Shown: positions 1 through 64,000 of the stretch, one piece after another
How the letters are laid out: each line of letters starts with the position of its first letter
How positions within the stretch are numbered: the stretch's first letter is position 1
DNA from: Mycobacteriales bacterium
GTDB taxonomy: Bacteria > Actinomycetota > Actinomycetes > BP-191
NCBI GenBank assembly: GCA_036382875.1
Contig: DASVPJ010000041.1
Location: 2,505-66,504, forward strand
Length of the DNA stretch: 64,000 bases
Direction: 5' to 3'
Notes under the pieces: model-generated
Database searches by the model: none
The model's input: the letters and a program-made list of their open reading frames with translations, nothing else
What the model was told of the DNA's origin: nothing
Program-made: the position numbers and the translations under genes

Positions 1-150
1 TGCCGCCCCACGGGACGAGCGTCGCCGCGAGGCCGAGCAGCACCCCCGCGACCGCGGTTAGCGCGAGCGCGCGCGCCTCGCGGCGGCGGGCCGTACGGCG
101 GGCGTCGGCGACGGCGCGGCGGATCACCTCGTCCACGCCGTCCACGCTAC
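1..150 (-). CDS. Partial hypothetical membrane-anchored protein (3' part runs off window start)
   Basis: Minus-strand frame open to window edge with GC3-rich codons (VDGVDEVIRRAVADARR...LTAVAGVLLGLAATLVPWGG, hydrophobic stretch); possible GTG start near 150; no homology recognised. Confidence 0.25.
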
Positions 151-213
151 GCCGCGCGAAATGGTCAGACCTGGCTATGGCGGGGCGCAGCGTGCCGAAA
201 CACGATGTCTCGG

Positions 214-545
214 TCAGCGCGGCAGCAGCACGCCGAGCGCGAGCGACACCGCGTTGGCGACCAGCGACAGCGCGGCGATCGCCGGCGCGTCGCGGCCGAC
301 GCGCACGCGCAGGAGCGCCGCCTCCCACGCCACCGCGAACGCCTCGACGGCCACGAACGCCGCGTACCCCTCCGGCAGCAGCGGGAAGAGGACCAGCCAG
401 GTGAGCGGATGACTGGTGGCGTTGGCCAGCAGGCCGTCGCGGTACCCGCGCCGCGCGGGTACGCCGAGCGCCCGGCGCAGCCCGTACGCCCAGACCGGCG
501 GCTCGACGGCGAGCGTCAGCAGGAACGCCGCGAGGTAGCCGTTCA
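214..545 (-). CDS. Small integral membrane protein (about 110 aa), hypothetical
   Basis: GC3-rich minus-strand frame ending TGA at 214; GTG start at 545 (upstream frame becomes Arg-rich junk); hydrophobic segments (HPLTWLVLFPLLPEGYAAFVAVEAFAVAW..., AIAALSLVANAVSLALGVLL). Confidence 0.55.
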
Positions 546-642
546 CGCGCCGTGGCGGCCGGTCGCCGAGACCGCGGCGTACGTCGTCGTCGCGGCCGCG
601 CTCGCGTCCCGCGCGCCGCTGCTCGCGTCGGTCGTCGGGCTC

Positions 643-1476
643 ATGGTGCTCGGGATTCTGCACAACGCGTTCGAGCTCCGCTACGTGCTCGGGCGGTGGG
701 CGGGGTCGTTCACCGGCGCGTTCCGCGCGACCGTCCTCGGGCTCGTCACGGTGATCGCGGTGACGCGGCTCACCGGCGCGACGGTGACCGGGCGGCGGGT
801 CGAGGTGGTGGCCGGCTTCGCGGTGCTCGCCGCGGGCATGGCGTGGGGCGCGCGCCGCCGGCCGGTGCTCGCCGCCGTGGGCCTGCCGCTCGCCGTCGCG
901 ACGGGCGCGTGGGCGTGGACGCACCTCGACTGGTACTTCGTCGCGGTGACCTACCTGCACAACCTCGTGCCGTTCGTCTTCCTCTGGGACTGGTCGGCCC
1001 GGGCGCTCGCCGGCCGGGCGCGGGCGGCGTTCCGCGCGGTGCAGGGGGCGTGGCTGCTCGTCGTGCCGGCGCTGCTGCTGACCGGCGCGCTGCCGGTGCC
1101 GTCGCCGGCGTCGCAGCACGTGGCGTTCGCCGGGCCGCTCGCCGGCCACGTGGCGACCGTCGCGCCGCCGGCCTGGCGGGGGCCGGAGGCGGCGCGGCTG
1201 CTGGCGGTGTTCGCGTTCCTCCAGGTGCTGCACTACGCGTTCTGGTGCGCGTTCCTCCCGCGGCACGCGCTGGACGCGCCGCCGAGCCCGCGGGACGTCG
1301 CGACCCGCGCCGCGCTGTGGACCGGCGTGGCCGTCGTGGCGGCAGTTTTCGCGTTCGCCTACGTCGCGTCGTGGTCGTCCACGAAGATGGCGTACACGTC
1401 CCTGGCGAGCTACCACGCGTACGTCGAGTACGCGGTCCTGGCGCTCGTCGTGTTCCGACCCGTTGGAGAGAGATGA
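643..1476 (+). CDS. Integral membrane protein, hypothetical (start uncertain, may lie upstream of ATG 643)
   Basis: Frame of ORF 205..1476; only the part downstream of about 540 has coding character (GC3-rich, multiple TM helices: VLGLVTVIAVTRL, FAVLAAGMAW, LLVVPALLLTGAL, VAVVAAVFAFAYVA); N-terminal 110 aa of the listed ORF is antisense to the 214..545 gene. Confidence 0.6.
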   Translation: MVLGILHNAFELRYVLGRWAGSFTGAFRATVLGLVTVIAVTRLTGATVTGRRVEVVAGFAVLAAGMAWGARRRPVLAAVGLPLAVATGAWAWTHLDWYFVAVTYLHNLVPFVFLWDWSARALAGRARAAFRAVQGAWLLVVPALLLTGALPVPSPASQHVAFAGPLAGHVATVAPPAWRGPEAARLLAVFAFLQVLHYAFWCAFLPRHALDAPPSPRDVATRAALWTGVAVVAAVFAFAYVASWSSTKMAYTSLASYHAYVEYAVLALVVFRPVGER

Positions 1477-1622
1477 CCGTGGTGCTCGCCGACGCGGCCC
1501 CCACCGGCGCGGGGCTCGCGATCGTCGGCGTCATCCTGCTGGCGTTCGTCGCGATCGTGATCGCGGCCGTGTTCTTCTCGGTGCGCTTCCTCCTGCGGCG
1601 GGGGCGGCGCGGTCAGTCCTGA
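1473..1622 (+). CDS. Small single-TM protein (49 aa)
   Basis: ATG 1473 overlaps the TGA of the upstream gene (ATGA coupling); GGAGAG SD; GC3-rich; MTVVLADAAPTGAGLAIVGVILLAFVAIVIAAVFFSVRFLLRRGRRGQS is one TM helix plus a basic tail. Confidence 0.5.
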   Translation: MTVVLADAAPTGAGLAIVGVILLAFVAIVIAAVFFSVRFLLRRGRRGQS

Positions 1623-2056
1623 GCGCGGACGAACGAGAACTTCCCGTCCGGCTCCAGCACGCCGATCCGCACGTCGGCGAGGTCGCCGATGCCCTCGTTG
1701 CGCGCCGCCTCGAGGACCTCGTCGCGGGTGATGCGTTCGATCCGCAACGCCTCGTCCACCCACTTGCCGCGGTTCACGACGACGACCGGCCGGCCCTCCA
1801 GCACGTCGCGCGCCCGGCGCGAGCGGAACGTCAGCCACGACCCCAGCAGCGCGAGGAACCCGAACGTGCTCACCGCCAGGATCGCGCCGGTGACGCTGTA
1901 GTCCTCCTGCGTGACGCCCTGCTGCACGAGGTCGCCGATCGTGACGAGCACGATCATCTCGAACGCCGACATCTCCACGAGCTCGCGCTTGCCCAGCGCG
2001 CGGGTGAACAGCAGCAGGAACGCGTAGACCGCGGCCGCGCGCCACACGATGTCCAT
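1613..2056 (-). CDS. DUF421 (YetF-like) membrane protein
   Basis: 147 aa; N-terminal TM helices then C-terminal YetF-type domain (RITRDEVLEAARNEGIGDLADVRIGVLEPDGKFSFV); start TGATG-coupled to upstream gene. Confidence 0.8.
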   Translation of the reverse strand: MDIVWRAAAVYAFLLLFTRALGKRELVEMSAFEMIVLVTIGDLVQQGVTQEDYSVTGAILAVSTFGFLALLGSWLTFRSRRARDVLEGRPVVVVNRGKWVDEALRIERITRDEVLEAARNEGIGDLADVRIGVLEPDGKFSFVRAQD

Positions 2057-2574
2057 CAGGGCATCACCGTCGTCCGGATCGTGACGCCCACGACCGGGAC
2101 GCCGTTCGCCAGGACGGCCACCTCGCCGGTGGTGCCGCGCTGGCGGTTCGGCCCGGACCGCGTGTCGAAGTAGATGCGCAGCACGTCACCGGGCGGCGGG
2201 TCGAACTCCCACATCACGTGCGTCGCCGTCGCGGTCTCCATGCTCGGCGCGGGCTGCACGCCGTTCTCGTCGAACAGCGCGAAGTAGCCGGTCGAGACGC
2301 GCACCTGGATCGGCTCGCCGCCGAAGCCGCCGCCCTTGTGCACCCGCACCGACAGCGGCACCGCGTGGCCGGGGCGCGTGACGCGCGGGTACTCGACGAC
2401 GAGGTCGTAGCCGCCGCCGCTGGCCCGCGCGTGGGCCGTGCGCACGCCGAGGCGTCCGGTCGCGCCGAGCGCGAGCACCGTGGCGAACAGGGTGAGCAGC
2501 ACCCGGCGGGCCAGCCGGGCGCGCTTGAGCTCGTCGACGCGCGGCGCGACCGGCGCGGTGTCCGTCACGATCAT
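2056..2574 (-). CDS. Membrane-anchored/secreted hypothetical protein (operon partner of YetF-like gene)
   Basis: ATG at 2574 preceded by GAGGGGGA SD; N-terminal signal-anchor (RVLLTLFATVLALGATG); stop overlaps YetF start (TGATG). Confidence 0.65.
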   Translation of the reverse strand: MIVTDTAPVAPRVDELKRARLARRVLLTLFATVLALGATGRLGVRTAHARASGGGYDLVVEYPRVTRPGHAVPLSVRVHKGGGFGGEPIQVRVSTGYFALFDENGVQPAPSMETATATHVMWEFDPPPGDVLRIYFDTRSGPNRQRGTTGEVAVLANGVPVVGVTIRTTVMP

Positions 2575-2635
2575 GGTCGTCCCCCTCGGGGGGCAGTCGG
2601 GAAACCTGTCACACCCCGGCCGTACGCTCCTGGGC

Positions 2636-5413
2636 ATGTCCTTCGCCCGCCGTCTGGCCGCCGTCGCGCTCGGGGTCGCGCTGCTCGCGCCCGGCGCGCC
2701 CGCGCGCGCCGACGACGTGCCGCCGCCGCAGGAGCTCACCGCGGTCAACGCGCTGCCCCCCGGCGAGAACGGCCACTTCTCCGTCGCGGGCCAGGCCGCG
2801 GGCATGGCGTCGGGCGACCCGGACGACTACGGCCCGCACGTGGACGACCAGCGCGAGCTGTTCTGGGAGGGGCGGCACAAGCCCGGGTCGTTCGCCACGG
2901 TGTCCGGGCCGCCCGTCTCCCCGCGCGCGGGCGTGCGGATCTACCGCGACGACTACGGCGTGCCTGTCATCTACGGCGACACCGCGGCGGACGTGTGGTT
3001 CGGCGCCGGCTACGCCGCCGGCGTGGACCGGCTGTTCCTGGCCGACGCCGTGCGGCGGCTGGGGCGGGGGACGTTCGGCGAGCTGGGCGGGCCTTCGTAC
3101 GTGCCGGACGACGTGCGCGTGCGGCTCGGCGCGTACACCACCGAGGAGTACGACGCGATGCTCGCCGCGCTGCCCGCCGAGGGGCGGACCGCGATCGAGG
3201 CGTACAGCGCGGGCCTCGAGGCGCGGATCGGCGAGGTGCGGCTCGACCCGGCCCAGCTCCCGGCCGAGTACGTCCTGCTGTCCTCGCTGCCCGAGCCGTG
3301 GAGCGTCGTCGACACGCTCGCCGCGGGCGTGTACATCACGCGCTACGTCGCCTCCGCCGGGCTGCTCGAGCCCGAGCCGTTGCCGGTGCTGCGCGCGCTC
3401 GACACCGCGCTCGGGCGCGAGGCGGCGCTGGACGCGTTCGCCGACCTGTTCCCGCGCGAGGACCCGCTGACCACGACGACCGTGCCGAAGGCGGAGGGCG
3501 TGTTCGACGTCGACCCGGCGCCGACGGCGCAGCGGGACGCGGTGTACCGCGCGGCGGCGACGTACGCACTGTCGCTGCCGCCGGAGCTGGACGAGGGGCC
3601 GGGCACCGGCGCGTACCCGGTGCCCGCCTCGCCGCCGCCGCCCGTACCGCCCGCTCCCGGCCCACCCTTCGCGGCGGCGGCCGCCCTGCGCGGCGTGACC
3701 GCGCACCTGCGGTCGTTCGTGGGCGCGCTGCGCGGGGGGTCGTTCGGCTTCGCGGTCGCCGGCTCCCGCACCGCCAACGGCGCCCCGATGCTGATGAGCG
3801 GCCCGCAGCTCGGCTACTCCTACCCGACGCAGCTCTGGGAGCTCGAGGTGCACGGCGGCGGCTACGACGCCCGCGGCGTCTCCGTCCCGAGCCTGCCGAC
3901 GGTCGGCATCGGCTACGGGCAGCGGACCGCGTGGGCGCTGACGACCGGCTACTCGCGCACCATCGACTCGTTCGTCGAGACGACCCGGCGCACCGACGGC
4001 GCGCTGCAGTACCTGCACGGCGGGCAGTGGCACGACGCGGACTGCCGCACCGAGACCGTCCGCTACCGCACCGAGGTCCAGGGCGTGCCGGCCGGCCCGC
4101 CGGTGTTCGAGACCGACGTCGAGGCGTGCCGTACGGTGCACGGCCCGGTCGTCGCCGCGACGGCGGACGGCACCCGCGCGCGGTCGGTCGCCATCGCGAT
4201 GTGGCGGCGCGAGCTGGAGACCGTCAGCGGGCTGCTCGCGTTCGACCGCGTCGACACGTTCGCCGAGTTCGACCGCGCGGTCGCGCAGGTGACCTGGAAC
4301 GAGAACGTCCTCTACGCCGACGCCGACGGCCACATCGCGTACTGGCACCCCGGGCTGCTCCCGCGCCGCGCGCCGGCCGCCGACCCGCGCTTCCCCAGCC
4401 CGGGCACCGGCGGGTGCGACTGGCAGGGTCTGCTGCCGCGCGCCGCGCTGCCGCACGCGGTCGACCCCGCGCAGGGCTACCTGGCGAACTGGAACTCCCA
4501 GCCCGCGCACGGCTTCGACGACGCGCTCGGCGACCCGTACTCCGCGCGGCCCGCGGGCCAGGCCGGCCGGATCGACGTGCTCGACCGGCTGCTGAGCGGC
4601 GCGCACGGGCTCGACGTCCCCGCCGTCGAGGCGCTGGCCATCCGGATGGGGCGCACCGACCAGCGGTGGGGCTCCTTCCGGCCGGTGCTCGCCTCGCTGG
4701 CCGCCGCGGCCGGCGACTCGGCCGAGCGCCGCGCGGCGCTCGACCTGCTGCTCGGCTGGGACGGCACGGCGTTCGGGCCCGGCGCGGGGACCTCGCCGGG
4801 CGAGCCCGAGGACGAGACGGTGACCGACGGGCCGGCGCCGACGCTGTTCCGCGAGCTGGCCGACCGGCTGCGCGACCGGGTGCTCGGCGACCTGCCCGAG
4901 GCGGTGGTGCTGCGCGCCGACCAGGTGCCGGTCGCGGGCGACCCGTACGAGACCACGTCGCACGTCTTCGACGCCTCGCCGGCCGACAACCTCGTGCTGC
5001 GCGTGCTGACCGGCCGCACCGACCCGCCGGTGCGGCGCGACTGGCTCGCCGGCCGCACGCCGGCCGCGGTGCTGCGCGCCGCGCTGGACGACGCGGTCGC
5101 CGCGCTGCGCGACCGCTACGGCGCCGACCCCGCCTCGTGGCGCGCGCCGCACCCGCGCCGGCCGGTCGAGTCGCTCACCGGCGTCGTCGGGCCGTCGGTG
5201 ACCATGCCGTACGAGGACCGCGGCTCGTGGGAGCACATCGTGGCGTTCTCCCGGGCCGGCGCGCCCCCGCGCCCCGGGCCGCCGGCCCGCCCCGGCCGCG
5301 TCCCCGCGACCGGCCTGCCCGCCTGGCTGCCGGTGGCGGCGTTTGCCGCGGTGCTACCCGCCCTGTGGTCACGACGGACCCGGCGGCGGGGACCCGCGAC
5401 CTCCCCGCCGTAG
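2636..5413 (+). CDS. Penicillin amidase / acyl-homoserine-lactone acylase family protein (Ntn hydrolase, peptidase S45), secreted
   Basis: Signal peptide MSFARRLAAVALGVALLAPGAPARA; S45 hallmarks (GDTAADVWFGAGYAAGVDRLF; beta-subunit N-terminus GSFGFAVAGSRTANGAPMLMSGPQLGYSYP aligning to SNMWVIG...NGPQFGW of PGA); Pro-rich C-terminal tail with hydrophobic anchor. Confidence 0.85.
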   Translation: MSFARRLAAVALGVALLAPGAPARADDVPPPQELTAVNALPPGENGHFSVAGQAAGMASGDPDDYGPHVDDQRELFWEGRHKPGSFATVSGPPVSPRAGVRIYRDDYGVPVIYGDTAADVWFGAGYAAGVDRLFLADAVRRLGRGTFGELGGPSYVPDDVRVRLGAYTTEEYDAMLAALPAEGRTAIEAYSAGLEARIGEVRLDPAQLPAEYVLLSSLPEPWSVVDTLAAGVYITRYVASAGLLEPEPLPVLRALDTALGREAALDAFADLFPREDPLTTTTVPKAEGVFDVDPAPTAQRDAVYRAAATYALSLPPELDEGPGTGAYPVPASPPPPVPPAPGPPFAAAAALRGVTAHLRSFVGALRGGSFGFAVAGSRTANGAPMLMSGPQLGYSYPTQLWELEVHGGGYDARGVSVPSLPTVGIGYGQRTAWALTTGYSRTIDSFVETTRRTDGALQYLHGGQWHDADCRTETVRYRTEVQGVPAGPPVFETDVEACRTVHGPVVAATADGTRARSVAIAMWRRELETVSGLLAFDRVDTFAEFDRAVAQVTWNENVLYADADGHIAYWHPGLLPRRAPAADPRFPSPGTGGCDWQGLLPRAALPHAVDPAQGYLANWNSQPAHGFDDALGDPYSARPAGQAGRIDVLDRLLSGAHGLDVPAVEALAIRMGRTDQRWGSFRPVLASLAAAAGDSAERRAALDLLLGWDGTAFGPGAGTSPGEPEDETVTDGPAPTLFRELADRLRDRVLGDLPEAVVLRADQVPVAGDPYETTSHVFDASPADNLVLRVLTGRTDPPVRRDWLAGRTPAAVLRAALDDAVAALRDRYGADPASWRAPHPRRPVESLTGVVGPSVTMPYEDRGSWEHIVAFSRAGAPPRPGPPARPGRVPATGLPAWLPVAAFAAVLPALWSRRTRRRGPATSPP

Positions 5414-5489
5414 GGCCGAACGTCACCGAATCCGGACATCACCCGCCGCCCCCTCAAGACCCCGGGGGCCGGGGTCCGACCCGTTCTGC

Positions 5490-6407
5490 ATGCGTACGTT
5501 CCGGACCGCCGCCGCCCTCGCCGCCGCCGCCGTGCTGCTCCCCGGCGTCGCGGCCGCCGCCCTCCCGGCGCGGCTGGTGGCGGTGACGTACGACGCCGCC
5601 GGCACCGCGCGGCTCTACGCGCTCGTCAACGGCCACCGCCGCGCGCTCGGCCTGCCCGCGCTGGCGCTCGACACCCGGCTGGCCGGCATCGCGCGCACCT
5701 GGACGCTCGGCATGGCGGCGAGCGGCGACCTCGCGCACAACGACGCGCTGTTCACGTCCGCGACGCACGCGCTGCTGCGGATCAAGACGTTCGGCGAGAA
5801 CGTCGCGTACGCCTCGCGCGGCGTCGACTCCGCGCACCAGGTGCTGCTCGACAGCCCGCACCACCGCGAGAACATCGAGAGCCGCGCGTACGCCGTCGCC
5901 GGGTTCGCCGTCGCGGTCGACGCGAAGGGCGTCACCTGGGTGACCGAGGACTTCGGCAGCCGCCCGGTCGCGCCCGCCGCCACCACCGCACCGGCGCCCC
6001 GTCCGGTCGCGGCGCCCACCCCGGCCCGCGCGGCGAGCACCGCCGCCCGCCCCGCCGCGCGGGCGGCGATCGCGGCCCGCCGCCCGGCGCCGGTCGCCGC
6101 GCGGCCGGCCGCCCCCGCGGCACCGGCGTACGTCCCGCCGGCCTGGCCGCACCGGGCGTCGCCCACCGACCGCGTGGACCCGGCCGCCACCGGGCCGGCC
6201 ACCGCGCCGGCCGCCGCCACCGGCACCGCCGCCGGCGCCCCGCGGACCGCCACCCTCGACGCCACCCGCGCCGGAGGCCACCGGACGACCCCCGCCGCGA
6301 CCCCGCTCGCCGCCGTCGCCACCGCGCTCGCCGCGGCCACCGTCGCCGCCCTCGCCCGCGCGCTGCGCCCGCGCGCGCGGCGGCGTTCGGCCACACTGGC
6401 GGCGTGA
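5490..6407 (+). CDS. CAP (SCP/PR-1-like) domain secreted protein with Ala/Pro-rich C-terminal region
   Basis: Signal peptide MRTFRTAAALAAAAVLLPGVAAAA; CAP motifs (GHRRALGLPAL, HHRENIESRAYAVAGFAV); long low-complexity PA-rich linker and C-terminal hydrophobic anchor. Confidence 0.75.
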   Translation: MRTFRTAAALAAAAVLLPGVAAAALPARLVAVTYDAAGTARLYALVNGHRRALGLPALALDTRLAGIARTWTLGMAASGDLAHNDALFTSATHALLRIKTFGENVAYASRGVDSAHQVLLDSPHHRENIESRAYAVAGFAVAVDAKGVTWVTEDFGSRPVAPAATTAPAPRPVAAPTPARAASTAARPAARAAIAARRPAPVAARPAAPAAPAYVPPAWPHRASPTDRVDPAATGPATAPAAATGTAAGAPRTATLDATRAGGHRTTPAATPLAAVATALAAATVAALARALRPRARRRSATLAA

Positions 6408-6874
6408 CCGAGGAACGCGCCCTCGCCGCGCTGGACGCCGCCGGCGTCGCCTACCGCGTCGTCCGGCACGGCCCGGTCCGCAGCCTGGCCGAGGCCGCCG
6501 CCGCGCGCGGCGTGACGCCGGCCCAGGTCGTGAAGACGCTCGTCGTGCGCCGGGGCGAGGGCGACCACCTGTTCGTGCTGGTGCCGGGCGACCGGACGAT
6601 CTCCTGGCCGAAGCTGCGCGACCTGCTCGGCGTCAGCCGGCTGTCCCTGCCCGACGCCGGGGCGGCGCGCGACGCGACCGGCTACGAGCGCGGCACGATC
6701 ACGCCGTTCGGCTCGCTGGTGCAATGGCCTTCTATTGTCGACGAAAACGTTTCCGGGGAAATCACGCTCGGCGCCGGAGCGCACGGTGTCGCGGTCGCCG
6801 TGGAATCGGCGGACATCGTCGCCGCATTGAACGCCACCGTCGCCGACGTCTCCGAACCCGAGGACGCCGGATAA
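6404..6874 (+). CDS. ybaK: YbaK/ProX-type aminoacyl-tRNA deacylase
   Basis: GTG start overlapping upstream TGA (GTGA); family pattern (VKTLVVRRGEGDHLFVLVPGDR...WPKLRDLLGV...ITPFG). Confidence 0.8.
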   Translation: MTEERALAALDAAGVAYRVVRHGPVRSLAEAAAARGVTPAQVVKTLVVRRGEGDHLFVLVPGDRTISWPKLRDLLGVSRLSLPDAGAARDATGYERGTITPFGSLVQWPSIVDENVSGEITLGAGAHGVAVAVESADIVAALNATVADVSEPEDAG

Positions 6875-6884
6875 CCGCGCCCCG

Positions 6885-7925
6885 CTAAACGCAGCCCGCG
6901 CGCCGCCCGATCCGGCGCAACCCGGTCAGGTCGCCCGCGCCGTAGAGCGCCGACCCCACCGGCTCCAGCTCCGGCCGCATCATCTGGTGGTCCGCGTCGA
7001 CGTGGTCGAGCCCCATCACGTGCCCCAGCTCGTGCAGCAGCAGCTCGCCCTCCGTCCGCCCGGCGCCGAACCCGGAGCCGACGCCCGCCAGCCGCGCGAC
7101 GTCGACCACCACGAACCCGTGCCGGATCCGCGGCCGCCCCCCGCGCCCGGCGACCGGCTGCTCGAACCCGCCCGTCGCCGCGCGGCTGCCGCCGAGCAGC
7201 GCCGAGTCGGTGGCGTGGGTCCACGCGACGACGAGGTCGGCCTCGTACCGGAACCCGCGCCCGCCCGGCACGTAGCGCGTGCTGCCCAGCTCGCGGAAGC
7301 GCACCCCCGTCTCCCACGTGACCCGCCGCAACGCCTCCCGCAGGTCGGCCAGCGACGTGCCGCGCGCGGCGGCGGCGTTGACGCGGAACGTCACGACGGC
7401 GCACGGGTTCCACCGCGCGGGGACGCCGCGGGCGAGGAACAGGTACCGGTACGCGCGCGGGTCGCCGAGCCCGGTGTCCGTCACCTCGAGCGCCGCCGGC
7501 TCGCTCGCCGCGCCCGCGCCGGCCGCGAGCGGCACCACGGCCCGGACCTCGTACGTCGCCGCCTCCCGCCGCGCCAGCCGGGCGACCGCGGTGCCCGCGT
7601 GGTCGAGGACGACGCGCGCCACGACCGCCCACTCGGGCCCGGTCGCGAGCTGCACCTCGGCCTCGCGCCCGGCGAACGCGGGCGCGGTCACGGTGACGTC
7701 GACCGGCGCGTTCGGCGGCACCAGCCGCGGCGACGCGGCGACGGAGACGGCGGCCCCGAGCGGGGCGACCCGCCCGGGCGGCGCGCCCGGCGGCCCGCCC
7801 CTCAACGGGCTCGCCGGGGCGCCCGGTCCGGCACCCGGTCCGGCAGCCGGCGCGATGCCCGGCGCCGCGAGAACGGCCGCGGCGGCCACGATCACCGCGC
7901 GCCGGACGGCACACGAGAAGTCCAT
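6885..7925 (-). CDS. Secreted zinc metalloprotease (zincin, matrixin/snapalysin-like HExxHxxGxxH)
   Basis: ATG 7925 with GGGGGA SD; signal peptide MDFSCAVRRAVIVAAAAVLAAPGIAPAAG; catalytic motif HELGHVMGLDHVDADHQMM (Met-turn). Confidence 0.8.
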   Translation of the reverse strand: MDFSCAVRRAVIVAAAAVLAAPGIAPAAGPGAGPGAPASPLRGGPPGAPPGRVAPLGAAVSVAASPRLVPPNAPVDVTVTAPAFAGREAEVQLATGPEWAVVARVVLDHAGTAVARLARREAATYEVRAVVPLAAGAGAASEPAALEVTDTGLGDPRAYRYLFLARGVPARWNPCAVVTFRVNAAAARGTSLADLREALRRVTWETGVRFRELGSTRYVPGGRGFRYEADLVVAWTHATDSALLGGSRAATGGFEQPVAGRGGRPRIRHGFVVVDVARLAGVGSGFGAGRTEGELLLHELGHVMGLDHVDADHQMMRPELEPVGSALYGAGDLTGLRRIGRRAGCV

Positions 7926-8095
7926 GAACGTTCCCCCGTTCACGTGCGTTCCGCCCCCGCGGCCGCCCGTTGCGACGAGTCTTACGCCCGTTTTTGTCAG
8001 CCCCCTTCCCCATCATTGGCACGTCCGCGCCATTGGCGCTCCTGCGCCGGTGGCGGAACCACCCGCCCGTGCCACGGCACCTAACGTCCAAGGGG

Positions 8096-9070
8096 ATGGA
8101 ATTCTTGTTGCACATCGCCGGCATCGAGCCGCTGGAGGAGCGGCTCTATCGCGCCCTGCTCCGTACGTCGCCGCTGTCCCTGCCCGAGATCGCCGACACG
8201 CTCGGCGTTCCCGAGGGGCTCCTCCGCGGCCCGGTCGAACGCCTCGTCGCGATCGGCTTCGTCACCACGCTCACCGACGAGGGCGACCTCTACGTCCCCG
8301 TCCCGCCCGACCTCGCCCTGCACCTCGTGGTGAGCCGCGAGGAGCTCAAGCTGCAGCGGCGCCTGGAGGAGCTGAGCCGATTACGCGGCTCGGCCGCCCG
8401 CCTCTCCCGGCAGCTCGTCGGCGAGGCGAAGGAGAGCCGCATCGACGTCGTGCACGTCGTCGACGGCGACCCGCTGGTGCGCCGCAAGATGTCCGACGTC
8501 GCGCTCCTCGCCCGCGGCGAGGTCCGCATCCTCGAGCCGATGCCGCTGCCCGAGGAGGACCTCGAGACGCAGCCCGAGGTGACCCGCAAGGTCATCTACG
8601 AGCGCGCCGCGCTCGACGAGCCCGACGTGCTCGACCGCGTCCAGCGCCGCCAGATCGTCGGCGACCAGGTGCGCCTCATCCCGAAGCCGCCCGCGCGGCT
8701 CGTGCTCGCCGACGGCGACCTGGCGTTCGTCGGCCTCGACCCCGACCCGCAGGGGAAGGCGCGCGGCGCGCTGGTCCACCCGTCGCCGCTGCTGGCCACG
8801 CTGAGCACGGTGTTCGACCTGCTGTGGGACCGCGCGATCCCGCTCGACGTCGGCGTGCGGGGCGGCGCCGACACCGGCTGGCGGATCAGCGACGAGGACG
8901 CCGCCATGCTCCGGCTGCTCGCCGCCGGCCTCAAGGACCAGGCGATCGCCCGGCACCTCGGCATCGGCCTGCGCACGGTCGTGCGCCGCATCGGCAACCT
9001 GTCCCGCGCGCTGGACGCGGAGACGCGGTTCCAGGCCGGGCTGCAGGCCGCCAGGCGCGGCCTGCTCTGA
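8096..9070 (+). CDS. LuxR-family transcriptional regulator (C-terminal GerE-type HTH)
   Basis: ATG 8096 after AAGGGG SD; C-terminal LuxR HTH (DEDAAMLRLLAAGLKDQAIARHLGIGLRTVVRRIGNL); divergent from protease gene. Confidence 0.8.
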   Translation: MEFLLHIAGIEPLEERLYRALLRTSPLSLPEIADTLGVPEGLLRGPVERLVAIGFVTTLTDEGDLYVPVPPDLALHLVVSREELKLQRRLEELSRLRGSAARLSRQLVGEAKESRIDVVHVVDGDPLVRRKMSDVALLARGEVRILEPMPLPEEDLETQPEVTRKVIYERAALDEPDVLDRVQRRQIVGDQVRLIPKPPARLVLADGDLAFVGLDPDPQGKARGALVHPSPLLATLSTVFDLLWDRAIPLDVGVRGGADTGWRISDEDAAMLRLLAAGLKDQAIARHLGIGLRTVVRRIGNLSRALDAETRFQAGLQAARRGLL

Positions 9071-9110
9071 CCGATGCCCCTGGCGAAGGGGAGCCGCGGC
9101 CGGGCGTCGA

Positions 9111-9965
9111 ATGACCACCCTCGTGAGACTCCGACACGCCCTCCCCCTCGCCCTCGCCGCGCTCACCCTGGCAGTGCCGTCGCAGGCCGCGCCGCCGCTG
9201 CGCTACGTCGCGCTCGGCGACTCGTACAGCGCGGCCTCCGGCGTGCTGCCGCCGGACCCGTTCGCGCCGCCGGAGTGCCTGCGCTCGCTGAGCAACTTCG
9301 CGAACGTCGTCGCCGACGCCACCGGCGCGGCGCTCACCGACGTCACGTGCGGCGCCGCCGAGACCGGCCACTTCTTCGCGCCGCAGTACGACAACGTCCC
9401 GCCGCAGCTCGACGCGCTCACCAAGGACGCCCAGCTCGTCACCATGACGATCGGCGGCAACGACAGCGGCGTCTTCATCAACGCGATCGTGAGCTGCGGC
9501 TCCGCCGGGATGTCCACCGGCGGCCAGGGCAGCCCGTGCAAGGACCGCTACGGCACGTCGTTCGAGGACACGATCCGCTCGACCACGTACCCGTCGCTCG
9601 TCGCCGCGCTCGGCGCGGTGCGCGACCGCGCGCCGCGCGCCAAGGTGGCGATCCTCGGCTACCCGTGGATCCTGCCGGAGACGGTCGGCTGCTTCGAACG
9701 CATGCCGGTCGCCGAGGGCGACGTGCCGTACCTGCGCGGCGTGCAGGCGACGTTGAACGACGCCGTCGCCCGCGCCGCCGCCGCGACCGGCGCGACGTTC
9801 GTCGACCTCAGCGCCGTCTCGGACGCGCACGACGCCTGCCGCCCGATCGGCGAGCGCTGGATCGAGCCGGTCGTCACGACCACCAACCCGGTCGCCGTGC
9901 ACCCGAACGCCCTCGGCGAGGCCGGCATGGCCGCCGAGACGATGCGCGTGCTGAAGCTCGGCTGA
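9111..9965 (+). CDS. Secreted SGNH/GDSL hydrolase (lipase/esterase)
   Basis: Signal peptide; GDSYS block (YVALGDSYSA), GGND block (TIGGNDSG), C-terminal catalytic region. Confidence 0.8.
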   Translation: MTTLVRLRHALPLALAALTLAVPSQAAPPLRYVALGDSYSAASGVLPPDPFAPPECLRSLSNFANVVADATGAALTDVTCGAAETGHFFAPQYDNVPPQLDALTKDAQLVTMTIGGNDSGVFINAIVSCGSAGMSTGGQGSPCKDRYGTSFEDTIRSTTYPSLVAALGAVRDRAPRAKVAILGYPWILPETVGCFERMPVAEGDVPYLRGVQATLNDAVARAAAATGATFVDLSAVSDAHDACRPIGERWIEPVVTTTNPVAVHPNALGEAGMAAETMRVLKLG

Positions 9966-9966
9966 C

Positions 9967-10812
9967 GTGCCGACCGCCGAGGAGGTCAGGGACGCGCAGC
10001 GGGCCGCGTGGGCGGGCCTGTCCGCGGGCTGGGAGAAGTGGGACGCGGTCATCATGGACCAGCTCCGGCCGGTCACGACCGCGATCGTCGAACGCCTCGG
10101 CGTGGCCCCGGACCAGCACCACCTCGACGTCGCCGCGGGCACCGGCGAGCCGGGCCTGACCGTCGCGCGGCTGGCGCCGGAGGGGCGGGTCGTGCTGACC
10201 GACCTGTCGCCGGAGATGCTCGACGTCGCCGCCCGCCGCGCCCGCGCGCAGGGCGTCGCGAACGTCGAGACGGCCGTGTGCAGCGCCGACGACCTGCCGT
10301 TCGAGGACGCGTCGTTCGACAGCGTGTCGGTGCGGTTCGGGTTCATGTTCTTCCCGGACCTGGCCCCCGCGACGGCCGAGATCGCGCGGGTGCTCCGGCC
10401 CGGCGGCCGGCTCTGCGCGTCGGTCTGGGTCCGGCCCGAGGCCAACCCGTGGACGACGATCGCCATGCGCGCGATCGGCACCGAGGCGCTGGTCCCGCCG
10501 CCCGCGCCCGACGGGCCGAACATGTACCGCTGCGCCGCGCCCGGCGCCGTCGCCGCGCTCTACGAGGCCGCCGGGCTGCGCGACGTCGAGGAGTGGGACG
10601 TCGACGTCGCGCTCGTGACCCGTTCGGCCGAGGAGTACTGGGAAATGATCAGCGAGCACGTCTCGCTGGCCGTCGTGGCGCTCCAGCAGGTCGACGCGCC
10701 CGCGCGGGAACGGATCCGCGCGCGGGCCATCGCGGACGTCGCCGCGTTCGCCCAGGACGGCGAGGTGCGGGTGCCCGGCGCGGCGCGCTGCATCGCCGGT
10801 ACGAAGCCATGA
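9967..10812 (+). CDS. Class I SAM-dependent methyltransferase
   Basis: GTG start 1 nt after upstream stop; motif I (LDVAAGTGEPGL), DLSPEML, acidic/aromatic post-I regions (SADDLPFEDASFD). Confidence 0.8.
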   Translation: MPTAEEVRDAQRAAWAGLSAGWEKWDAVIMDQLRPVTTAIVERLGVAPDQHHLDVAAGTGEPGLTVARLAPEGRVVLTDLSPEMLDVAARRARAQGVANVETAVCSADDLPFEDASFDSVSVRFGFMFFPDLAPATAEIARVLRPGGRLCASVWVRPEANPWTTIAMRAIGTEALVPPPAPDGPNMYRCAAPGAVAALYEAAGLRDVEEWDVDVALVTRSAEEYWEMISEHVSLAVVALQQVDAPARERIRARAIADVAAFAQDGEVRVPGAARCIAGTKP

Positions 10813-10838
10813 CCGCCAGCACACCCAGGAGGCCCACC

Positions 10839-11015
10839 ATGCCCGTCCGCACCCTGCTCGCCGCGACGGCGCTCGCGCTCGTCGCGGTGCCGTTCGCCGG
10901 CCCGTCGCAGGCCGGCTGCACCAGCGACCTGCTCGGCACCCGCCCGCCGGACCCGCACAGCATCACCGCGACGTACATCCAGGCGGCGGCGGACTTCGTC
11001 GCCTGCGCGGTCTGA
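10839..11015 (+). CDS. Small secreted protein (59 aa, 2 Cys)
   Basis: ATG preceded by AGGAGG; GC3-rich; signal peptide MPVRTLLAATALALVAVPFAGPSQAG then 33-aa mature part. Confidence 0.45.
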   Translation: MPVRTLLAATALALVAVPFAGPSQAGCTSDLLGTRPPDPHSITATYIQAAADFVACAV

Positions 11016-11125
11016 TCCCGCCGTCCCGCGACCGGCTGCGCGAGCTGGGCTACGAGCTCGGCTCGCGCGCCGAGGGCGGCCTGTCCGAGGGCGCCTGGTT
11101 CGCCACCGCGCCCGACGGCGCGCCG

Positions 11126-11863
11126 GTGGTGCTCAAGTGGTTCCCGGACGAGGCCGCCGCCGATCGCTACGCCGCTTTGCTGCCCGCCCTGGACACGCTG
11201 CGTTCGCGCGGCGTCCCCGTGCCGGTCTACTCCGAGGTGCGCGTCGTCGACGGATGGACCGTGTCGGCGCAGCAGCGCCTGCCGGGGACGTCGCCGCGCA
11301 ACCCGCCGCCCGCGGTGGTGGCCCGGGTGTTCGAGTGCACCGCGCTGATGGCCGGGATCGAGTGCCCGCTGCCGACGCCCGACGGGCTGCCCTGGGGCGA
11401 GTCGGTCGTGCGCGCGCTCACCGCCGGCTCGGAGGAGTGGGCGCGGCACGAGCCGATGCGCGCCGGCGGGCCGCGCAGCGCCGCCGTGCTGGACCGGGTC
11501 CGCGCCGTCGGCGCCGAGGCCGACCCGGCGTGGTTCCCCTCGAACGGGCTCGTGCACCTCGACCTGCACACCGACAACGTCCTCGTCGGCGACCGCGGCA
11601 CGCTGACCGGGATCATCGACTGGGACGGCGCGTGCGCGGGCGACCCGCGCTTCGACCTCGTCCGGTTCGCGTTCGACCTCGACGGTCACGACCAGCCGGT
11701 CTGGGCGGACGTCGAGGCGACCGGCATCGAGCGACGGGTGCTGCTGGCCTACGCCGCGCACCACGCGCTGCGTTGCACGTCCTGGCAGATCCAGCAGCGC
11801 ACCGACGACGTGCCGCGCCAGCTCGCCCGCGCCGAGCGCGTCCTCGACCGGTACGGCGCCTAG
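11126..11863 (+). CDS. Aminoglycoside/small-molecule phosphotransferase (APH/protein-kinase-like) family protein; annotated from first in-frame GTG, true N-terminus probably upstream (non-canonical start or truncation)
   Basis: Brenner motif HLDLHTDNVLV and IIDWDGACAGDPRFD; conserved ATP-binding VLK at the very N-terminus; frame is open back to 11018 (RDRLRELGYELGSRAEGGLSEGAWFATAPDGAPVVLK) but contains no ATG/GTG/TTG. Confidence 0.65.
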   Translation: MVLKWFPDEAAADRYAALLPALDTLRSRGVPVPVYSEVRVVDGWTVSAQQRLPGTSPRNPPPAVVARVFECTALMAGIECPLPTPDGLPWGESVVRALTAGSEEWARHEPMRAGGPRSAAVLDRVRAVGAEADPAWFPSNGLVHLDLHTDNVLVGDRGTLTGIIDWDGACAGDPRFDLVRFAFDLDGHDQPVWADVEATGIERRVLLAYAAHHALRCTSWQIQQRTDDVPRQLARAERVLDRYGA

Positions 11864-11876
11864 CGGGTCGCGCCCG

Positions 11877-12308
11877 TCAGAGCGTGTACTCCGGCGCGTC
11901 GCTGACGGACCGGAAGCGGCGGGCCAGCACGGCGAGCAGCCGCTTCGCGACCGAGGGGTGGCGGTCGAGCAGGTCGCTGAACGCCCGCGGCTCGATCGCG
12001 AGCAGCTCCATGTCGGTGGCCGCCGTCACCGTCGCGGTGCGCGACGCGGTGTCCAGCAGCGCCATCTCGCCGACGCACTCGCCCGGCCCGAGCGTCGCCA
12101 CCGCGCGCCCCCTGACCGACACCTCCGCGGTGCCGTTCACGATGACGAAGCACTCCTGCCCGGGCGTGCCCTCCTTCGTCAGCACGGCGCCCTGCTCGAC
12201 CGACAGCTCGTCGACGAGGCCGGCGATGTCGGCGAGCTCCTTCGGCGTGCACAGCCGGAACAGCGCGACCTCGCGCAGGATCTCGACCTTGCGGCTCTTG
12301 GTACGCAC
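11877..12308 (-). CDS. Cyclic-nucleotide-binding (cNMP/Crp-like) domain protein
   Basis: GTG 12308 after GGAGGGG SD; cNMP-binding motifs (VEQGAVLTKEGTPGQECFVIVNGTAEV, GPGECVGEMALL...RTATVTA). Confidence 0.7.
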   Translation of the reverse strand: MRTKSRKVEILREVALFRLCTPKELADIAGLVDELSVEQGAVLTKEGTPGQECFVIVNGTAEVSVRGRAVATLGPGECVGEMALLDTASRTATVTAATDMELLAIEPRAFSDLLDRHPSVAKRLLAVLARRFRSVSDAPEYTL

Positions 12309-12455
12309 GGTGCCCCTCCAGGCGCGGCGACCCGGGCGGCCGCCGCCACCCGGCGCGCCGTACCGGACCCCTGCAAGTCCGGCGCCCATGCTGTGGCGCG
12401 CCCGGCGGCCCCGCAAGGCCTCGCCGCTGTGACGCTGCCCACAGGCGGCCGCGGC

Positions 12456-13178
12456 TCAGGCCGGGGGGAACAGGTGCCACGCGCCTTCCGACACGACCTC
12501 CACGGTCCCGTCCACCACGGTCAGCGCGGTCGCGTCGTCGATCGCGTAGGTCGGCACCGGCAGCCGGGCGGCCCACGCCCGCGCGTGGGCGGTCGACGCG
12601 TCGGGGTGGTCCGGGTGGTCCAGGTGCGGGATCACGGCGAAGTCCGCGAACCCCGCGCCCGCCGCCGTGACGAACGTCCTCGCGACGTCGCCGAACACCG
12701 CCTCCTCCGACGTCAGCACCGGCCCGCGGTGGGTCAGCGGCTCGGTGTACGTCTCCCCGAACGTCGCCGCCGTCGCGATCGACCCGGCGCTGACGCCGAC
12801 GTAGACCAGCCGGTCCAGCGACGGCAGCACCTCCGCCAGGCCCGACTCGCGCAGCCACCAGCTCAGGTAGACCGGGTCGCCGCCCCAGACCAGCAGCGCG
12901 TCCGCGGCCTCGACGCCCGGCAGCCAGACCTCCCGGTCGATGCTGGGCAGCGCGGTGAGCTCGAGCACGCCCAGGGACGCCCACCCGAGGTCGGTCAGCG
13001 GCGTCGCGACCTCGCCGCGGACCAGCCGGGCCGCCATCACCGGACCGACCCCGAACGGGTGGATCCCCGTCGGGACGACCAGTGCCGCGCACTCGCCGAC
13101 CGGCTTGCCGAGCAGTCTCGTCAGCGCGTCGCGGATGGTCGCGTTGCTGACGCCCGACGAGGTGAGAAGCAGCTTCAT
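12456..13178 (-). CDS. Peptidase S51 (dipeptidase E/cyanophycinase-like) family protein
   Basis: ATG 13178 (MKLLLTSSGVSN...); S51 pattern (VYVGVSAGSIA), class I glutamine-amidotransferase-like fold. Confidence 0.75.
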   Translation of the reverse strand: MKLLLTSSGVSNATIRDALTRLLGKPVGECAALVVPTGIHPFGVGPVMAARLVRGEVATPLTDLGWASLGVLELTALPSIDREVWLPGVEAADALLVWGGDPVYLSWWLRESGLAEVLPSLDRLVYVGVSAGSIATAATFGETYTEPLTHRGPVLTSEEAVFGDVARTFVTAAGAGFADFAVIPHLDHPDHPDASTAHARAWAARLPVPTYAIDDATALTVVDGTVEVVSEGAWHLFPPA

Positions 13179-13261
13179 GCGAGCACCATGCCGCACTCGG
13201 GCGCCCGGGCGCCCGGGCGCCCGAGTGCCCGAGTGGCGCGGGCGCCCGGGTGCGGCGGTGG

Positions 13262-14176
13262 CTAGGCGGGGCCGCGCAGCGTGACGTCGACCGCGCCGCC
13301 CACGCGCTCGCGGATCGTCGTGCACCGCGTGCCGGTCGGCACCTCGGTCACCTGCGTCGCGCCGGTCATGCCGAGGTCGCGCACCGCCTTGTCCACCAGC
13401 GCCCGCGTCGCGGCGAGCGGCCGGCACTGCCTCGCGATCTCGCGCAGCCGCGCGGCGAGCGCGACGTGCCCGCCCTGCTCGTCCGCCGGGTCGGTCCCGC
13501 GGGCCAGGAGCCAGACGGTGCGGGTGACCGGGTCGGCGCTGCCGGCGTCGGTGCACCGGCCCGCGTCGCGCGGCGTGACGGTCCACCCGACGAGGCCGGT
13601 GCGGGCGACCTCGGCGCGGGCGAACGCCACCGCCTCGGCCTGGGTGAAGCAGCGCGAGCCGAGCCCGGCGACGTAGTCGTCGAGCGACTCCTGCAGGTCG
13701 ATGAGCGCGACGTTCTGGCCCTGGCCCGCCGGGAGCGGCGTGCCGCCGGACGGCGCCGGGTCGGCGGCGGGCTGCACGAGGATGCCGCCGTGGCCGTTGT
13801 CGTACGCGACCAGCGGCGGCGCCGCGACGCCGAGGTCACGCGTCCACTGCGCCGCGCAGTCGGCGACGGGGTCGCCGGAGACGGCGGTGATGATCGACGC
13901 CGAGCCGCCGATCTGGCACTGCAGCGACGTGGTGTCGCGGGGGTCGCCGGCCCTGACGATCGCCCAGCCGATCGTCCCGCTGGCGGCCAGGGTGACCCCG
14001 GTGACGCCGGCCACGAGCTGCGCGCGGCGGCGACGGCGGGGGGAGGGAACAGGGGGTACGGGCATGGCCACGATCCGTTCGAGCAGGGCCTCGCGGGCCT
14101 CGGCACCGGTCGCTCGGGCCACCTGCTCGTCGGCCACGCGCGCCAGCCGGCGCACCGCGTCGTCGTGGGAGCTCAC
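13262..14176 (-). CDS. Anti-sigma factor (membrane-spanning), cognate to upstream ECF sigma
   Basis: GTG 14176 overlaps sigma gene stop (GTGA); one TM helix (AQLVAGVTGVTLAASGTIGWAIV); GC3-rich; Cys-containing extracytoplasmic domain. Confidence 0.65.
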   Translation of the reverse strand: MSSHDDAVRRLARVADEQVARATGAEAREALLERIVAMPVPPVPSPRRRRRAQLVAGVTGVTLAASGTIGWAIVRAGDPRDTTSLQCQIGGSASIITAVSGDPVADCAAQWTRDLGVAAPPLVAYDNGHGGILVQPAADPAPSGGTPLPAGQGQNVALIDLQESLDDYVAGLGSRCFTQAEAVAFARAEVARTGLVGWTVTPRDAGRCTDAGSADPVTRTVWLLARGTDPADEQGGHVALAARLREIARQCRPLAATRALVDKAVRDLGMTGATQVTEVPTGTRCTTIRERVGGAVDVTLRGPA

Positions 14177-14760
14177 AGGCCGTCCTCCGTCGTACCGGGA
14201 CGGGCGATCGCCCGTCGTGCCGTCGCATGTCCGGCCGCGGCCGTGCGTTGCACGTCCCGCCGCCGGGCCTCCGCGAAGCGGTGGCGGGCCCGGTGCAGCC
14301 GCACCCGGACGAGCGGGCGGCTCACGCCCAGCGCCACGGCGAGCTCCTCGTGCGTCAGCCCCTCCCACGCCACGAGCGCCAGCAGCTCGCGGTCGCTCTC
14401 GCGCAACGCCGCGAACGCCCGCGCCACCGAGCCGTCGGTCTCCGGCGCCGGCACCGCCTCGCCGAGGACGGCGAGCTCGGCCGCGAGGCGCTCGGTCAGC
14501 GCGGCGCGGCGGCGTTCGCCCCGGCGGTGGTTCGCCAGCGCGCGGCGCGCGACGCCGTAGACCCACGGCCGCAGCTCGTCGCCCGCGGGCGCGTCGTCGA
14601 AGCGACGCCACAGCGTCAGGAACGTCTCCGCCACGACCTCGGCGGCGTCCTGCGGGTCGGCGAGGCGGCGCGCGGCGTAGCCGCACACCGGCGCGTAGAG
14701 CGCGCGGTACGCGCTCTCGAACAGCTCGCGCCGTTCGTCGTCGTCCACCCAGCCGCCCAC
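14173..14760 (-). CDS. ECF (sigma-70 family group 4) RNA polymerase sigma factor
   Basis: Region 2 (ELFESAYRALYAPVCGYAARRLADPQDAAEVVAETFLTLWRRFDD) and region 4 (LALVAWEGLTHEELAVALGVSRPLVRVRLHRARHRF). Confidence 0.85.
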   Translation of the reverse strand: MGGWVDDDERRELFESAYRALYAPVCGYAARRLADPQDAAEVVAETFLTLWRRFDDAPAGDELRPWVYGVARRALANHRRGERRRAALTERLAAELAVLGEAVPAPETDGSVARAFAALRESDRELLALVAWEGLTHEELAVALGVSRPLVRVRLHRARHRFAEARRRDVQRTAAAGHATARRAIARPGTTEDGL

Positions 14761-14809
14761 CTGTCGTCGGACCCCGTCGCCAGGCGCATGTCCGGTCCGG
14801 GCGCCAGCG

Positions 14810-15661
14810 TTGCACCTCGGCCCCCGCGCCGCCCGGCGCCTCTACGCTGCGGCCGTGGACGCCGCCGTCGCGCAGCTCGCCGCCCTCGTCGCGCAGGGCA
14901 ACGCCGCCCTCGCCGGCGACGCCGAGGCCGGTGCGCGGGTCGAGGCCGGCTCGACGTTCCGGTACGTGCGGGCGGTGCGGTTCGAGCGGCAGGAGGGCTC
15001 GCCGCCCGTGACGACGCACGCGGAGGACAGCGCGGCGGGCTGGTTCCGGCAACTCGCGGAGTGGGGGGTGACGGCGCTCTGGCTCGACCCGCGGCCGCTC
15101 GCCGTCCCGACGCTCGCCCCGCACCTGCTCGCGGCGTGGACCAACGGCAGCCGCGTCTCGATCGTCACGGAGGGCGCGGAGCCGCGGCTGCGGTGGATCG
15201 CGTCGCGGCACGTCGACCGCGTGCCGACGGAGGCGGACGAGCGGGTGTGGGCGGTCCACTGCGTCGGGCGGCCCGACATCGCGGACCTCGCCCCGCGGCC
15301 GACGATCCCCGAGGCGGCGGCCGCGTTGGAGGCGCTCGTCCGGGCGGCGCGCGAGCTCGCCCGCCGGATGGACGAGACGTTCTGGGGCGGTCAGCTCGAA
15401 CGCGCCCTCGCCCGGCTCACCGACGACGACCCCGCGACGAAGCACCACGACGACGTCCTGCCGCCCTCGGCCGAGCTCGACCGCCGCCGGCTGTTCGCGG
15501 CGGCCGTCGGCGCGTACGTGTTCGGCGGCATGGGCACCTGGAACGACATCGGGCCGCCGCCCGACGACGAGGAGGCCAACGCCGAGTACGACCGGGTCAC
15601 GCCCGCCCTCTACGCCGCGGTCCTCGACGCCGTCGCCGCCGCGGTGAACCCGCGCCGGTGA
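14810..15661 (+). CDS. Hypothetical protein (start codon uncertain, TTG 14810 or downstream GTG)
   Basis: GC3-rich frame, non-repetitive composition; divergent from ECF sigma gene; no recognised motif. Confidence 0.5.
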   Translation: MHLGPRAARRLYAAAVDAAVAQLAALVAQGNAALAGDAEAGARVEAGSTFRYVRAVRFERQEGSPPVTTHAEDSAAGWFRQLAEWGVTALWLDPRPLAVPTLAPHLLAAWTNGSRVSIVTEGAEPRLRWIASRHVDRVPTEADERVWAVHCVGRPDIADLAPRPTIPEAAAALEALVRAARELARRMDETFWGGQLERALARLTDDDPATKHHDDVLPPSAELDRRRLFAAAVGAYVFGGMGTWNDIGPPPDDEEANAEYDRVTPALYAAVLDAVAAAVNPRR

Positions 15662-15774
15662 GCCCGTCGCGCGACGCCCCGACCGGCTGATCCGGCCCGG
15701 CGGGCGGGGGCGGCGCGCGTACCATGGACCGAGCCGCACGAGGCGGTGGTCGAGGTGCGGAGGGGGGCGGCCGC

Positions 15775-16227
15775 GTGTACAAGGCGATCGTTCGTTCGCT
15801 GATCCGGAAGGACGTCGCCGCGCTGGTCGCGGGCGACCCGGGCCCGGCGGCGGCGAGGTACGCCGACGACGCCGTCCTGAGGTTCCCAGGCCAGAACTCC
15901 TGGGCGATGCAGCACCGGGACACCCCGCCGTCGACCGAGGAGTTCGCGACGCACCGCGGCCGCGCCGAGATCGAGGCGTTCCTCGCCCGGTACACCGCCG
16001 AGGGCATGAAGATGCACGTCGACGACATCCTGGTGAACGGCTTCCCCTGGCACACCCGCGCGGCGGTGCGGGTCACCCATGTGGCGCCGGACCGGACCGA
16101 GACGCGCGGCGTCATGTTCATCACCTCCCGCTGGGGCAAGGTCGTCGCGCAGGAGGACTACGAGGACACGCAGGCCATCGCGGCCCGCGAAGCCGGTCGC
16201 ACTCCCTCGGCCGCCGGCGGCCGGTGA
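15775..16227 (+). CDS. SnoaL-like/NTF2-fold protein (first gene of terpenoid-type operon)
   Basis: GTG 15775 after GGAGGGGGG; NTF2-like pattern (FLARYTAEGMKMHVDDILVNGFPWHTRAAVRVTH...WGKVVAQEDYEDT); stop overlaps next gene's start. Confidence 0.6.
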   Translation: MYKAIVRSLIRKDVAALVAGDPGPAAARYADDAVLRFPGQNSWAMQHRDTPPSTEEFATHRGRAEIEAFLARYTAEGMKMHVDDILVNGFPWHTRAAVRVTHVAPDRTETRGVMFITSRWGKVVAQEDYEDTQAIAAREAGRTPSAAGGR

Positions 16228-17228
16228 CCGTCTTCGCCTCGCGCGAGGCGACGTTCTCCGGTCTCGACGAGCTCCCGCTCGCGCCCGTCGAGGACGAGCT
16301 CGCCCGGAGGCTGACGGCCGGCTCGGCGTTCGACGACGTGTACGCCCACGTGCTCGCGGTGCCGGGGAAGCGGCTGCGCGCCCGGCTCGTCCTCGGCTGC
16401 GCGGCGCTCGGCGAGGCGCCGCTCACCGCGTGGGACCGGCGGGACGCGGTCGAGCTCGCCGCCGTGATCGAGATGCTGCACGAGGCGTCGCTGATCCACG
16501 ACGACATCTGCGACGGCTCCACCGAACGCCGTGGCGCCCCGTCCGTCGCGGCGGCGTTCGGCGTCGGCCGCGCGGCCCGCGCCGGGTTCCACCTGGCGGG
16601 GGAGGCCCTGCGGCTGTGCGCCGACGTCCTCGACCGCAGCGACACGCTGCGCCGCATCACGCCGTCGAGCCGGCGCGTGGGCGACGGCGGGCTCGGGGCG
16701 CTGTCGTTCGGCCAGCTCCTCGAGACCGTGGCGCCGACCGGTGACGTCGCGTCGTCCCGGCGCCACTACGGCAAGGTCGCGCGGGCGAAGACCGGCACGA
16801 TGTTCCGGCTGGCCTGCGAGATGGGCGCGGCCGTGGCGCGGTGCGGTGACGCCGAGCGCGCGGCGCTGCGGACGTTCGCGGACCGGCTCGCCGTCGCGTA
16901 CCAGATCGTCGACGACGTGCGCGACGTCGAGGGCGCCGCGACGCTCGGCAAGCGGCGCGGCACCGACGCGTCCCGCCGTACGTTGTCGTGGCCGATCATC
17001 GAGTGGCTCGCGACCTCGCCCACGGCGCGCGATCGCTGGGCGGCGGCCGACGTCGCCCCCGTCGCGTTGTGCGACGACGTCACCGCGTCCGGCGCGACCG
17101 TCCGGGCCCGGCGCGAGGCGGCGCGCGTCGTCGGGGAAGCCGTCGACGCGCTGCGCGTGCTGCGGCCGTCCGCGGCCACCCGCGCCCTGGCCGACCTCGC
17201 CACGCGGACCGTCGGGGACGGACGGTGA
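16224..17228 (+). CDS. Polyprenyl diphosphate synthase (trans-isoprenyl diphosphate synthase)
   Basis: First Asp-rich motif LIHDDICDGSTERRG, second QIVDDVRD; GTG start in GTGA overlap with upstream gene. Confidence 0.85.
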   Translation: MTVFASREATFSGLDELPLAPVEDELARRLTAGSAFDDVYAHVLAVPGKRLRARLVLGCAALGEAPLTAWDRRDAVELAAVIEMLHEASLIHDDICDGSTERRGAPSVAAAFGVGRAARAGFHLAGEALRLCADVLDRSDTLRRITPSSRRVGDGGLGALSFGQLLETVAPTGDVASSRRHYGKVARAKTGTMFRLACEMGAAVARCGDAERAALRTFADRLAVAYQIVDDVRDVEGAATLGKRRGTDASRRTLSWPIIEWLATSPTARDRWAAADVAPVALCDDVTASGATVRARREAARVVGEAVDALRVLRPSAATRALADLATRTVGDGR

Positions 17229-18457
17229 CCGCCGACGCGCTCGTGCGGGCGGCGTTGCTGGCCCGTGGCAGCGTTGCGCTGCGCGCGGCCCCGCCCGTCG
17301 AGCGGGTGCTCCGCGCGCGGTCACCGCGCGCGCTCGCCCGGGCCGCCCTCGTGCCCGCGGGGCGGAACCTCGGCATGGCGATCGCGATGCTGCCGGCCGG
17401 CCAGCGGCACGAGGCCACCGCGGCGTTCCTGGCCTGCCGGGTGCTCGACGCGTTCGAGGACCTCGGCCCCGACCCGGTGGCCGGCATCCACGCCGCGGCG
17501 CGCTACCTCACCGGCTCGTCACCGGCCATGCCCGCCGCCGGCACGCTGCGCGCGAGCCGGCCGTCCGAGCACCTCGACCGCGCGCTCGCCGTCCGCATCG
17601 ACCTCGTACGCGCGCTCGTCACCTCGCTCGACGCCGACCGCGGGCGGCGCGTCGAACGCCTCGTCGCCGACGTCGCCGCCGCGATGGCCGCGCACGCCGG
17701 CCGGCAGGAGCGGCGCGCGTACGGCGGCGACGTCCTCGGCCGCGCCGTCGCGTACGCCGGCGAGGTCGTCACCGACGAGGCCGGCGACGACGGTCCGGCC
17801 GACCGCGGCGTGCACCGCGCCGTCGGCTACCTGCTGCAGCTCGCCAACGACCTCCGCGACGACACCCGCGCGCCGTACGGCGCGGACTCCGCCGAGGAGC
17901 TGCGCTACGTCGTCTTCCTGTCGTCGCTGACCGGGTCGCTCGCCGCGCTGGACCTCGTCAGGTCGCTCCACCGCCGGGCCGCGAGCTGCGGCGGCCGCGT
18001 CGCGGTCGCCGCGATGATGCTGCACACGACCGCGTACTTCTGCCGTGCCGCCGGTGTGCGGCCGCCCGTCCCGCGCCGCGCGCGGCTCCTGCGCGCCGTG
18101 CTGGCCGCGCGCGGCGAGCGGCCGTTCGAGCGGCTCTGCCGCCGCGTCGAGGTCGCCGCCGACGCCTGCCTCAACCGCACCGTCACCGCGGCCGGCGCCG
18201 GCGACGACCTCGTGCTGTTCACGGCACCCCGCGGCACGACCGGGCGGGGCGTCGCCGCGCTGGCCGTCGACGCGGCCACCCACCTCATGGCGCCGCTGCC
18301 CGCCGGCCCGTTGCGCGGCCCGCTGCCGCCCGCGCAGGTGCGGGCCATGATGCTCGCCGACCACGTCGTACTCGACGCCGTCGAGCCGACGGACGACGGC
18401 GACACCGGCGACCTGCGCGAGCTCGCCGACCTCCTGCAGCGGGCGGCGGCGTCGTGA
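17225..18457 (+). CDS. Squalene/phytoene synthase family (head-to-head isoprenoid synthase-like) protein
   Basis: GTGA-coupled start; class-1 isoprenoid synthase fold signatures with atypical first motif (FLACRVLDAFEDLG) and second motif YLLQLANDLRDD. Confidence 0.6.
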   Translation: MTADALVRAALLARGSVALRAAPPVERVLRARSPRALARAALVPAGRNLGMAIAMLPAGQRHEATAAFLACRVLDAFEDLGPDPVAGIHAAARYLTGSSPAMPAAGTLRASRPSEHLDRALAVRIDLVRALVTSLDADRGRRVERLVADVAAAMAAHAGRQERRAYGGDVLGRAVAYAGEVVTDEAGDDGPADRGVHRAVGYLLQLANDLRDDTRAPYGADSAEELRYVVFLSSLTGSLAALDLVRSLHRRAASCGGRVAVAAMMLHTTAYFCRAAGVRPPVPRRARLLRAVLAARGERPFERLCRRVEVAADACLNRTVTAAGAGDDLVLFTAPRGTTGRGVAALAVDAATHLMAPLPAGPLRGPLPPAQVRAMMLADHVVLDAVEPTDDGDTGDLRELADLLQRAAAS

Positions 18458-19470
18458 CCGCCGTCACCGACGTCCGCCCCGCTCCGCCGGCGGTCCCGCG
18501 CGCGTTCCCGCGCCTCGAACGCCTCGCCGAGCGCGTGCTGCGCGTCGAGCGCGGCGCCAACGTGTTCCCGATCGGCCACGTGCTCTGCTACGTCGCGCTG
18601 CTCGCGTCGTGCCTCAGCCCGTTCGGCCCCCGCGCCTGGTGGACCGCCGCGCCGGCGATCGTGCTGCTGACGTTGCTGAACTACTCGGCCACCGTCGGGG
18701 TGCTGCACATGCACGCGCACCGCCCGCTGTTCGTGTCCAGGCTGCCGAACCGGCTCGCCGACCTGGTCTGCTGCTTCCCGTGCATGCTCAGCGCCACCGA
18801 GATGCGCGTCATGCACGTGTCGCACCACCACCGGTTCGACAACGGCCCGCGCGACGTCACCTCCACGGTCGGCTACGAGACCGGCGGCCGCGCGGTCTGG
18901 TACTGGCTGCGCTTCCCGTGGCGCGTGAAGGCCGCCTGCGTGGACGAGATCCTGCGGCGCGCGGACTCACCGGCGCGGCGTACGCGGCGGCGGCAGCTCC
19001 TGTTCGACGAGGCGGTCGTCATCGGCACGGTCACCGCGCTCACCGTCGCGTGGCCGTACCCGATGCTGGCGTTCTACTGGCTGCCGTTCGTGCTGACGTT
19101 GCTGACGAGCGGCTACTTCGCCTGGCTGACGCACGCGCCGGCCACCGGGCGGGCCGGCGACAGCGCCTCGATCAACACCGTCGGCAACGTCCTCAACTTC
19201 TTCGTGTTCAACCAGGGCTTCCACAGCGTCCACCACCGGTACCCGGGGATCCACTGGACCGAGATCCCGGACAAGCTCGCCATCCTGCTCGACGTGGACG
19301 ACGACGTGGTCGTGTCGTACTGGGTGACGCTCGACACCGCGTGGCGCATCGCGGCGCCGGAGCGCTTCCGCGAGCCGGAGTTCGGCGCGGCGTGGAAGCG
19401 GCGCCTCGCCGCGCGGCTCGCGACCGGCTCGTGCCGATCGAGGCTGCTGCCGTACTTCGTCAAGGTGTAA
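18454..19470 (+). CDS. Membrane fatty-acid desaturase/carotenoid ketolase-hydroxylase family di-iron enzyme
   Basis: GTGA-coupled start; three His boxes (HMHAHR, HVSHHHRF, HSVHHRYPGIHW) and several TM helices. Confidence 0.8.
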   Translation: MTAVTDVRPAPPAVPRAFPRLERLAERVLRVERGANVFPIGHVLCYVALLASCLSPFGPRAWWTAAPAIVLLTLLNYSATVGVLHMHAHRPLFVSRLPNRLADLVCCFPCMLSATEMRVMHVSHHHRFDNGPRDVTSTVGYETGGRAVWYWLRFPWRVKAACVDEILRRADSPARRTRRRQLLFDEAVVIGTVTALTVAWPYPMLAFYWLPFVLTLLTSGYFAWLTHAPATGRAGDSASINTVGNVLNFFVFNQGFHSVHHRYPGIHWTEIPDKLAILLDVDDDVVVSYWVTLDTAWRIAAPERFREPEFGAAWKRRLAARLATGSCRSRLLPYFVKV

Positions 19471-19555
19471 CGCGGCGCGCGCGTGCACCGCAGCGGGGTG
19501 GGGGAGGACACTCCGTGCGACCTGCCCGACCCGACCCCGCGAAGGTGACCAGACG

Positions 19556-19735
19556 ATGAAGAAGACGCTGCGGCTGTCCCGCGAGGAGCTTCGCGAGCTC
19601 ACCGCCCCCGAGCTCCAGGACGTGCAGGGTGGCACCCACCCGTTGATCACCGACGGCCACCACTGCTTCGGCACGACGCTCTGCGCCGGCCTCTCGTTGC
19701 CGACCGCCTGCGGCGTGCTCACCATCGACTGCTGA
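19556..19735 (+). CDS. RiPP-like precursor peptide (59 aa): leader MKKTLRLSREELRELTAPELQDVQGG plus Cys/Thr/Ser-rich core
   Basis: Not in ORF track (59 aa). ATG with AAGGTGA SD 7 nt upstream; 57 of 59 codons G/C-ending; class II lanthipeptide-like ELxxL leader ending GG; core THPLITDGHHCFGTTLCAGLSLPTACGVLTIDC has 4 Cys. Confidence 0.5.
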   Translation: MKKTLRLSREELRELTAPELQDVQGGTHPLITDGHHCFGTTLCAGLSLPTACGVLTIDC

Positions 19736-19766
19736 CGGGGCAGCGGACCTACGGTCTTGGCGCACG

Positions 19767-19851
19767 GCGGAGAGGGACAGGCCCGAGCGGGAAGCCCAGG
19801 TCAGACGGGTGCGCCGCCAGGGACTTGAACCCCGAACCCGCGGATTAAGAG
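19767..19851. repeat. attL: 85-bp direct repeat of tRNA-Lys 3' half plus 3' flank
   Basis: Near-identical (2 differences) to 28985..29070, which overlaps the intact tRNA-Lys; covers anticodon loop to acceptor 3' end plus about 35 bp. Confidence 0.7.
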
Positions 19852-20158
19852 GCAGGGCTACTACGTCCGAGGCAGTCCGGGGTAGTTGGTGACACCCCGC
19901 CTGACCTGCGACTTTGCGGAAGGCCGTGTCGTCGCAGTTCGGCACATCCGGGCTTGTCCGGCACCGCTTGTTATCGCAGTGTTAGCGCACTCATCGCGAT
20001 CGCGGGCGGCGCGGCCCGGGTCGCCCAACCGCGCCACAGGTCGTCGCGGCGCCGCGTGCGTAGGGTGTGCCCTTGAGGGTGAGCGGGTGGCGCATCAACG
20101 CGTATCATGCGATGACGAGGTGGCTTCTCGTTACGGGTAGTGCGATCGGGGGCAAGCC

Positions 20159-20533
20159 TTGTTCAGAAAAAAGAGCCGCGCTCGTGAGGCGTCGGGCGAG
20201 TCTTTACGAACCATTGAAAAGCTTAACCCACTGTACTATGAGCGGGTACAGGGCCGGCTTCGTCTTTGGGACGCGCCGGATGCGTCCATCGAGAACGCTG
20301 CGACGAGCACGGCGAACGCGATCTTCAACGTGGCGATGAATTACTTTGGCCGACTCGGTGACGACCGCGCCGGGCGAGCCTTCGCTCTACAGTTCGAAAA
20401 ACGTGTCGCGGGCGACCTGACCGTCGCGGACAAGATGATCGATCAACTCATCTCGTACGACGCTGACACTCAGGAGTTTCTTACGACTCTGCTCCAGCGC
20501 TTGGAGGATCTCGCAGGTCGCCCGCCCACCTAG
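20159..20533 (+). CDS. Hypothetical protein (island cargo)
   Basis: TTG start; mixed AT-ending codons typical of the island; 124 aa; no recognised domain. Confidence 0.4.
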   Translation: MFRKKSRAREASGESLRTIEKLNPLYYERVQGRLRLWDAPDASIENAATSTANAIFNVAMNYFGRLGDDRAGRAFALQFEKRVAGDLTVADKMIDQLISYDADTQEFLTTLLQRLEDLAGRPPT

Positions 20534-20878
20534 ATCGCACGCTGTTCTCGTGCTCCGTTGAATACCAACCTGAGCGAACGTGCCCGCGGCGAGCTCGGTG
20601 TCGATGCGGCATTAAACGCCAGCGCCTCGGCGGATCGTCTCACCGGCCTGCGGCTGAACGTCCTGCCGCTCGCGTCGCGCCAGTCGTACAGGTAGCCGCG
20701 GCCGCGCGGCGGATGCGAGGCTGGAGAGCGCGGGGTCGTGCCATCGACGGGTCGTCTCGTCGTCGGGCGACGACGTGAAGATGAGGATGCGGCGCACCCG
20801 CCGCAGGTCCGGCCGGGTTGCCAGCAATCCGCCACATCCGGCCTCAACGCGATGTTGAACGCCCCGCTCCGGGGAGCA

Positions 20879-20996
20879 AGCCGCAGGTCAGACGGGTGCG
20901 CCGCCAGGGACTTGAACCCTGGATCCGCGGACTTAAAGGCAGGGCAACTTCCGAGGCAGTCCGGGGCAGTTGGTGACAACCGCCTGACCTGCGGTT
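20879..20996. repeat. Degenerate internal copy of the att/tRNA-3' repeat plus conserved island-internal flank
   Basis: Shares caggtcagacgggtgcgccgccagggacttgaaccc with the att repeats and, after a diverged stretch, gcagggc...gaggcagtccgggg.agttggtgaca..cgcctgacctgcg with the island side of attL (19852..19910). Confidence 0.5.
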
Positions 20997-21481
20997 TGCC
21001 CCGTCGGATGTCGCCGTATAGCACGAACTCCGGATACGTCTGTTGGCCATGCTAGCGCTGCTAGCACGCGAGGACGTGGTGCCGACCAGTCGACTCATCA
21101 GGGCGGCGCCTCAGCAACTGCCTCGACCGCCGACGAAGACGCACCTCTGGCGTGCCGGCCCGTTCAGTCGTCCCGCCGACCCGCGCCCCAGGTCAGTCAA
21201 TCTACGATCTTGAGGCTGCTGAAGCGCATCATGTACAACGGTCGCTGTCTTCGTCGTTTGCCGCTCCTGCTCAAGGGCGCTGCGTCGATGCCGCGACGCC
21301 GAGAGGACGGATCCCTCACCGCCCACGGTCTCGACGTCGCGTGTACCACTGACGACGCCTCCCACGCCGAGGGGGCTTACCGCCCTCGCCCTCCGCATGG
21401 ACCTGGGACGAGGCGATCAACGGACTGACAATGAAGTCGGAACATTCCGAGCATTGAGCCTGACTGAAGTAGGCTCGGGCC

Positions 21482-22588
21482 ATGGCACTTCGTCCTACCA
21501 TCTTCATCGGATCCTCTGCGGAGGGAGAGCTCCTGGCGAACCAGCTTCAACTCAACCTCAGCAGGACGTGTCGACCTGATGTCTGGAGCCAGGGAGTCGT
21601 TCGCGTCGGCTCGGCAACACTGCAAAGTCTCGTAGACGCAAGTCATCGGTACGACTTTGCTGCCCTCCTTCTTACACCGGACGACGTTATAGAACAGCAT
21701 GGCGAAACTGGATTCGCTCCGCGTGACAATGTGATCTTTGAAGCCGGTCTGTTTGTCGGTGCGCTGGGCCCGGGCCGCACGTTCTTGGTGCATTGCCGTG
21801 AAGATGTGCTCAACCTCCCATCTGATCTCCTCGGAGTCACCATGGCCACGTATGACCGGCCAAGCCCAGGGGACAACTTGGAAGCGATCATGGGTCCGCC
21901 CGCCACGAAGATCATGAACGCGATTCAGCATGTCGAGTCAACAGGAGTTGGCCCGAACTACCTGACTGCCTTCAGTGCGTTGGCGCGCGAAGTCCCAAGG
22001 GATGAGCTAGTCAGGATCATCACCGAAGCTAGCGCGCCCAGTGATATGCGCTCGCCGCTTAGTCCCGTAGCCTTGCGGACCTTGGAGCGAGAACTTGAGT
22101 CCAGGGGCCACAGTCGGGATCGCGAGCTTACCCGCGACGATCTGCGGCCAGAGATCCGTAAATATAATGATATTCGAGAGACGACGATTCCGGGTGTTAG
22201 CCGAACGAACAGGCTGGAGGAAACCCTCGGAGAGATAGAGTATAAAGCCCTACGCCAGAAATATCCGGCAAGTCTCACCGCGGAACTACTGGACGGCGCC
22301 GATGGGGACAGAGTGGCAGGCCTCGTTCTAGCTCGCGTAAGGCCCGACAAAGAGAACTTCGACGCAGTGTTGCGCATAATAGAGACGCCTCGGTCGAACT
22401 ATGAGCATGCCAAGGCCATTGAGACAATGATACAGATGAAGAAGTCAGACAAACTCACAGATGACCAGGTGCGGGCTGCCCGACGCGTTGCTGAAGAATT
22501 GCTCGACAAGCGTGTGACGCTAATAGTGGACGGCGACCCCAGCCGGGTTGTGTTGGTCGAAACACTTGCGAGAGAGCTCAATCGGTGA
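21482..22588 (+). CDS. TIR-like (PF10137/COG4271-type) nucleotide-binding domain protein with uncharacterised helical C-terminal domain
   Basis: N-terminal signature (TIFIGSSAEG...DFAALLLTPDDVIEQHG...RDNVIFEAGLFVGALGPGRTFLV...LPSDLLGV); AT-ending codons; C-terminal 230 aa with no recognised motif. Confidence 0.7.
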   Translation: MALRPTIFIGSSAEGELLANQLQLNLSRTCRPDVWSQGVVRVGSATLQSLVDASHRYDFAALLLTPDDVIEQHGETGFAPRDNVIFEAGLFVGALGPGRTFLVHCREDVLNLPSDLLGVTMATYDRPSPGDNLEAIMGPPATKIMNAIQHVESTGVGPNYLTAFSALAREVPRDELVRIITEASAPSDMRSPLSPVALRTLERELESRGHSRDRELTRDDLRPEIRKYNDIRETTIPGVSRTNRLEETLGEIEYKALRQKYPASLTAELLDGADGDRVAGLVLARVRPDKENFDAVLRIIETPRSNYEHAKAIETMIQMKKSDKLTDDQVRAARRVAEELLDKRVTLIVDGDPSRVVLVETLARELNR

Positions 22589-22778
22589 GAGCGCCGCGGC
22601 GCCGCTCTGCGACAATCGGAACGAGCGTGCCGCCACGATGCAATCAGGGCGCGCCCATCGGTGCTGTACCTAGCGAGTTCATGCAGGCCGGTTGGTTGCC
22701 CGGAAGATGTCGGTACTGTGGCTGAAAGCGGACGACACACTCGAACGCGCGGACCCTCACCCCGGGTCCGGATGACTC

Positions 22779-23843
22779 TCAGCGGCTAGCAGCTAGCCGG
22801 TCACGCATCTCACGTGCGGCCGTCTTCCAGTCCTGCTCCGCCGACACGCTGAGGCACCGATCGAGGAGCCGCCGGGCGACATCGTTGAGCTCGGCCTCAC
22901 GAATCGCTTCCTCGACAGCGATGAGCGCCATGGCAAGCCGACGTCGCGTGCCCTCCTCGGCGAGCGTCAGATGCTCGAACGCGCGAACGGCGCCGGCGCG
23001 GTCGAGCTGGACCAACGCTGGCACGAGCCTTCGTGGGATGCCCACGTCATCGGCATTATTGGCGACCTCGACGGCGCGGATCAGGAACTCGTCCCCGACG
23101 GGTGCGCGTACCAACCGGGGCAACGTGTCGAACGCAAGCCGTTGAACACCTTGCTCTGATGATTCGAGCAGCGCAAAGACGTCGTCCTCGTCTAACCCGC
23201 CCCGATCGGCGAGCAGCCGGATCGCGCGCTTGCGCGGCCCCTTGTCCTCAAGCTCGTCGGTCGCCAGCTCGACCAGTCGCTGGACGTCGGATGCCGACAG
23301 TTTGTCGGCATCGGCGACGGTGAGACGCAGCGCCGTTCGCACGTTGCGCTGCTGCACCAGCCGCATGCCGGCCTCGAAGAGGCCGCCGAGCTGCTCGCGG
23401 ATCTTCTGCTCGAAGGTCGCCGGAGTGAATGGTGCGACGGTCAACTGCCAGTCGTACTCGAGGGACCGGAGCACCTGGGTCATTCTACGGTCGCTCGGGT
23501 CGGTCACCCCGTCCAGGCTGCGCAGCTCGTTAAGGATGCGGTATTTCGCGTACGTGGCGTCCAGGCAGAGCACGAGGAACGGCGTGCCCGCTTGCAGCGC
23601 CGTGTCGAGTTCGGTGCGCCAGGTGAGGTCGCCGTAGTCCTCCACGACGACGAAGACGCAGATGTCCGCGTCGAGGACCGACGCACGGGAGTTGGCCTCG
23701 AACCGCGCGCCGACTGCGTTGCTGTACGTGATCGCGCCCTGGAGGTAGGTCATTGGCTGGCCGCCGACGTCACGAACGACCCGTTCGAAGTGTTCGAGTA
23801 CATTGCGCGTGTCCGCTGCGCCGCAGAGCATGATTCGGAGCAT
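22779..23843 (-). CDS. DUF4062-domain protein with C-terminal HEAT/ARM-like repeats
   Basis: ATG 23843 after GGGGG SD; DUF4062-like N-terminus (ADICVFVVVEDYGDLTWRTELDTALQAGTPFLVLCLD); helical repeats in C-terminal half; convergent with the TIR-like gene, with hairpin terminators between. Confidence 0.65.
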   Translation of the reverse strand: MLRIMLCGAADTRNVLEHFERVVRDVGGQPMTYLQGAITYSNAVGARFEANSRASVLDADICVFVVVEDYGDLTWRTELDTALQAGTPFLVLCLDATYAKYRILNELRSLDGVTDPSDRRMTQVLRSLEYDWQLTVAPFTPATFEQKIREQLGGLFEAGMRLVQQRNVRTALRLTVADADKLSASDVQRLVELATDELEDKGPRKRAIRLLADRGGLDEDDVFALLESSEQGVQRLAFDTLPRLVRAPVGDEFLIRAVEVANNADDVGIPRRLVPALVQLDRAGAVRAFEHLTLAEEGTRRRLAMALIAVEEAIREAELNDVARRLLDRCLSVSAEQDWKTAAREMRDRLAASR

Positions 23844-24225
23844 CTGACCCCCAACTGCTTCATCGTCCGAACGCACGTTACCGGCGACCGCGTTGGCGTG
23901 TCAGTGGGAGGATTGGCCCTCAGCCCTCAACCGCGTCGCGCGACGGCGGGTGCTAGCCGCTCGCGCCGACTCCCGCGCGGCCGAGCGACCGGATGCACTT
24001 AACGAGGTATCCCAACAGGCAACAATCGAGACATTGCCCTCTGCGCGGCGCGTACCATTCGGCACCTAGCGGCTGTGCGGCGAGCGCAGTGGCTCCCATA
24101 GTCGGACGGTGCAGAGGGTCCTATTACACCGACCTTGCTGCGGGTTCGCGACTTCGGATGCCGCCGGGCTTGCCTGCGGATCTGATTGCAGCAGGTGACT
24201 CATTAAGCGTCGGGTCGGCATAATG

Positions 24226-24504
24226 TTAGTCGTCGCACGCCTTGCGGATTGCGTCAACGAACGGCAGATCCTCGTCCTTCGTGTCGTCACTCAAAGACTC
24301 GAACGGCCGAATGGCGTCGTGTTCGCGGCCGCTTGACTCCATCCATGCCGCCCATGCGTCATGCACATCGGCGGCAGTTACGGCCGCGCCCTTTGCGCGC
24401 GCGAGTACGGCATACATCAGGAACAGACTTGTTGATTCTGCTGGAATAAGAGCTTCCGGTACTTGTGAGCGGATCTTGTCCGCGAGGTCTGTGATGTAGC
24501 TCAT
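24226..24504 (-). CDS. Small hypothetical protein (92 aa), third gene of TIR operon
   Basis: ATG overlaps stop of upstream membrane-protein gene (ATGA); acidic C-terminus; no recognised domain. Confidence 0.5.
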   Translation of the reverse strand: MSYITDLADKIRSQVPEALIPAESTSLFLMYAVLARAKGAAVTAADVHDAWAAWMESSGREHDAIRPFESLSDDTKDEDLPFVDAIRKACDD

Positions 24505-24998
24505 CGGACAACCAGATACGTTGCCAGCACGAGATAGACTACCCCGAATGCGACCGGCGTCACTTGCTCGATGAAGCCGAGCTCGGCGTAGCGATCGCGC
24601 CACTTGAGCTTGGTCGGAGGGTCGGTGTTCGGCCTCAAGACGACCCACTCGTCCACGAACGGACGCACCGTGAAGTGGTCCTGTTCGATGCGGTTGATCA
24701 CGGTGAACTTCGCTGAATTCAACTTCCGATAACTCCGGAGAAGGAGCCACCAGGCGCCGGCGAGAAGTACTCCAGCAAAGGCTGCAACCACGAGAACGAA
24801 CCGGTCAGGTGCGGCCTGGCCGCCGCTGTCGCTGACCCTTGTGGCAAAGAGCGCAAGACCGGCAACAAGGCCGGTCTGCAAGGTCAGAAAGAAGCTGTTC
24901 GCCGAGGCTCGCCTTGCGGATACCCGATCCGCCATCTCAACCGCAAGCGAGTACAACGCGAGAACTGTGGCCTCGGAACTAGCGGCTGGGACAGTCAT
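24501..24998 (-). CDS. Multi-TM membrane protein (about 165 aa), candidate effector (SLATT-like?) of TIR operon
   Basis: ATG 24998 one nt after TIR gene stop (alternative GTG 25013); TM helices FFLTLQTGLVAGLALFA, FVLVVAAFAGVLLAGAWWLLL, VTPVAFGVVYLVLATYLVV; AT-ending codons. Confidence 0.6.
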   Translation of the reverse strand: MTVPAASSEATVLALYSLAVEMADRVSARRASANSFFLTLQTGLVAGLALFATRVSDSGGQAAPDRFVLVVAAFAGVLLAGAWWLLLRSYRKLNSAKFTVINRIEQDHFTVRPFVDEWVVLRPNTDPPTKLKWRDRYAELGFIEQVTPVAFGVVYLVLATYLVVR

Positions 24999-24999
24999 C

Positions 25000-25419
25000 T
25001 CAGCGCGAGCCACCGATAAGTAGCTTCAGATTGTCCCAGGTCCAGTTATACATCTTGTCGGTTGACTTGGCGGAGGTGGGGCGCGTGCAGGTTCCGGTGG
25101 CCCGCCCACGTAGCAGGAAGTACGACTTGCCTTCCTCCTGGGCAATCGATACTTCAGCGCTGACTCCGGTGGCGGTGTGCGTGTGGTGACCGCACAGCAC
25201 TACAACCTGGTCGACGCCCTTGATCCGTCTCCGCGCGCGCGACCGCCAATCAGGCGACGCTTCTTTGATGGACATGTCAACTACCTCGAATGGCGAATCC
25301 GAGTTCTTTGCCTGGCCAATCAGCAAGGTCTTGAGATCACTGTCGTTGTCATAGTCGAAACTTACAAACACCCGTGTCTTCGCCACGCCTCTCCCCTGTC
25401 TGGTGCTGTACATACCCAT
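25000..25419 (-). CDS. TIR-domain protein, ThsB-like (DUF1863/MTH538 TIR-like)
   Basis: RVFVSFDYDNDSD...VVVLCGHHTHTATGVSAEVSIAQEEGKSYFLL matches ThsB/DUF1863 pattern (vFfSFhy.D...LIG..T..s.WV..EI); AT-ending codons; start ATG 25419 (TTG 25443 also possible). Confidence 0.7.
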   Translation of the reverse strand: MGMYSTRQGRGVAKTRVFVSFDYDNDSDLKTLLIGQAKNSDSPFEVVDMSIKEASPDWRSRARRRIKGVDQVVVLCGHHTHTATGVSAEVSIAQEEGKSYFLLRGRATGTCTRPTSAKSTDKMYNWTWDNLKLLIGGSR

Positions 25420-25884
25420 CGGCCCTGGCGTCCGATCCGGCAACGACTGATGCCATAACCTATCGCACTAGCTTGTACAGATCGTTCGATGTTCGTGCGC
25501 AGCCGGGTGTCGGCTGGGACGAGACGCCGCCGACACTTCAGCGTGAGTGTGAGCGTCGGTGTGCGGGGGCGAGAGCGGCGTGGGCCGCGCGCCTCGCGGG
25601 CAGGCCGTTCTTGCCTGCCCGCTCTTCCTGTCCGTAGGGGCCGTAGAGGCTCCGAGGTCAAGGGCCGCCGGGGGCGGTCGCGGAGCGACGCGCGAAGCGC
25701 GCCCTTGAGCTTGGAGGGGCGGCCCCGCAGGATGCGCGGCCCGGGGCGCTCGACCGGACGTGCCCGGCTTGCGGTGTACTCCTGTGGACAAGGCGGGGCC
25801 GGCGGCGAGTTCTCCACAGATTCCGTTCGGCCTCTTGCGGGCGCTTCGGCGGTCAGGTGAACTTCAACGATGGTCCATGATCGC

Positions 25885-26127
25885 TCACTCGATCTGATCG
25901 AGACGTCCCATGAGTTGGCTCGGCTTCACGTCGAGCGCTCGGGCGAGGCGCACGACGATCGCGACGGTCGGGTTGCGGCGGCCGGTCTCGATCTCGGAGA
26001 GGTACGCGACGCTGATCCCGGCGCGCTCGGCGCAGACCGGCTGCGTGAAGCCGCGGCGGTGCCGCAGTTCGCGCACCCACAGGCCGAGCGCTTGGCAGAG
26101 CCGCTCGTCCAGATCGTCGGCTGGCAT
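25885..26127 (-). CDS. XRE-family (Cro/CI-type) HTH transcriptional regulator
   Basis: HTH pattern LRHRRGFTQPVCAERAGISVAYLSEIETGRRNPTVAIVVRLARAL; divergent from phage-like genes at 26192. Confidence 0.7.
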   Translation of the reverse strand: MPADDLDERLCQALGLWVRELRHRRGFTQPVCAERAGISVAYLSEIETGRRNPTVAIVVRLARALDVKPSQLMGRLDQIE

Positions 26128-26191
26128 GGACCCGCATCGTACGGACGCGCCGCACTTCGCGGCGGTCCACCCACGACCACGGGAGGACGGC

Positions 26192-26530
26192 ATGACGCAG
26201 ACCATCGTTGACGAGATCGACCGCACGTTCCTGCTGCTGCGCGTTGCGGCAGCCCGCGACGACGGCGCGGACGAGGCGACGGGGACGCGCTGGTGCGCGC
26301 ACGTGTGCGACCCGGCGAGCCCGCTCGCGGGTCTCTACGCCTTCGCGGACACCCTCGCCGAGGCGCGGGACGCGGTGACGGTCCTGGCGTGGACGGCGGT
26401 ACTCGCGGGCGAGCTGCTGCCGTTCGGCTACACCGCCGACGACCTGGCAGGCATCCACGTCGCGGTGACGACGACCACCCCGTACGACGCCGCCTGGCTC
26501 AACGCCGCAGTCGCGAACGACGCGGCGTAG
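26192..26530 (+). CDS. Hypothetical island protein
   Basis: ATG after GGGAGGACGG SD; GC3-rich; 112 aa, no recognised domain. Confidence 0.5.
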   Translation: MTQTIVDEIDRTFLLLRVAAARDDGADEATGTRWCAHVCDPASPLAGLYAFADTLAEARDAVTVLAWTAVLAGELLPFGYTADDLAGIHVAVTTTTPYDAAWLNAAVANDAA

Positions 26531-26542
26531 GTAGGAGGCGCC

Positions 26543-27028
26543 ATGACGACACAGATCGACGGCTGCCGGCCGCACCTGACCAGCGACCGCGCGGACGAGT
26601 CGTACTCCTCCTGGGTCGGTCGGGCGCGGTGCGCCGGGTGGTCGGACGTGTTCGGCGACGAGAGCAGCAACGACGAGGCGCTGGCGCTCTGCGGGGCGTG
26701 CCCGGTGCTGCGGCAGTGCCGCCGATGGGCGCTGCGCACCGCGGTGGACGGCGTGGCCGGCGGCATGACGTCCGCGGAGCGCGCGGCGTGGCGGCGCGAG
26801 CACGGCGAGCCGGAGCCGGTCGTGAGCGTCGAGGACTTCCTGCTGACCGAGGTGGTCAGCGCCGACCGGACGTGGGGCCGTGGCCGCTCCGAGGCGATCC
26901 TCAACGCGGTAGCACGCTGGACCGACGACGGACACACCGCTCGCGAGATCGGCCTCCGGCTCGGCGTCACCCGACGCACCGTGAACAGGCTCCGCGCTAC
27001 CTGCCGCGAATGCCGACTCATCGCCTGA
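26543..27028 (+). CDS. WhiB-like (Wbl) Fe-S transcription factor with extra C-terminal HTH
   Basis: Cys motif C...C..C....C (CAGW...CGACPVLRQCRRWAL), GVAGGMTSAER turn; C-terminal AREIGLRLGVTRRTVNRL; typical of actinophage/AICE regulators. Confidence 0.75.
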   Translation: MTTQIDGCRPHLTSDRADESYSSWVGRARCAGWSDVFGDESSNDEALALCGACPVLRQCRRWALRTAVDGVAGGMTSAERAAWRREHGEPEPVVSVEDFLLTEVVSADRTWGRGRSEAILNAVARWTDDGHTAREIGLRLGVTRRTVNRLRATCRECRLIA

Positions 27029-27130
27029 CCCGACCCCGTTCCTCGACCTCTGCTGTTCTCCCGACCCCTTCGTCTCTTCTTCTTCGCTTCTCTCCTGATG
27101 TTGTTGATCTTGTTGCTGACCTGATCCGCT

Positions 27131-27338
27131 CCACCCCGCTGACCTGCCCTCCCTTCTCCAATGTGCGTGTCGAGGGAGTGCCACATGTTCGGGGGTGCGA
27201 AGCAGCCCCGAACATGTGGCACGACCGACCCCCGGCGGAGTGCAAAACCGCAGGTCAGCGGGGTGGAGCGGCCTCCGAAAAAGATCTTCGAGGGTGGTTC
27301 CTCGGGTGGTGCCTCGGTGCGTGGACCGAGGCACCACC
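27131..27338. promoter_or_regulatory. Cluster of strong nested palindromes upstream of xis-int (candidate regulatory/recombination-accessory region)
   Basis: 17-bp inverted repeat ccaccccgctgacctgc (27131-27147) and gcaggtcagcggggtgg (27250-27266) enclosing a perfect 17-bp stem hairpin (27178-27222); a further 14-bp stem hairpin at 27305-27338; contains CTGACCTG also present in att core and att-adjacent arms. Confidence 0.5.
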
Positions 27339-27475
27339 CTGAGCGGGTCCCCGGTTACGAGAACTTCACGGAGATCTCACCGCCGTGGTAACTCGGCCGT
27401 GAACCTTTCGTGAAGTCCCGAGCCGACCGTCCCCCCACGTCCCGGTAGCCCGGGACGGGCGAGAGGAGAGCCACC

Positions 27476-27745
27476 ATGAGCGCCATCGACCCGGCGTCGT
27501 TGCCGCCCGTTCTCGACGTCCCCACGGCCGGCCGGCTGCTCGGACTCGGCCGCTCCGCGGCCTACGACCTCGCCGTCGCCGAGCTCTGGCCGACGCCGGT
27601 CCTGCGGCTCGGACGGCGGCTGCGGATCCCGACCGCTCCGTTGCTGGCGCTTCTCGGCCTCGACCCTGGTCCGCTGTCGCAGTCCGGTGGCATGGTGACC
27701 GGGTCACCAACTGCCCCGGCTGCCTCCGAAGGAGGCAGGCCATGA
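27476..27745 (+). CDS. xis: Excisionase/Xis-family HTH DNA-binding protein
   Basis: GAGAGGAGAG SD; MerR/AlpA-like HTH (LDVPTAGRLLGLGRSAAYDLAVAELWPTPVLRLGRRLRIP); stop overlaps integrase ATG (ATGA). Confidence 0.7.
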   Translation: MSAIDPASLPPVLDVPTAGRLLGLGRSAAYDLAVAELWPTPVLRLGRRLRIPTAPLLALLGLDPGPLSQSGGMVTGSPTAPAASEGGRP

Positions 27746-28974
27746 CGAAAGAGTCGGGCGTGTACCAGCGGCACTCACGGCGCTGCCCGCGCAACGCGGG
27801 CGGTCGTGGCTACGCGCCGCACCGGTGCACCGGCACGTGGTCCTACGTCATCGACGTGGGCCGGGACGCCAACAACGAGAGAAGGCAGGAGACGAAGGGA
27901 GGCTTTCCGACCAAGCGGGAAGCGGTCGAGCAGCGGCGCAAGCGTCTCGGCGAGCTGAGGTCGCGGACGGGCGAGGCGTACGGGACGACGGTCGGCGCGT
28001 ACCTGGAGCAGTGGCTGTCGTGGAAGCGCGGCCTGCGGGACAGCACCCGGCTGTCCTACCGGCAGCACCTGGACGACTACCTGGTCCCGGCGCTTGGGCA
28101 GTACCGGCTCGCCGACCTGGAACGTCGGCCGGAGCTGATCGAGCAGATGTTCTCCAACCTCGTCACCGGGGTCAGCGGCAAGCCGTTGTCGCCGGCGTCG
28201 GTGCGGCGCATCTACTCGACGCTGCGCAGCGCGCTCAACAGCGCGGTGAAGCGGCGGATGCTGGCGCACAACCCGGCGTTGCACGTCGAGCTGCCGCGGA
28301 CGGCGCTGTACCGGCCGGTCGTGTGGGACGCGCAGCAGGTCGGCATCTTCCTCGACGCGATCCAGGGCCACCGGCTCTACGCGCTCTACGGCGTCGTCGT
28401 CCTGACCGGACTCCGGCGCGGCGAGGCGCTCGGGCTCCGGTGGGAGGACGTGGACCTGGACGAGGGCGTGCTGCACGTACGCCAGCAGGTCGTCGCGGTC
28501 GGCACGGAGGTCCGCATCGGCCCGCCGAAGACGAAGGCGGGGGAGCGGACGGTCGCGCTGTCCGAGGCGACCGTGGCGATGCTGCGCGAGCACCAGGCGC
28601 GGCAACGGCGCGAACGGCTCGCGTGGGGCGAGGCGTGGCACGACAGCGGCCACGTGTTCACCTACGAGGACGGCCGGATGCTGCGGCCGGACCACGTGAC
28701 GCACCTGTTCCGCAGGCTGGCGAAGGAGGCGGGGCTGCCGCTGATCCGGCTGCACAACCTGCGGCACACCAGCGCGAGCCTCGCGCTGGCGGCGGGCGTC
28801 CCGATGAAGGTCGTCAGCGACCGGCTCGGCCACTCCAGCGAGTCGATCACCTCGGCGCTCTACACGGTCGTCGTGCCCGCTGTGGCACGCGAGGCGGCCG
28901 AGCGGATCGCCAACGTCGTGCTGCTGCCGAGGGCACGGAGCGACGAGCACGAAGCCGTGTTAGCGCGGCGTTAG
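27742..28974 (+). CDS. int: Tyrosine-type site-specific integrase
   Basis: C-terminal catalytic region (LRRGEALGLRWEDVD, HNLRHTSASLALAAGVPMKVVSDRLGHSSESITSALY); adjacent to tRNA-Lys and attR. Confidence 0.9.
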   Translation: MTKESGVYQRHSRRCPRNAGGRGYAPHRCTGTWSYVIDVGRDANNERRQETKGGFPTKREAVEQRRKRLGELRSRTGEAYGTTVGAYLEQWLSWKRGLRDSTRLSYRQHLDDYLVPALGQYRLADLERRPELIEQMFSNLVTGVSGKPLSPASVRRIYSTLRSALNSAVKRRMLAHNPALHVELPRTALYRPVVWDAQQVGIFLDAIQGHRLYALYGVVVLTGLRRGEALGLRWEDVDLDEGVLHVRQQVVAVGTEVRIGPPKTKAGERTVALSEATVAMLREHQARQRRERLAWGEAWHDSGHVFTYEDGRMLRPDHVTHLFRRLAKEAGLPLIRLHNLRHTSASLALAAGVPMKVVSDRLGHSSESITSALYTVVVPAVAREAAERIANVVLLPRARSDEHEAVLARR

Positions 28975-28984
28975 CGCATGACCG

Positions 28985-29070
28985 GGAGAGGGCCAGGCCC
29001 GAGCGGGAAAGCCCAGGTCAGACGGGTGCGCCGCCAGGGACTTGAACCCCGAACCCGCGGATTAAGAGTC
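28985..29070. repeat. attR: direct repeat overlapping 3' half of tRNA-Lys
   Basis: Partner of 19767..19851. Confidence 0.7.
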
Positions 29071-29099
29071 CGCTGCTCTGCCAATTGAGCTAGCGGCGC
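29027..29099 (-). tRNA. tRNA-Lys (anticodon CTT), CCA not encoded
   Basis: Minus-strand cloverleaf GCGCCGC-TA-GCTC-AATTGGCA-GAGC-A-GCGGA-CTCTTAA-TCCGC-GGGTT-CGGGG-TTCAAGT-CCCTG-GCGGCGC-A; 73 nt. Confidence 0.85.
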
Positions 29100-29181
29100 G
29101 TGGCGCAGACTCTACACGACCTTCCGCCGGGGCCGCGCGCGCGTTACCGTCGTACGTCTGGCCAGCGGAGGGGCGGGGATC

Positions 29182-30150
29182 GTGCTGCGCGTACGGCGGT
29201 CGGTCGCGGCCGGGGTGGCGATCGCGGTGCTCGGCGTGCCGTGGGCCATCGCCGCGCCGCAGGAACGCCCCCTCTGCCTCGACCCGGTGATCGCCTGCCC
29301 GAAGCCGCCGCCGCCCGAGCCGGACCCGGTGCCGAAGCCGGACACGAGCGCGTACCGGGGCCTCGGCACGTGGGTCGACGCGTACGACTTCGCGCGCGAG
29401 TTCGGCAACGCCACCACGCGGCCGAGCGCGGTGGACGAGATGGCGCAGCAGGGCGTGAAGACGCTCTACATCCAGGCCGCGAAGGACCGCGACGGCGTCG
29501 GCGACCTGGCCAGCCCGGACCTGCTCGGGCAGTTCCTCGAACGCGCCCACGCCCGGCGGATGAAGGTGATCGCCTGGTACCTGCCGCGCTTCCTCGACCA
29601 GGAGCGCGACTTCCGCCACGTGAAGGCGATGCTCGACTTCCGCTCGCACGGCCACGCGTTCGACGGCGTCGGCATCGACATCGAGTCGCGCGAGAACGGC
29701 GACGTGAAGCAGCGCAACGACCGCCTCGTCGCGCTGTCGCAGCGGGTGCGCAAGGCGGCGGGCATGCGCAGCGTCTCGGCGATCGTGGTGCCGCCGGTGG
29801 TGACGGACGTGATGAACCCGAAGTTCTGGCCGGACTTCCCGTGGAGCCGGATCCGGAGCAGCTACGACGTCTGGGTCCCGATGGGCTACTGGACCAACCG
29901 CAAGCCGGACAGCGAGTACCGCGACGCGTACCGCTACACGACGGAGAACGTCCGCCTGCTCCGCGAGAACCTGAACGACCCCAACGCCGTGGTCCACGTC
30001 GCCGGCGGAGTCGGAACCAAGGCGACGAGCAGGGACTACGAACGCTTCGTGCTGGGCGCCCGCGACAGCCGCAGCGTCGGGCTCTCCGTCTACGACTGGG
30101 CGGTCACGGCGCGCAGCGCGTACCCGATCCTGCGCAAGGGGCCGAGCTAG
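29182..30150 (+). CDS. Secreted hypothetical protein (possible glycoside-hydrolase-like TIM-barrel)
   Basis: GTG after GGAGGGGCGGGG SD; signal peptide; GC3-rich; Pro-rich linker then about 250-aa domain. Confidence 0.6.
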   Translation: MLRVRRSVAAGVAIAVLGVPWAIAAPQERPLCLDPVIACPKPPPPEPDPVPKPDTSAYRGLGTWVDAYDFAREFGNATTRPSAVDEMAQQGVKTLYIQAAKDRDGVGDLASPDLLGQFLERAHARRMKVIAWYLPRFLDQERDFRHVKAMLDFRSHGHAFDGVGIDIESRENGDVKQRNDRLVALSQRVRKAAGMRSVSAIVVPPVVTDVMNPKFWPDFPWSRIRSSYDVWVPMGYWTNRKPDSEYRDAYRYTTENVRLLRENLNDPNAVVHVAGGVGTKATSRDYERFVLGARDSRSVGLSVYDWAVTARSAYPILRKGPS

Positions 30151-30155
30151 CCGCG

Positions 30156-30497
30156 TTACGCGCCGTGCAGCGCCTCGTCGCGGGTGTCGTAGACCGGCAG
30201 CTCCTGGTCGAGGTGGGCCAGCACCAACGCCGGCCGCACCGGCGACGACGGCGGGCACGCGACGCGCAGCGAACGGTGGTGCTCGTGCGCGAGGTCGCAG
30301 CCGCGCCGCAGCGCGCGGACGCCGCCGGCGAGCAGCGTGCCGCTCTCGGTGAGGTCGACGACGACGTCGTAGCCGTCGCGGGCGACGAGCCCCGCGATGG
30401 CGCCGCTGACGGCCGGAGCGCTGCGTGGCGTGAGGTCACCCTTCACGATGAGCAGCGCGACACGGTTGTCCTGGTCCAGGTCGATGTCGACGCTCAT
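30156..30497 (-). CDS. STAS-domain protein (anti-sigma-factor antagonist-like)
   Basis: ATG 30497 after GAGGCGG; SpoIIAA-like pattern (VDIDLDQDNRVALLIVKGDLTPRSAPAVSGAIAGLVARDGYDVVVDL). Confidence 0.7.
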   Translation of the reverse strand: MSVDIDLDQDNRVALLIVKGDLTPRSAPAVSGAIAGLVARDGYDVVVDLTESGTLLAGGVRALRRGCDLAHEHHRSLRVACPPSSPVRPALVLAHLDQELPVYDTRDEALHGA

Positions 30498-30596
30498 CAC
30501 GACCGCCTCGGGTAGCGCGCACGGACTAGTAACGCACTAGTCATCGGCCCACCGGAAGGGGGTCTGAACGGATCAGCCGGGAATCACCCGGTTGGC

Positions 30597-31334
30597 TCAA
30601 CGCGGCAACGGCCCCGGCATGCCGAGCAGCCGGCCGCGCCCGAGCGTGGCGCCGAGCGCGGTCGCGGCGGAACGCCGCTGCTCGGTGTCGACGCCCAGCG
30701 CGATCACCTCGATGCCGCGGCGGCCCGCGAGGTCGAGCATCGCGCGCACCCCGTCGGACACGGCGCCGGAACGGCCGGGCCGGTCGAGGTCGAGCTTGAC
30801 GACGTCGGGGCGCACCTGGTCGAGCAGCCCGAGGGCGCCCGGAACGTCCGCCACGTCGTCGGCGACGATCCGCCACCCCCAGCCGCGGAACTCGTCGATG
30901 CCCGAACGCAGCGCCGCCGGGTCGGCGAACGCGTGCGCCGGCACCTCGGCCGCGACCTTCACGGAACGCCGCCCGCGACCCCAGGAGGTGGCGAGCCGCG
31001 GCGGGCACGCGCTGCCGTACGTCTCCGGCTCAGGCGTGATCCACATCTCGACGTCCACGCCGCGCTCGAGGTACTGGTCGAACGCGAGGCAGCGGAACGC
31101 CCAGTCCAGCCGCTCCACGAGGCCGAGGCCCTGGGCCGACTCCAGCAGCGCGAGCGTGCTGTTCAGCTCGGTGCCGGCCTGGCCGCGACCGGTCGCCTTG
31201 TAGCCGACGAGCGTGTCGTCGTCGAGCCGGCGGACGGGCTGGAAGTCGGGGCCGAGCTGCTCGGGCCGCTCGATGAGCCGCTCGATGAGGGCGCGGTCGT
31301 TGCGGAGCTTCTCCACGGAGTTCAGCAGGGACAT
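30597..31334 (-). CDS. EAL-domain protein (c-di-GMP phosphodiesterase-like, possibly degenerate)
   Basis: C-terminal EAL-type blocks (IVADDVADVPGALGLL, DVVKLDLD, IEVIALGVDTEQ). Confidence 0.65.
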   Translation of the reverse strand: MSLLNSVEKLRNDRALIERLIERPEQLGPDFQPVRRLDDDTLVGYKATGRGQAGTELNSTLALLESAQGLGLVERLDWAFRCLAFDQYLERGVDVEMWITPEPETYGSACPPRLATSWGRGRRSVKVAAEVPAHAFADPAALRSGIDEFRGWGWRIVADDVADVPGALGLLDQVRPDVVKLDLDRPGRSGAVSDGVRAMLDLAGRRGIEVIALGVDTEQRRSAATALGATLGRGRLLGMPGPLPR

Positions 31335-31360
31335 GCAGGTGGTCTCGGCACGAATGCCGT

Positions 31361-32395
31361 TCACCCTGAGAGCGCCGCCGTCCGCCGGCCGATCGCGGGC
31401 ACGAACTTGAAGCCGTGCCCCGAGCACGGCGAGCAGACGACGAGCGCCCCGTGGCGGCGCAGCACGAACGACTCGTCCGGCGTCGTCGTGTACAGGCACG
31501 AGTCCGCGCGGGTGGCCCGCGGCTCGGCGCCGGGCAGCCACTCGGCGGCATACTCCTCGACCCGCCGCACCGCGGCGGCGTCGACGCCGAGCCGCGCGTC
31601 GGGCGTCACCGGACGGCCGCTGCCGTGCTCGCCGACCTTGACGCCCTCGCCGGGCGCGCCGAGGCCGTAGTACGGCACGCCGTCCGCGCGGTGGTGGATC
31701 CACGACGGCCAGGCCGCGTCGCTCGGCAGGTAGACCGGCTGCTCCTGCGTGACCCGGAACGGCGGCAGGTCGTCCGGCACCGGCAACGACGCGAGCAGCC
31801 CCGGCAGCCACGCGCCGGCCGCGACGACGGCGACCCGCGCCTCGTACTCGTCGCCGGTGTCCGTCGTGACGGCGACGCCGTACGACGTCTCGCGCGCGGC
31901 CACGGCGGTCACGCCGAACCGCACGTCGGCGCCGTGCCGCGCCGCCTCCGCGTGCAACGTCTCCACCGCCGCGTCGGCGTCGAGCCGCCCGGCGTCGGGC
32001 TGGTGCACGACGTCGGAGGAGAACCGCAGCGCCGGCCACCGCTCGGCCGCCGCCGCGGCGGCCAGGCGCTCGTACGGCAGGCCGTGCGCGCGCAGGTTCG
32101 CCTCGATGTCGTCGACCGCCACGCCGTGGTCGACGCCGCCGGTGACCTGCAGCAGGGACGCGCCGCTCTCGCGTTCGAGCAGCCGCCACAGGTCGTACGC
32201 CTCGCGGGCCATCGCGACGTACGAGCCGTCGGCGTAGGCGAGCCGGAAGATGCGCGAACGGCCGTGCGAGGAGCCGTGCACGTGGTGCCCGGGGTGGCGT
32301 TCGAGCAGCGTCACGTCGCGCCCGGCGCGGGCCGCCCACCAGGCGGTCGCCGAGCCCATCGCGCCGCCGCCGACGACGAGCAGGTCCGTACGCAT
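31361..32395 (-). CDS. FAD-dependent oxidoreductase (sarcosine/N-methyltryptophan oxidase SolA-like)
   Basis: Rossmann dinucleotide motif DLLVVGGGAMGSATAWWAA; C-terminal pattern ending CSGHGFKF. Confidence 0.8.
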   Translation of the reverse strand: MRTDLLVVGGGAMGSATAWWAARAGRDVTLLERHPGHHVHGSSHGRSRIFRLAYADGSYVAMAREAYDLWRLLERESGASLLQVTGGVDHGVAVDDIEANLRAHGLPYERLAAAAAAERWPALRFSSDVVHQPDAGRLDADAAVETLHAEAARHGADVRFGVTAVAARETSYGVAVTTDTGDEYEARVAVVAAGAWLPGLLASLPVPDDLPPFRVTQEQPVYLPSDAAWPSWIHHRADGVPYYGLGAPGEGVKVGEHGSGRPVTPDARLGVDAAAVRRVEEYAAEWLPGAEPRATRADSCLYTTTPDESFVLRRHGALVVCSPCSGHGFKFVPAIGRRTAALSG

Positions 32396-32508
32396 CGCGG
32401 GCAGGCTACGGCGCCGCGCGCGGCGAATGCTTGACCCGGAGCCCGTTCCGCCGGTTTGCTCCACCTCTGCCCGAGATGCCCGGTCGACCCCTCTGCAAGG
32501 AGACCCTC

Positions 32509-32736
32509 GTGCGCCGTCTGCTCGCCCTGCCCCTCGTCGCGTTCGCGTTCGCGACCCCCGCCTCCGCCGCCGTGTCCTGCCACGGCGTGTACTCCGGCAG
32601 CACCGACGTCAGCGTCTGCGCCGGCATCGAGTGCGTCGACCTGTGCGGTCCGCGCCTCGTCGTCGACCCGCGCTGCTCCGGCGCGCCCTCGATCGCCGCC
32701 GCGCTGTGCGCCGCGATCGACGCGTACGAGCTCTGA
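32509..32736 (+). CDS. Small secreted 6-Cys protein, paralog 1 of 3 (75 aa)
   Basis: GTG after AAGGAGAC SD; signal peptide VRRLLALPLVAFAFATPASA; mature about 55 aa with 6 Cys. Confidence 0.55.
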   Translation: MRRLLALPLVAFAFATPASAAVSCHGVYSGSTDVSVCAGIECVDLCGPRLVVDPRCSGAPSIAAALCAAIDAYEL

Positions 32737-32762
32737 CCTCGCCTCACCCAAGGAGACCCGGC

Positions 32763-32975
32763 ATGCGCCGTCTGTTCGCCCTGCCCCTGATCGCCGCGGC
32801 GTTCGCCACGGCGAGCCCCGCCGGCGCGGTCGCCGCCTGCACGCCGACCGTCGTCGGCGCCTGCGTGTCGTACCAGTGCGGCGAGATCTGCGGGCCGGTC
32901 GAGGTGTGGCTCTACTGCGACCTCGACAGCCACCCGCGCATCCTCGCCTGCGACCTGATCAACCAGCTCGGCTGA
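32763..32975 (+). CDS. Small secreted 6-Cys protein, paralog 2 of 3 (70 aa)
   Basis: ATG after AAGGAGACC SD; MRRLFALPLIAAAFATASPAGA signal peptide; 6 Cys. Confidence 0.55.
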   Translation: MRRLFALPLIAAAFATASPAGAVAACTPTVVGACVSYQCGEICGPVEVWLYCDLDSHPRILACDLINQLG

Positions 32976-33004
32976 GCCCCGTTCTGCGAAGGAGCCCCTC
33001 CGTG

Positions 33005-33238
33005 ATGCGTCGTCTGCTCGCCGGTGCGGCTGTCGCCGCCGTGGCGTTCGGCGTCACCGCCCCCGCGTCCGCCGCCTGGTCCTGCCACGGCGTCGAGTCC
33101 GGCACCACCCGTGCCGGCGTCTGCGCCGGCTCGTGGTGCGTGGACGAGTGCTGGATCGTGGCCTGGACCTACTGCGAGGGCGCGAACGCCAAGGTCTGCA
33201 CCGCCGTCGACGGGCTCGGCGCCCCGCCCGGCCGCTGA
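33005..33238 (+). CDS. Small secreted 6-Cys protein, paralog 3 of 3 (77 aa)
   Basis: ATG after GAAGGAGCC SD; signal peptide MRRLLAGAAVAAVAFGVTAPASA; 6 Cys (WSCHGVESG...CAGSWCVDEC...YCEG...VC). Confidence 0.55.
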   Translation: MRRLLAGAAVAAVAFGVTAPASAAWSCHGVESGTTRAGVCAGSWCVDECWIVAWTYCEGANAKVCTAVDGLGAPPGR

Positions 33239-33251
33239 CCCGCAACCGTGC

Positions 33252-33704
33252 CTACGGCGCGGTGACCGACGCCCCCTCGCACATCAGGTAGTAACGGGTC
33301 GTCGGGTTGATGTTGGCGTACTGCGCCACGCAGGTGAACGCCGCCGGCGCGCCGGTGGACGCGCACAGGCCGGCGAACGCGATGAGGCCGGCCACGTAGG
33401 CGACCTGGCACAGCCCCAGCTGCAGGGGGCCGCAGGAGCCGTACATGGTGCCGGTGCCGACCGCGATGGTGCCGACGACGGTGCCCGAGAACCCGCAGGA
33501 GTACGTCCCCAGGATGCCGCGGGTACCGACGCTCGTGATCGTGCCGGTGAACGCCACGGACTGCGGCTGCGAGTAGAGCCCGAAGCCGGGCGTGAACGTT
33601 CCGCTGCCGGTCAGCACGAACACGTCGGCGTTCGGGGCTGACGCGGCCGGGCTTGCCATGGTGAGGGGGAGCGCGAGCACGGCGACGAGGGGACGGAGCT
33701 TCAT
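33252..33704 (-). CDS. Secreted protein, uncharacterised paralog family member A (150 aa)
   Basis: ATG 33704 after AGGAGAA SD; signal peptide; family motifs (VLTGSGTFTPG, QSVAFTGTITSVGT, SCGFSGT, GSCGP, NINPTTRYYLMC). Confidence 0.7.
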   Translation of the reverse strand: MKLRPLVAVLALPLTMASPAASAPNADVFVLTGSGTFTPGFGLYSQPQSVAFTGTITSVGTRGILGTYSCGFSGTVVGTIAVGTGTMYGSCGPLQLGLCQVAYVAGLIAFAGLCASTGAPAAFTCVAQYANINPTTRYYLMCEGASVTAP

Positions 33705-33735
33705 GGTTCTCCTGGCTGGGTGGGCGGTGCCGCTG

Positions 33736-34203
33736 CTACGGCACCCGGTAGTCGACCGCGACGACGCACGCGAGGTTGAACCGCGTCGTCGGGTTGACGT
33801 TCGTGGGCTGGAACACACAGTCGAAGTGCAGGCCTCGCGACGCGCTGGCGATCACGGCCGTGGTCAGGGAGAGAGTGGGACCTACGCGCACCAAGACCAT
33901 GTCGACGCCCGACGTCGGGCCACAGCTCCCGGAGAGCGAACCCAATCCGAGGAGCACCGAGCCGATTTGGTCCGTTCCCGAGAAGCTGCACGAGTATCCG
34001 CCGAGACCCACAGGGAACGTGCTTGCGTAGCTTGCCGTCCCGGTGAACGAGATCGACTGCGGGGTCGGGACCACCGTAAGGCCGGGGCTGAGGGTCCCGC
34101 TGCCGGTGATCACGTAGACGTTCGCGTCCAGAGCCTCGGCGGGCGGCGCGACCGGAAACGCGAGCGCGGCGGCGGCGCCAGCGACGAGCAGGCGGTGCGA
34201 CAT
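33736..34203 (-). CDS. Secreted protein, paralog family member B (155 aa)
   Basis: ATG 34203 after GAGGGGGGA SD; motifs ITGSGTLSPGL, QSISFTGTA, SCSFSGT, GSCGP, CVFQPTNVNPTTRFNLAC. Confidence 0.7.
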   Translation of the reverse strand: MSHRLLVAGAAAALAFPVAPPAEALDANVYVITGSGTLSPGLTVVPTPQSISFTGTASYASTFPVGLGGYSCSFSGTDQIGSVLLGLGSLSGSCGPTSGVDMVLVRVGPTLSLTTAVIASASRGLHFDCVFQPTNVNPTTRFNLACVVAVDYRVP

Positions 34204-34477
34204 CGTCCCCCCTCGGGGCTGGGTGTGCCGCGACCGTAGAGGCGCGGGGGGATCGGCGACACGGCCAGGTGGCCAGGTCCCTCACCCTCGTGTCGACCGG
34301 CCTGAGGCGGGCCGCGCGCCGCGACGACCTGACGGGAGCCGCCCTCTGCGGCTGGGTCGACGCCGGAGACCGGGGGCGACCGTGCCACTGCCGTCCATGA
34401 CGTCACCGCCGGTCCGAGCCGGAACGCGCGGGAGGGGCGGGCCGCCGCGCGACCCGCCCCTCCCGCGTGCAGCGTCG

Positions 34478-34945
34478 TTACGAGATCTTCGCGAGCCCCG
34501 CGGCGCACGCGAGGTTGTAGCGGGTGGTCGGCCGGACGTTCGTCGGCTGGAACACGCAGTCACCGGCGCCGATGCCGCCGGTGCCGCCGTTGATCGGGCA
34601 CACGACGATCACGTGCACGCCGGTGAACACGAGCGAGCAGCCCGGGAACGACAGCGGGCCGCAGGAGCCCGAGACGGTGCCGGTGCCGCCGGCCATGTTG
34701 CCGAAGCCGGTGCCGGAGAACGAGCACGGGTACGAGCCGGGCAGGCCGTCGGTGCCGACCACGGTCGCGGTGCCCGTGAACGAGATCGACTGGTTCTGCA
34801 CGACCTCGGTGAGACCCGGCGAGAGGGTGCCGCTGCCGGTGATCGCGGCGACGTCGACGTTGGCGGCGACGGCGGGCGACGCCGACAGCAGCGCGAACGG
34901 CATCGCCAGCGTGGCACCGAGGAAGAGCGAGCGGGTGAGCTTCAT
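34478..34945 (-). CDS. Secreted protein, paralog family member C (155 aa)
   Basis: ATG 34945 (MKLTRSLFLG...); motifs ITGSGTLSPGL, QSISFTGTA, CSFSGTG, GSCGP, CVFQPTNVRPTTRYNLAC. Confidence 0.7.
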   Translation of the reverse strand: MKLTRSLFLGATLAMPFALLSASPAVAANVDVAAITGSGTLSPGLTEVVQNQSISFTGTATVVGTDGLPGSYPCSFSGTGFGNMAGGTGTVSGSCGPLSFPGCSLVFTGVHVIVVCPINGGTGGIGAGDCVFQPTNVRPTTRYNLACAAGLAKIS

Positions 34946-35071
34946 GCGGGTGTGCCTTTCGTCGAGGGGTGGGTACCGACGCAAGGCACGCTAGGCAGCG
35001 CGGCGGGGACGCAGTAGCGCCACCCGGCCACTTCTGCTGGCCACCCGGCCAGGTGCCGGGAGCCCACCTGG

Positions 35072-36280
35072 CTACGTCCGGCGGGACGCCGTGCTGCCGG
35101 CGTAGCGGTTGCGGACGCCGCTGTAGACGACCTTGACGGTCTTGCCGCGCACGGTCCGCAGGGTGCTCTTGCCGCGCGAGTCGGTGCGGTACGACGCCAC
35201 CGACTTGCCGTCGACGTACCACGTCACGACCTGCCCGCCGAGCGGCTTGCGGAGGTCGTCGACGAGCGTCGCGGTGACGTACGCCGTGGTGCCGGACACG
35301 GTCTGCGCGAGCGACGCCGACGTCGGCTGGATCCGCACGGTGAGCGGCGCGGTCGCGGTCGCGGCCTGGAGCGAGTCGTCGCCCGCCCACGACGCGGTGA
35401 CCGGGTACGACCCGGCCAGGCTGCTGATCGCGAACGACGCCGAGAACGTGCCGTCCGCGCCGGACGTGACCTGCGCGGTCTTGCCGGCGACCGAGACGGT
35501 GACGTTCTTGCCGGCGACGGCGGTGCCGGCGGTGTTGGTCAGCGTGCCGCCGATGACCGCGGTGTGGCCGGTGACGACGTACGCCGGAACGGTCAGCGCG
35601 AGCTTGCCCGCCGGCGGCGCGAAGCAGGTGTTGTCGCCGAGGGTGTACGCCTGCGCGGCCGCGTCCTTCGCGGCGGCGGTGTCGGCGCTCATCATCGTGA
35701 CCACGAAGTCGGCCTGCGACGCGGCGGTCACCGAGCTCATGACGATGCCGTCGGTGAGCGGCTCCTTCGCCGCGGCCGCGAGCGGCGCGCGGTCGGCCGT
35801 GATGACGACGGTGTGCGTCTTGGCGTCGAACACCGCCTCGACCTTGGCGTCGGCGATCGCGCCGCCGTCGAAGTTCGCGCCGGTGAGCGGCGGCGCGACC
35901 ATCGGCCCGGCCACGTCGTGCACGGCGGCGGCCTCGCTCTCGCCGGCGAAGATGTCGACGACCTTGCCGCTGGGCAGCTTGTACGACACCACGAACTGGT
36001 GGCCCGCCCCCAGCGACGGCGAGCTGAGCTCGGCCACCTTGATGTAGGCCCGCAGCTTCTCCGGCGGGGAGGCGAGCACGACGCTGAGGATGTCGAGGTC
36101 GGAGTCGTTCGGCGCCCCGGAGACGCTGGCGTCCTCCGCGTCGTCGGTGAACGTCACGCAGCCCTCGCGCGGCGTGGGCGGCGCGGCGGGCGCCTCGTCG
36201 GCGGCGTGGCCGGCGGGCGGCGCGACGGTCGCCGCGACCGCGGCGACGACGATCAGGCCGGTCTTCGTGATGGCGATGCG
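35072..36280 (-). CDS. Secreted protein with bacterial Ig-like repeats (start GTG 36280 or 36343)
   Basis: Signal peptide VRIAITKTGLIVVAAVAATVAPPAGHA; Thr/Ala/Val-rich beta repeats (TVSVAGKTAQVTSGADGTFSA..., VTATLVDDLRKPLGGQVVTWYVDGK). Confidence 0.65.
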   Translation of the reverse strand, partial: RIAITKTGLIVVAAVAATVAPPAGHAADEAPAAPPTPREGCVTFTDDAEDASVSGAPNDSDLDILSVVLASPPEKLRAYIKVAELSSPSLGAGHQFVVSYKLPSGKVVDIFAGESEAAAVHDVAGPMVAPPLTGANFDGGAIADAKVEAVFDAKTHTVVITADRAPLAAAAKEPLTDGIVMSSVTAASQADFVVTMMSADTAAAKDAAAQAYTLGDNTCFAPPAGKLALTVPAYVVTGHTAVIGGTLTNTAGTAVAGKNVTVSVAGKTAQVTSGADGTFSASFAISSLAGSYPVTASWAGDDSLQAATATAPLTVRIQPTSASLAQTVSGTTAYVTATLVDDLRKPLGGQVVTWYVDGKSVASYRTDSRGKSTLRTVRGKTVKVVYSGVRNRYAGSTASRRT

Positions 36281-36418
36281 CACGGGGGTACGTCCGTTCT
36301 CTTCTCGGCCGCGGGTCTGGGCGTCCCGCGGCAACAGCGCCACGAACCTAGGGGCCTTGCGTGAGGGGCGGTACAGCCAGGTGGCTACGTCCGGGATGGC
36401 CAGGTGGCCATTTACGGC

Positions 36419-37474
36419 TCAGCAGCCGGGGACCGCCGACGACACGCGGCAAGGGGTGCCGGCGCCGCCGTAGTTGTGACCGGTGTTGTCGACGCCCACC
36501 CACCCGTACGGGGTGTGCACGCCGATGTGCTCCTCGTTCGTCTGACCGTTCTGCATCAGGTTGCCGGGCTTGCCGACGCGGGCCACGACCGGGGTACGGC
36601 GGGGCGCGACGTCGACGAGGGGCGCGGCCGGCTCGGTGCCGCCGGTGCGCGCCGGGGCGGACGCCACGCGGGTGCCGGCGGCGGCCGCCGCGCCCGACCG
36701 GGCGGCGGGGAGGGGCGCGGAGCGGCCGGCGTCCTGGACGTACACGGTGCCCCGCGGCGCGGCCATCGCCCGCGGCGCGGAGCCGTGCGGCGCGACGGTG
36801 TACGTCACCGCGCCCGCCACGGCGACGGCGAGCGCGGCCGCGCCGGCGAACGAGAAGCCGCCGCCCTGCGCGAGCTTGGCCGCCCTGACCGCGGCGGTGC
36901 GGCGGCGGAGCCGGACCAGCGCGCCGAGCCCGAACGCGCCGCTCGGCACGCTGGCGAGGGCCCGGCGGAACTGGTTGCGCGCGCGGAACAGCTTCTGCCG
37001 CACGGCGTTGTCGTTGGTCCCCAGGAAGCGGGCGATCTCGCCGACGCTCATCTCGTCGAACGCCTGGAGCGCGAGCACCTGGCGGGACGCGGGGGCGAGG
37101 CCGTCGAGCACCTTGTGCACGGCCTGGCTGCGGTCGGCGGCGAGCACCGGCTCGTCGGCGGGCGGCGCCACCTCGCGCTCGTAGGTCTCCTCGGTGAGCG
37201 GCTGCTCCGGCGCCTGCGCGCGGGCGAAGTCGCGGGCGACGTTGACGGCGATCGCCGCGATGTACGGCCACGGGTCGCGGGACGGGTCGATCCGGTGCGC
37301 GTGCAGCAGGACCCGGACCATCGTCTCCTGCGCGACGTCCTCGCTGTCGAACGCCGGGAACCGGCGCGCCGCGAGGCCCTTCACCCGGCCGTAGTAGCGG
37401 CGGTAGAGCACCTGGAACCGCTCGTCGTGGTCGTCCGCGCGTTCGGCGGCGACGTCGATCGGCTGGGCGCTCAC
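36419..37474 (-). CDS. ECF sigma factor with C-terminal membrane-anchored extracytoplasmic extension (sigma/anti-sigma-like fusion)
   Basis: GTG 37474 after GGAG SD; sigma region 2 (FQVLYRRYYGRVKGLAARRFPAFDSEDVAQETMVRVL) and region 4 (LALQAFDEMSVGEIARFLGTNDNAVRQKLFRARNQF) followed in the same frame by a TM helix (FSFAGAAALAVAVAGAVTY) and a 150-aa C-terminal domain. Confidence 0.7.
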   Translation of the reverse strand: MSAQPIDVAAERADDHDERFQVLYRRYYGRVKGLAARRFPAFDSEDVAQETMVRVLLHAHRIDPSRDPWPYIAAIAVNVARDFARAQAPEQPLTEETYEREVAPPADEPVLAADRSQAVHKVLDGLAPASRQVLALQAFDEMSVGEIARFLGTNDNAVRQKLFRARNQFRRALASVPSGAFGLGALVRLRRRTAAVRAAKLAQGGGFSFAGAAALAVAVAGAVTYTVAPHGSAPRAMAAPRGTVYVQDAGRSAPLPAARSGAAAAAGTRVASAPARTGGTEPAAPLVDVAPRRTPVVARVGKPGNLMQNGQTNEEHIGVHTPYGWVGVDNTGHNYGGAGTPCRVSSAVPGC

Positions 37475-37616
37475 GGGGTCACTCCGGGGATGTCCTGTCG
37501 GGCGAGGGCACCTTCTCAAACGTTTCCTGGGTGTGTCCGTAACGTTCGACGGGGAGAGCCCGTACACCTTCCAGAGGTTCGGTCTGCCCAGGACCGCCCA
37601 GGAGGGGGATACGGGG

Positions 37617-39683
37617 ATGTCCACGGCATCCGCCGTACGCGGCCCGCACTGGCCGCGGCTGACCCCTGCCGTCGCCCTGGCGGACATCGCCACGGCGATG
37701 AACTCCTCCCTCGGCCTGGACGAGATCCTGCGCACCGTCGTGCGCCTGACCTGCGACGTCCTGGCCGCCAACCGGGCCACGATCCTGCTGCTCGACGACC
37801 TGATGCGGCTGGTGCCGAAGATGTCGCACGGCGCCGTGGAGGACCCGGCCGCGCTGGCCCGGTTCCGCGAGATGCCGCCGATCGCGCTGGCCTCGATCCC
37901 GCACGCGATCGACCTCATCGGGAAGGCGGCGGCGCTGCCGATCAGCGACGTCGGCGCCTCCGACCTGATCCCGCGCGAGTGGATCGACCAGTTCGGGCTG
38001 CAGTCGCTGCTGATCGCGCCGATCGTGGCCGACGGCGAGACGCTCGGCGCGCTGGTGGCGGACTACGTGGACGAGCGCCACGAGTTCACGCCCGCGGAGA
38101 CCCGCACGATGGAGGGCATCGCGGCCTGCTGCGCCACCGCGATGCGCAACGCCCGCCTGTACGACGAGGCCGTGCGCCGCGCGCAGAACCTGGACGAGAG
38201 CCTCCGCGTCACCGCCGACCTGAACGCCGCCACGACGTCGCGCGGCGTCTGCGACGTCGCCCTGGACGGCCTGCTGCGGGTGCTCGAGGGCAGCCGGGCG
38301 AGCCTGCACGTCTACGCCGACGACGCGCTCGTCACGCTCGCGACGCGCGGCGGGTTCCACCCCGACCCGGGCCGGTACCCCCTCGCGGCGGACGAGCGGG
38401 CGGCGCTCGTCGCCTTGGCGGACGAGCGGGGCGGCATCGCCGACGCGGTACGCCACCTGGCGCCGTTCGCCGCGCTGCCGGACGACCTGCCCACGGTGCT
38501 GCTGCCGCTCACCGACGCGCCCACGCCGGGCTTCGTGCTCGTGACGTGCGCCGAGCTGCCCGACGACACCCGCTGGCGCCTCGCCCGCTCGGTCGCCGGC
38601 CAGGTGTGGCTCGCGCTGGACCGCGCGCGGCTCGCCGAGCAGACCCAGCGCCGGTTCGAGGACCTCCAGACGATCTACCACCTGGCCGACGAGCTGGCGC
38701 TCGCGCCGGACCTGGACACCGTGGTCGCGCGGATCGCCGGGCCGGTCCGGGTGGCGACCGGCTGCGAGGCCATCGACGTCTACCTCTGCGGCTCGCGCGG
38801 CAGCGAGCGGTTCGCCAGCCGGCCGCCCGGCAAGGCGCTCTCCGCGCTGATGCGCGCGTGGCGTACGCCGCCGTCGCACCCCGTCGAGCACGGCGGGCTG
38901 CTGGTCGTGCCGATGGTGCTCGACGGCGCGCTGGTCGGCCTGCTCCGCGTCCGCGAGGGCGCCGAGCACCCCGGCCCGGCCGAGGAGGACTTCCTCATGG
39001 CCATCGCGGCCGGCGTCGCGAGCGTCGTGTCGCGCGCCGAGCTGACCGCCAAGGTCGGGGAGGCGCAGCGCGAGCTCGCCGTCGTCCAGGAGCGCGAACG
39101 CATCGCCCGCGACCTGCACGACACGCTCGGCCAGACCCTGTTCGGCCTCGGGCTCCAGCTCGCGCAGTGCGAGCAGGCCGCCACCGACCAGGCGCTGCGC
39201 GCGTCGCTGCGCCAGGCGAAGGGCGCCACCGACGCGGCCGCGGTGCAGCTCCGGCAGGCGATCCACGCGCTGGCGTTCCTCAAGGGCGGCCGGCTCGACC
39301 TCGTCGGCTCGCTGCGCGCGCTCACCCGCGAGCTGCCGGAGGGCCTCAACGCCGTCTTCCAGACCTCCGGCCGCGCCGTCGCCGTCGAGCCGGCGCGCGC
39401 CGAGGCGCTCCTGCGCGTGGCGCGCGAGGCGCTGGTCAACGTCGAGAAGCACGCGCTGGCCAGCGCCGTGTACCTCGAGCTGCGCTACCGCAGGGGGACG
39501 GTCGAGCTGACGGTGACCGACAACGGCACCGGGCTCGGCCAGCGCGCGTCCGCGCTCGCGGCGTCCGGGCTGCACTTCGGCCTGCGCAGCATGAAGCGAC
39601 GGCTCGACGAGGTCGGCGGGGAGTTCTCGTTCGAGAACGTCGTCCCGCACGGCCTCCGGATCACCGCGAGGGTGCCCGTATGA
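37617..39683 (+). CDS. Sensor histidine kinase with three cytoplasmic GAF domains (HisKA_3/NarX-type)
   Basis: ATG after GGAGGGGGA SD; H-box ERERIARDLHDTLGQ; HATPase_c motifs (TVTDNGTGL, GLHFGLRSMKRR); no TM segments. Confidence 0.85.
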   Translation: MSTASAVRGPHWPRLTPAVALADIATAMNSSLGLDEILRTVVRLTCDVLAANRATILLLDDLMRLVPKMSHGAVEDPAALARFREMPPIALASIPHAIDLIGKAAALPISDVGASDLIPREWIDQFGLQSLLIAPIVADGETLGALVADYVDERHEFTPAETRTMEGIAACCATAMRNARLYDEAVRRAQNLDESLRVTADLNAATTSRGVCDVALDGLLRVLEGSRASLHVYADDALVTLATRGGFHPDPGRYPLAADERAALVALADERGGIADAVRHLAPFAALPDDLPTVLLPLTDAPTPGFVLVTCAELPDDTRWRLARSVAGQVWLALDRARLAEQTQRRFEDLQTIYHLADELALAPDLDTVVARIAGPVRVATGCEAIDVYLCGSRGSERFASRPPGKALSALMRAWRTPPSHPVEHGGLLVVPMVLDGALVGLLRVREGAEHPGPAEEDFLMAIAAGVASVVSRAELTAKVGEAQRELAVVQERERIARDLHDTLGQTLFGLGLQLAQCEQAATDQALRASLRQAKGATDAAAVQLRQAIHALAFLKGGRLDLVGSLRALTRELPEGLNAVFQTSGRAVAVEPARAEALLRVAREALVNVEKHALASAVYLELRYRRGTVELTVTDNGTGLGQRASALAASGLHFGLRSMKRRLDEVGGEFSFENVVPHGLRITARVPV

Positions 39684-40339
39684 CCGCGCTGTCCGTCTAC
39701 CTCGTCGACGACCACCCGGTCGTCTGCTCCGGCCTCGACGCGCTGCTGTCCGCCCAGGAGGACATCGAGGTGGTCGGCTACTCGCACAGCGCCGAGCTGG
39801 CGCTCTGCGACCTCCGGGAGCGCCCCGCCGACGTGGTCATCGTCGACCACCGCCTCGGCGGCTCGATGGACGGCGTCGACCTGTGCCGGCGGATCACCGA
39901 GCCGCCGTACCTCGCCCGCTGCCTGGCCATGAGCGCCAGCGCCGACGGCGAGAGCGTGCGGTCCTTCGTCTGCGCCGGCGCCAGCGGGTTCCTGCTCAAG
40001 CACGCCGACCCCGCCCGCATCGTGGACGCGGTCCGTACGGTGGGCCGCGGCGCGTCGTTCATCGACCAGCGGGTGGCCGAGCTGATCGCGCAGGAGCTGA
40101 ACCCGGCCACCCGCGGCCGGATGCTGCTCACCGCGCGCGAGCGGGAGATCCTCGAGTACGTCGCGCGCGGGCTGTCGAACCGCGAGATCGCCGTGCGGCT
40201 CTGCGTCTCCACGAGCTCGGTGAAGAGCTACGTCTCGAACCTGCTCCGCAAGCTGGGCGTGACGCACCGGACGGAGGCGGTCGCCGTGGCCGCGCGCGAA
40301 GGGCTGCTGGCTCTCGTGTCGGGCAGCGGTGTCCGATGA
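39680..40339 (+). CDS. NarL/FixJ-family response regulator (REC plus LuxR HTH)
   Basis: ATGA overlap with kinase stop; REC motifs (VYLVDDHPVV, VVIVDHRLGG); C-terminal LuxR HTH (LTAREREILEYVARGLSNREIAVRLCVSTSSVKSYVSNLLRKLGV). Confidence 0.85.
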   Translation: MTALSVYLVDDHPVVCSGLDALLSAQEDIEVVGYSHSAELALCDLRERPADVVIVDHRLGGSMDGVDLCRRITEPPYLARCLAMSASADGESVRSFVCAGASGFLLKHADPARIVDAVRTVGRGASFIDQRVAELIAQELNPATRGRMLLTAREREILEYVARGLSNREIAVRLCVSTSSVKSYVSNLLRKLGVTHRTEAVAVAAREGLLALVSGSGVR

Positions 40340-40421
40340 CGTCCGGAAATGGCCACCTGGCCAGTTTGGTGATGGCCACCTGGCCAACGGCATGTGGCCA
40401 GGTGGCGCTTACGTGCCACAT

Positions 40422-40448
40422 GGAACGCGCAATACCGTCCCCCGCGTC
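40422..40448 (+). promoter_or_regulatory. Possible ECF-type promoter (GGAAC ... CGTC) upstream of paralog D gene
   Basis: GGAAC at 40422-40426 and CGTC at 40445-40448 (18-nt spacer, slightly long) about 35 bp upstream of ATG 40481; an ECF sigma is encoded 3 kb upstream. Confidence 0.3.
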
Positions 40449-40480
40449 GGTTTTGCCCCCGTTCCATGAAAGAGGTTCGT

Positions 40481-40942
40481 ATGAAGAAGCTCGTTCGCTC
40501 GCTCTTCGCGGGTGCCGCGATCGCGATGCCCATCGTGATGGTCACCGCGTCCCCGGCCGCCGCGCTCGACGCGTTCGTCATCACCGGCTCGGGCACGATC
40601 AGCCCCGGCCTGACGGCCGTCCCGACGCCGCAGTCGGTCAGCTTCACCGGTACGGCGACGAGCGTCGGCACGACGGCGGTCCCGGGCTCGTACCCGTGCT
40701 CGTTCTCCGGCACGGACACGCTGGGCTCGGCGGCCGAGGGCGTCGGCACGGTGTCGGGCTCCTGTGGCCCGTTCGCGTTCACGAACTGCCAGTTCGTCCG
40801 GATCGTGGGCGTCGTGGTCGTGGTCTGCCCGCCGCAGGGCAACCCGCCGCGTACCGCCGTCGCGGTCTGCGCGTTCCAGCCGACCAACGTCAACCCGACC
40901 ACGCGGTACAACCTCGTGTGCGCGGGTGTCGTCGGCCCGTAG
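40481..40942 (+). CDS. Secreted protein, paralog family member D (153 aa)
   Basis: ATG after AAAGAGG SD; motifs ITGSGTISPGL, QSVSFTGTA, CSFSGTD, GSCGP, CAFQPTNVNPTTRYNLVC. Confidence 0.7.
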   Translation: MKKLVRSLFAGAAIAMPIVMVTASPAAALDAFVITGSGTISPGLTAVPTPQSVSFTGTATSVGTTAVPGSYPCSFSGTDTLGSAAEGVGTVSGSCGPFAFTNCQFVRIVGVVVVVCPPQGNPPRTAVAVCAFQPTNVNPTTRYNLVCAGVVGP

Positions 40943-41057
40943 CTCGGCCCGCGAACTCCGTTTCGCGTAGCGCGTCACTTCCGGTGGTGCCCGGCGTTTA
41001 CCCGTCGGGCACCACCGGATCATTTTTCCCAGCAGAACCGACGAAGGAGCTCCAGCC

Positions 41058-41645
41058 ATGAGGATCCGCACCGCACTCGTCGCCGCGGCGGCCGTCGCGA
41101 TCGCGGCGCAGAGCGGGGCCGTCGCCGCGACGCGCCCCAAGCCCAAGCCGCTGTGCAACCTCGTGACCGACAAGCCCGGCGACCTGACCACCGGCACGAA
41201 GTCGCTCGACATCGTCGGCGCCGACATCGTGAGCGACGGGAAGCGCCTGACGGTCGTCGTCCGCCTCGCCAAGCTCGCCGCGGTGGGCAGCGAGCCGACG
41301 TCGCCGACCGGTGGGTACTTCGAGTTCCAGTTCACCCACAACGGCGCGGGCCAGAAGCTGTTCGCCCAGATCACCGCGGCGGGCAGCAAGTTCGGCCCCG
41401 GCGCCGGCGCCAAGGGTGCGTTCGACCTCGCCAGGAACGAGGTCCGGATCACGGTCAACGCCAACGAGCTCTTCGGCTCGCCGGTGCTGCGCCAGGGCGA
41501 CCTGCTCACGAACTTCGTCGTCAGCACCGACATCGGCAACCCGGTGTACGACTCCGGCAGCACGCTGTACATGGCGGGCGACGTCGCGAACGGGTACAAG
41601 CCGTACCCGGTCGGCGCGGCCTCCTGCGTCAAGCTCGGCGCCTGA
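41058..41645 (+). CDS. Secreted hypothetical protein (195 aa)
   Basis: ATG after GAAGGAG SD; signal peptide MRIRTALVAAAAVAIAAQSGAVAA; GC3-rich. Confidence 0.6.
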   Translation: MRIRTALVAAAAVAIAAQSGAVAATRPKPKPLCNLVTDKPGDLTTGTKSLDIVGADIVSDGKRLTVVVRLAKLAAVGSEPTSPTGGYFEFQFTHNGAGQKLFAQITAAGSKFGPGAGAKGAFDLARNEVRITVNANELFGSPVLRQGDLLTNFVVSTDIGNPVYDSGSTLYMAGDVANGYKPYPVGAASCVKLGA

Positions 41646-41784
41646 CCCCACGCTCCGCGGCCCCGCCGGTCCCAGCCTCCGGCGGGCGCCGCGGCCTTCT
41701 GCGAGCGAGGCGTAACGGCAGGCGGGGTGGCGCCGTACACCTTGTGACGGACTCGTGCCGTCCGGTTGTCCAGGGAGGGCTTCA

Positions 41785-44436
41785 GTGAGGCGTTGGACTC
41801 GCGCGCGGGCGCTGCTGCTCGCGCTCGCGACCACCGCGGCCGCGGTCGTCGGAACGGCGCTGCCGCGTGCCGCCGACGCGGACGGGGGACTCGTCCAGCA
41901 GGCGGAGTGGCACCCGTTCCCCAAGGACACCGCGGGCCACGGCTACGTCGCCGTCGACTCCGCGAGCCGCATCGGGTACGCGTTCTCCGGCGCCCTCACG
42001 GGCCAATGGACCCGAGTCCAGGCGGTCAACCTCGACACCGGCAAGAACCTCGGGACGCCGCTGGCCATCCCGCCGGTCGGCATGACCGCGCCGAGCTGGG
42101 TCGACACGAAGCGGCACGTCCTCGTCTACGCCGAGTCGTACCCCTCGAACGCCTTCGTGCCCCCCACGACGCAGCACCTGTACGGCCTCGCGTTCCGCAA
42201 CGGGCAGGTCGAGCGGATCTTCACCGTGGACTCGCCGGTCGGCTCGCTCCGGATCGCGTCGCTGGTGCCCGACGAGGCCACCGGCGACCTGCTCGTCCTC
42301 GGCACGACCGACAAGATGTCGCAGAGCCTGACCGGCGGTCCGTCCGTCATCGACATCCAGCGGATCTCCATGGCGGACCTGGCGGCCGGTCGCGTCGTGA
42401 CCCGGTGGACCGAGGCGCTGCGCCTGCCCCAGGACTCCTGCCCCGCACTGGTCGGCACGGACCTGCCGACCGAGGCGCTGGTCGTCGGCGACACGGCGTT
42501 CCTGCCCTGCCGCGGCCCGGCCAACGACAAGAGCGGCACGGCGGCGCAGACGTTCCTCGGCGCCCAGGCGGGGGTCGTCGCGGTCCGCGGCGTCGGCCCT
42601 CAGCGCGCGGCCGAGCCCGCCATCACCGTCTACCGGACGAGCGGCGACTACTACAAGGCGGGCGCCGAGACCGCGGTCGACCGGCGGATGCGCCGGCTGC
42701 TGCTGGTGGAGACCGGCTACACCCCGGGCCTGCGGGTGTTCGACACCGACCACCGGCGCTACGTCGGGCGCATCAACGGGAACGCCGCGGTGCTCTTCGG
42801 TCAGGTCGTCGACCAGATGACGAGCCGCGTGTACTTCATCAGCAAGGACGGCCAGGTCGGCCTCGGCTACGCCGACGACGCCGCGCTCGTGCCGACGCAG
42901 GGCGAGCGCCTCAAGGTGCCGTACGCCGCGCTGTTCGCCACCGGCAACGCCCGCCGGCTCTCGTTCGACGAGAAGACGAAGCGGCTGCTCGTGCCCCTGC
43001 GCCGCCAGAACGACACCGGTGCGCTGGTCGAGTCGGTCCTCGTCATGAAGGACGTGGCCGACCCGTACGTCCCGCCGCCGGCGATCGACCCGGCCTACGG
43101 CGCCGTCGACCTGCCCGACGTGCCCGGCAAGACCGAGAGCGAGCACGCCGCGACCGCCCGCGCGGTCGGCGCCGACTACCAGCTCATCGGCGGCACGATG
43201 AACCTCGTCCAGAACGTCCTCGGCACCGACGGCCGCGGCCAGTTCCGGCCGGGCACCCGCCACCTGCGCCAGGCGTACGTCGAGTCGGCCAACCTCACCG
43301 ACGACGGCGCCATCGCCCGCGCGACGGCGGCGCAGCAGGACGACGCCACGCTCGCCGACCGCAACGAGGTCCAGGACACCGCCGGCCACGGCGGCGGCCC
43401 GTACGCGCCGCTGCTCGTGTGCACCGACTACGCCAAGGTCGCCGCCGTCCAGGAGGGCCCGGGCGCCACGGCTCGTTGCGACCTCGCGAAGGCGACGGTC
43501 GCCGCGAAGGCGGCGTACGACCACGCGGGCGGCGTCATGATCACGGGCGGCCAGACGACCGTCCCCGCGCCGGTGCAGATGGGCGACTCCACGGTCGAGG
43601 TGGTCGAGCAGCGGGCCGCCGGCCGCGGCGCGCTGACCACGAAGGTCACCGCGATCGCGCGCAACGTCACCATCGGCGGCGTCGTGTCGTTCGGCCGGGT
43701 CGAGCAGCGCACGACGCTCACCGCGCACGGCCGCAGCGGCACCGCGAAGCTGGACCGCGCCGTGGTGGTGACCGACGTCGAGATCAACGGCACGCCGTTC
43801 TGCGGCCTGACGTGCTCGCTGTCCGCCGTCACGGCCGCCGTGAACAAGGCGGCGAACGGCCGCTTCTGGGTCGACTTCCCGACGCCCACCATGACGGTGG
43901 ACAAGCGCGGCACGTACGCGGAGGTCACCCAGGACCCGTACCTGCACGCCGAGCGCAAGCTCGACTACGACAAGGCCGAGGACGACTTCGTCGTGCCGGC
44001 GATGTCGGTCGTGTACCTGCTCGACGGCATGAGCAAGAGCCGCCTGGTCACCGACTTCGCGGCCGTGTCGGGCACGAACTCCTACCGCGTCTACCCGGTC
44101 AACGACTTCGACTTCGGCGACGGCGAGGACCCGGTCGTCGACGACGACGGCGGCGGCGGCGAGCTGCCGCGCCCCGTGGCGACGATCCGTCCCGAGGCGC
44201 CGAAGCCGGACGGCTCCGCGCCCGCGCCGCAGCCGACCACCGTCGCCGGCGGTTCGACGGACGACGGGCCGATCGGCGCCCTGATCGAGCGCGTGCGGCT
44301 GTCGCTGCGCTCGCTCGGCGACGCGCTCCCGCTGCTCCTGATCTGGGCGCTCCTCGGCGTGCCCGCGTACCTGTCGGCACGCCGCCGGCTCCTCCTGGAA
44401 CTCCCGATGCTCACCCGTGATGAGGAACTGACATGA
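41785..44436 (+). CDS. Large secreted/membrane-anchored hypothetical protein (883 aa) heading the ABC-transporter operon
   Basis: GTG after CAGGGAGGG SD; signal peptide; C-terminal TM helix (LPLLLIWALLGVPAYL); stop overlaps next gene's ATG. Confidence 0.6.
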   Translation: MRRWTRARALLLALATTAAAVVGTALPRAADADGGLVQQAEWHPFPKDTAGHGYVAVDSASRIGYAFSGALTGQWTRVQAVNLDTGKNLGTPLAIPPVGMTAPSWVDTKRHVLVYAESYPSNAFVPPTTQHLYGLAFRNGQVERIFTVDSPVGSLRIASLVPDEATGDLLVLGTTDKMSQSLTGGPSVIDIQRISMADLAAGRVVTRWTEALRLPQDSCPALVGTDLPTEALVVGDTAFLPCRGPANDKSGTAAQTFLGAQAGVVAVRGVGPQRAAEPAITVYRTSGDYYKAGAETAVDRRMRRLLLVETGYTPGLRVFDTDHRRYVGRINGNAAVLFGQVVDQMTSRVYFISKDGQVGLGYADDAALVPTQGERLKVPYAALFATGNARRLSFDEKTKRLLVPLRRQNDTGALVESVLVMKDVADPYVPPPAIDPAYGAVDLPDVPGKTESEHAATARAVGADYQLIGGTMNLVQNVLGTDGRGQFRPGTRHLRQAYVESANLTDDGAIARATAAQQDDATLADRNEVQDTAGHGGGPYAPLLVCTDYAKVAAVQEGPGATARCDLAKATVAAKAAYDHAGGVMITGGQTTVPAPVQMGDSTVEVVEQRAAGRGALTTKVTAIARNVTIGGVVSFGRVEQRTTLTAHGRSGTAKLDRAVVVTDVEINGTPFCGLTCSLSAVTAAVNKAANGRFWVDFPTPTMTVDKRGTYAEVTQDPYLHAERKLDYDKAEDDFVVPAMSVVYLLDGMSKSRLVTDFAAVSGTNSYRVYPVNDFDFGDGEDPVVDDDGGGGELPRPVATIRPEAPKPDGSAPAPQPTTVAGGSTDDGPIGALIERVRLSLRSLGDALPLLLIWALLGVPAYLSARRRLLLELPMLTRDEELT

Positions 44437-45953
44437 GCCGGCTCGGCCCGTCCGTCGACGGATCCCTGTCCACCCTGGCCGTCGTCGCCGCCGGCGTCGT
44501 GGTGCTGTCGTTCGTCGCCATCAGCAACACCGGCGCGAGCTCCGTCGGCCTGCCCGGCACGGGCGTCGTCGTCGACGGCGGCACCGGCAACGGCACGACC
44601 GGCAACGGCACCACCGGCAACGGCACCACGAACACGGCCGGCGGCAAGACCGGCACGTCCGGCGGCGGGGTCGTGACCGACCCGAAGACCGGCAAGATCA
44701 CGGTCCCGCAGCCGCGCGGCGTCGAGTGCCGGGCGGGCGCCAACGGCGGCAAGACCGACCGCGGCGTGACCTCGACCGAGATCAAGCTCGGCGCGACGGT
44801 CGTGCAGACCGGCATCGGCACGAGCTTCCTCGGCCCGGTCGTGACCGGGATGAACGCCGTCAAGAACAAGGTCAACCGCGAGGGCGGCATCTGCGGCCGC
44901 AAGATCACCCTCAAGGTCAAGGACGACGGCTGGGACGCGCAGCGCGGCTACGGCTACATCCGCAACCTGGTCGAGGGCGAGCAGGTGTTCGCGCTCGCCG
45001 TGAACCCGTCGTCCGAGGGCCTGCGCATCGCGAGCCGCGAGGGCTACTTCGTCAAGACCCAGACGCCGGTCCTCGGCACCGACGGCATGCTCAACAGCCA
45101 GTACGTCGACCCGTGGATCTGGCCGGTGGCCGCGTCGACCGTCTCGACGATGCACATCATGGCCAAGGACGCGTACGACCGGCTCGACGCGCGCAGCTTC
45201 TCGATCGTCTACGACAACCAGTACCACTTCGGCGTCGAGGGCGCGTTCGCGTACAACGCCGCGGTGAAGCGGCTCACCGGCAAGGACATCCCGGGTTACG
45301 GCTCCGGCGGCTGCAGCACGCGGTACTGCGCGATCACCGCCGGCCGGTCGAGCTACTCGACCGAGAGCAAGGCGTTCAACGACGCCTGCTTCAACGGCGA
45401 CAACGAGTGCGACTTCCTCGCGCTGCTGCTCGAGCCGAACGAGGCGCTGACGTTCGTCCGCGACGGGTTCGGCCGCGAGTTCACCGCCGGCATGGGCCTG
45501 GCGCAGACGCTGTTCAGCGAGTCGTTCGCCAAGTCGTGCGCCTCGACGTGCGAGGGCGCGACCGTCTGGACCGGCTACCTGCCGCCCGTCGGCGCGAACG
45601 CGAGCAAGCCGGCCGTCGCCGAGTACGTGCGCGACGTGCGGTCGGTGAAGCCGGACATCGACGTCTACAACCAGTTCCTCGAGGGCGGCTACCTCGGCAT
45701 GCGCTACACGGTCGACGTGCTGAAGAAGGTCGGGCCGTACCTCACCCGCCCGGGCGTCATGGCCGTGGCCGACGCGATGCCGTACGACATCGGCCTGTCG
45801 TCGCCGCTGAAGTGGGCCAAGGGCAACCACTACGCGAACGCCTCGATGCAGCCGTTCATCATCCAGTACCAGGGCGGCTTCAACGGCTTCCGCAGCCCGG
45901 GCATCGGCTGGGTCAAGGACCCCTGGGTCGGCCTCGACGCGCCGAAGGACTAG
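44433..45953 (+). CDS. ABC transporter substrate-binding protein (branched-chain amino acid/LivK-like, periplasmic binding protein type I)
   Basis: ATGA-coupled; N-terminal anchor then Gly/Thr-rich linker; PBP type I fold signatures. Confidence 0.8.
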   Translation: MSRLGPSVDGSLSTLAVVAAGVVVLSFVAISNTGASSVGLPGTGVVVDGGTGNGTTGNGTTGNGTTNTAGGKTGTSGGGVVTDPKTGKITVPQPRGVECRAGANGGKTDRGVTSTEIKLGATVVQTGIGTSFLGPVVTGMNAVKNKVNREGGICGRKITLKVKDDGWDAQRGYGYIRNLVEGEQVFALAVNPSSEGLRIASREGYFVKTQTPVLGTDGMLNSQYVDPWIWPVAASTVSTMHIMAKDAYDRLDARSFSIVYDNQYHFGVEGAFAYNAAVKRLTGKDIPGYGSGGCSTRYCAITAGRSSYSTESKAFNDACFNGDNECDFLALLLEPNEALTFVRDGFGREFTAGMGLAQTLFSESFAKSCASTCEGATVWTGYLPPVGANASKPAVAEYVRDVRSVKPDIDVYNQFLEGGYLGMRYTVDVLKKVGPYLTRPGVMAVADAMPYDIGLSSPLKWAKGNHYANASMQPFIIQYQGGFNGFRSPGIGWVKDPWVGLDAPKD

Positions 45954-45965
45954 GGGTACCGGACC

Positions 45966-48959
45966 GTGCTCGACCTGATCGTCTACCTCCTGCTGTCGCT
46001 GCCGCTCGTCGGCGCGTACGCGATGCTCGGCGTGGGCATCGTGGTCATCTTCCGGGCGTCCCGGGTGCTCAACCTGGCGCACGGCGCGATGGCGATGCTG
46101 CCCGCGTACGTGGCGTACGAGCTGTCCGTGCAGCGGCACCTGCCGATGGTGCTCGTCGTGCCGGTGGCGGTCGCCTCCGGCGGCGCGCTCGGCGTGCTGA
46201 CCGAGCGGGTGTTCGTCCGCACGCTGCGCCGCCAGGGCCCGACCGCGCAGACCGTCGGCACCGTCGCGATGTTCGGCCTCGTCGTGTCGATCGTCGCCAA
46301 GGTCTGGGGCACCGCCCCGCTCATCGGCCCGCGGGTCTTCCCCGACGGCGGGCCGAAGCTGTCCGGCAGCACGATCTTCTGGGGCGACCTCGGCCTGTTC
46401 TTCACGGCCGTCGTCGCGGCCGGCGCGCTGCTCGCGGTGTTCCAGTTCACCGACCTCGGCCTGTCGCTGCGTGGTGCCGCCGACAACCGCGTCGCCGCCG
46501 CGCTGGTCGGCATCGACCCCGACCGCAACGCGCGCGTCGCGTGGCTGATCGGCGGCTCGCTGGCCGGTGTCGCCGGCGTGCTGCTCGGTGGCGTGAACAA
46601 CCTCAGCCCGTACACCCTGTCGCTGCAGATGCTCCCCGCGTTCGTCGCGGCGCTGATCGGCGGCCTGGCGAGCCTCACCGGCGTGCTCGTCGGCGCGGCC
46701 TGCGTCGGCTTCCTCCAGGGCCTGGTGCCCGCGATGGGCCTGCTCGCGCCGCTGCGCCGGATCTCCGGCCAGCTCGGTCTCTCGCAGCTCGTCCTGACGA
46801 TCATCGCGCTGTCCGTGATGTACCTGCGCGGCGGCAAGTACTCGCAGACCGACATCCGCGCCGAGCAGGCGACCGGCACCGCCGAGGTCACCGCCGGGCG
46901 GCGCCGGTTCGAGCCGACGCTGCCGGTCGCGCGCCGCAAGCTGCTCGGCGTCCAGATCCGCGCCTGGCGGTACCTGCTGCTGATCGTGCTGCTCGCCTGG
47001 CCGTTCGTCGGGCTCAGCGAGAGCCGCCAGTTCGCGCTGCTCGGCGACGCGTCGCAGGCCGGGCTCTACACGATCGCGGCCGCGTCCATCGTGCTGCTCA
47101 CCGGATGGGTCGGCCAGATCTCGCTCGCGCAGGCGGCGTTCGTCGGCATCGGCGCGTTCTCCACGGCCATCGTCATCCGCGGCTGGCACCTGGGCTTCCC
47201 GCTCAACCTGCTGCTCGCCGGCGCGATCGCGGCCGGCGCGGCGATCGTGCTCGGCCTCGTCGCGCTGCGGGTCCGCGGCCTCTACCTCGCGGTCGCGACG
47301 CTGATCTTCGCGTACATGGCCGACGCGTACCTGTTCGTGTCGCCGTGGTTCTCCGGCGAGGGCGGCTCCTCCAGCGCCAACGTCGAGCCGGTCGGCCGGG
47401 CGGGCACGCAGCCGTACTTCGACTTCAGCGAGCGCAAGACGTTCTACTTCGTCGTCCTCGCCGTCGCGGCGGCGGTCATCTTCGGCCTGCTGAACCTGCG
47501 TGACTCCAAGACCGGCCGCGCGTTCTTCGCGGTGCGCGGCTCGGAGACGGCGGCCGCGTCGCTCGGCATCGACGTGCGGCGCTACAAGCTGATCGCGTTC
47601 GCGGTCGCCGGCGGCATCGCGGGCATCGCGGGCAACCTGACGTTCATCGGCCAGGGCACGGTCGTCAGCGCGCAGTTCAACATCAGCGCGTCGCTGCTGA
47701 TCCTCGCCATCGCCGTCGTCGGCGGCCTGCAGAGCCTGGGCGGCTGCGTCGCGGCGTCGATCGTGTTCGCCGCGCTGAACGAGCTGTTCTTCCGGGTCGA
47801 GGCGCTGGCCGGCTACCTGGAGATCGCCTCCGCGGTGCTGCTCGCGGCGGTCCTGCTCGTCTACCCGGGCGGCCTCGCCGCGATCCCGCACTCGGTCGCG
47901 CGCTACCTCGCGCCGCTCACCGCCCGGGTCCGCGCGTGGGCCGACGAGAACGAGGTCCCCGAGCGCCTCGAACGGCTCCGGTCGACCGGAGCGCTGGGCC
48001 GCGTGCGCAACGCCATGCCCTGGAACAGGAAGCCGAGCACGCCGGTGGGCATCCAGCCCGCCGAGCCGAAGCCCATCCGGATGCCGGCCGTCGCGCCGGT
48101 CGCCCAGGCGGCCGAGCCCGGCGAGGAGCTGCCGGTCAAGGTGCACCTGCCGGAGGGCGGCGTCTCGTCGGTCATCGACGTGCGCGGCGTCCGCGTGGAG
48201 TTCGACGGCCTGGTGGCCGTGGACAACGCCGACCTGCAGGTCGGCCCCGGCGAGATCGTCGGCCTCATCGGCCCGAACGGCGCCGGCAAGACCACGCTGT
48301 TCAACGCGATCTCCGGCCTCGTCACCCCGACGTCGGGCACGGTGTCGCTGTTCGGCGAGGACGTGACGGAGCTGCCCGTGCACGAGCGGGCGCGCCGCGG
48401 CCTCGGCCGGACGTTCCAGGCGATCCAGCTCTTCCCGCAGCTCTCGGTCTACGAGAACCTGCTGGTCGCCACGCACGCGAGCAACCCGACCGGGCTGTAC
48501 GCCCACGTGTTCCTCACCCGCCGCGGCGTGCGGCACGAGGCGGCGGCCGAGGAGTCGGTGAAGCGGGCGATCCGCTTCATGCGGCTCGAGCCGTTCGCCG
48601 ACCGCACGGTCGCCGGGCTGCCGTTCGGCGTGCTGCGCCGCGTGGAGATCGCGCGGACGCTCGTCGGCGGCTGGCCGGTCGTCATGCTCGACGAGCCGGC
48701 CTCCGGCCTCGACAACGCCGAGACCGACCAGCTCTCCGAGCTGCTGCTCGACCTGCGCGCGCGCCTCGGCGTGTCGTTGCTGCTGATCGAGCACGACGTC
48801 CGGATGGTGACGGGCGTCTCCGACCGGATGTACGTGCTCGTGCACGGCAAGATGGTCGCCTCCGGCACCCCGGACGTGGTCCGCGAGGACCCGACCGTCA
48901 TCGCGGCGTACCTCGGCGAGGCCGCCGTCGCCCCGACCACGGAAACGGTGCCGGCATGA
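45966..48959 (+). CDS. Fused ABC transporter permease-permease-ATPase (LivH-LivM-LivG-like in a single 997-aa ORF)
   Basis: No stop across two branched-chain permease domains and one NBD (Walker A GPNGAGKTT, signature LSGG-like LPFGVLRR, Walker B VVMLDEPASGLD). Confidence 0.75.
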   Translation: MLDLIVYLLLSLPLVGAYAMLGVGIVVIFRASRVLNLAHGAMAMLPAYVAYELSVQRHLPMVLVVPVAVASGGALGVLTERVFVRTLRRQGPTAQTVGTVAMFGLVVSIVAKVWGTAPLIGPRVFPDGGPKLSGSTIFWGDLGLFFTAVVAAGALLAVFQFTDLGLSLRGAADNRVAAALVGIDPDRNARVAWLIGGSLAGVAGVLLGGVNNLSPYTLSLQMLPAFVAALIGGLASLTGVLVGAACVGFLQGLVPAMGLLAPLRRISGQLGLSQLVLTIIALSVMYLRGGKYSQTDIRAEQATGTAEVTAGRRRFEPTLPVARRKLLGVQIRAWRYLLLIVLLAWPFVGLSESRQFALLGDASQAGLYTIAAASIVLLTGWVGQISLAQAAFVGIGAFSTAIVIRGWHLGFPLNLLLAGAIAAGAAIVLGLVALRVRGLYLAVATLIFAYMADAYLFVSPWFSGEGGSSSANVEPVGRAGTQPYFDFSERKTFYFVVLAVAAAVIFGLLNLRDSKTGRAFFAVRGSETAAASLGIDVRRYKLIAFAVAGGIAGIAGNLTFIGQGTVVSAQFNISASLLILAIAVVGGLQSLGGCVAASIVFAALNELFFRVEALAGYLEIASAVLLAAVLLVYPGGLAAIPHSVARYLAPLTARVRAWADENEVPERLERLRSTGALGRVRNAMPWNRKPSTPVGIQPAEPKPIRMPAVAPVAQAAEPGEELPVKVHLPEGGVSSVIDVRGVRVEFDGLVAVDNADLQVGPGEIVGLIGPNGAGKTTLFNAISGLVTPTSGTVSLFGEDVTELPVHERARRGLGRTFQAIQLFPQLSVYENLLVATHASNPTGLYAHVFLTRRGVRHEAAAEESVKRAIRFMRLEPFADRTVAGLPFGVLRRVEIARTLVGGWPVVMLDEPASGLDNAETDQLSELLLDLRARLGVSLLLIEHDVRMVTGVSDRMYVLVHGKMVASGTPDVVREDPTVIAAYLGEAAVAPTTETVPA

Positions 48960-49696
48960 CCGCCCTCCTCGACGTCCGCGGCCTCGACGTCTCGTACGGC
49001 GCGGTGACCGCGCTGCGCGACGTGGACCTCACCGTCGGCGCGGGCGAGGTCGTCGCCGTCGTCGGCGCGAACGGCGCCGGCAAGTCGACGCTGCTCAAGA
49101 CCGTCTCCGGGCTGCTCTCGCCGGTGCGGGGCGAGATCGTGTTCGACGGCGAGGACATCGCGGGCAAGCCGGCGTTCGACGTCGTGAAGCGCGGCCTCAC
49201 GCTGCTGCCGGAGGGCCGCGAGCTGTTCCGCGACCTGTCGGTGCTCGACAACCTGCACCTCGGCTTCTGGCCGACCCGCAAGCCCACGTCGCTGCGCGAC
49301 GAGCGGGTCGAGCGGGCGTTCGACATCTTCCCGCGGCTCAAGGAGCGCGCCCACCAGCGCGCGTCCACGCTGTCCGGCGGCGAGGCGCAGATGCTCGGCG
49401 TCGCGCGCGCGCTGATGTGCTCGCCGAAGCTGCTCGTCGTCGACGAGCTCTCGCTCGGCCTCGCGCCGAAGGTCGTGTCGCAGCTCTTCGACGTGCTCGG
49501 CGAGGTCAACGCCGCCGGCACCAGCCTGCTGCTGGTCGAGCAGTTCGTGCACCTCGCGCTCGAGCACTCGCACCGCGCGTACGTGCTCGCCAAGGGCTCG
49601 GTCGCGCTGTCCGGCCCGAGCAGCGAGCTGCTCGCGGACCCGGCCGTCGTGGCGTCGTACCTCGGCGGGTCCGCGCCCGTACCCGCGGCCACGTGA
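48956..49696 (+). CDS. ABC transporter ATP-binding protein (LivF-like)
   Basis: ATGA-coupled; Walker A GANGAGKST, ABC signature LSGGEAQ, Walker B LLVVDELSLGLAP. Confidence 0.85.
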   Translation: MTALLDVRGLDVSYGAVTALRDVDLTVGAGEVVAVVGANGAGKSTLLKTVSGLLSPVRGEIVFDGEDIAGKPAFDVVKRGLTLLPEGRELFRDLSVLDNLHLGFWPTRKPTSLRDERVERAFDIFPRLKERAHQRASTLSGGEAQMLGVARALMCSPKLLVVDELSLGLAPKVVSQLFDVLGEVNAAGTSLLLVEQFVHLALEHSHRAYVLAKGSVALSGPSSELLADPAVVASYLGGSAPVPAAT

Positions 49697-50247
49697 TGCG
49701 CAGGGCGTTCGTCGCCGGTGCCGCCGTGCTCGCCCTCGTGGCGCTGGCGGTGGGGTCGTTCGCCCTCACCCGCGACGAGAAGCCGGCGCTGACCCGCGCG
49801 CAGTACGAGGCGTGGGAGAGCGCGATGCTGCCGGAGCTCCAGGCGGGCGGCCGCACCGTCGAGCAGGGCATGAAGGCCGCGATCGACGACCTGCAGAACC
49901 GCCACGTCGTCCCGCCCGCGACGATCGCCACCGAGGCGGACGCCTGGGTGGAGTCGCTGACCGCGACGAAGGGCCGGGTGGCCGCGGTCGTGACGCCGGA
50001 CGTGCTCAAGCCCGCGCAGCGGGACTTCCTGGCGGCGCTGGACGGTTACGTAGCGGCGGCGCGCGAGTTCAAGAAGGCGGCGCTGGCCCCGGAGGGGGCG
50101 GCGCGGCAGACGCTGGTGGAGAACGGCATCCGGCACGGCGAGGCGGCCGACGACATCTACGACCGGGGCGGGTTCCTCGTGCAGGACGTGCGCCGGTCGG
50201 TGGGACTGCCCGAGAGCGACAACTTCCCGAGGAGATCCGTTGAATAG
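49696..50247 (+). CDS. Membrane-anchored hypothetical protein
   Basis: Start GTG 49693/ATG 49696 abutting upstream stop; N-terminal TM (FVAGAAVLALVALAVGSFAL). Confidence 0.5.
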   Translation: MRRAFVAGAAVLALVALAVGSFALTRDEKPALTRAQYEAWESAMLPELQAGGRTVEQGMKAAIDDLQNRHVVPPATIATEADAWVESLTATKGRVAAVVTPDVLKPAQRDFLAALDGYVAAAREFKKAALAPEGAARQTLVENGIRHGEAADDIYDRGGFLVQDVRRSVGLPESDNFPRRSVE

Positions 50248-50845
50248 CACCCCCGCCCGCACCACGCTGGCGGTCCTGGCCGTGGCGGCGCTCGCCGCCT
50301 GCGGTGGTGGCGACAAGCCCAAGACCGAGGCGAGCGGCGCTCCCGCGCCCACCGCTCCGGTCGTCGCCATCATGACCTCGACCCCCACGCCGTCGTCCGG
50401 CACCGCGTCCACCAAGCCCGGCACCGGCGCCACCCCCGGCGCGAGCCGCGGCACGACCGGCGCGACGACGGGCGCGACGCCCGGCGGCAGCACCGCCCCC
50501 GGCGGCACCCCCGCGGCGAACCCCACGAACGGCGCGGGCACGATGGACATCGACGCCAAGATGTCGAAGACCTGCCTGAGGCCCGGCGACTCGGTCACCG
50601 TGACGCTGCACGGCCGCCCCGGCATGAACGTCGTCCACAACGCCACCTACGCGGACGGCAAGGACGGCGAGGTGCACGGCGGCAAGGAGATGCACGGCAT
50701 GACCGACCAGAACGGTCAGTACACCGGCACCTGGACGCTGCGTCCCTCCGCGCCGGTCGGCGACGCGACGCTCTACCTCGCGGCCGTCGACTACATGGGC
50801 AGCGGCCACGACCACCTGCCGTTCCGGGTCTCGCTGAGCTGCTGA
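50240..50845 (+). CDS. Lipoprotein with Thr/Gly/Pro-rich linker
   Basis: TTG after GAGGAG SD; lipobox LAAC; low-complexity linker then about 95-aa domain. Confidence 0.55.
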   Translation: MNSTPARTTLAVLAVAALAACGGGDKPKTEASGAPAPTAPVVAIMTSTPTPSSGTASTKPGTGATPGASRGTTGATTGATPGGSTAPGGTPAANPTNGAGTMDIDAKMSKTCLRPGDSVTVTLHGRPGMNVVHNATYADGKDGEVHGGKEMHGMTDQNGQYTGTWTLRPSAPVGDATLYLAAVDYMGSGHDHLPFRVSLSC

Positions 50846-50894
50846 GCCGAACCACGGGGGACCACGCCCCAGCCGTGGACGAAGGAGCCCGCCC

Positions 50895-51137
50895 ATGCGC
50901 AAGTCGCTCGGCCTGGCCGCCGTCGCGGCCGTCGCGGTGTCGATCGTGCCCGCGACGGCCGAGACCGGGGACCCGACCCTCTGCTACGAGGTGACCCGGA
51001 CCGGCACCGTCGGGCCGCCGGTGCACGTCGGCCCGATCTGCGTCCCGTTCTACGACGGCCCGGTGAACTGCCAGCCCACGACCGTGACCACGACGCCGTT
51101 GAACGTCATCACGATCTCGTGGTGCGTCCCGCGCTGA
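50895..51137 (+). CDS. Small secreted Cys-containing protein (80 aa)
   Basis: ATG after GAAGGAG SD; signal peptide; 4 Cys. Confidence 0.45.
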   Translation: MRKSLGLAAVAAVAVSIVPATAETGDPTLCYEVTRTGTVGPPVHVGPICVPFYDGPVNCQPTTVTTTPLNVITISWCVPR

Positions 51138-51179
51138 CGCCGTAGCGGCGCGCCACGACCCCCCGCGGCGCGCCCCGGC

Positions 51180-52460
51180 TCAGTGCCGGGTCGACGTCTC
51201 GCGCTGGTAGTAGACGCCCCAGCGGTTCTTGGCCACGAACACGCTCATGCCGATGTGCATGCGCCCCTGCCGGTCCAGGCGCACCATCTCGAACTCCGGC
51301 AGGGTCTGCGCGCCCTCCCACATCGGCGTGCGCGTCGTGGTGCCGCTGGTGACGCGGCCGTTGGTCACGCGGGCCCAGTAGAAGTACCAGCCGGACTCGG
51401 CATCGACCTGGCCGGCGGGGGAGCCGAGCCAGACGATCGCCGCCTCACCCGCGCGGCCGCCCGCGACCCACGGCGCCTGGCCGGTGTGGCCGGCGTTGAG
51501 CGGCTTGGGGGCGGTCCAGTGGGCGCCCTTGTCCTTCGACATCGTGTAGAAGACCGGGTTGTCCTTGTCCCGCGGCGCGGCCCACGCGACGTGCAGCCAG
51601 CCCGCCGCGTCCATGCCGATGCTCGGGTAGATCGAGCTCGTCTCGCGCGGGATGTCCGCGATGGGCAGCGTGGTCCACGACGCGCCGCCGTCGTGGCTCG
51701 CCGCGAGCGAGATCTCCTCGGCGTACTTGGGGATCGCCGGGTGGTTGACGCCCGCGCTCATCCGCCGCGAGTAGACCAGGTAGAGGTCCTTGCCGCTGGG
51801 GGAGACGACGAAGTTGCCCTCCCACGTGTACGGCCCGGCGGCGTTCGCGGTGGTGATGGGCACCGCCGGGGAGAACGTCCGGCCGTAGTCGGTCGACTTG
51901 GTGAACCACATCGCCGACGGCGTGCAGCACTGGAGGTCGTGGTAGGTCAGGTACACGGTGCCGGGCGGGCCGCCGACGAGCCAGGGCCGGTCCACGACCG
52001 GGGCCGTGACGGAGACGAGCGAGCCCTCCCAGGACTCGCCGTTGTTGCGGCTGGAGCCGACGGAGAGGTTCCCGACCCACGTGTCGGCGGTGTACATCGT
52101 GCCGCCCGCGTCGAACGCCACGTCGCAGTCCCCGCCCTCGAACGCCGCGTTGCGGGTGTCCGTGGAGGACGGCTCGACGTCGATGGCGCGCCACTTGCGG
52201 CCGCCGTCGGTCGAGAGGTGGAAGTACGACTGGCCGTCCTCGACCGCCGGCACGCCGGACGGGTCGCAGATCAGCATCTGGCTGGGGTTCCTGGGGTTGA
52301 TCGCGAGGCTGGTCTCGCGGTGCGCCTGCGTCCCGCTCACCAGGACGGGCGTGTCCCAGCCCTTCGTCGGGCGTTCGGCCGCCGTCCCGGACGGGGCGGT
52401 GAGCACCGCCACGGACACGGCCGCCGCGGCGGCCCACCAGTACCTGACGTTCGGTCGCAT
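51180..52460 (-). CDS. Secreted BNR/Asp-box repeat protein (sialidase-like beta-propeller)
   Basis: Signal peptide; multiple Asp-boxes SxDxGxTW (STDGGRKW, SRNNGESW, STDYGRTF, SHDGGASW, SKDKGAHW). Confidence 0.75.
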   Translation of the reverse strand: MRPNVRYWWAAAAAVSVAVLTAPSGTAAERPTKGWDTPVLVSGTQAHRETSLAINPRNPSQMLICDPSGVPAVEDGQSYFHLSTDGGRKWRAIDVEPSSTDTRNAAFEGGDCDVAFDAGGTMYTADTWVGNLSVGSSRNNGESWEGSLVSVTAPVVDRPWLVGGPPGTVYLTYHDLQCCTPSAMWFTKSTDYGRTFSPAVPITTANAAGPYTWEGNFVVSPSGKDLYLVYSRRMSAGVNHPAIPKYAEEISLAASHDGGASWTTLPIADIPRETSSIYPSIGMDAAGWLHVAWAAPRDKDNPVFYTMSKDKGAHWTAPKPLNAGHTGQAPWVAGGRAGEAAIVWLGSPAGQVDAESGWYFYWARVTNGRVTSGTTTRTPMWEGAQTLPEFEMVRLDRQGRMHIGMSVFVAKNRWGVYYQRETSTRH

Positions 52461-52535
52461 GGGCGGTGCGCCTCTCGCTGGGGGTACGAACCGCGCGCAC
52501 CCTTCTCCAGCGGGAGGCGCCCCTCCTGCTTGCCG

Positions 52536-54767
52536 TCAGGCCTGGAAGCGCCGGAGCCGCAGGCTGTTGGTGACCACGAACACCGACGAGAACGCCATCG
52601 CGCCGCCCGCGAGCAGCGGCGAGAGCCGCCCGGCCGCCGCGACCGGGATCGCCGCGACGTTGTACGCGAACGCCCAGAACAGGTTCCCCTGGATCGTGCG
52701 CAGCGTCCGCCGGGCCAGCCGGATCGCGGCCGGCGCGGTGCGCAGGTCGCCCCGGACCAGTGTCAGGTCGCTCGCCTCGATCGCCACGTCGGTGCCGGTG
52801 CCCATCGCCAGGCCGAGATCGGCCTGGGCGAGCGCGGCGGCGTCGTTGACGCCGTCGCCGACCATCGCGACGACCCGGCCCTCGGCCTGCAGGCGGCGGA
52901 CCACGTCGACCTTGCCCTCCGGCAGCACCTCCGCGACCACCTCGTCGATCCCGACCTGCGCGGCGATCCCGCGGGCGGTGCGCTCGTTGTCGCCGGTGAG
53001 CAGCACCGGGCGCAGGCCGAGCGCCTTCAGCTCGGCCACCGCGGCGGCGCTGGTCTCCTTCGGCGTGTCGGCGACGACGAGCACCGCGCGTACCGCGCCG
53101 TCCCAGGCCACGAACACCGCCGTCCGGCCGCCCGCCTCCGCGTCCTCGCGGGCCCGGGCGAGCGCGTCGGGAACGGTCAGCGACCACTCGCGCAGCAGCG
53201 CCTCGCGGCCGGCGAGCACCGCGTGCCCGTCCACCACGCCGCTGACGCCGAGCCCGGCCGTGCCGGCGAACGACTCCACCCGCGGCAGCGCCCCGACCTC
53301 CGCGCGGGCGGCGTCCGCGACGGCCCGCGCGATCGGGTGCTCGGAGGCGTTCTCCACCGCGCCGGCGAGCCGCAGCACGTCCGCGCGGCGTTCCGTGGTC
53401 ACCACGTCCACGAGCGTCATCCGGCCGGTCGTCACGGTGCCGGTCTTGTCCAGCACGACGGTGTCGACGCGGCGGGTCGACTCGAGCACCTCGGGGCCCT
53501 TGATGAGGATTCCGAGCTGCGCGCCGCGGCCGGTGCCGACCAGCAGCGCGGTCGGCGTGGCCAGGCCCAGCGCGCACGGGCAGGCGATGATCAGCACCGC
53601 GACCGCGGCCTCGAACGCCCGCTCCACCCCCGCGCCGTCCAGCAGCCAGTAGGCGAGCGTGGCGAGCGCCAGCGCGATGACCACCGGCACGAACACCGCC
53701 GAGACGCGGTCGGCCAGCCGCTGCACCGGCGCCTTGCCGGACTGCGCCTCGGTCACCAGCCGCGCGATGCGGGCCAGCGCGGTGTCCGCGCCGACGCGCG
53801 TGGCCCGGACGGTCAGGACGCCGCCGGCGTTGACCGTCGCGCCGGTCACCGCGTCGCCGGGCCCTACCTCGACCGGCACCGACTCGCCGGTGAGCATGCT
53901 CTCGTCCACCGCGGACTGGCCGTCGGTGACGACGCCGTCGGTGGCGATGCGTTCGCCGGGGCGGACCAGGAACAGGTCGCCCGCCTGCAGCTCCGCCACG
54001 GCCACCCGGGTCTCGACGCCGTCGCGGAGGACCGCGACGTCCTTCGCACCGAGCTCGAGCAGCGCCTTGAGCGCCGCGCCCGAACGCCGCTTCGCCCGCG
54101 CCTCGAACCACCGGCCCAGCACGATCAGCGTCGTCACGCCGGCCGCGACCTCGAGGTAGACGTCGGGCATCCCGTGCGCGCCCATCCGCATCCCCGGCTC
54201 GCCGGCGCCGCCCCAGAACAGCGCCCACACCGACCAGCCGAACGCCGCCGTCACGCCGACCGAGATCAGCGTGTCCATCGTCGCGGCGCCGTGCCGGGCC
54301 TTGACCGCCGCCGCGTGGTGGAACGGCCAGGCGCCGTAGACCACGACCGGCGCGGCGAGCGCGAACGCGAGCCACTGCCAGAAGCGGAACTGCAGTGCCG
54401 GCACCATCGACAGGAGCACCACCGGCACCGACAGCGTGGCGGAGACGAGCAGCCGCATGCGCAGCGTCTCGGGGCCGCCGTGGTCGTGCGGGTCGGCGGC
54501 CGCCGCGTGCGCGCCGGGCGCGCCGTGCCCGCCGTCCGCGTCGTGCCGCGCGGGGCGGGGGAGGGCCGCCCGGTAGCCGGTGGCCTCGACCGTGCGGACC
54601 AGGTCGTCGGGAGCGACGACGTCCGGGTCGTACGTCACCGACGCCTGCTCGGTGGCGTAGTTGACCGACGCCGTGACGCCGTCGAGGCGGTTCAGCTTCT
54701 TCTCGATCCTGGCGGCGCACGACGCGCACGTCATGCCGCCGATCGCCAGGTCGAGCCGCTCGGTCAT
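52536..54767 (-). CDS. copA: Copper-translocating P1B-type ATPase
   Basis: HMA domain [11 protein letters not shown] motif ([13 protein letters not shown]), DKTGTVT phosphorylation site, [10 protein letters not shown]. Confidence 0.9.
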
Positions 54768-54970
54768 GATCCGGCGACGGCGTAGCCGGCCTCGTCCACG
54801 GCGGCGCGCACCGCGCCGTCGTCGATCGAGTCGCCGGTCACCGTCAGGGTCTTGGAGCCGAGGTCCACGGTGACGTCGGACAGGCCCGCCACCTTGGAGA
54901 CCTCCTCCGTCACGGCGGCGACGCAGTGGCCGCAGGTCATGCCGTCGACGGTGTAGGTGCGCGTGCTCAT
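54764..54970 (-). CDS. copZ: Copper chaperone (HMA domain)
   Basis: MTCGHCV metal-binding motif; ATGA overlap with copA. Confidence 0.85.
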
Positions 54971-54984
54971 GGTGTCTCCTGTTC

Positions 54985-55266
54985 CTACGAGCGGACGAGG
55001 CGGCGTACGGCCTCGCCGGCTTCGGCGATCTTGGCGTGCGCCTCGGGGCCGCCGGACTCGATCGCGGCGGCGACGCAGTGGTGGAGGTGCTGTTCGAGGA
55101 GGGTCGTCGCCACGGCCTGGAGGGCCTTGGTGGCGGCGGAGATCTGGGTGAGGACGTCGATGCAGTACGCGTCCTCGTCCACCATGCGCTGGAGCCCGCG
55201 TACCTGCCCCTCGACGCGGCGCAGCCGCTTCAGCAGGGCGTCCTTGTCGTCGCTGTACCCGCGCAT
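54985..55266 (-). CDS. csoR: CsoR/RcnR-family copper-sensing transcriptional repressor
   Basis: ATG 55266 after GGAGGAGAG SD; CsoR W-X-Y-Z residues (YCIDVLTQ...HLHHC). Confidence 0.85.
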
Positions 55267-55294
55267 GCTCTCCTCCACGGTCGGGAGGAACAGC

Positions 55295-55311
55295 ATACCC
55301 CTAGTGGGTAT
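55295..55311. promoter_or_regulatory. Putative CsoR operator (GC-rich inverted repeat ATACCC-N5-GGGTAT)
   Basis: atacccctagtgggtat 29 bp upstream of csoR start; resembles actinobacterial CsoR operator consensus. Confidence 0.5.
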
Positions 55312-55488
55312 TCCGGCCGACTGCCTGGGCGCCCGGGCGGGCCCCGGGCAGCCGGGTGCACCCGCGCGTTCTGTGGAGCTCAGGGGACGGTCGTCCGCGT
55401 GGCGATCTTCACAGTTGGGGCACGGCCGCGGCGGGCACGGCCGCGGCGCGCGCGGCGCGCGGCGCGCGGCGGCCGGCGCGGGCCCCGC

Positions 55489-56586
55489 CTACCGGGCGCA
55501 GACGGTCTTGAGGAACGGGTACGGGTTCGCGGCGGGGCCGCCACCCGGGTGCGCCTCGAAGTGCACGTGCGGCGGCGTGGTGGCCGCGTTGCCGGTGTTG
55601 CCAACGTGCGCGATGACGTCGCCGGCCCGGACGTGCGTCCCGACCGGGGCGAGGTTCACGCTGTTGTGGGCGTAGTAGTAGCGGTCGCCGTTCGCGGCGC
55701 GCAGCCACAGCGTGATGCCGCCGAGGCCGCCGTTGCCCCACTTGTCGATGACGCCGTCCACCACGGCGTACGCGGGGGAGCCGTGCGGCGCGAAGACGTC
55801 GGTGCCCTGGTGCTGCCGCCCGCCGGAACGCGGCGCGTGCCACGTGTCGACGAACGACCGGACCGCGCCGACCGGGCAGGCGTAGCGGCCGGGCGGGGCG
55901 ACGTACGCGTTGCCGGCGCCGCTGGTCGTGGCCACCGTGCGCAGGGCCGCGGCGGCGAGCTCGCGGGCGCGCGCCGCCTCGGCCTCGACGATGGCGCGCA
56001 GCCGCGCGTCGGCGCCGGCGAGCAGCGCGGCCTGGCGCGACAGCAACGACTCCAGCCGGGCGGCGGCCTCCTGGGTCGCCCGCTCGGCCTTGGCCTGGTC
56101 GCGGACGGCGGAGTGCAGCGCCTCCTGCGCCTTCTCCGCCTCCTCGGCCCCGCGCACGGCGTAGCCGACCTGGACCTGGTCGGCCTGCAGGACGGCGGTC
56201 GCGTTGTGGTACCGGGAGAACGCGTCGTGGAAGTCGGTGGCCTGGAACACCGTCGCGACGACGGCGAGCGAGCCGCCGTTCATGTAGAGCGCGCGGATCC
56301 GCTCGGCGGCGGCGTCGTTGGCGATGGCCCGGGTCTCGGCGGCCTCGCGGGCCCGCGCCTCGGCGCCGAGGTTCGCGCTGATCGCGTTGGTGAGCGAGTC
56401 CTCGGCCTCGTGGAAGCGCGCCATCGCGTCGGCGAGCTCCTTGTCGAGCGCGGCGACGGACTTCTTCAGCGCGGCGACGCGGGTGCGCAGGTCGGACTTG
56501 TCGTCGGCGGTGGCGGACGGCGACAGCGACACGACGAGCGCGGCGCACGCCGCCAGCACGACGGCGCGCCGGGGGAGGCGGCCCAT
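55489..56586 (-). CDS. Secreted M23-family metallopeptidase with N-terminal coiled-coil
   Basis: Signal peptide; M23 motifs HQGTDVFA...GNTGNA...PHVHFE. Confidence 0.8.
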   Translation of the reverse strand: MGRLPRRAVVLAACAALVVSLSPSATADDKSDLRTRVAALKKSVAALDKELADAMARFHEAEDSLTNAISANLGAEARAREAAETRAIANDAAAERIRALYMNGGSLAVVATVFQATDFHDAFSRYHNATAVLQADQVQVGYAVRGAEEAEKAQEALHSAVRDQAKAERATQEAAARLESLLSRQAALLAGADARLRAIVEAEAARARELAAAALRTVATTSGAGNAYVAPPGRYACPVGAVRSFVDTWHAPRSGGRQHQGTDVFAPHGSPAYAVVDGVIDKWGNGGLGGITLWLRAANGDRYYYAHNSVNLAPVGTHVRAGDVIAHVGNTGNAATTPPHVHFEAHPGGGPAANPYPFLKTVCAR

Positions 56587-56624
56587 GCCCCGTTCTTCGT
56601 CATCCGGGGCACGGACCTTGACCC

Positions 56625-59600
56625 CTACGGCCTAACGCCCAGCCGGTCGAACACGACGTTCGTCCCGGTTGCGCCCGTCCGGCGCTGGCCCAGCACGGTG
56701 ATCGTCATGGTGTGGGCCCGGTCGGCGAGCCCGGAGAACGTCCGCACGTAGCCCCAGCGGGCCGACGAGTACCAGTTGTCGAACGTTCCCTTGCTCACGC
56801 CGTCGATGACCACCGTCGCCTTGCCCATGTTCGGGCCGAGCGCGGTCACCCAGTCGATGCCGCGGCCGCGGAACGTGATCGTCACCGTCGCGCCCGCGAC
56901 GTCCTCGACGGCGTACGCGCCGCCGCTCGCCGCCGACGTGCCGTAGCGCGCCCAGCCGAACGTCACCGCCGGCGTCGCCGCCAGCGACTGGCCGACCTTG
57001 AACGCGTCCACGGCCACGTCAGTGCCCTTGCCCGAGGACGACCCCCGCTCCCCGCGCACCACGATCTTGAGCGTGTGCTTGGCGTTCGTCAGGCCGCCGA
57101 TCGACCGGGTGAGCGCGCCGGAGGTGGTCGAGTAGAAGTTCACCCGCGACGCCTTGAGGACGTTGTCGACGTAGACGTCGGCGAGGCCGTACGTCGGCCC
57201 GCGCACCCCGTACCAGGTGATCCCGGTGCCGGTGAACACGTACGACGCCGTCGCGCCGCGCAGGTGCGCGACGTGGTACGTCCCGCCCTGCGCCCCAGAC
57301 CAGCCGGCCCGCCGCCACGCCTGGCGGACCCCGACCGAGGTCTCCTGCTCCACGGTCGACGCGCGGTACGCGCGCGACGCGCCGGGCGAGGCGTTGCCGG
57401 CGAGGTCGGTCACGCCGGACACGGCGAGCGTGTAGAGCTGGCCCGGCACCAGCGGCGCCGACGGCGTGAGCAGCGCCCGCTGGACGGTCGTCGCGGTGCA
57501 GGCGACGGCGACGTTGGCCGACGTGCGGCAGGACAGCGCGGCCGGGACGACCGTCGCGGTGCCGGTGAGCAGCAGCCGCACGGTGCCGGCCGTGACGTTC
57601 TTGACCGGCTCGTTCCACGTGACGGTGTGGGTCGGCGTCAGCGCCGCCGACGGCACCGGCACGGACGTGACCGGCGCGGCCGTGTCGACGGTCCACGCGA
57701 ACGTCACGGCCTCGCCGGCGTTGCCGACGTCGTCCGTCGCGGTGACCGACAGCGTGTGCACGCCCGCCGACACGGTCGGCGTGAACGGCGAGTCGCACGC
57801 CTCCGGCACGCCGTCCAGCGCGCACTCGTACGACGCCACGTCGGGCGCCGCCGAGGAGAACGCGAACGTCGGCGTGGTGTCGTTGCCGAGCGCCGGCGGC
57901 GTCGCGGTGAACGCCGCCGCCGGGCCCGTCACGTCCACGGTCCAGCCCCACGACGCGGGGACGCCGGGGTTGCCGAGCGCGTCGTACGCGACGACGGCGA
58001 ACGTGTGCCCCGCCTCGCCCAGCGACGACAGCGTCACCGGCGACGCGCAGTCGCCGGCCGCGCCGTCGACCGTGCACACGTAGTGGTCCGCGCCGTCCGC
58101 CGCGAACTCGAACGTCGCCGCGTCGGCGCCCGTGCGGGCCGGCGGCTTCGCGGTCAGTGCCGCGTCGGGCCCGACCGTGTCGACGGTCCACGCGTGCGTG
58201 GCGGGCGCGCCGGCGTTCGCCAGGTCGTCCTTCGCGACGACCGCGAACGTGTGCGGCCCGTCCGCGAGCCCCGAGAGCACGAGCGGCGACGCGCACGCGC
58301 TCGCGACGCCGTCCACGGTGCACGTGTACGACGCCACGTCCTCGTCCGGCGCGGCGAACTCGAACGTCGCCCCGGTCGCGTTGGTCAGCGTCGCGGGCGC
58401 CGCGGTGATCCCCGCGTCCGGGCCCGCCGTGTCGACCGTCCAGGTCCAGGTGGCGGGCGTGCCGGCGTTGGCGAGGTCGTCCTTGGCGACGACGGAGAAC
58501 GAGTGCGCGCCGGCCGCCAGCGACGACAGGGTCAGCGGGGACCCGCAGGCGCTCGTGACGCCGTCCACCGTGCAGGTGAAGCCGGCCAGGTCCGCGGCGG
58601 CCGAGGAGAACGCGAACGACGCCGCGGTCGACGCCGTGCGCGCCGCCGGCTTGGCGGTGAGCGAGACGGCGGGGCCGGTCTGGTCGACCGTCCACGCCCA
58701 GGTGGCCGGGACGCTGTTGTTGCCGAGGTCGTCGCGCGCGACGACGGCGAACGTGTGGTCGCCCTGCGTGAGCGAGGACAGGTTCAGCGGCGACGTGCAG
58801 GCGGCGGCGGCGCCGTCGACCGTGCACGTGTAGCCGGCCAGGTCGCTCGCCGCCGAGCCGAACTCGAACGTCGCCGTGGCGAGCGCGGTCCGCGCCGGCG
58901 GCTTCGACGTCAGCGAGACCGCCGGACCGGCCTGGTCCACGGTCCACGTGTACGACGCGGTGGCGGCGTTGAGCGCCGCGTCGCGCGCCGTCAGCACGAA
59001 CGTGTGCGACCCGGTGGTGAGGCCGTTCGAGGTGTACGCGCCGGTGCCGCACGTGACGGGGGAGCCGTCGAGCGCGCAGGCGTAGGTCAGCGCGTCGTCG
59101 GGCGTCCACCCGAACGCCGCCGTGGCCGACGCGGTCCGCAGCGGCGGCACGCTGGTGAGCTCCGGCGCGGCGGGCGCGGTCGCGTCCACGGTCCACGCGC
59201 GGGTCGCGGCGGCCGACGTGGCGCCGTTCTTCGACGCGGTGACGGAGAACGTGTGCGGGCCGTCGGCCAGCGACTCGTAGGTCACGCCGCTGGTGCACGG
59301 CGCGGGCGCGCCGCCGTCGAGCGTGCACGCCGTCGTGGTCCCGGCGGCGGAGGTGAACGCGAACGTCGCGGAGCGGCTGTTGACCAGTGCGGCCGGGCCG
59401 CTCGTGATCACCGGCGCGGGGACCGCGATGGTCCACGAGAAGACCGTGTCGGCACTCTGCCGCCCCGCCTGGTCGACCGTCCGCACGGTGAACGTGTGGC
59501 CGCCGAACGTGAGGCTCTGGTAGTCCGCGGTGCCGAAGCACGACGACGCGCCGCCGGTGTCGAGGCGGCACGTGTAGTACGACGCGTCGTCCGACGGCGA

Positions 59601-62600
59601 CGCGAACTCGAAGTGCGCCGTGGTCGCCTCGGTGGACGCGTTCGGCGTCGCGGACAGCACCGGCGCCGCGGGGTCGGTGAGGTCGACGTACCACGTGTAC
59701 TGGTTGCCGCTCTGGTTGCCCGCCGGGTCGGACGCGACGACGTTGAAGGTGTGCTGCCCCTCGGCGAGGCCGCTCACGGACGCGAAGGACGACGAGCACC
59801 CGACGGGCGCGTTGTCGACCTTGCAGGCGTAGGTCGCCGACTGGTCGCTCTGCCACTGGAACAGCGCGCTCGTGGCGGCCGACCGCGCGCTCGGCACCTG
59901 GAAGAACCCCGGGAACGCCGGTGGCACCGTGTCCACGGTCCACGACCGGGTCGCGGCGGCGGACAGGTTGCCCGCGGCGTCGACAGACCGGACCGCGAAC
60001 GTGTGCGCGCCCTGGCCGACCGTGTAGCCCACGCCGCTCACGCAGGTCGCGGGCGTCTGGCTGTCGAGCTGGCACTGCGCGCCGGTGGCGTCGCCGGTCA
60101 GCTCGAACGTGAACGCCGCGCTCGTGCTGCGCACCAGGCCGCTCGGGCCGGTGAGGATCGTCGGCACCGGCGCGGGCGTCCCGTCGACGGTCCACGTGCG
60201 CGTCGCGAGCGGGCTCTCGTTGCCGTTCTCGTCGACCGAGACGACGGCGAACGTGTGCTCGCCCGAGGACAGCGGGCCGCTGTACGTCTTCGACGCGGAG
60301 CACGACGCCCAGGCGGTGTCGTCCAGCGCGCAGAGGTGCGTCGTGCCGGTGTTCGTGAAGGTGAACGTGAACGCGTTCGCCCCGCCCGGCGCAGTCGTCC
60401 CGGACGGCCCGCCGGTGATCGACGGCGTGGCGGGCGGGACCTGCTCGACGGGCGTGTAGAGCCCGGCGTTGCCGGTGCCGACGAGGTCCAGGCCGTCGCC
60501 GCGGTGGGCGAGCGTGGCCATGGCGACGTTCGTGAAGCCGCGGTTGATCGAGTGCCACGCGGCACCGTCGTCGGTGGACTTGTACATCGACACGGTGCCG
60601 GAACGGCCGGCCAGCACGACGCCGCTCGGCGACACGGACAGCCGGTCGGCCACGTCGGGCAGCGGCGACGGCGTCCACGTGCCGGTGCCGCCGTCGCGGT
60701 ACAGCCTGACGCCGCCGGCGCCGTCGGTGGCGACGTACGCGACGGTGCGGTCGGCGGGGTGCGTGGCGAGCGTCTGCACGACCGAGCCCGGCTGCGGCAG
60801 CTCGCGCGGGGTCATCGCGAGCGCGGGCGACGGGTCCGCCGAGAACGACGCGCGGGAGACTCGCGGCGCGGCGCCGCGGACGACCCAGACGTCGGTCGCG
60901 GAGACGGCGTCGACCTCGGTGACCGAGGTCTGGCCGAGCGGCGTCCACGTCGACCCGGCGTCGCCGCTGCGGACGACCTGGCCGCCGGCGGCGAGCCACA
61001 CCACCGGCGCGTCGGGCACCGCGGACACCGACGCGACGCTCGCGGGGGCACCGGCGGCGGCCCAGTCGCCGCTGCCCACGTCGATCCGGTACAGCGCCGT
61101 GCCGAACACCGCGAGGGCGCGCAGCGCGCTGGAGGCGTCGCGGACGAGCGCGACCTGCTTCGCGTCGGTGCCGGTCGCGGTCGTCGTGCCGAGCGGGCCG
61201 AACGACGCGCCGCCGTTCGTCGAGCGGAACACGCCGGCGTCGGTCGCCGCGTAGAGGTGCAGCGGGTTGGCCGGGTCGGCGACGACCTGGCGGACGTTGC
61301 GGCCGCCGAGCGAGGTGAACTGGAACTTGTCGTTGACGATCGTGATCGCGCGCGTCGCGGTGCTCGACGTGCCGGTGAGGGCGGCCTTGACCGTGACCGC
61401 GGTGCCGGTGGGGGAGGCGCTCGCCGGGGCGGTGTACGTCGTGTCGGAGAACGTCCCGCGCGACGCGGACCAGGTGAGCTTCGGCTCCGCGACGGAGTTG
61501 CGCAGCGTCGCGGTGAACGTCGCGGTCAGCGTGGCGTTGACCCGGCTGACGGCCGGCGGGATCGCGAACGCGAGCGTGGTGTCCGCCGACCCGGGCCAGA
61601 ACTGCGAGGCGTCGTCGAAGTTCGTGAAGGCGTCGATGCGGCCGTCGCCGGTCACGTCGCCGAACGTCCCGTGGTGGATCGACCCGGAGAGGGCGTGCAC
61701 GGGCGCGTACGCGTTCGGGCCCGTGCGCCGCAGCAGCACCGGCCCGCGGTACGTGTACCCGGCGAGGTCGAGCACGCCGTCGCCGTCGACGTGCACGGCC
61801 TGCAGCTGGCGCGGACGCCACGGGAGGAGCTGCACGGGCGTGGTGCTCACGGCGCCGGTGCCGTTCGCGAGGTTGGGGAGGACGAGCAGCTTCGGCGGGA
61901 AGAACGTGTAGTTCTCGCCGCCGACCCCGACGACGAGGTCGTTCCATCCGTCGCCGTCGGTGTCGGCGATCCGCGGCTCGGGCGCCATGCCGACGTTGTA
62001 CGTGACCTCGGACGCGATCGCGCCGAAGCCGTTGTTGATGCCGACCTCGATCGTGGTGCTGTTGTTGGTCGACCCCTTGATCCCGACCGCGACGTCGGGC
62101 CGGCCGTCTCCGGTGAGGTCACCGACGTCGAACGAGTCGGCCTCGAACGTCGACATCAGCGCGACCGGCTCCTGGAACGTGCCGTTGCCGTTGCCCTTCT
62201 CGAACAGCAGGTTGCCGAACCACTCCAGCCGGATCGCGTCGAGGTGACCGTCGCCGTCGAAGTCCGTGAGCCGCGCGCGGTTGCCGGACCGGGCGCCGCC
62301 GGTCGTGGGGACCTTCGCGTCGGGCGTGAACGTCCCGGTGCCGTTGTTGCGCCACACCTGGTAGCGCCAGGTCTGCGTGCTGGTCGAGCCGAACGGCACG
62401 TACACGTCGACGTCGCCGTCCTCGTCCACGTCGCCGAGCTCGAGGTCGAGGACGAAGTCGTTCGTGCGGGTGAAGCCGTTCGCGGCGAACGTGCTGCCGG
62501 CCGCGCTGGTGGTCCTCGTGAGGCCACTGCCGTTCCACGACACGGTCACCAGGTTCCAGACCTCGAGGCCGTTGCAGCAGGTCTGCAGCAGCACCACGTC

Positions 62601-63035
62601 GGGCTTGCCGTCGCCGGTCACGTCCGCGATGTCCGCGTCCTGGCCGCCGCCGGCCGGCGACGCGACCTCCTCGGCGAACCCGCCCCCGGGGACGCCGCTC
62701 GCGATCGTGATCGTCGCGTCGGCGTAGACGCTCGGGTCCTCGACCGCCGTCGCGCGCACGACCGCGACCGGGTCCGCGGGCACCGTCGCGGGCGGCGTGT
62801 AGAGACCGCTCGCGCCGACGGACCCGGCGCCGCGCCGCAGCGACCACGTCACCGTCTGGTCGGACAGGTTCGTGGTCGTCGCCGTGAGCTGGCGGGTGCC
62901 GCCGACCAGCACCGACGAGACGCCGGGCGTGACCCGCACCGTCGGCGGGTCGATCGCCGACGCGGACGACGCGGGCAGGGTCAGAGCGGCCGCCCCCACG
63001 GCCACCACGAGGACGCGCGAGAGCGCACGACGCAC
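56625..63035 (-). CDS. Giant secreted surface protein (2136 aa): FG-GAP/VCBS beta-propeller, Asp-box propeller, about 10 tandem Ig-like domains, C-terminal beta-sandwich domains
   Basis: GTG after GAGGGGGG SD; signal peptide; FG-GAP repeats (DVTGDGKPDVVLL, DFDGDGHLDAI, DTDGDGWNDLVVG); repeated about 95-aa units of form TWTVD...P...LTS.P...F.F......C.LDG....C.SP..LS.L..G.HTF.V.A.D..GN. Confidence 0.85.
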   Translation of the reverse strand: MRRALSRVLVVAVGAAALTLPASSASAIDPPTVRVTPGVSSVLVGGTRQLTATTTNLSDQTVTWSLRRGAGSVGASGLYTPPATVPADPVAVVRATAVEDPSVYADATITIASGVPGGGFAEEVASPAGGGQDADIADVTGDGKPDVVLLQTCCNGLEVWNLVTVSWNGSGLTRTTSAAGSTFAANGFTRTNDFVLDLELGDVDEDGDVDVYVPFGSTSTQTWRYQVWRNNGTGTFTPDAKVPTTGGARSGNRARLTDFDGDGHLDAIRLEWFGNLLFEKGNGNGTFQEPVALMSTFEADSFDVGDLTGDGRPDVAVGIKGSTNNSTTIEVGINNGFGAIASEVTYNVGMAPEPRIADTDGDGWNDLVVGVGGENYTFFPPKLLVLPNLANGTGAVSTTPVQLLPWRPRQLQAVHVDGDGVLDLAGYTYRGPVLLRRTGPNAYAPVHALSGSIHHGTFGDVTGDGRIDAFTNFDDASQFWPGSADTTLAFAIPPAVSRVNATLTATFTATLRNSVAEPKLTWSASRGTFSDTTYTAPASASPTGTAVTVKAALTGTSSTATRAITIVNDKFQFTSLGGRNVRQVVADPANPLHLYAATDAGVFRSTNGGASFGPLGTTTATGTDAKQVALVRDASSALRALAVFGTALYRIDVGSGDWAAAGAPASVASVSAVPDAPVVWLAAGGQVVRSGDAGSTWTPLGQTSVTEVDAVSATDVWVVRGAAPRVSRASFSADPSPALAMTPRELPQPGSVVQTLATHPADRTVAYVATDGAGGVRLYRDGGTGTWTPSPLPDVADRLSVSPSGVVLAGRSGTVSMYKSTDDGAAWHSINRGFTNVAMATLAHRGDGLDLVGTGNAGLYTPVEQVPPATPSITGGPSGTTAPGGANAFTFTFTNTGTTHLCALDDTAWASCSASKTYSGPLSSGEHTFAVVSVDENGNESPLATRTWTVDGTPAPVPTILTGPSGLVRSTSAAFTFELTGDATGAQCQLDSQTPATCVSGVGYTVGQGAHTFAVRSVDAAGNLSAAATRSWTVDTVPPAFPGFFQVPSARSAATSALFQWQSDQSATYACKVDNAPVGCSSSFASVSGLAEGQHTFNVVASDPAGNQSGNQYTWYVDLTDPAAPVLSATPNASTEATTAHFEFASPSDDASYYTCRLDTGGASSCFGTADYQSLTFGGHTFTVRTVDQAGRQSADTVFSWTIAVPAPVITSGPAALVNSRSATFAFTSAAGTTTACTLDGGAPAPCTSGVTYESLADGPHTFSVTASKNGATSAAATRAWTVDATAPAAPELTSVPPLRTASATAAFGWTPDDALTYACALDGSPVTCGTGAYTSNGLTTGSHTFVLTARDAALNAATASYTWTVDQAGPAVSLTSKPPARTALATATFEFGSAASDLAGYTCTVDGAAAACTSPLNLSSLTQGDHTFAVVARDDLGNNSVPATWAWTVDQTGPAVSLTAKPAARTASTAASFAFSSAAADLAGFTCTVDGVTSACGSPLTLSSLAAGAHSFSVVAKDDLANAGTPATWTWTVDTAGPDAGITAAPATLTNATGATFEFAAPDEDVASYTCTVDGVASACASPLVLSGLADGPHTFAVVAKDDLANAGAPATHAWTVDTVGPDAALTAKPPARTGADAATFEFAADGADHYVCTVDGAAGDCASPVTLSSLGEAGHTFAVVAYDALGNPGVPASWGWTVDVTGPAAAFTATPPALGNDTTPTFAFSSAAPDVASYECALDGVPEACDSPFTPTVSAGVHTLSVTATDDVGNAGEAVTFAWTVDTAAPVTSVPVPSAALTPTHTVTWNEPVKNVTAGTVRLLLTGTATVVPAALSCRTSANVAVACTATTVQRALLTPSAPLVPGQLYTLAVSGVTDLAGNASPGASRAYRASTVEQETSVGVRQAWRRAGWSGAQGGTYHVAHLRGATASYVFTGTGITWYGVRGPTYGLADVYVDNVLKASRVNFYSTTSGALTRSIGGLTNAKHTLKIVVRGERGSSSGKGTDVAVDAFKVGQSLAATPAVTFGWARYGTSAASGGAYAVEDVAGATVTITFRGRGIDWVTALGPNMGKATVVIDGVSKGTFDNWYSSARWGYVRTFSGLADRAHTMTITVLGQRRTGATGTNVVFDRLGVRP

Positions 63036-63266
63036 TGTGCCCCCCTCAGGGACAGTCGGGTGTGTGTTCAGGTGTGAGGGGTCACCCTAGCCACGCGGCA
63101 AGCCCGACGGAACGATCCGGGGCGAACTCGCCCGGAGGTTGGTCCGGACGGGCCGTGGGCGATGACCCGTTCGGGCGAGAGAGGGGTGACGACCCGCTCG
63201 ACGGCGCCGTGAGCCCGTTCCGTGAAGCCCCGGCGGCCGTCGCCCGCGTGGTGATCTTCACAGAAC

Positions 63267-63346
63267 GGGTCCGGCTCCGGCTCCGGGTCCGGGTCCGGGT
63301 CCGGCTCCGGGTCCGGGTCCGGGTCCGGGTCCGGGTCCGGGTCCGG
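63267..63346. repeat. Hexanucleotide tandem repeat (GGGTCC/GGCTCC)x13
   Basis: 13 contiguous 6-nt units, two variants, about 230 bp upstream of the giant surface-protein gene. Confidence 0.8.
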
Positions 63347-63353
63347 CGACGGC

Positions 63354-63665
63354 GTGGCCCGCGGACCGGTGAGTTCCGGGCGCCGCGGACGTCCACCCCG
63401 TGTGGTGGTCGAGGTCGTGGACGGCGGGGCCGTCGTGGCGACCGTGCGCATCGACGGCGACGTGCCGGGGCTGTTCCTCGTGGACGCGGTCGCCCGGCTC
63501 ACGCTGGCCGCCCGCCGGCTCGGCTGGCGGCTCGCGGTCGCCGACCCGGAGCTACGCGAGCTGCTCGCCCTCGCGGGGGTCGACGTCGAGCCGGGGCGGC
63601 AGCCCGAACGCCGCGAAGAGGCGTTCGTCGATGTAGTGGTGCAGCCCGACGACCCGCCCGCCTGA
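63354..63665 (+). CDS. Hypothetical ORF (doubtful; overlaps convergent sigJ-like gene by about 110 bp)
   Basis: GC3-rich frame starting right after the hexamer repeat; no motif. Confidence 0.2.
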   Translation: MARGPVSSGRRGRPPRVVVEVVDGGAVVATVRIDGDVPGLFLVDAVARLTLAARRLGWRLAVADPELRELLALAGVDVEPGRQPERREEAFVDVVVQPDDPPA

Positions 63666-64000
63666 CGTCTCGATCACCTGGATCGCCCACGGCTCCCAGC
63701 CGCCGCCCTCGGCGGGCTTGTACGCGCCGAACGCCGGCAGTCCGTTCGCCCGCACCGGCAGCAGCCGCGAGCCGCGGCAGCCGATGCCGTGGCCCAGGTA
63801 GAACGCGCCGATCTCCTTCGGCCCGCGCAGCCACATCGGGAACGGCGGCATGGTGAACGCCGCGTCGTCCGACACCAGCGTGACCAGCGTGTCGACGTCG
63901 TAGCGCTCGAACGCCTCGACGTAGCGCCGCAGCAGCGCCGCGTGCTCCTCGTCGAGGTCGACCGGCGCGGCCGGCCGCCGCTCGTCCAGCGTCGCGCGGG
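63552..64000 (-). CDS. Partial ECF sigma factor with C-terminal SnoaL-like domain (SigJ-type); 5' part beyond window end
   Basis: Frame open to window edge; C-terminal SnoaL_2-like pattern (RYVEAFERYDVDTLVTLVSDDAAFTMPPFPMWLRG...WEPWAIQVIETSGGRVVGLHHYID). Confidence 0.6.
   Translation of the reverse strand, partial: RATLDERRPAAPVDLDEEHAALLRRYVEAFERYDVDTLVTLVSDDAAFTMPPFPMWLRGPKEIGAFYLGHGIGCRGSRLLPVRANGLPAFGAYKPAEGGGWEPWAIQVIETSGGRVVGLHHYIDERLFAAFGLPPRLDVDPREGEQLA

Follow-up and report, generated by a model that had tools for sequence, protein, structure and literature searches.

Three very short reading frames stand in tandem beside an oxidase gene, raising the question of whether they encode genuine proteins and, if so, what these proteins are and what they might do. 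We addressed this in the window, by which we mean the whole 64,000-nucleotide stretch of DNA analyzed here from an uncultured soil actinobacterium of the Mycobacteriales, a relative of Frankia, and in related loci; the sequence evidence came from metagenome assemblies throughout.

Three tandem genes for small exported peptides

The initial annotation had described three tandem secreted paralogs, each with its own AAGGAG Shine-Dalgarno sequence. Coordinates, plus strand, ribosome-binding sites, and signal peptides were all confirmed, giving the following features.

32431-32460, plus strand: candidate promoter of the array, with a -35-like TTGACC (32431-32436), an 18-nt spacer, and a -10-like TTTGCT (32455-32460)
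32497-32502, plus strand: Shine-Dalgarno sequence AAGGAG of gene A, 6-nt spacer to the GTG; AGGAG is in the same place in all aligned loci
32509-32736, plus strand: gene A, GTG start, 75 aa
32509-32568, plus strand: gene A signal peptide, (V/M)RRLLALPLVAFAFATPASA, predicted signal peptidase I cut after ASA
32569-32736 including the stop, plus strand: gene A mature peptide, 55 aa, six Cys
32750-32755, plus strand: Shine-Dalgarno sequence of gene B, exactly AAGGAG
32763-32975, plus strand: gene B, ATG start, 70 aa
within 32763-32975, plus strand: gene B signal peptide, MRRLFALPLIAAAFATASPAGA(VA), predicted cut after AGA (32828) or AVA (32834)
32989-32994, plus strand: Shine-Dalgarno sequence of gene C, exactly AAGGAG
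33005-33238, plus strand: gene C, ATG start, 77 aa; alternative GTG at 33002
33005-33073, plus strand: gene C signal peptide, MRRLLAGAAVAAVAFGVTAPASA

An exact AAGGAG thus lies 6 to 10 nt 5' of each start. The coding signal of the three genes is strong for DNA of 73% GC, with GC3 values of 0.96, 0.97, and 0.92 for A, B, and C, respectively, versus GC2 values of 0.55 to 0.68. Each product begins with MRRL(L/F), followed by a hydrophobic Sec-type signal peptide ending in AxA. The mature peptides are acidic and hydrophobic, 46 to 55 aa long, and contain exactly six Cys each, as had been proposed. Mature A has a net charge of -4 and a GRAVY of +0.75 (Cys codons at 32578, 32617, 32632, 32644, 32674, and 32707); mature B, of 46 to 48 aa depending on the cut, also has a net charge of -4 (Cys codons at 32838, 32862, 32877, 32889, 32916, and 32949). 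Mature C is 54 aa long, has a net charge of -2, and is rich in aromatic residues (WIVAWTYC; Cys codons at 33083, 33122, 33137, 33149, 33173, and 33197). The gene C product is identical to a database protein (P0002).

The three genes are related beyond chance. Mature A and mature C aligned with an E value of 2e-11. BLAST found no match between gene B and gene A; an HMM from which all B-type sequences had been left out nevertheless gave gene B 32.4 bits, compared to 15.5 bits for the best of 4,200 composition-matched shuffles, and other metagenomes contain orthologues of all three types. The strong divergence noted earlier outside the Cys scaffold was borne out and extends to the motif proposed for all three peptides: CHGV.SG...VCAG..C.D.C describes A and C, whereas B has CTPTVVGAC....CGEIC.

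We predict that A, B, and C are exported via Sec and cleaved by signal peptidase I at AxA. Across the 74 family members described below, an AxA lies within 10 aa before the first Cys in 68, most commonly at a distance of 3 aa, and MRRLL stands at the N terminus in 43. Tat export appears unlikely despite the RR at positions 2 and 3, because the signal peptide is short (20 to 24 aa) and has no extended n-region. A lipoprotein reading, in which the first Cys would be the acylated N terminus behind a lipobox ([LVI][ASTVI][GAS]C), was rejected: even a permissive PROSITE-type pattern fits only 5/74 members, AxA lies about 3 aa 5' of the first Cys in 68/74, and P, E, D, Y, and W are among the residues at -1 to -3 before this Cys. 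A bias toward even Cys numbers, indicative of disulfide formation, is seen among proteins exported by aerobic Actinobacteria (PMC2823432), and the six conserved Cys of the peptides probably form three disulfides, as first suggested.

The locus is probably a three-gene operon. A strict scan of the array region for sigma-70 promoters and intrinsic terminators called nothing, and the promoter-like element listed above was found by cross-locus alignment alone. The sequence GAAyNGCTTGAC...GGT(C/T)T(A/G)CT is kept in six of eight aligned oxidase/array intergenic regions. The TTGAC-N18-TyTrCT element occurs only in array-bearing loci and is missing 5' of the oxidase gene in two array-less loci (L016 and L017). 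We infer from this distribution that the TTGAC element is a candidate promoter.

A lineage-restricted family with a constant cysteine framework

Judged by sequence, A, B, and C belong to an undescribed, lineage-restricted family. It comprises 35 clusters among 5.8 billion proteins; an exhaustive HMMER scan of 1.84 billion proteins returned 30 cluster representatives at E ≤ 1e-3, all of them from uncultured Frankiaceae/Mycobacteriales metagenomes. Members are 61 to 91 aa long, and all share the layout of a signal peptide plus one domain. A scan of species-representative genomes with one narrow, A-type-only pattern yielded an already known Frankiaceae MAG and one further match (L015), which we discarded as spurious: it stands opposite another gene in a frame that is non-coding, and it has no HMM match. 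For A, B, and C, no Pfam, NCBIfam, or PADLOC model scored above noise (matches to nec1, Defensin_3, and rodlin were subthreshold or confined to the signal peptide), and a profile search against PDB sequences at E ≤ 10 gave zero matches.

In an alignment of 57 trimmed database members, none of the six Cys varies, and the trimmed mature part contains exactly six Cys in 72 of the 74 members. One member has eight, and the only apparent seven is an artifact of trimming (a Cys within the P0041 signal peptide). The family-wide spacing is C-x(7-18)-C-x4-C-x3-C-x(7-9)-C-x(4-16)-C, with the core C-x4-C-x3-C retained in about 90% of members. Besides the six Cys, members have in common a Gly two residues before the second Cys and the Asp in C-x-D-x-C. 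None of the 74 carries a positive net charge (range, -10 to 0; median pI, 4.4); the median GRAVY is +0.37 and the Lys content 0.9%. Antimicrobial peptides do not typically have such an anionic or neutral, hydrophobic composition, which would suit surface-active proteins just as well.

AlphaFold modeled A with three strands (residues 3-9, 12-23, and 27-37) followed by a helix (41-51; pLDDT 82.5) and, in an independent run, B with the same beta-beta-beta-alpha arrangement (pLDDT 78.6), with the Cys at equivalent positions in the two models. The strand register suggests that the first and second Cys form a cross-strand pair. Foldseek found no neighbor of either model in the PDB (best E values of 3.4 and 1.6; TM ≤ 0.47), the top matches being unrelated fragments of kinases, AMPK, and metallo-beta-lactamases. 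The family is small and fast-evolving, with no known relatives and no known fold.

Locus history and possible roles

Three further genes of the window bear on the setting of the array.

31361-32395, opposite strand: FAD-oxidase gene, sarcosine-oxidase-like, divergent from and head-to-head with the array
37533-39683: GAF histidine kinase gene, downstream of the array
39680-40339: LuxR-type regulator gene, downstream of the array

The array had been placed upstream of the FAD oxidase gene. It does adjoin this gene, but on the opposite strand and head-to-head rather than upstream in the same direction, and the link is only positional. The same head-to-head placement was seen at every array locus examined. 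The oxidase scores 252 bits against NF008425, just below the 257-bit cutoff, identifying it as a sarcosine/N-methyl-Trp oxidase orthologue. Nearby regulatory genes encode an EAL (c-di-GMP) protein, a sigma factor, and an anti-sigma antagonist of the STAS type. L016 and L017, which lack the array, retain the whole oxidase-EAL-STAS-p32x block, and therefore the oxidase is a positional neighbor rather than a partner; the FAD oxidase, EAL, and STAS genes are neighbors by descent, outside the peptide system. No transporter, immunity gene, or receptor gene is conserved beside the array at the loci examined, nor does a conserved small membrane-protein gene adjoin it there.

The array occupies one fixed chromosomal position across the whole clade. 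Such a position resembles a lineage-specific physiological trait more than a mobile weapon. Its genes arose by tandem duplication, and copies were gained and lost between genomes: arrays contain 3, 3, 3, 5, 7, and at least 4 genes, and 2 in L019 (range, 2 to 7), and direct DNA repeats with a period of about 250 nt run through the array. In L016, a close relative, the array has been deleted, leaving a deletion remnant. In other genomes the gene types and the A-B-C order are kept, so that the genes are not poorly conserved among relatives. Nei-Gojobori dN/dS values for the mature parts ranged from 0.06 to 1.21 (0.22 to 1.06 against the window genes; median, about 0.7), compared to 0.26 to 0.48 for the oxidase in the same genome pairs. 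Relative to synonymous change, non-Cys positions evolve two to three times faster than the oxidase gene. No comparison of mature parts gave a value clearly above 1, and because extreme GC3 compresses dS, relaxed constraint and diversifying selection are not separable from these ratios.

Our best explanation of the whole, held tentatively at a probability of about 45%, is that A, B, and C form an operon for exported disulfide mini-proteins that serve as extracellular ligands in binding or interference and that evolve by birth and death. Once the peptides had left through Sec and been cut by signal peptidase I, the actinobacterial thiol-oxidase system outside the cytoplasm would form the three disulfides, which would lock a compact three-stranded beta sheet and C-terminal helix into a scaffold displaying variable loops and an unusually hydrophobic surface. 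Stable binding outside the cell is the most likely mode of action. The favored role would be that of a toxin- or inhibitor-like arsenal against competitors, their enzymes, or other soil organisms, in which the retained A, B, and C types would differ in specificity; a toxin-like or a signaling function is possible. The peptides are probably not enzymes, because they are too small and too variable. Because they are anionic, defensin-style electrostatic attack on membranes is unlikely, and a receptor- or enzyme-specific interaction fits better. The lack of a conserved immunity gene, dedicated exporter, or receptor weakens the reading as a classical bacteriocin. If the peptides prove active, they would add to the extracellular peptides known from bacteria and open a first functional approach to an uncultured lineage of soil actinobacteria.

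A serious rival to this interference role, although on balance we think it unlikely, is that the peptides assemble into a hydrophobic, disulfide-stabilized layer at the hyphal or spore surface of a filamentous actinobacterium or at an air-water interface, like hydrophobins or chaplins, with A, B, and C as non-redundant subunits. Small size, Sec export, hydrophobicity (GRAVY of +0.75 for A and +0.37 for the median member), and the scarcity of Lys all suit such a coat. So do the retention of the Cys pattern amid otherwise poor conservation among many paralogues, as in fungal hydrophobins, and the retention of A-B-C order and types across genomes. Inheritance is vertical at a fixed locus in every sampled clade member but one deletion, and the EAL, STAS, and sigma factor neighbors are of kinds used in actinobacterial development. 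However, these regulatory genes persist where the array is absent and hence are not dedicated to it; the L016 deletion shows the array to be dispensable; and fast evolution and copy-number change are atypical of chaplins. Apart from the signal peptide, the sequences likewise do not resemble chaplins (PF03777) or rodlins, and the eight-Cys pattern of hydrophobins with its CC pairs is missing. Were the peptides coat proteins, they would constitute a bacterial analogue of hydrophobins.

It is improbable that the peptides are secreted, pheromone-like signals sensed by a membrane histidine kinase, with paralogue diversification providing specificity. Two-component genes do lie a few kilobases downstream in some loci, such as the GAF kinase and LuxR genes of the window, and at another locus (L003) the array is followed immediately by part of a histidine kinase and by a regulator of the OmpR type. 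Ciliates have disulfide-rich acidic pheromones, which here serve as an analogy only. The kinase types nevertheless differ between loci, and none is consistently adjacent; the GAF sensor is a cytoplasmic-type domain; and three to seven different ligands are accompanied by no matching expansion of receptors.

Very unlikely, in our estimate, are extracytoplasmic metal- or redox-active thiol peptides, whose six Cys, together with the histidine of CHGV, would serve in Cu or Zn binding or in redox buffering instead of forming disulfides. The invariance of the Cys and the His after the first Cys in A and C would agree with this, as would a copper-resistance-like cluster about 20 kb away, but the His is not conserved across the family, CxxC and metallothionein-like motifs are absent, no metal genes are linked at other loci, and an even number of Cys agrees with the bias toward disulfides in proteins that actinobacteria export (PMC2823432). 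The copper-resistance-like character of that cluster was read from its sequence only.

The notion of RiPP precursors modified before export by the FAD oxidase or another enzyme is largely refuted. Short Cys-rich frames do stand beside a flavoenzyme gene, and six Cys in about 45 to 55 residues superficially recall SCIFF peptides. Yet the N termini are Sec signal peptides instead of RiPP leaders, and NCBIfam, which we take to include SCIFF and lanthipeptide precursor models, gives no match. The conserved neighborhood holds no radical-SAM, LanM/B/C, or cyclodehydratase gene, and the oxidase persists as a sarcosine/N-methyl-Trp oxidase orthologue where the array is deleted. Finally, that the frames are spurious or decaying and functionless, as dN/dS values up to about 1 and the L016 loss might hint, is scarcely credible given GC3 values of 0.92 to 0.97, the six Cys, Shine-Dalgarno sites, and signal peptides kept in about 76 sequences from many samples, and frames intact at nucleotide divergences that would break neutral ones.

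Comparison with known disulfide-rich and surface peptides

The initial annotation had likened the array to bacteriocin/toxin-like or signaling-peptide families and had proposed a Cys-framework search against knottin, defensin-like, and bacteriocin databases. Zhu's pattern for CS-alpha-beta peptides is C-x(2-18)-C-x3-C-x(2-10)-[GAPSIDERYW]-x-C-x(4-17)-C-x-C; the knottin spacing is C-x(3-7)-C-x(3-8)-C-x(0-7)-C-x(1-4)-C-x(4-13)-C. Among the 74 mature sequences, none fits the CS-alpha-beta pattern (Zhu's, as used in PMC11561630), since the family has CxxxC but no CxC; one fits the knottin spacing; and none fits the six-Cys spacings of alpha- or beta-defensins ending in CC. The A and B models also depart from the CS-alpha-beta fold order of a helix followed by a two- or three-stranded antiparallel sheet whose last strand is stapled to the helix. 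Cys patterns, databases, Foldseek, charge, and neighborhood lend no support to likeness to a specific known family, and by the features compared the peptides fall outside the CS-alpha-beta, knottin, alpha/beta-defensin, actifensin, lipoprotein, and RiPP classes.

The closest bacterial comparisons are instructive in their differences. Bacterial cis-defensins (classes I to V) are small, signal-peptide-bearing, and stabilized by three disulfides (PMC11561630), and the array peptides resemble them in size, in the signal peptide and, probably, in the three disulfides. Cis-defensins are defined by a cysteine-stabilized helix/CS-alpha-beta scaffold (PMC11561630), from which the array peptides differ in Cys pattern and in the order of secondary-structure elements. 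The 74 bacterial defensins reported are mostly from Proteobacteria, with a single actinobacterial member, and at least one cis-defensin, xanthusin-1, had no antimicrobial activity (PMC11561630). Actifensins of Actinomyces have six Cys and three disulfides and are encoded in operons with up to seven tandem structural genes (PMC6989792). Like the array products, they are actinobacterial, ribosomal, and degenerate around the Cys, with up to seven tandem genes compared to two to seven here. Their leader is 32 aa long and carries a GA cleavage motif, and their ABC-transporter genes are conserved (PMC6989792), whereas the array has Sec signals with AxA and no transporter; their topology is reported to be that of class I cis-defensins (CS-alpha-beta; PMC11561630), in contrast to the predicted beta-beta-beta-alpha of A and B. 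An operon of the actifensin type would combine a leader cut at GA/GG with ABC-transporter genes (afnJKL/F) and the genes afnB-I; no ABC transporter was found in the conserved neighborhood of any array locus examined. Actifensins are cationic, while the array peptides are anionic, have CxC in 0/74 members, and show no sequence similarity to them.

Hydrophobins, chaplins, and rodlins share with the array small size, secretion, hydrophobicity, multiple paralogues, and occurrence in filamentous organisms. Hydrophobins have eight Cys including two CC pairs, and only the Cys pattern is conserved among paralogues; chaplins are marked by two Cys together with a conserved DUF320 domain. The pattern C-CC-C-C-CC-C was not found in the family, no member of which has a CC pair. 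Pfam gave no chaplin (DUF320) or rodlin match, and the NCBIfam rodlin model reached 13 bits against a 75-bit cutoff over residues 1 to 37, mostly signal peptide. Conotoxins are analogous in evolutionary mode only, with a conserved signal peptide, a fixed Cys framework, hypervariable loops, and gene duplication; they differ as animal venom peptides with propeptides and no homology, and the dN/dS of the array gives no demonstrated positive selection. Sec-dependent class II bacteriocins carry a Sec signal on a small unmodified peptide, a feature that A, B, and C share by prediction.

Defensins, knottins, conotoxins, and other disulfide-rich mini-proteins are valued for their hyperstable scaffolds and as a source of antimicrobial and inhibitory molecules. 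To our knowledge, very few bacterial families of this type are known, and those are cationic CS-alpha-beta peptides. The array family offers more than 70 natural variants of one scaffold, with a new Cys framework and a predicted fold without a PDB neighbor, and heterologous production should be easy given simple Sec export with no dedicated machinery. A bolder and more doubtful proposal is that these peptides represent a new structural class of bacterial disulfide-rich mini-proteins (beta-beta-beta-alpha, three disulfides, C-C-x4-C-x3-C-C-C), which would provide uncultured soil Frankiaceae with a chromosomally fixed, copy-variable arsenal of anionic ligands acting outside the cell. They would then act, as receptor-specific toxins or inhibitors or as a bacterial analogue of hydrophobins, unlike the cationic peptides of the defensin type.

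The six-Cys genes and their family

The initial annotation had reported three tandem secreted six-Cys paralogs, each with its own AAGGAG, and this was confirmed in the window; the exact motif lies 6 to 10 nt 5' of each start (32497, 32750, and 32989).

Gene A, 32509-32736, plus strand: GTG start, 75 aa
Gene B, 32763-32975, plus strand: ATG start, 70 aa
Gene C, 33005-33238, plus strand: ATG start, 77 aa; in-frame GTG at 33002

The intergenic gaps are 26 nt (A/B) and 29 nt (B/C). In such GC-rich DNA (73% GC; actinobacterial), third-position GC (GC3) of 0.96 (A), 0.97 (B), and 0.92 (C) against second-position GC of 0.55 to 0.68 indicates real coding frames. We conclude that A, B, and C are real genes with individual ribosome-binding sites. 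Each begins with MRRL(L/F), after which come a hydrophobic stretch and AxA about 3 residues before Cys1, and the predicted mature peptides (55, 46 to 48, and 54 aa for A, B, and C) carry exactly six Cys apiece. Direct DNA repeats of ~250-nt period run across the gene starts, as expected of tandem duplicates. Exactly three family members were found within the 64 kb by six-frame HMM scan, all in this array. Two further small ORFs with signal-peptide-like N termini were unrelated to the family by HMM:

10839-11015, plus strand: small ORF, 58 aa, 2 Cys
50895-51137, plus strand: small ORF, 80 aa, 4 Cys

Mature A and C are 49% identical (E = 2e-11). BLAST gave no alignment of B with A, and an HMM was therefore built from family members with every B-type sequence left out. 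Against this model B scored 32.4 bits, compared to 15.5 bits for the best of 4,200 composition-preserving shuffles; B is a true yet divergent family member. The shared motif initially proposed, CHGV.SG...VCAG..C.D.C, holds for A and C but not for B.

Among 5.8 billion clustered proteins, a profile search matched 35 clusters, and when 1.84 billion representatives clustered at 50% identity were scanned exhaustively by HMMER with the mature-domain profile, only 30 matched at E <= 1e-3. All matches of both searches were 61 to 91 aa long with one shared layout, a signal peptide plus one domain. Where a source was named, it was a soil metagenome or an uncultured Frankiaceae or Mycobacteriales MAG; the window's own MAG is labelled Mycobacteriales bacterium (locus tags VF519_15715/15720). 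The family is restricted to an uncultured soil actinobacterial clade. Two divergent members at L019, one of the loci compared, scored just 11 to 20 bits with the HMM; the searches therefore somewhat underestimate the true size of the family. Pfam, NCBIfam, and PADLOC profile searches of A to C returned nothing meaningful, and a PDB sequence-profile search gave zero matches at E <= 10.

Database members and paralogues read from the compared loci together comprised 74 distinct sequences. In two alignments of trimmed database members (33 and 55 sequences), the six Cys were invariant; exactly six were present in 72/74 sequences and eight in one, and an apparent seven in database member P0041 was a trimming artefact, the extra Cys lying inside the signal peptide. 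Central spacing (C-x4-C-x3-C) was kept in 67 of the 74, with variable outer loops, C-x(7-18)-C...C-x(7-9)-C-x(4-16)-C. Besides Cys, just two residues were at least 90% conserved in the 33-sequence alignment, the Asp of C-x-D-x-C and a Gly at position -2 relative to Cys2; in the 55-sequence alignment, this held for the Asp alone.

The oxidase locus and array turnover

In every long contig, the array lies head-to-head with an oxidase-like FAD gene. The neighborhood in the window includes the following features:

27742-28974: tyrosine integrase, after the low-GC block
29025-29099, minus strand: tRNA-Lys(ctt)
31361-32395, minus strand: FAD oxidase gene, sarcosine/N-methyl-Trp-oxidase-like (Pfam DAO, 8.8e-48; NF008425, 252 bits, just below the 257-bit cutoff)
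33252-33704, 33736-34203, and 34478-34945, minus strand, and 40466-40942, plus strand: secreted paralogues, 150 to 158 aa
36419-37918, minus strand: sigma-70/ECF-like factor with long extensions
37533-39683, plus strand: GAF-HisKA_3 histidine kinase
39680-40339, plus strand: LuxR-type response regulator

Beyond the oxidase lie an EAL gene, which L003 lacks, then a STAS gene and a gene for a conserved ~322-aa secreted protein without a Pfam match (29182-30150, plus strand, in the window). A similar-sized gene without a Pfam match lies beyond STAS in every sufficiently flanked locus, the array-less L016 and L017 among them. On its far side, the array has different neighbors in different loci: three secreted ~150-aa paralogues in the window and a two-component pair plus M36 peptidase in L003.

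The 150- to 158-aa paralogues share ITGSGT.SPGL...SFTGT...C.FSGT...GSCGP...C.FQPTNVNPTTRYNL.C, with 4 to 6 Cys in a spacing unrelated to that of the six-Cys peptides, and had no Pfam, NCBIfam, or PADLOC match. Downstream of the L001 array are 147- and 152-aa proteins, similar in size and without a Pfam match; no proteins of this size were found downstream of the L003 array. The sigma factor, GAF kinase, and LuxR-type regulator are positional neighbors 3 to 7 kb downstream of the array, and the first two also occur downstream in L001. On the other side, a low-GC block (~20 to 26 kb; 62 to 63% versus ~74% elsewhere), the integrase, and the tRNA mark what is probably a mobile element integrated at the tRNA (~20000-29100); L001 has an integrase at the equivalent position. 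At the island edge, adjoining a fatty-acid desaturase gene (18454-19470), a 59-aa ORF (19556-19735, plus strand; MKKTLRLSREELRELTAPELQDVQGG / THPLITDGHHCFGTTLCAGLSLPTACGVLTIDC) has a double-glycine-type leader and then a Cys/Thr-rich core. It had no Pfam match and resembles the precursor of a RiPP or a class II bacteriocin. Elsewhere, translations indicated a CopA-like P-type ATPase, CopZ-like metallochaperone, and CsoR-like repressor in a row (52536-55296, minus strand) and a putative secreted giant protein of 2,136 aa (56625-63035, minus strand).

Array size ranges from two genes (L019) through three (window, L001, and L003), at least four (L013), and five (L011) to seven (L009). The window, L011, and L013 all keep the A-B-C order, to which further types are appended. 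The largest arrays span 1085-2742 in L009 (seven tandem genes, 1.7 kb) and 3499-4725 in L011 (five); some neighboring genes in these two overlap start to stop by 1 to 4 nt and may be translationally coupled. When the intergenic regions between oxidase and array were aligned, a candidate promoter, GAAyNGCTTGAC-N18-T(C/T)T(A/G)CT, emerged 5' of gene A, conserved together with the AGGAG site in 6/8 loci. The corresponding region of array-less loci contained no TTGAC; a strict consensus promoter scan did not call the conserved TTGAC element.

A clade of oxidase homologues is set apart by identity, its members being at >= 67% and the next homologues at <= 56%; those of 52 to 55% identity lie in unrelated contexts. 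Within the clade, L016 (oxidase 70% identical) and L017 (67%) retain an intact oxidase-EAL-STAS-322-aa gene block, and no family members were found there by six-frame HMM (best score, 6 bits). In L019 (73%), two divergent family genes adjoin the oxidase. L019 and L016 have a common left flank (BNR protein, TetR, and a 149-aa gene) and flanking DNA that is ~90% identical, with L016 short by ~490 bp. What remains in L016 is a chimera in which the signal-peptide end of the first gene (...VPAASATETC...) is joined, with a frameshift, to the C terminus of the second (...PLSGRCATIDRVFVYLGPK, then stop). This remnant of ~150 bp (4842-5000) corresponds to L019 4358-4878, the deletion having removed two family genes, and provides a clean example of recent array loss. 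Together, the intact array-less blocks, the L019 genes, and the L016 remnant indicate that the array is ancestral at the oxidase-adjacent position and dispensable, at least one lineage having deleted it, and that the oxidase block is independent of it.

Mature-part dN/dS (Nei-Gojobori) was 0.06 to 1.21 across all orthologous pairs and 0.22 to 1.06 (median, ~0.7) against the window, compared to 0.26 to 0.48 for the adjacent oxidase in the same genomes; absolute values are inflated for both because 97% GC3 compresses dS, and the two- to three-fold excess of peptides over oxidase is robust. Given the invariant Cys, purifying selection acts on the scaffold; in the loops, constraint is relaxed or selection is diversifying, two possibilities that the data do not separate.

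Predicted export and fold, and proposed role

AxA occurs within 10 residues upstream of Cys1 in 68/74 sequences (commonest distance, 3), a permissive lipobox fits only 5/74, and the residues directly preceding Cys1 include Pro, Asp, Glu, Tyr, and Trp. These data support a Sec signal peptide with signal peptidase I, and not lipidation, as the processing route. In aerobic Actinobacteria, exported proteins tend to have even numbers of Cys, a bias that points to disulfide formation outside the cytoplasm (PMC2823432), and the near-universal six Cys would fit three disulfides.

AlphaFold2 predicted mature A (33-sequence alignment; mean pLDDT 82.5) with three strands (3-9, 12-23, and 27-37) and one helix (41-51). 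An independent run for mature B (55-sequence alignment; pLDDT 78.6) likewise gave three strands (2-4, 9-17, and 21-30) and one helix (36-46). The two models share one topology, and matching elements carry the Cys: strand 1 holds Cys1, strand 2 holds Cys2 and Cys3, the turn between strands 2 and 3 holds Cys4, the end of strand 3 holds Cys5, and the helix holds Cys6. The modeled hairpin register sets Cys1 opposite Cys2, making a Cys1-Cys2 bridge likely. Across all 74, mature peptides had a net charge of -10 to 0 (median, -3), a median pI of 4.4, and a median GRAVY of +0.37 (+0.75 for A); Lys made up 0.9%, and Val, Ala, and Gly were high. This charge and composition are the opposite of those of cationic defensin-type antimicrobials.

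The family combines an invariant six-Cys scaffold with signal peptides of the Sec/signal peptidase I type and with tandem birth-and-death evolution. We tentatively propose that the peptides are exported and cleaved, would form three disulfides and a compact beta-beta-beta-alpha fold, and may act extracellularly as non-enzymatic ligands. The favored role is interference, with a toxin- or inhibitor-like arsenal that would act by specific binding, not charge-driven membrane attack. We assign this mechanism as a whole, interference included, a probability of roughly 45%. Its strongest competitor is a surface-active coat of the hydrophobin or chaplin kind, which we consider less likely: the peptide hydrophobicity, fixed locus, and retention of distinct A, B, and C types fit a coat, but the array is dispensable and its turnover fast. 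Explanations by signalling, metal binding, RiPP chemistry, or lack of function are less probable still. The six-Cys scaffold is simple to test.

Comparison with known systems

A Cys-framework comparison with knottins and defensins, suggested in the initial annotation, was negative: knottin spacing fits only 1/74 sequences, and the CS-alpha-beta pattern of actifensins and the alpha/beta-defensin spacing each fit 0/74. The 8-Cys hydrophobin pattern was likewise absent, chaplin and rodlin domains were not found, and the sequences did not qualify as SCIFF/RiPP precursors or lipoproteins. The initial interpretation thus holds in part: these are secreted six-Cys paralogues, but membership in known bacteriocin, toxin, or defensin families fails the Cys-pattern, fold, and profile tests.

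The closest functional analogue is the actifensin family. Actifensins are cationic, whereas the six-Cys family is anionic. Actifensins are actinobacterial, with six Cys, degenerate sequences, and up to 7 tandem structural genes per operon (PMC6989792). However, their GA-type leader and ABC transporters are absent from the arrays here, and their fold order differs from that predicted for A and B. The defining features of the five classes of bacterial cis-defensins (PMC11561630) are likewise lacking. We conclude that these genes represent a new family with a new Cys framework, within a known general kind, the multigene families of secreted disulfide-rich mini-proteins.

Follow-up and report, generated by a model that had tools for sequence, protein, structure and literature searches.

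A family of predicted exported beta-barrel proteins encoded beside a Liv-type importer in Actinomycetota, with a possible role in small-molecule capture

The locus raises the question of what four small, paralogous and apparently exported proteins of no recognised family might do outside the cell. Their genes (A to D, Table 1) lie in a 64,000-nt stretch of a 'Mycobacteriales bacterium' MAG (the window), and the products are identical to the public gene calls VF519_15730/35/40/65.

Paralogs A to D and their relatives

The original prediction described four paralogous genes of about 150 aa, and the ORFs agree with it exactly in position (strands in Table 1). The products of 150-155 aa share a pairwise identity of 40-60% (42-49% between A and the other three; up to 60% among the other paralogs), and the BLASTP comparison of A with C (E = 1.7e-26) shows a likeness well beyond chance. 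The motif blocks that had been quoted are present, with A as the most divergent copy (LTGSGTFTPGF, CVAQYANINPTTRYYLMC). The called frames have a GC3 of 87-97%, against 64-86% in the overlapping rival ORFs, and by this measure they are the coding ones. B is located upstream of A with an intergenic gap of 31 nt, and the two probably share one transcript. C and D are old conserved paralogs, since they have positional orthologs in a Frankiaceae MAG (72% and 68% identical, respectively). The term 'diversifying' is therefore half right; among the four, close orthologs are lacking for A and B alone.

Homolog searches revealed a family of about 286 cluster representatives. The traced members are all from metagenomes or MAGs (Frankiaceae/Mycobacteriales and Acidimicrobiaceae), and tandem two-barrel fusions exist among them. 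The third large homolog search, with a 149-sequence profile, added almost nothing except two distant solitary members; 4-sequence patterns recovered only the already known Frankiaceae MAG from the GTDB representative genomes, and tblastn gave no match to the family in a plasmid collection. The family is absent from Pfam and NCBIfam. The search with the four paralogs (E <= 1) returned nothing but one noise match (Ribosomal_L36), and among 142 diverse relatives no Pfam model was matched by more than one member, all matches being sub-threshold. Profile searches of the PDB with 62 and 149 sequences also gave no match, and full-text literature searches on the family features and the operator sequence found nothing relevant. 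The claim that the proteins belong to no recognised family thus stands, with no DUF of established function matched.

The N-terminal segment of these proteins is basic and then hydrophobic, and ends in A-x-A (among 188 relatives, A25 in 90% and A27 in 95%). The cysteines co-vary at three strand-pair positions: for Cys 74/95, 160 of the 188 members have both residues, 20 neither and 8 a single one; the corresponding numbers are 126, 61 and 1 for Cys 130/147, and 94, 71 and 23 for Cys 103/116. The number of cysteines is even in 184/188 members (four in 97, six in 71 and two in 12). An A-x-A signal with even, co-varying cysteines is the pattern of Sec-exported, disulfide-bonded proteins, and export of A to D and their relatives by this route is predicted, as had been proposed. 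The 'about six' conserved cysteines noted before are correct for the mature parts of A, C and D, whereas B has four.

Table 1. Features of the barrel-gene locus (positions in the window; a dot marks features without strand)
Feature	Position	Strand	Remarks
Barrel paralog A	33252..33704	-	150 aa; 6 Cys; aromatic residue at 107; no acidic residue at 80/82
Barrel paralog B	33736..34203	-	155 aa; 4 Cys; R107 + D80 type
Operator-like inverted repeat TGGCCACCTGGCCG	34262..34275	.	1 mismatch; upstream of B
19-bp G+C stem-loop	34427..34467	-	immediately 3' of C; z = -4.1; terminator-like, without T-run
Barrel paralog C	34478..34945	-	155 aa; 6 Cys; F107; no acidic residue; protein used for modelling
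Three operator-like sites (35017, 35038, 35061)	35017..35074	.	21-23 nt apart; upstream of C
423-aa secreted protein	35072..36343	-	weak Big_1 / invasin-D3 Ig-like matches; candidate operator in common with the barrels
Two operator-like sites (36374; 36397 perfect)	36374..36410	.	upstream of the 423-aa gene
ECF-type sigma factor, ~355 aa	36419..37486	-	C-terminal extension with transmembrane segment
GAF + HisKA_3 + HATPase_c histidine kinase, cytoplasmic	37533..39683	+	true start may be 37614
NarL/LuxR-family response regulator	39680..40339	+	best solved relative DevR (E = 9e-32)
Three operator-like sites	40350..40408	.	40350 and 40373 perfect; 40395 with 2 mismatches, inverted; upstream of D
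Barrel paralog D	40481..40942	+	153 aa; 6 Cys; R107 + D80 type
Intrinsic terminator	40980..41019	+	3' of D; 17-bp stem, then T-run; z = -6.6
195-aa secreted protein	41058..41645	+	no known family; conserved in Frankiaceae-type loci
893-aa protein	41755..44436	+	signal peptide; N-terminal beta-propeller-like domain; C-terminal beta domain
Peripla_BP_6 substrate-binding protein, membrane-tethered	44433..45953	+	overlap between its start and the 893-aa stop codon
Fused LivH/LivM-type permease + LivG-type ATPase, 997 aa	45966..48959	+	
Second ABC ATPase, LivF-like	48956..49696	+	
184-aa membrane-anchored helical protein	49693..50247	+	conserved 3' of the transporter in L004, L005 and L006

Predicted fold and the two faces of the barrel

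The AF2 model of C (pLDDT 87) is composed of eight antiparallel strands, and an eight-stranded beta-barrel is predicted with high model confidence as the fold of the family. A closed antiparallel barrel of this kind, built from about 120-150 residues, is that of the DUF3224/AOC-barrel-like proteins, which include DUF3224 itself (PDB 2q03 and 2ooj), allene oxide cyclase, the plant dirigent proteins, the bacterial Diels-Alderases AbyU, PyrI4, PloI4, Tsn15 and AbmU, and the pyocyanin demethylase PodA. The Foldseek search against the PDB gave no significant match (best E = 0.048, TM <= 0.45), so the resemblance to known folds is one of topology only; the identity to the AOC-barrel-like proteins is 4-14%, with no Pfam match and no Foldseek E-value below 0.048. 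The barrel family also differs from them in its Sec signal, its two to three disulfides, its almost complete lack of charge and its Ser/Thr outer face; moreover, its genes adjoin an ABC importer and not a biosynthetic cluster.

Other barrels compared less well. The eight-stranded outer-membrane barrels (NspA, OmpW, OmpA, PagL and the OprF N-domain) were among the structural comparators, and these matches had raised the idea of a membrane barrel. This was ruled out by the inward and outward composition: the outer face is of Ser/Thr, without a lipid-facing hydrophobic belt, and the interior is of glycine and hydrophobic residues. The Frankiaceae and Acidimicrobiaceae MAG hosts are also presumably without an outer membrane. 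The calycins (avidin/streptavidin, lipocalins and YceI) had structural scores below those of the AOC-like barrels and showed no sequence signature; a single sub-threshold Lipocalin_4 match among the 142 members was noise.

Residue periodicity in 188 members separated the inward and outward faces cleanly. The inward glycines are near-invariant (G39 98%, G78 93%, G87 84% and G89 98%), and, apart from the inward Q52 (79%), R107 (80%) and Y143, the protein has almost no conserved polarity or charge. By strand order, these residues are placed towards one barrel end, where a ligand pocket is proposed. The residue at 107 is coupled to position 80/82, which is acidic in 142/152 members with R107 and in 5/36 without it (raw counts, with kinship ignored), although this coupling could be merely a structural salt bridge. 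Both types occur in the window, the R107 type in B and D and the aromatic type in A and C.

On the outer face of strands 1-4, 61% of the residues are Ser/Thr, 11% hydrophobic and 5% charged, and the outer face of strands 5-8 is of mixed composition. Conservation is strong in strands 1-4, their outward Ser/Thr included, and gives way to variability and indels in strands 5-7. The periodicity analysis revealed no exposed hydrophobic patch that is conserved in the family. Ice-binding and glycosylation were considered as readings of the Ser/Thr array.

Gene linkage and candidate regulation

The barrel genes of the window are followed by an importer of the Liv/HAAT type, which has all the typical parts: Peripla_BP_6, BPD_transp_2 and two ABC ATPases with the BCA_ABC_TP_C tail (E-values 2.5e-33, 1e-59, 1.2e-29 and 1e-09). 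The LivG-like match (E = 5e-75) is below the equivalog cut-off, and the binding protein has no more than a remote likeness to any solved counterpart. This arrangement is conserved. Among 11 independent loci with enough flanking DNA, eight have the barrel gene(s) directly 5' of a gene for a membrane-anchored propeller protein of 800-916 aa and a Liv-type importer. The order barrel(s), 800-916 aa gene, Peripla_BP_6, fused permease/ATPase was found in the window, L001, L004, L005, L006, L008, L011 and L015, which span Frankiaceae-type and Acidimicrobiaceae MAGs. In the other three loci (L012, L013 and L024), the family members are more distant ones, with unrelated housekeeping genes around them and no transporter close by, so that the importer is not obligatory for the family. 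The number of barrel copies per locus is one to four. This linkage, just downstream of D, had been missed in the earlier reading of the window.

The 893-aa propeller protein, which has a conserved C-terminal transmembrane anchor, is a conserved partner of the barrel genes; in the core subfamily, the barrel genes always adjoin the propeller gene. Its model (9-sequence alignment, pLDDT 57.6) retrieved only generic WD40 and amine-dehydrogenase propellers by Foldseek, with no functional clue. A FAD oxidase (DAO) gene is also conserved nearby in the Frankiaceae-type loci. By eye, the 195-aa protein had seemed possibly homologous to the N-terminal part of the 423-aa protein, and BLASTP gave nothing.

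The paralogs were reported to cluster with genes of an ECF sigma factor and a GAF kinase, and both indeed adjoin them; the further suggestion of stress-sigma control found no clear support. The element shared by the promoters is a 14-bp inverted repeat, TGGCCA-N2-TGGCCA, which gives 26 matches against 7.2 expected and forms arrays 5' of B, C, D and the 423-aa gene with a spacing of 21-23 nt. The same sites are present at the orthologous promoters of every other locus with the response-regulator gene (L001, L006, L016, L017 and L022), and the architecture upstream of D (three sites) is kept in L001 and L006. The loci without the response regulator have no sites, except for two 2-mismatch matches in L008. 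These arrays had also gone unnoticed before. The repeat is the kind of site that a dimeric NarL/DevR-type regulator binds, and the neighbouring response regulator is the putative binding protein.

The sigma factor might possibly be involved as well. The promoter of the sigma gene itself (GGAAGG-N15-CGTCGAA) is shared by three genomes, and a CGTCGG element is common to the C and D promoters. An ECF-type promoter of the barrel genes is not claimed, because the -35 part is unconserved across the orthologs.

The kinase and regulator are of the DevS/DevR-like type (GAF + HisKA_3 + HATPase_c kinase with a NarL/GerE regulator). They resemble DevS/DosT-DevR (DosR) of mycobacteria in the soluble kinase and in a NarL-family regulator nearest DevR; the kinase ATPase domain matches DosT/DevS weakly. 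DevR promoters have their palindromic sites in twos or threes, spaced by about two helical turns, and the target promoters in the window have a similar layout. However, TGGCCA-N2-TGGCCA has no relation to the Dos box, and in the window an ECF sigma gene, whose product has a membrane-spanning extension, is inserted beside the pair.

Possible functions of the barrels

With low-to-moderate confidence, A to D might bind small molecules outside the cell on behalf of the adjacent uptake module, with a two-component system in control. The four barrels would be exported, disulfide-stabilised and eight-stranded, and the pocket at one barrel end would hold a small molecule, probably one that is scarce or dissolves poorly. 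Their partners outside the cell would be the propeller protein anchored in the membrane and the tethered Liv-type binding protein, and the captured molecule would be handed over to the Liv-type ABC importer for uptake. In the window's lineage, each barrel gene or gene pair would be its own transcription unit, switched on by the GAF kinase and the DevR-like regulator, which would bind the operator arrays just 5' of a -10-like TAnnnT element. As a whole, from pocket to hand-over to regulator, this explanation is put forward tentatively. A simple carrier role does not explain the scarcity of charge or the Ser/Thr surface.

Hemophore and NEAT-domain Isd relays offer a functional analogy only. Such systems consist of several small secreted or wall-associated paralogs encoded beside a binding protein and an ABC importer, with dedicated regulation, and the window likewise has secreted paralogs, a binding protein with an importer, and dedicated regulation. 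However, the barrels differ in fold and lack a heme- or metal-binding signature, their neighbouring transporter is a Liv-type one (branched-chain amino acid/urea/amide), and the link between the parts in the window is a putative one. It is conceivable, though doubtful, that an undescribed uptake apparatus of single-membrane Actinomycetota has the barrels as its soluble outer tier. In it, several secreted and nearly uncharged barrels of two pocket types would catch a substrate that is scarce or insoluble and pass it by way of the anchored propeller to the tethered Liv-type binding protein and its importer, with the DevR-like regulator acting through a new operator. This would be comparable to a hemophore relay built on an AOC/dirigent-type fold.

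If true, the capture model would define a protein family not described before, with about 286 cluster representatives and no annotation for any of them, and an extracytoplasmic module of six to ten genes that is conserved in soil Actinomycetota, which are abundant but uncultured. The classical binding-protein-dependent importer would then gain two further parts, an outer tier for capture and a propeller protein. The repeat is also a new candidate operator for a DevR-like regulator, and hence a regulatory handle. The work solves no long-standing problem, and its basis is computational.

The surface leads to a different reading, in which A to D are structural cell-surface or coat proteins whose self-assembly or packing onto the wall would alter the surface when the two-component system fires. 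The mature proteins consist to 60% of G/T/V/A/S, with 6.8% charged residues (D+E+K+R), 0.4% K and a GRAVY of +0.45 to +0.61, and together with the outer face of strands 1-4 this would suit a role like that of hydrophobins, chaplins or BslA, which are also small, secreted, multi-paralog, Cys-containing and very poor in charge. The presence of several paralogs, with a separate promoter and a strong terminator for each as would suit abundant proteins, the candidate operator in common with the Ig-like adhesin-type protein, and the tandem fusions are consistent with it. However, no Pfam hydrophobin, chaplin or rodlin model was matched, the barrel is closed and eight-stranded, and its four or six cysteines form three strand-to-strand pairs and not the 8-Cys pattern of hydrophobins. 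Moreover, a coat would not be expected beside an importer in 8/11 loci, the conserved buried Gln/Arg/acid/Tyr cluster would be left unexplained, and a conserved exposed hydrophobic patch is missing, with strands 5-8 outwardly mixed. A coat function is thus considered unlikely.

The buried cluster itself might instead belong to extracellular cofactor-free enzymes or 'dirigent'-type templates for small-molecule cyclisation, isomerisation or coupling, with the transporter moving the product or substrate. The inward Arg/acid pair together with Gln and Tyr would agree with this; the barrel pocket of dirigent proteins is likewise lined by Arg/Asp/Tyr, and the DAO gene nearby might also fit. Nevertheless, the identity to the AOC-barrel-like enzymes is as low as given above, with no profile match, and A and C, half of the window's paralogs, are without the Arg/acid pair. 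The neighbourhood contains no biosynthetic gene cluster, whereas the matched Diels-Alderases are from antibiotic pathways, and the barrel family has signal peptides and disulfides. Catalysis or templating therefore seems quite improbable.

Equally little probability is given to A to D as protein-binding accessory subunits without a small-molecule ligand, which would dock on the 893-aa propeller, the 423-aa Ig-like or the tethered binding protein and diversify the exposed surface. The conserved strands 1-4 and variable strands 5-7 would fit a constant docking face and a variable one, and the variable copy number and the constant adjacency of the propeller gene in the core subfamily also agree; however, the solitary members have no propeller gene nearby.

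The idea that the high G+C content of the genome had produced spurious ORFs is refuted: long opposite-strand overlapping ORFs occur, as everywhere in the 73% G+C window, but the GC3 of the called frames, the homologous cluster representatives (n=286), the confident fold model, the paired cysteines and the conserved synteny all speak against it. The family lends itself well to a new Pfam entry, even should its function prove different, and its near charge-free, Ser/Thr-covered surface is unusual and may interest structural biologists.

Four paralogous genes of an unannotated family

The original prediction had described four paralogous genes, and the open reading frames A, B, C and D (Table) occur at exactly those positions. 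They correspond to the public gene calls VF519_15730/35/40/65 of the 'Mycobacteriales bacterium' MAG. The products could be aligned end to end, with 42-49% identity to A and at most 60% among one another (A versus C, BLASTP E = 1.7e-26). The GC3 of these frames is 87-97%, whereas rival overlapping ORFs reach 64-86%; the G+C content of the window is about 73%. The four genes are thus genuine paralogues.

Their predicted lack of a recognised family also held: none of the paralogues matched Pfam-A or NCBIfam, profile searches of PDB sequences gave no match, and when 142 diverse relatives were compared with Pfam, no family was hit by more than a single sequence. Among 5.8 billion clusters, a word-indexed search recovered 62 relatives; an HMM search run exhaustively over 1.84 billion representatives recovered 286 at E <= 1e-3, including 96 at E <= 1e-10. 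Nearly all members are 130-190 aa long; a few consist of two barrels in tandem, or continue past a Pro/Thr linker into an unknown C-terminal domain. All traced members come from metagenomes or MAGs (Mycobacteriales/Frankiaceae/Frankiales, Acidimicrobiaceae) and, where named, are always 'hypothetical'. A pattern scan of the GTDB species representatives recovered a single Frankiaceae MAG; the plasmid search gave no match. In sequence the barrel family is new, and it has no annotation; the gene module and its operator are undescribed as far as tools and literature searches show.

Among 188 single-domain members, the N-terminus has a basic and hydrophobic segment with A-x-A at its end (A25 in 90%, A27 in 95%). 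The cysteines form three positional pairs, whose two partners tend to occur or to be missing jointly: 74/95 (both in 160, neither in 20, a single one in 8), 130/147 (126, 61 and 1) and 103/116 (94, 71 and 23); the count is even in 184 of the 188. This N-terminus and the paired cysteines suggest that the proteins are Sec-exported with extracytoplasmic disulfides.

Gene neighbourhood and importer linkage

Downstream of D are, in order, genes for a 195-aa secreted protein; an 893-aa protein, in which a signal peptide and a propeller-like N-half are followed by a beta-rich C-half and a conserved membrane anchor at the C-terminus; a Peripla_BP_6 binding protein tethered to the membrane, its start overlapping the stop codon of the 893-aa gene; a LivHM-type permease fused to a LivG-type ATPase; a second ATPase; and a conserved 184-aa protein. 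With 9 matches, the family of the 893-aa protein is rare as well as unannotated; an Acidimicrobiaceae MAG nevertheless encodes a recognisable relative (27% identity over 657 residues, E = 1e-35). Barrel gene(s) followed by the genes for the 800-916-aa protein, the binding protein and the permease/ATPase, in this order, were found in the window and in the metagenome or MAG loci L001, L004, L005, L006, L008, L011 and L015; L012, L013 and L024, which carry more distant members, have unrelated housekeeping neighbours. The barrel-importer linkage is therefore strong, yet not obligatory (8 of 11 informative loci). The sigma factor, GAF kinase, response regulator, 423-aa Ig-like protein, 195-aa protein and small Cys-rich genes are confined to Frankiaceae-type loci.

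Convergent with A are three tandem genes for 70-77-aa secreted proteins, a further paralogous family that is uncharacterised. All three have an AAGGAG ribosome-binding site and a GC3 of 92-97%; the mature parts contain 6 Cys in about 50 residues, and none of the three matched Pfam. In L001 and L006, two or three copies occupy the corresponding position, and the neighbouring STAS/EAL/DAO/322-aa order is also kept; the 322-aa protein had no match in a Pfam search. In L001, a Frankiaceae MAG, a 433-aa secreted beta-propeller-like protein, with no counterpart in the window, is encoded between two barrel genes. The Acidimicrobiia-type loci contain an extra unannotated secreted family (146-149 aa, mature N-terminus AASYTI...), whose genes are oriented divergently to the barrel genes and which is absent from the window. 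A 201-aa product, which has a signal of the lipoprotein type (LAAC) and an extended linker rich in Thr, Gly and Pro, has a homologue in L006 that likewise follows the transporter.

Features of the window and of related loci (window positions unless a locus is named)
Feature	Position	Strand
Barrel gene A	33252-33704	-
Barrel gene B	33736-34203	-
Barrel gene C	34478-34945	-
Barrel gene D	40481-40942	+
Sites upstream of B	34262	
Sites upstream of C	35017, 35038, 35061	
Sites upstream of 423-aa gene	36374, 36397	
Sites upstream of D	40350, 40373, 40395	
ECF-type sigma factor	36419-37486	-
70-77-aa protein genes	32509-32736, 32763-32975, 33005-33238	+
STAS, EAL, DAO-family FAD oxidoreductase, 322-aa protein	30156-32464; 29182-30150	-; +
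201-aa product	50240-50845	+
433-aa protein	L001 10506-11807	-
AASYTI... family	L004 4145-4585; L005 8704-9153; L008 9308-9751	-
Low-G+C island	20000-29100	
CAP12/Pycsar TIR	21482-22588	+
DUF7701	24226-24750	-
ThsB-like TIR	25000-25443	-
Tyrosine integrase	27742-28974	+
tRNA-Lys(CTT)	29025-29099	-

Predicted fold and putative pocket

The AlphaFold2 model of C (62-sequence alignment; pLDDT 87, pTM 0.74) has eight antiparallel strands. Structural scores were 12.3 and 10.1 for DUF3224, 9.4-10.3 for Diels-Alderases, 9.2 for allene oxide cyclase, 10.0 for pyocyanin demethylase, 8.2-9.0 for dirigent proteins, 7-8.7 for avidins and 9.2-10.5 for the outer-membrane barrels NspA/OmpW/PagL/OprF, all with just 2-14% identity to the query. 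Foldseek gave no significant structural match (best E = 0.048). The modelled fold thus belongs to a known class, related to its matches by topology only.

The inward/outward periodicity is very clean. In strands 1-4, Ser/Thr occupy 61% of the outward positions, where charged residues make up 5% and hydrophobic ones 11%; the inward positions are 35% Gly and 47% hydrophobic, a composition that rules out a lipid-embedded barrel. Over the whole mature protein, D+E+K+R make up only 6.8% (K 0.4%) and G/T/V/A/S 60%. The conserved polar or charged residues are almost all inward (Q52 79%, R107 80%, Y143), accompanied by the near-invariant inward glycines G39, G78, G87 and G89; judging from strand order, these might lie near one shared barrel end. 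R107 covaries with an acidic residue at 80/82: 142 of the 152 members that have R107 also have the acid, versus 5 of the 36 that lack R107 (Fisher 1e-21, a value ignoring phylogeny). B and D are of the Arg/acid type; A and C carry an aromatic residue instead, without the acid.

Several features favour small-molecule binding: the class of fold, the glycine-accompanied polar cluster facing inward, the occurrence of two pocket types and the importer linkage. The barrel proteins may, tentatively, be extracellular binders serving the adjacent uptake module. A surface-coat role, which the scarcity of charged residues and the presence of several, strongly terminated gene copies would fit, is rather unlikely. 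Dirigent- or cyclase-like catalysis is improbable, and equally so a function as protein-docking subunits. A simple carrier role does not account for the Ser/Thr-covered, uncharged surface.

Operator-like arrays and proposed regulation

In all, 26 matches to the 14-mer TGGCCACCTGGCCA (TGGCCA repeated in inverted orientation across a 2-nt spacer) have no more than three mismatches; 7.2 would be expected. Seven sites have at most two mismatches; six are in four intergenic regions and the seventh (29499) is within an unrelated gene. Together with three nearby 3-mismatch sites, the six form arrays with 21-23 nt spacing. The same arrays occur at orthologous promoters in L001 and L006, where the D-type promoter is wholly conserved, including a TACCGT (TAnnnT) -10-like element and the CGTCGGTTTTGCCCCC block. 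Three further metagenome loci have a response-regulator gene directly ahead of the barrel genes, with one TGGCCA-NN-TGGCCA in each gap; in loci lacking the regulator the motif was not found, save two 2-mismatch matches in L008. The closest solved relative of the NarL/LuxR-family regulator is DevR (9e-32), and the kinase is soluble (GAF, HisKA_3, HATPase_c). The regulator might bind the TGGCCA arrays and activate sigma-70-type promoters from a -35-overlapping position. Strong stem-loops after C (z = -4.1) and D (z = -6.6), with a B-A gap of 31 nt, indicate the transcription units C, B-A and D.

The promoter in front of the ECF sigma gene itself (GGAAGG-N15-CGTCGAACGTTACG) is conserved across three genomes. 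A conserved ECF-type -35 was not found before the barrel genes, and the stress-sigma control proposed originally is therefore unsupported by these promoter comparisons. The C-terminus of the sigma factor is extended by about 170 residues. This extension contains a predicted membrane-spanning segment and an extracytoplasmic tail with the terminal sequence ...CRVSSAVPGC, which gives the protein the appearance of a one-component sigma factor anchored in the membrane.

The low-G+C region (62-63% versus about 74%), which contains TIR-domain defence-type genes and a tyrosine integrase and is abutted by tRNA-Lys(CTT), probably represents an integrated defence island; an integrase, with other cargo, is likewise present at the syntenic position in L001.

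Follow-up and report, generated by a model that had tools for sequence, protein, structure and literature searches.

The adhesin genes hmw1A and hmw2A of Haemophilus influenzae are preceded, at 69-213 bp upstream, by tandem arrays of 7-, 8- or 9-nt units present in 12-38 copies (Dawid et al. 1999, as reviewed in PMC2651432). These repeats are AT-rich and are reported to be situated within the promoter region, and expression was shown there to follow the number of units, the output being graded and not set by frameshifts. In Helicobacter pylori, a promoter-proximal T-tract acts as a rheostat of sabA (PMC4081817): this homopolymer adjoins the -35 element, outside the core promoter, a change in its length rotates the upstream DNA relative to the core promoter, and it acts through UP-like elements and the alpha subunit of RNA polymerase. 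Mycobacterium tuberculosis carries promoter VNTRs of 54-58 bp upstream of lpdA, cysG and dop, whose copy number varies (PMC12817950); their ~55-bp units carry the promoter itself, and more copies mean more promoters.

The element analysed here, a promoter-region array of short units whose copy number appears to vary, belongs to a known kind but has an unusual host, an uncultured soil bacterium of the Mycobacteriales. By analogy, it would work most like the promoter-proximal rheostat repeats, and its placement most resembles that of the hmw repeats. It shares with the hmw loci a short, multi-copy, non-coding array a few hundred bp upstream of the gene for a very large secreted or surface protein, with a copy number that appears to vary between strains. 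In contrast to the hmw repeats it is a GC-rich hexamer, is separated from the giant gene by the latter's conserved upstream block, lies nearer to the promoter of a divergent gene, and belongs to an uncultured soil actinobacterium. As in sabA, the repeat is upstream of a -35 element and outside the core promoter, and length changes would turn the upstream DNA with respect to it, but the tract is GC-rich and stands 25 nt away from a -35 of the ECF type. With the M. tuberculosis repeats it has in common the order of the host, a position just upstream of a probably leaderless gene, an apparent difference in copy number between near-identical genomes and the unreliability of short-read assemblies. 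MIRU-VNTRs and mycobacterial promoter repeats have units of ~40-100 bp with a promoter, whereas here the unit is 6 bp long and the promoter motif, TGAGTTC-N13-CGTC, lies outside the array.

In the window, by which we mean the whole 64-kb stretch of DNA analysed (G+C content, 73%), the microsatellite spans positions 63267-63346 and consists of 13 complete hexamers GG[G/C]TCC (63267-63344) followed by a partial GG (63345-63346). Writing G for GGGTCC and c for GGCTCC, the order of the units is G c c G G G c G G G G G G, the last six forming a pure (GGGTCC)6 run (63309-63344). Tandem Repeats Finder reported the array at 63266-63346, with a period of 6, 13.5 copies, 94% matches and a score of 141, and the exact period-6 run within it reached 41 nt, whereas 100 first-order Markov simulations produced none above 20 nt. 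It was the sole long microsatellite of the window, since the same program found no short-period array near its scale elsewhere in the 64 kb, and the longest homopolymer, dinucleotide and trinucleotide runs outside the tract were 6, 11 and 14 nt, respectively. In length, the tract is thus what is looked for in contingency loci, a long uninterrupted array of short units beyond chance expectation. The distance from the GTG start of the giant gene (63035, minus strand) to the first repeat unit was 231 nt; the earlier note, which had read this stretch as a (GGGTCC/GGCTCC)x13 repeat with two unit variants about 230 bp 5' of that gene, was accurate on both counts.

The giant gene (56625-63035, minus strand) encodes a 2136-aa secreted protein with a signal peptide, FG-GAP and Ig-like (Big_13) domains, and without an LPXTG motif. 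Within it, an array with a period of 252 nt (57677-58948; 5.1 copies, 70% matches), the same in the window and in the JGI record described below, probably encodes repeated Ig-like (Big_13) domains. Upstream of the gene we found a conserved block, GGAACG-N11-CGAAC(T)CGCC (63108-63135), at 74-79 nt from the giant gene start in the window and in three relatives lacking the repeat (L003, L006 and L017). The block is presumed to be part of the promoter or regulatory region of the giant gene. A degenerate ECF motif for the same gene, cGAGTTC-N14-CGTC (63106-63129, minus strand), was discarded as probably not functional, its spacer being wrong and the motif not conserved in the relatives. A search of positions 62000-64000 for known RNA families, sigma-70 promoters and intrinsic terminators returned nothing relevant. 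A distal promoter next to the repeat is possible, for example at the extended -10-like sequence TGTGAAGAT (63262-63254, minus strand).

The earlier note had also placed the tract between the giant gene and convergent ORFs. This applied only to an ECF sigma factor gene further right, whereas the nearest ORF is a small plus-strand gene which is divergent from the giant gene. The small gene (63402-63665) starts with a GTG at 63402 or 63405 (gene callers chose 63402, 63405 or 63417) and is probably leaderless. It is preceded by an ECF-type promoter (63370-63393, plus strand) composed of a -35 element, TGAGTTC (63370-63376), a 13-nt spacer and a -10 element, CGTC (63390-63393). The motif cG[AG]TGAGTT[CT]-N13-CGTC matched the 64-kb window once, with 0.15 matches expected by chance, and 29 of the 41 loci retrieved up to then carried it, as a rule in a single copy just upstream of the small gene (for instance L003 4002-4025, L010 2923-2946 and L012 2926-2949). 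These sequences came from metagenome-assembled genomes (MAGs) labelled Mycobacteriales, Frankiales or Solirubrobacterales and from unlabelled metagenome contigs, and the spacer was 13 nt long in all 27 distinct sequences carrying the motif. Two of the loci, L036 and L038, contained two divergent copies each. The start codon is mostly located 8-12 nt after CGTC, which implies leaderless transcripts. Alignment of the upstream regions also revealed the promoter nature of 'ATG/GTG AGT TCC', a candidate upstream start of the small gene that we rejected because its letters belong to the conserved -35 element. A conserved -35, a CGTC -10, a fixed spacing, the same downstream gene across relatives and an adjacent ECF sigma gene are the features expected of an ECF promoter, and all of them were found. 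Judging from this pattern, TGAGTTY-N13-CGTC appears to be the only recognisable promoter near the tract and to drive the small plus-strand gene.

The sigma factor gene is represented in the window by its 3' part (63552-64000, minus strand), running off the window end. It appears to be ECF56-like, since it has a SnoaL_2 C-terminal extension and matches TIGR02960/PRK08241 (PMC7730460), and the motif upstream of the small gene is probably its target. In the window, the 3' end of the small gene overlaps that of the sigma gene by 114 nt, and an overlap of ~85-120 nt was seen in every relative in which both genes had been called (in L003, 4001-4303 and 4184-5170). The relatives with enough flanking sequence shared the whole arrangement, with the small gene divergent from a giant FG-GAP/Ig gene and overlapping at its 3' end a convergent ECF sigma gene. 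The small protein has homologues of 67-106 aa, at 63-79% identity, and for its structure AlphaFold2 predicted a beta-beta-alpha-beta-alpha core with pLDDT values above 90 and a disordered C-terminal tail, encoded in the overlap. A STAS fold was considered for this protein and dropped: Foldseek against the PDB gave nothing significant, and Pfam STAS_2 was matched by only 1 of 17 members (E = 0.022). The 3' overlap could reflect antisense coupling of the small and sigma genes, or the small protein could be an unrecognised partner of ECF56-type sigma factors. The conserved promoter TGAGTTY-N13-CGTC and the small ECF56-linked gene may in the long run prove more interesting than the microsatellite.

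The tract lies between these two promoter modules, 132 nt from the conserved block of the giant gene and 25 nt, measured from its end, from the -35 of the small gene. With respect to the putative transcription start of the small gene, as estimated from the promoter, it occupies approximately -58 to -135 (to -153 with 16 units). The distance from the block to the small gene's -35 is 233 nt with 13 units or 251 nt with 16, and the same gap measures 48-55 nt in four syntenic sequences (L003, L006 and L017 among them), from which it follows that this lineage acquired ~180-200 nt of additional DNA as filler separating the two conserved modules. In none of the 39 further loci retrieved up to that stage did Tandem Repeats Finder detect a comparable microsatellite; they correspond to 34 distinct relatives once duplicates of this locus and identical pairs were dropped, and across this set the repeat appears to be lineage-specific. 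One unit equals 206 degrees of helix, the flanks return into phase every 7 units, and 18 bp amount to 1.7 turns.

In position, the tract differs from the repeats that govern phase variation, being neither in a reading frame nor between core promoter elements. Gain or loss of hexamers outside coding sequence shifts no reading frame, and, because the tract lies in no -35/-10 spacer, ON/OFF switching by spacing is unlikely. The (TA)n repeat of hifA/hifB in H. influenzae lies between the -10 and -35 elements and produces ON/OFF switching, whereas the present tract is outside the only defined -35/-10 pair. What the two systems share is a microsatellite placed between divergent genes, beside genes for surface structures, the (TA)n array being located between divergent fimbrial promoters (van Ham et al. 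1993, cited in PMC2651432). As the tract is non-coding, lies outside that pair and is well removed from the giant gene's block, both frameshift and spacer switching are ruled out on present evidence. The phase variation of the giant gene through promoter spacing that the earlier note had proposed found no support in this comparison, because the repeat sits 25 nt outside the -35 of another gene's promoter and 132 nt beyond the giant gene's own block, which keeps its 74-79 nt from the start in repeat-free relatives too.

Part of the extra DNA is a hairpin element directly left of the tract (63213-63269, CCCGTTCCGTGAAG-N28-CTTCACAGAACGGG), whose arms are formed by 63214-63227 pairing with 63256-63269. 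The minus strand of this tract-side copy folds well as DNA (z = -5.2), and a comparison of 63213-63269 with Rfam gave no match. The element is dispersed: a 78%-identical copy of its ~51 nt is present at 55364-55414, between the M23 peptidase and csoR genes (alignment score of 52, against 22.8 ± 3.5 for shuffles), and a further copy with an identical 21-nt core was found in a related locus (L020, 3806-3856). This core is GTGGTGATCTTCACAGAAC, and its minus strand is the TGTGAAGAT that resembles an extended -10 element. The extra DNA therefore looks like a dispersed hairpin element plus a repeat grown at its edge. We also considered a tandem duplication of the 5' end of the small gene as its source, but the local alignment score behind this idea, 28, was also attained in 6 of 300 shuffles. 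Of the three copies of the element, two directly precede a tandem array on the plus strand, namely the hexamer tract and a 15-mer repeated 4.3 times at 55418-55483.

The tract contains 13 units in the window and 16 in two other assemblies of the same locus, one from JGI (3300034687 Ga0334905_000008) and one from ENA (ERZ27253064 k141_263303). The three extra units are all GGGTCC and fall in the pure run, which has 9 units in both of these records against 6 in the window. The 200-kb JGI record showed 0 mismatches to the window over 17,778 + 656 + 21,233 nt (~39.7 kb), and the length of the tract was the only difference found in the sequence compared. The ENA contig, which encodes the exact giant protein, had no mismatch over ~16.6 kb left of the tract and ~300 nt right of it. 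The two other arrays, 252 nt x 5.1 inside the giant gene and 15 nt x 4.3 at 55418-55483, were identical across the compared sequence. A single SNP, in 21 kb, distinguishes ENA from both the window and JGI (window position 36673), indicating some strain heterogeneity in the underlying data. The 90%-identity cluster of the small protein has three members (NCBI HEX8004160.1, JGI and ENA); the next relative is 79% identical and without the repeat, and no further length alleles were present in the collections searched. A Logan contig of the locus (L046) ends inside the giant gene, short of the tract. The number of units was therefore found to differ between assemblies, 13 versus 16, and not to be invariant, the outcome that the earlier note had set against its own reading. 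This suggests a real length polymorphism in the population, and the confinement of the three extra units to the pure GGGTCC run fits replication slippage, which we infer to be the cause of the length difference.

Taking these data together, we favour with moderate confidence the view that the tract is a hypermutable, non-coding, lineage-specific spacer between divergent promoter modules, with a graded effect on expression or none. In the proposed sequence of events, a dispersed hairpin element would have inserted between the two conserved divergent modules, and the microsatellite would have grown at the edge of the element. Slipped-strand mispairing in the pure GGGTCC run would then gain or lose whole units, giving rise to the 13- and 16-unit alleles. 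The plus strand of the tract self-pairs via G-C and G-T/G-U pairs and the minus strand forms an interrupted hairpin, and since both strands fold back, slippage should be favoured. To our knowledge, MutS/MutL-type repair is absent from the Mycobacteriales in general, and the lack of such indel repair would plausibly add to the effect of strand self-folding. M. tuberculosis has no mismatch repair and avoids repeats (PMC2430213). Changes in unit number would alter only the distance and the helical phase between the modules, not the spacing within either core promoter, and the effect on expression, if any, would be graded and may be nil; we consider it somewhat probable that the regulatory effect of unit number is weak or absent. 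If the length variation is real, the tract is a natural hypervariable site in an uncultured soil actinobacterium that separates otherwise identical genomes and is usable as a strain marker; it also warns that short-read MAGs disagree at such sites.

The difference in copy number might alternatively have arisen in assembly, the locus having one stable length, probably of 16 units, and the 13 units of the window reflecting a short-read collapse of the pure 54-nt run. Two other records agree on 16 and the window stands alone with 13, the difference is confined to the very stretch that becomes a cycle in a small-k de Bruijn graph, and collapse is the usual direction of assembly errors in repeats (PMC12817950). 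However, the final k of 141 suggested by the contig names exceeds the length of the whole tract (78-96 nt), so that, from the way such assemblers work, each allele should need supporting reads, and the SNP between ENA and JGI points to some strain heterogeneity in the data. We regard an assembly artefact as possible, though rather unlikely.

The spacer reading must also be weighed against a selected contingency locus or rheostat, in which the unit number would tune transcription of the giant gene, of the small ECF-dependent gene or of both, either by setting the distance and helical phase of upstream elements relative to the core promoters or by coupling the divergent promoters. The length does differ between otherwise identical assemblies, and no second long microsatellite occurs in the 64 kb, the genome otherwise avoiding them; the rarity of long perfect microsatellites in bacteria is the usual argument for their upkeep by selection. 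The described systems supply further support: the 25 nt from tract to -35 are comparable to the promoter-proximal tract of sabA (PMC4081817), the position beside the gene of a giant secreted protein resembles that of the hmw loci, with their 12-38 copies at 69-213 bp upstream of adhesin genes (PMC2651432), and promoter tandem repeats of M. tuberculosis vary in copy number next to leaderless promoters (PMC12817950). Against this, the tract lies within no -35/-10 spacer, the block of the giant gene, at a distance of 132 nt, functions in relatives that have no repeat, the GC-rich tract is unlike an UP element, and a repeat found in a single lineage offers no evidence of conservation. Tuning by selected changes in unit number is accordingly judged unlikely. 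The more specific version, a rheostat in a free-living soil member of the Mycobacteriales whose units would set the distance and phase between the ECF56-type leaderless promoter and the promoter of the 2136-aa protein, possibly with help from a hairpin or G-quadruplex, so that subpopulations would differ in surface-protein or sigma-circuit output, seems to us distinctly improbable. If true, it would extend to environmental actinobacteria a class of switches known mainly in host-adapted pathogens, and any change of expression with unit number would mean that repeat-based tuning of surface proteins is not confined to such pathogens.

An action of the tract through non-B DNA, be it a G-quadruplex on the plus strand, an i-motif on the minus strand or a slipped hairpin, with the number of G-tracts setting the stability of a structural block or supercoiling sink between the promoters, is very improbable. 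Positions 63309-63341 are the longest match of the window to the G-quadruplex pattern (G3N1-7)4, and both strands of the tract self-fold. A threshold of about 1.2 is commonly used with G4Hunter, but the G4Hunter-type score was just 0.83 for the pure run and 0.60 for the whole tract, the folding energies of the tract were unexceptional in comparison with shuffles (z = -0.1 to -2.4), and the C-rich loops favour duplex or hairpin.

The tract is non-coding. When all six frames were read through the region, the plus-strand Gly-Ser frame was interrupted 12 nt ahead of the tract by a TGA at 63252 and offered no start codon ahead of the repeat, and the minus-strand Asp/Glu-Pro (PDPEPD) frame was open from 63068 to 63502. 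The G+C by codon phase in the flank 63071-63266 was 0.65/0.75/0.76, whereas genes in the window reach 0.99 (giant gene) or 1.0 (core of the small gene) in one phase; the GC3 signal of coding sequence is thus absent from the flanks (0.76 versus 0.99-1.0). With the minus-strand ORF as query, Pfam returned a weak low-complexity match to PARP and nothing else, and HMMER against 1.84 billion representative proteins gave matches to unrelated proteins centred only on the repeat (residues ~44-85). This ORF was therefore set aside as spurious, and the doubt that the earlier note had attached to it was justified. No gene was called over the tract by the ENA or JGI gene callers, nor, it seems, by NCBI, as the numbering of the M23 peptidase (HEX8004158) and the small protein (HEX8004160) leaves room between them for the giant gene only. 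A Gly-Ser linker fused to the small protein was rejected on account of the TGA at 63252, the missing start codon and the homologues of 67-106 aa, which have no such extension. That the tract encodes an acidic (Asp/Glu-Pro)n stretch of a minus-strand protein, or a (Gly-Ser)n linker N-terminal to the small one, is hardly credible. In its favour are the open minus-strand frame, a unit length divisible by three and a G/C variant in the third codon position of both frames (synonymous, GGG/GGC, in the Gly-Ser frame and Asp/Glu in the other); against it are the results above, the assignment of 'ATG/GTG AGT TCC' to the -35 element and the mere 150-190 nt that separate the two genes in relatives.

Two further loci of the window deserve mention. 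The sequence ATACCCACTAGGGGT (55297-55314, minus strand) abuts the start (55296) of the gene for a CsoR-family repressor, which may be leaderless, and we take it to resemble a CsoR operator; after csoR come an HMA-domain protein gene and one for a P-type ATPase. The region ~21482-28974 encodes a CAP12-PCTIR_TIR protein (21482-22588), a ThsB_TIR protein (~25000-25413), an HTH regulator, a WhiB-like protein and a tyrosine integrase (27742-28974), and looks like an integrated element with anti-phage defence genes.
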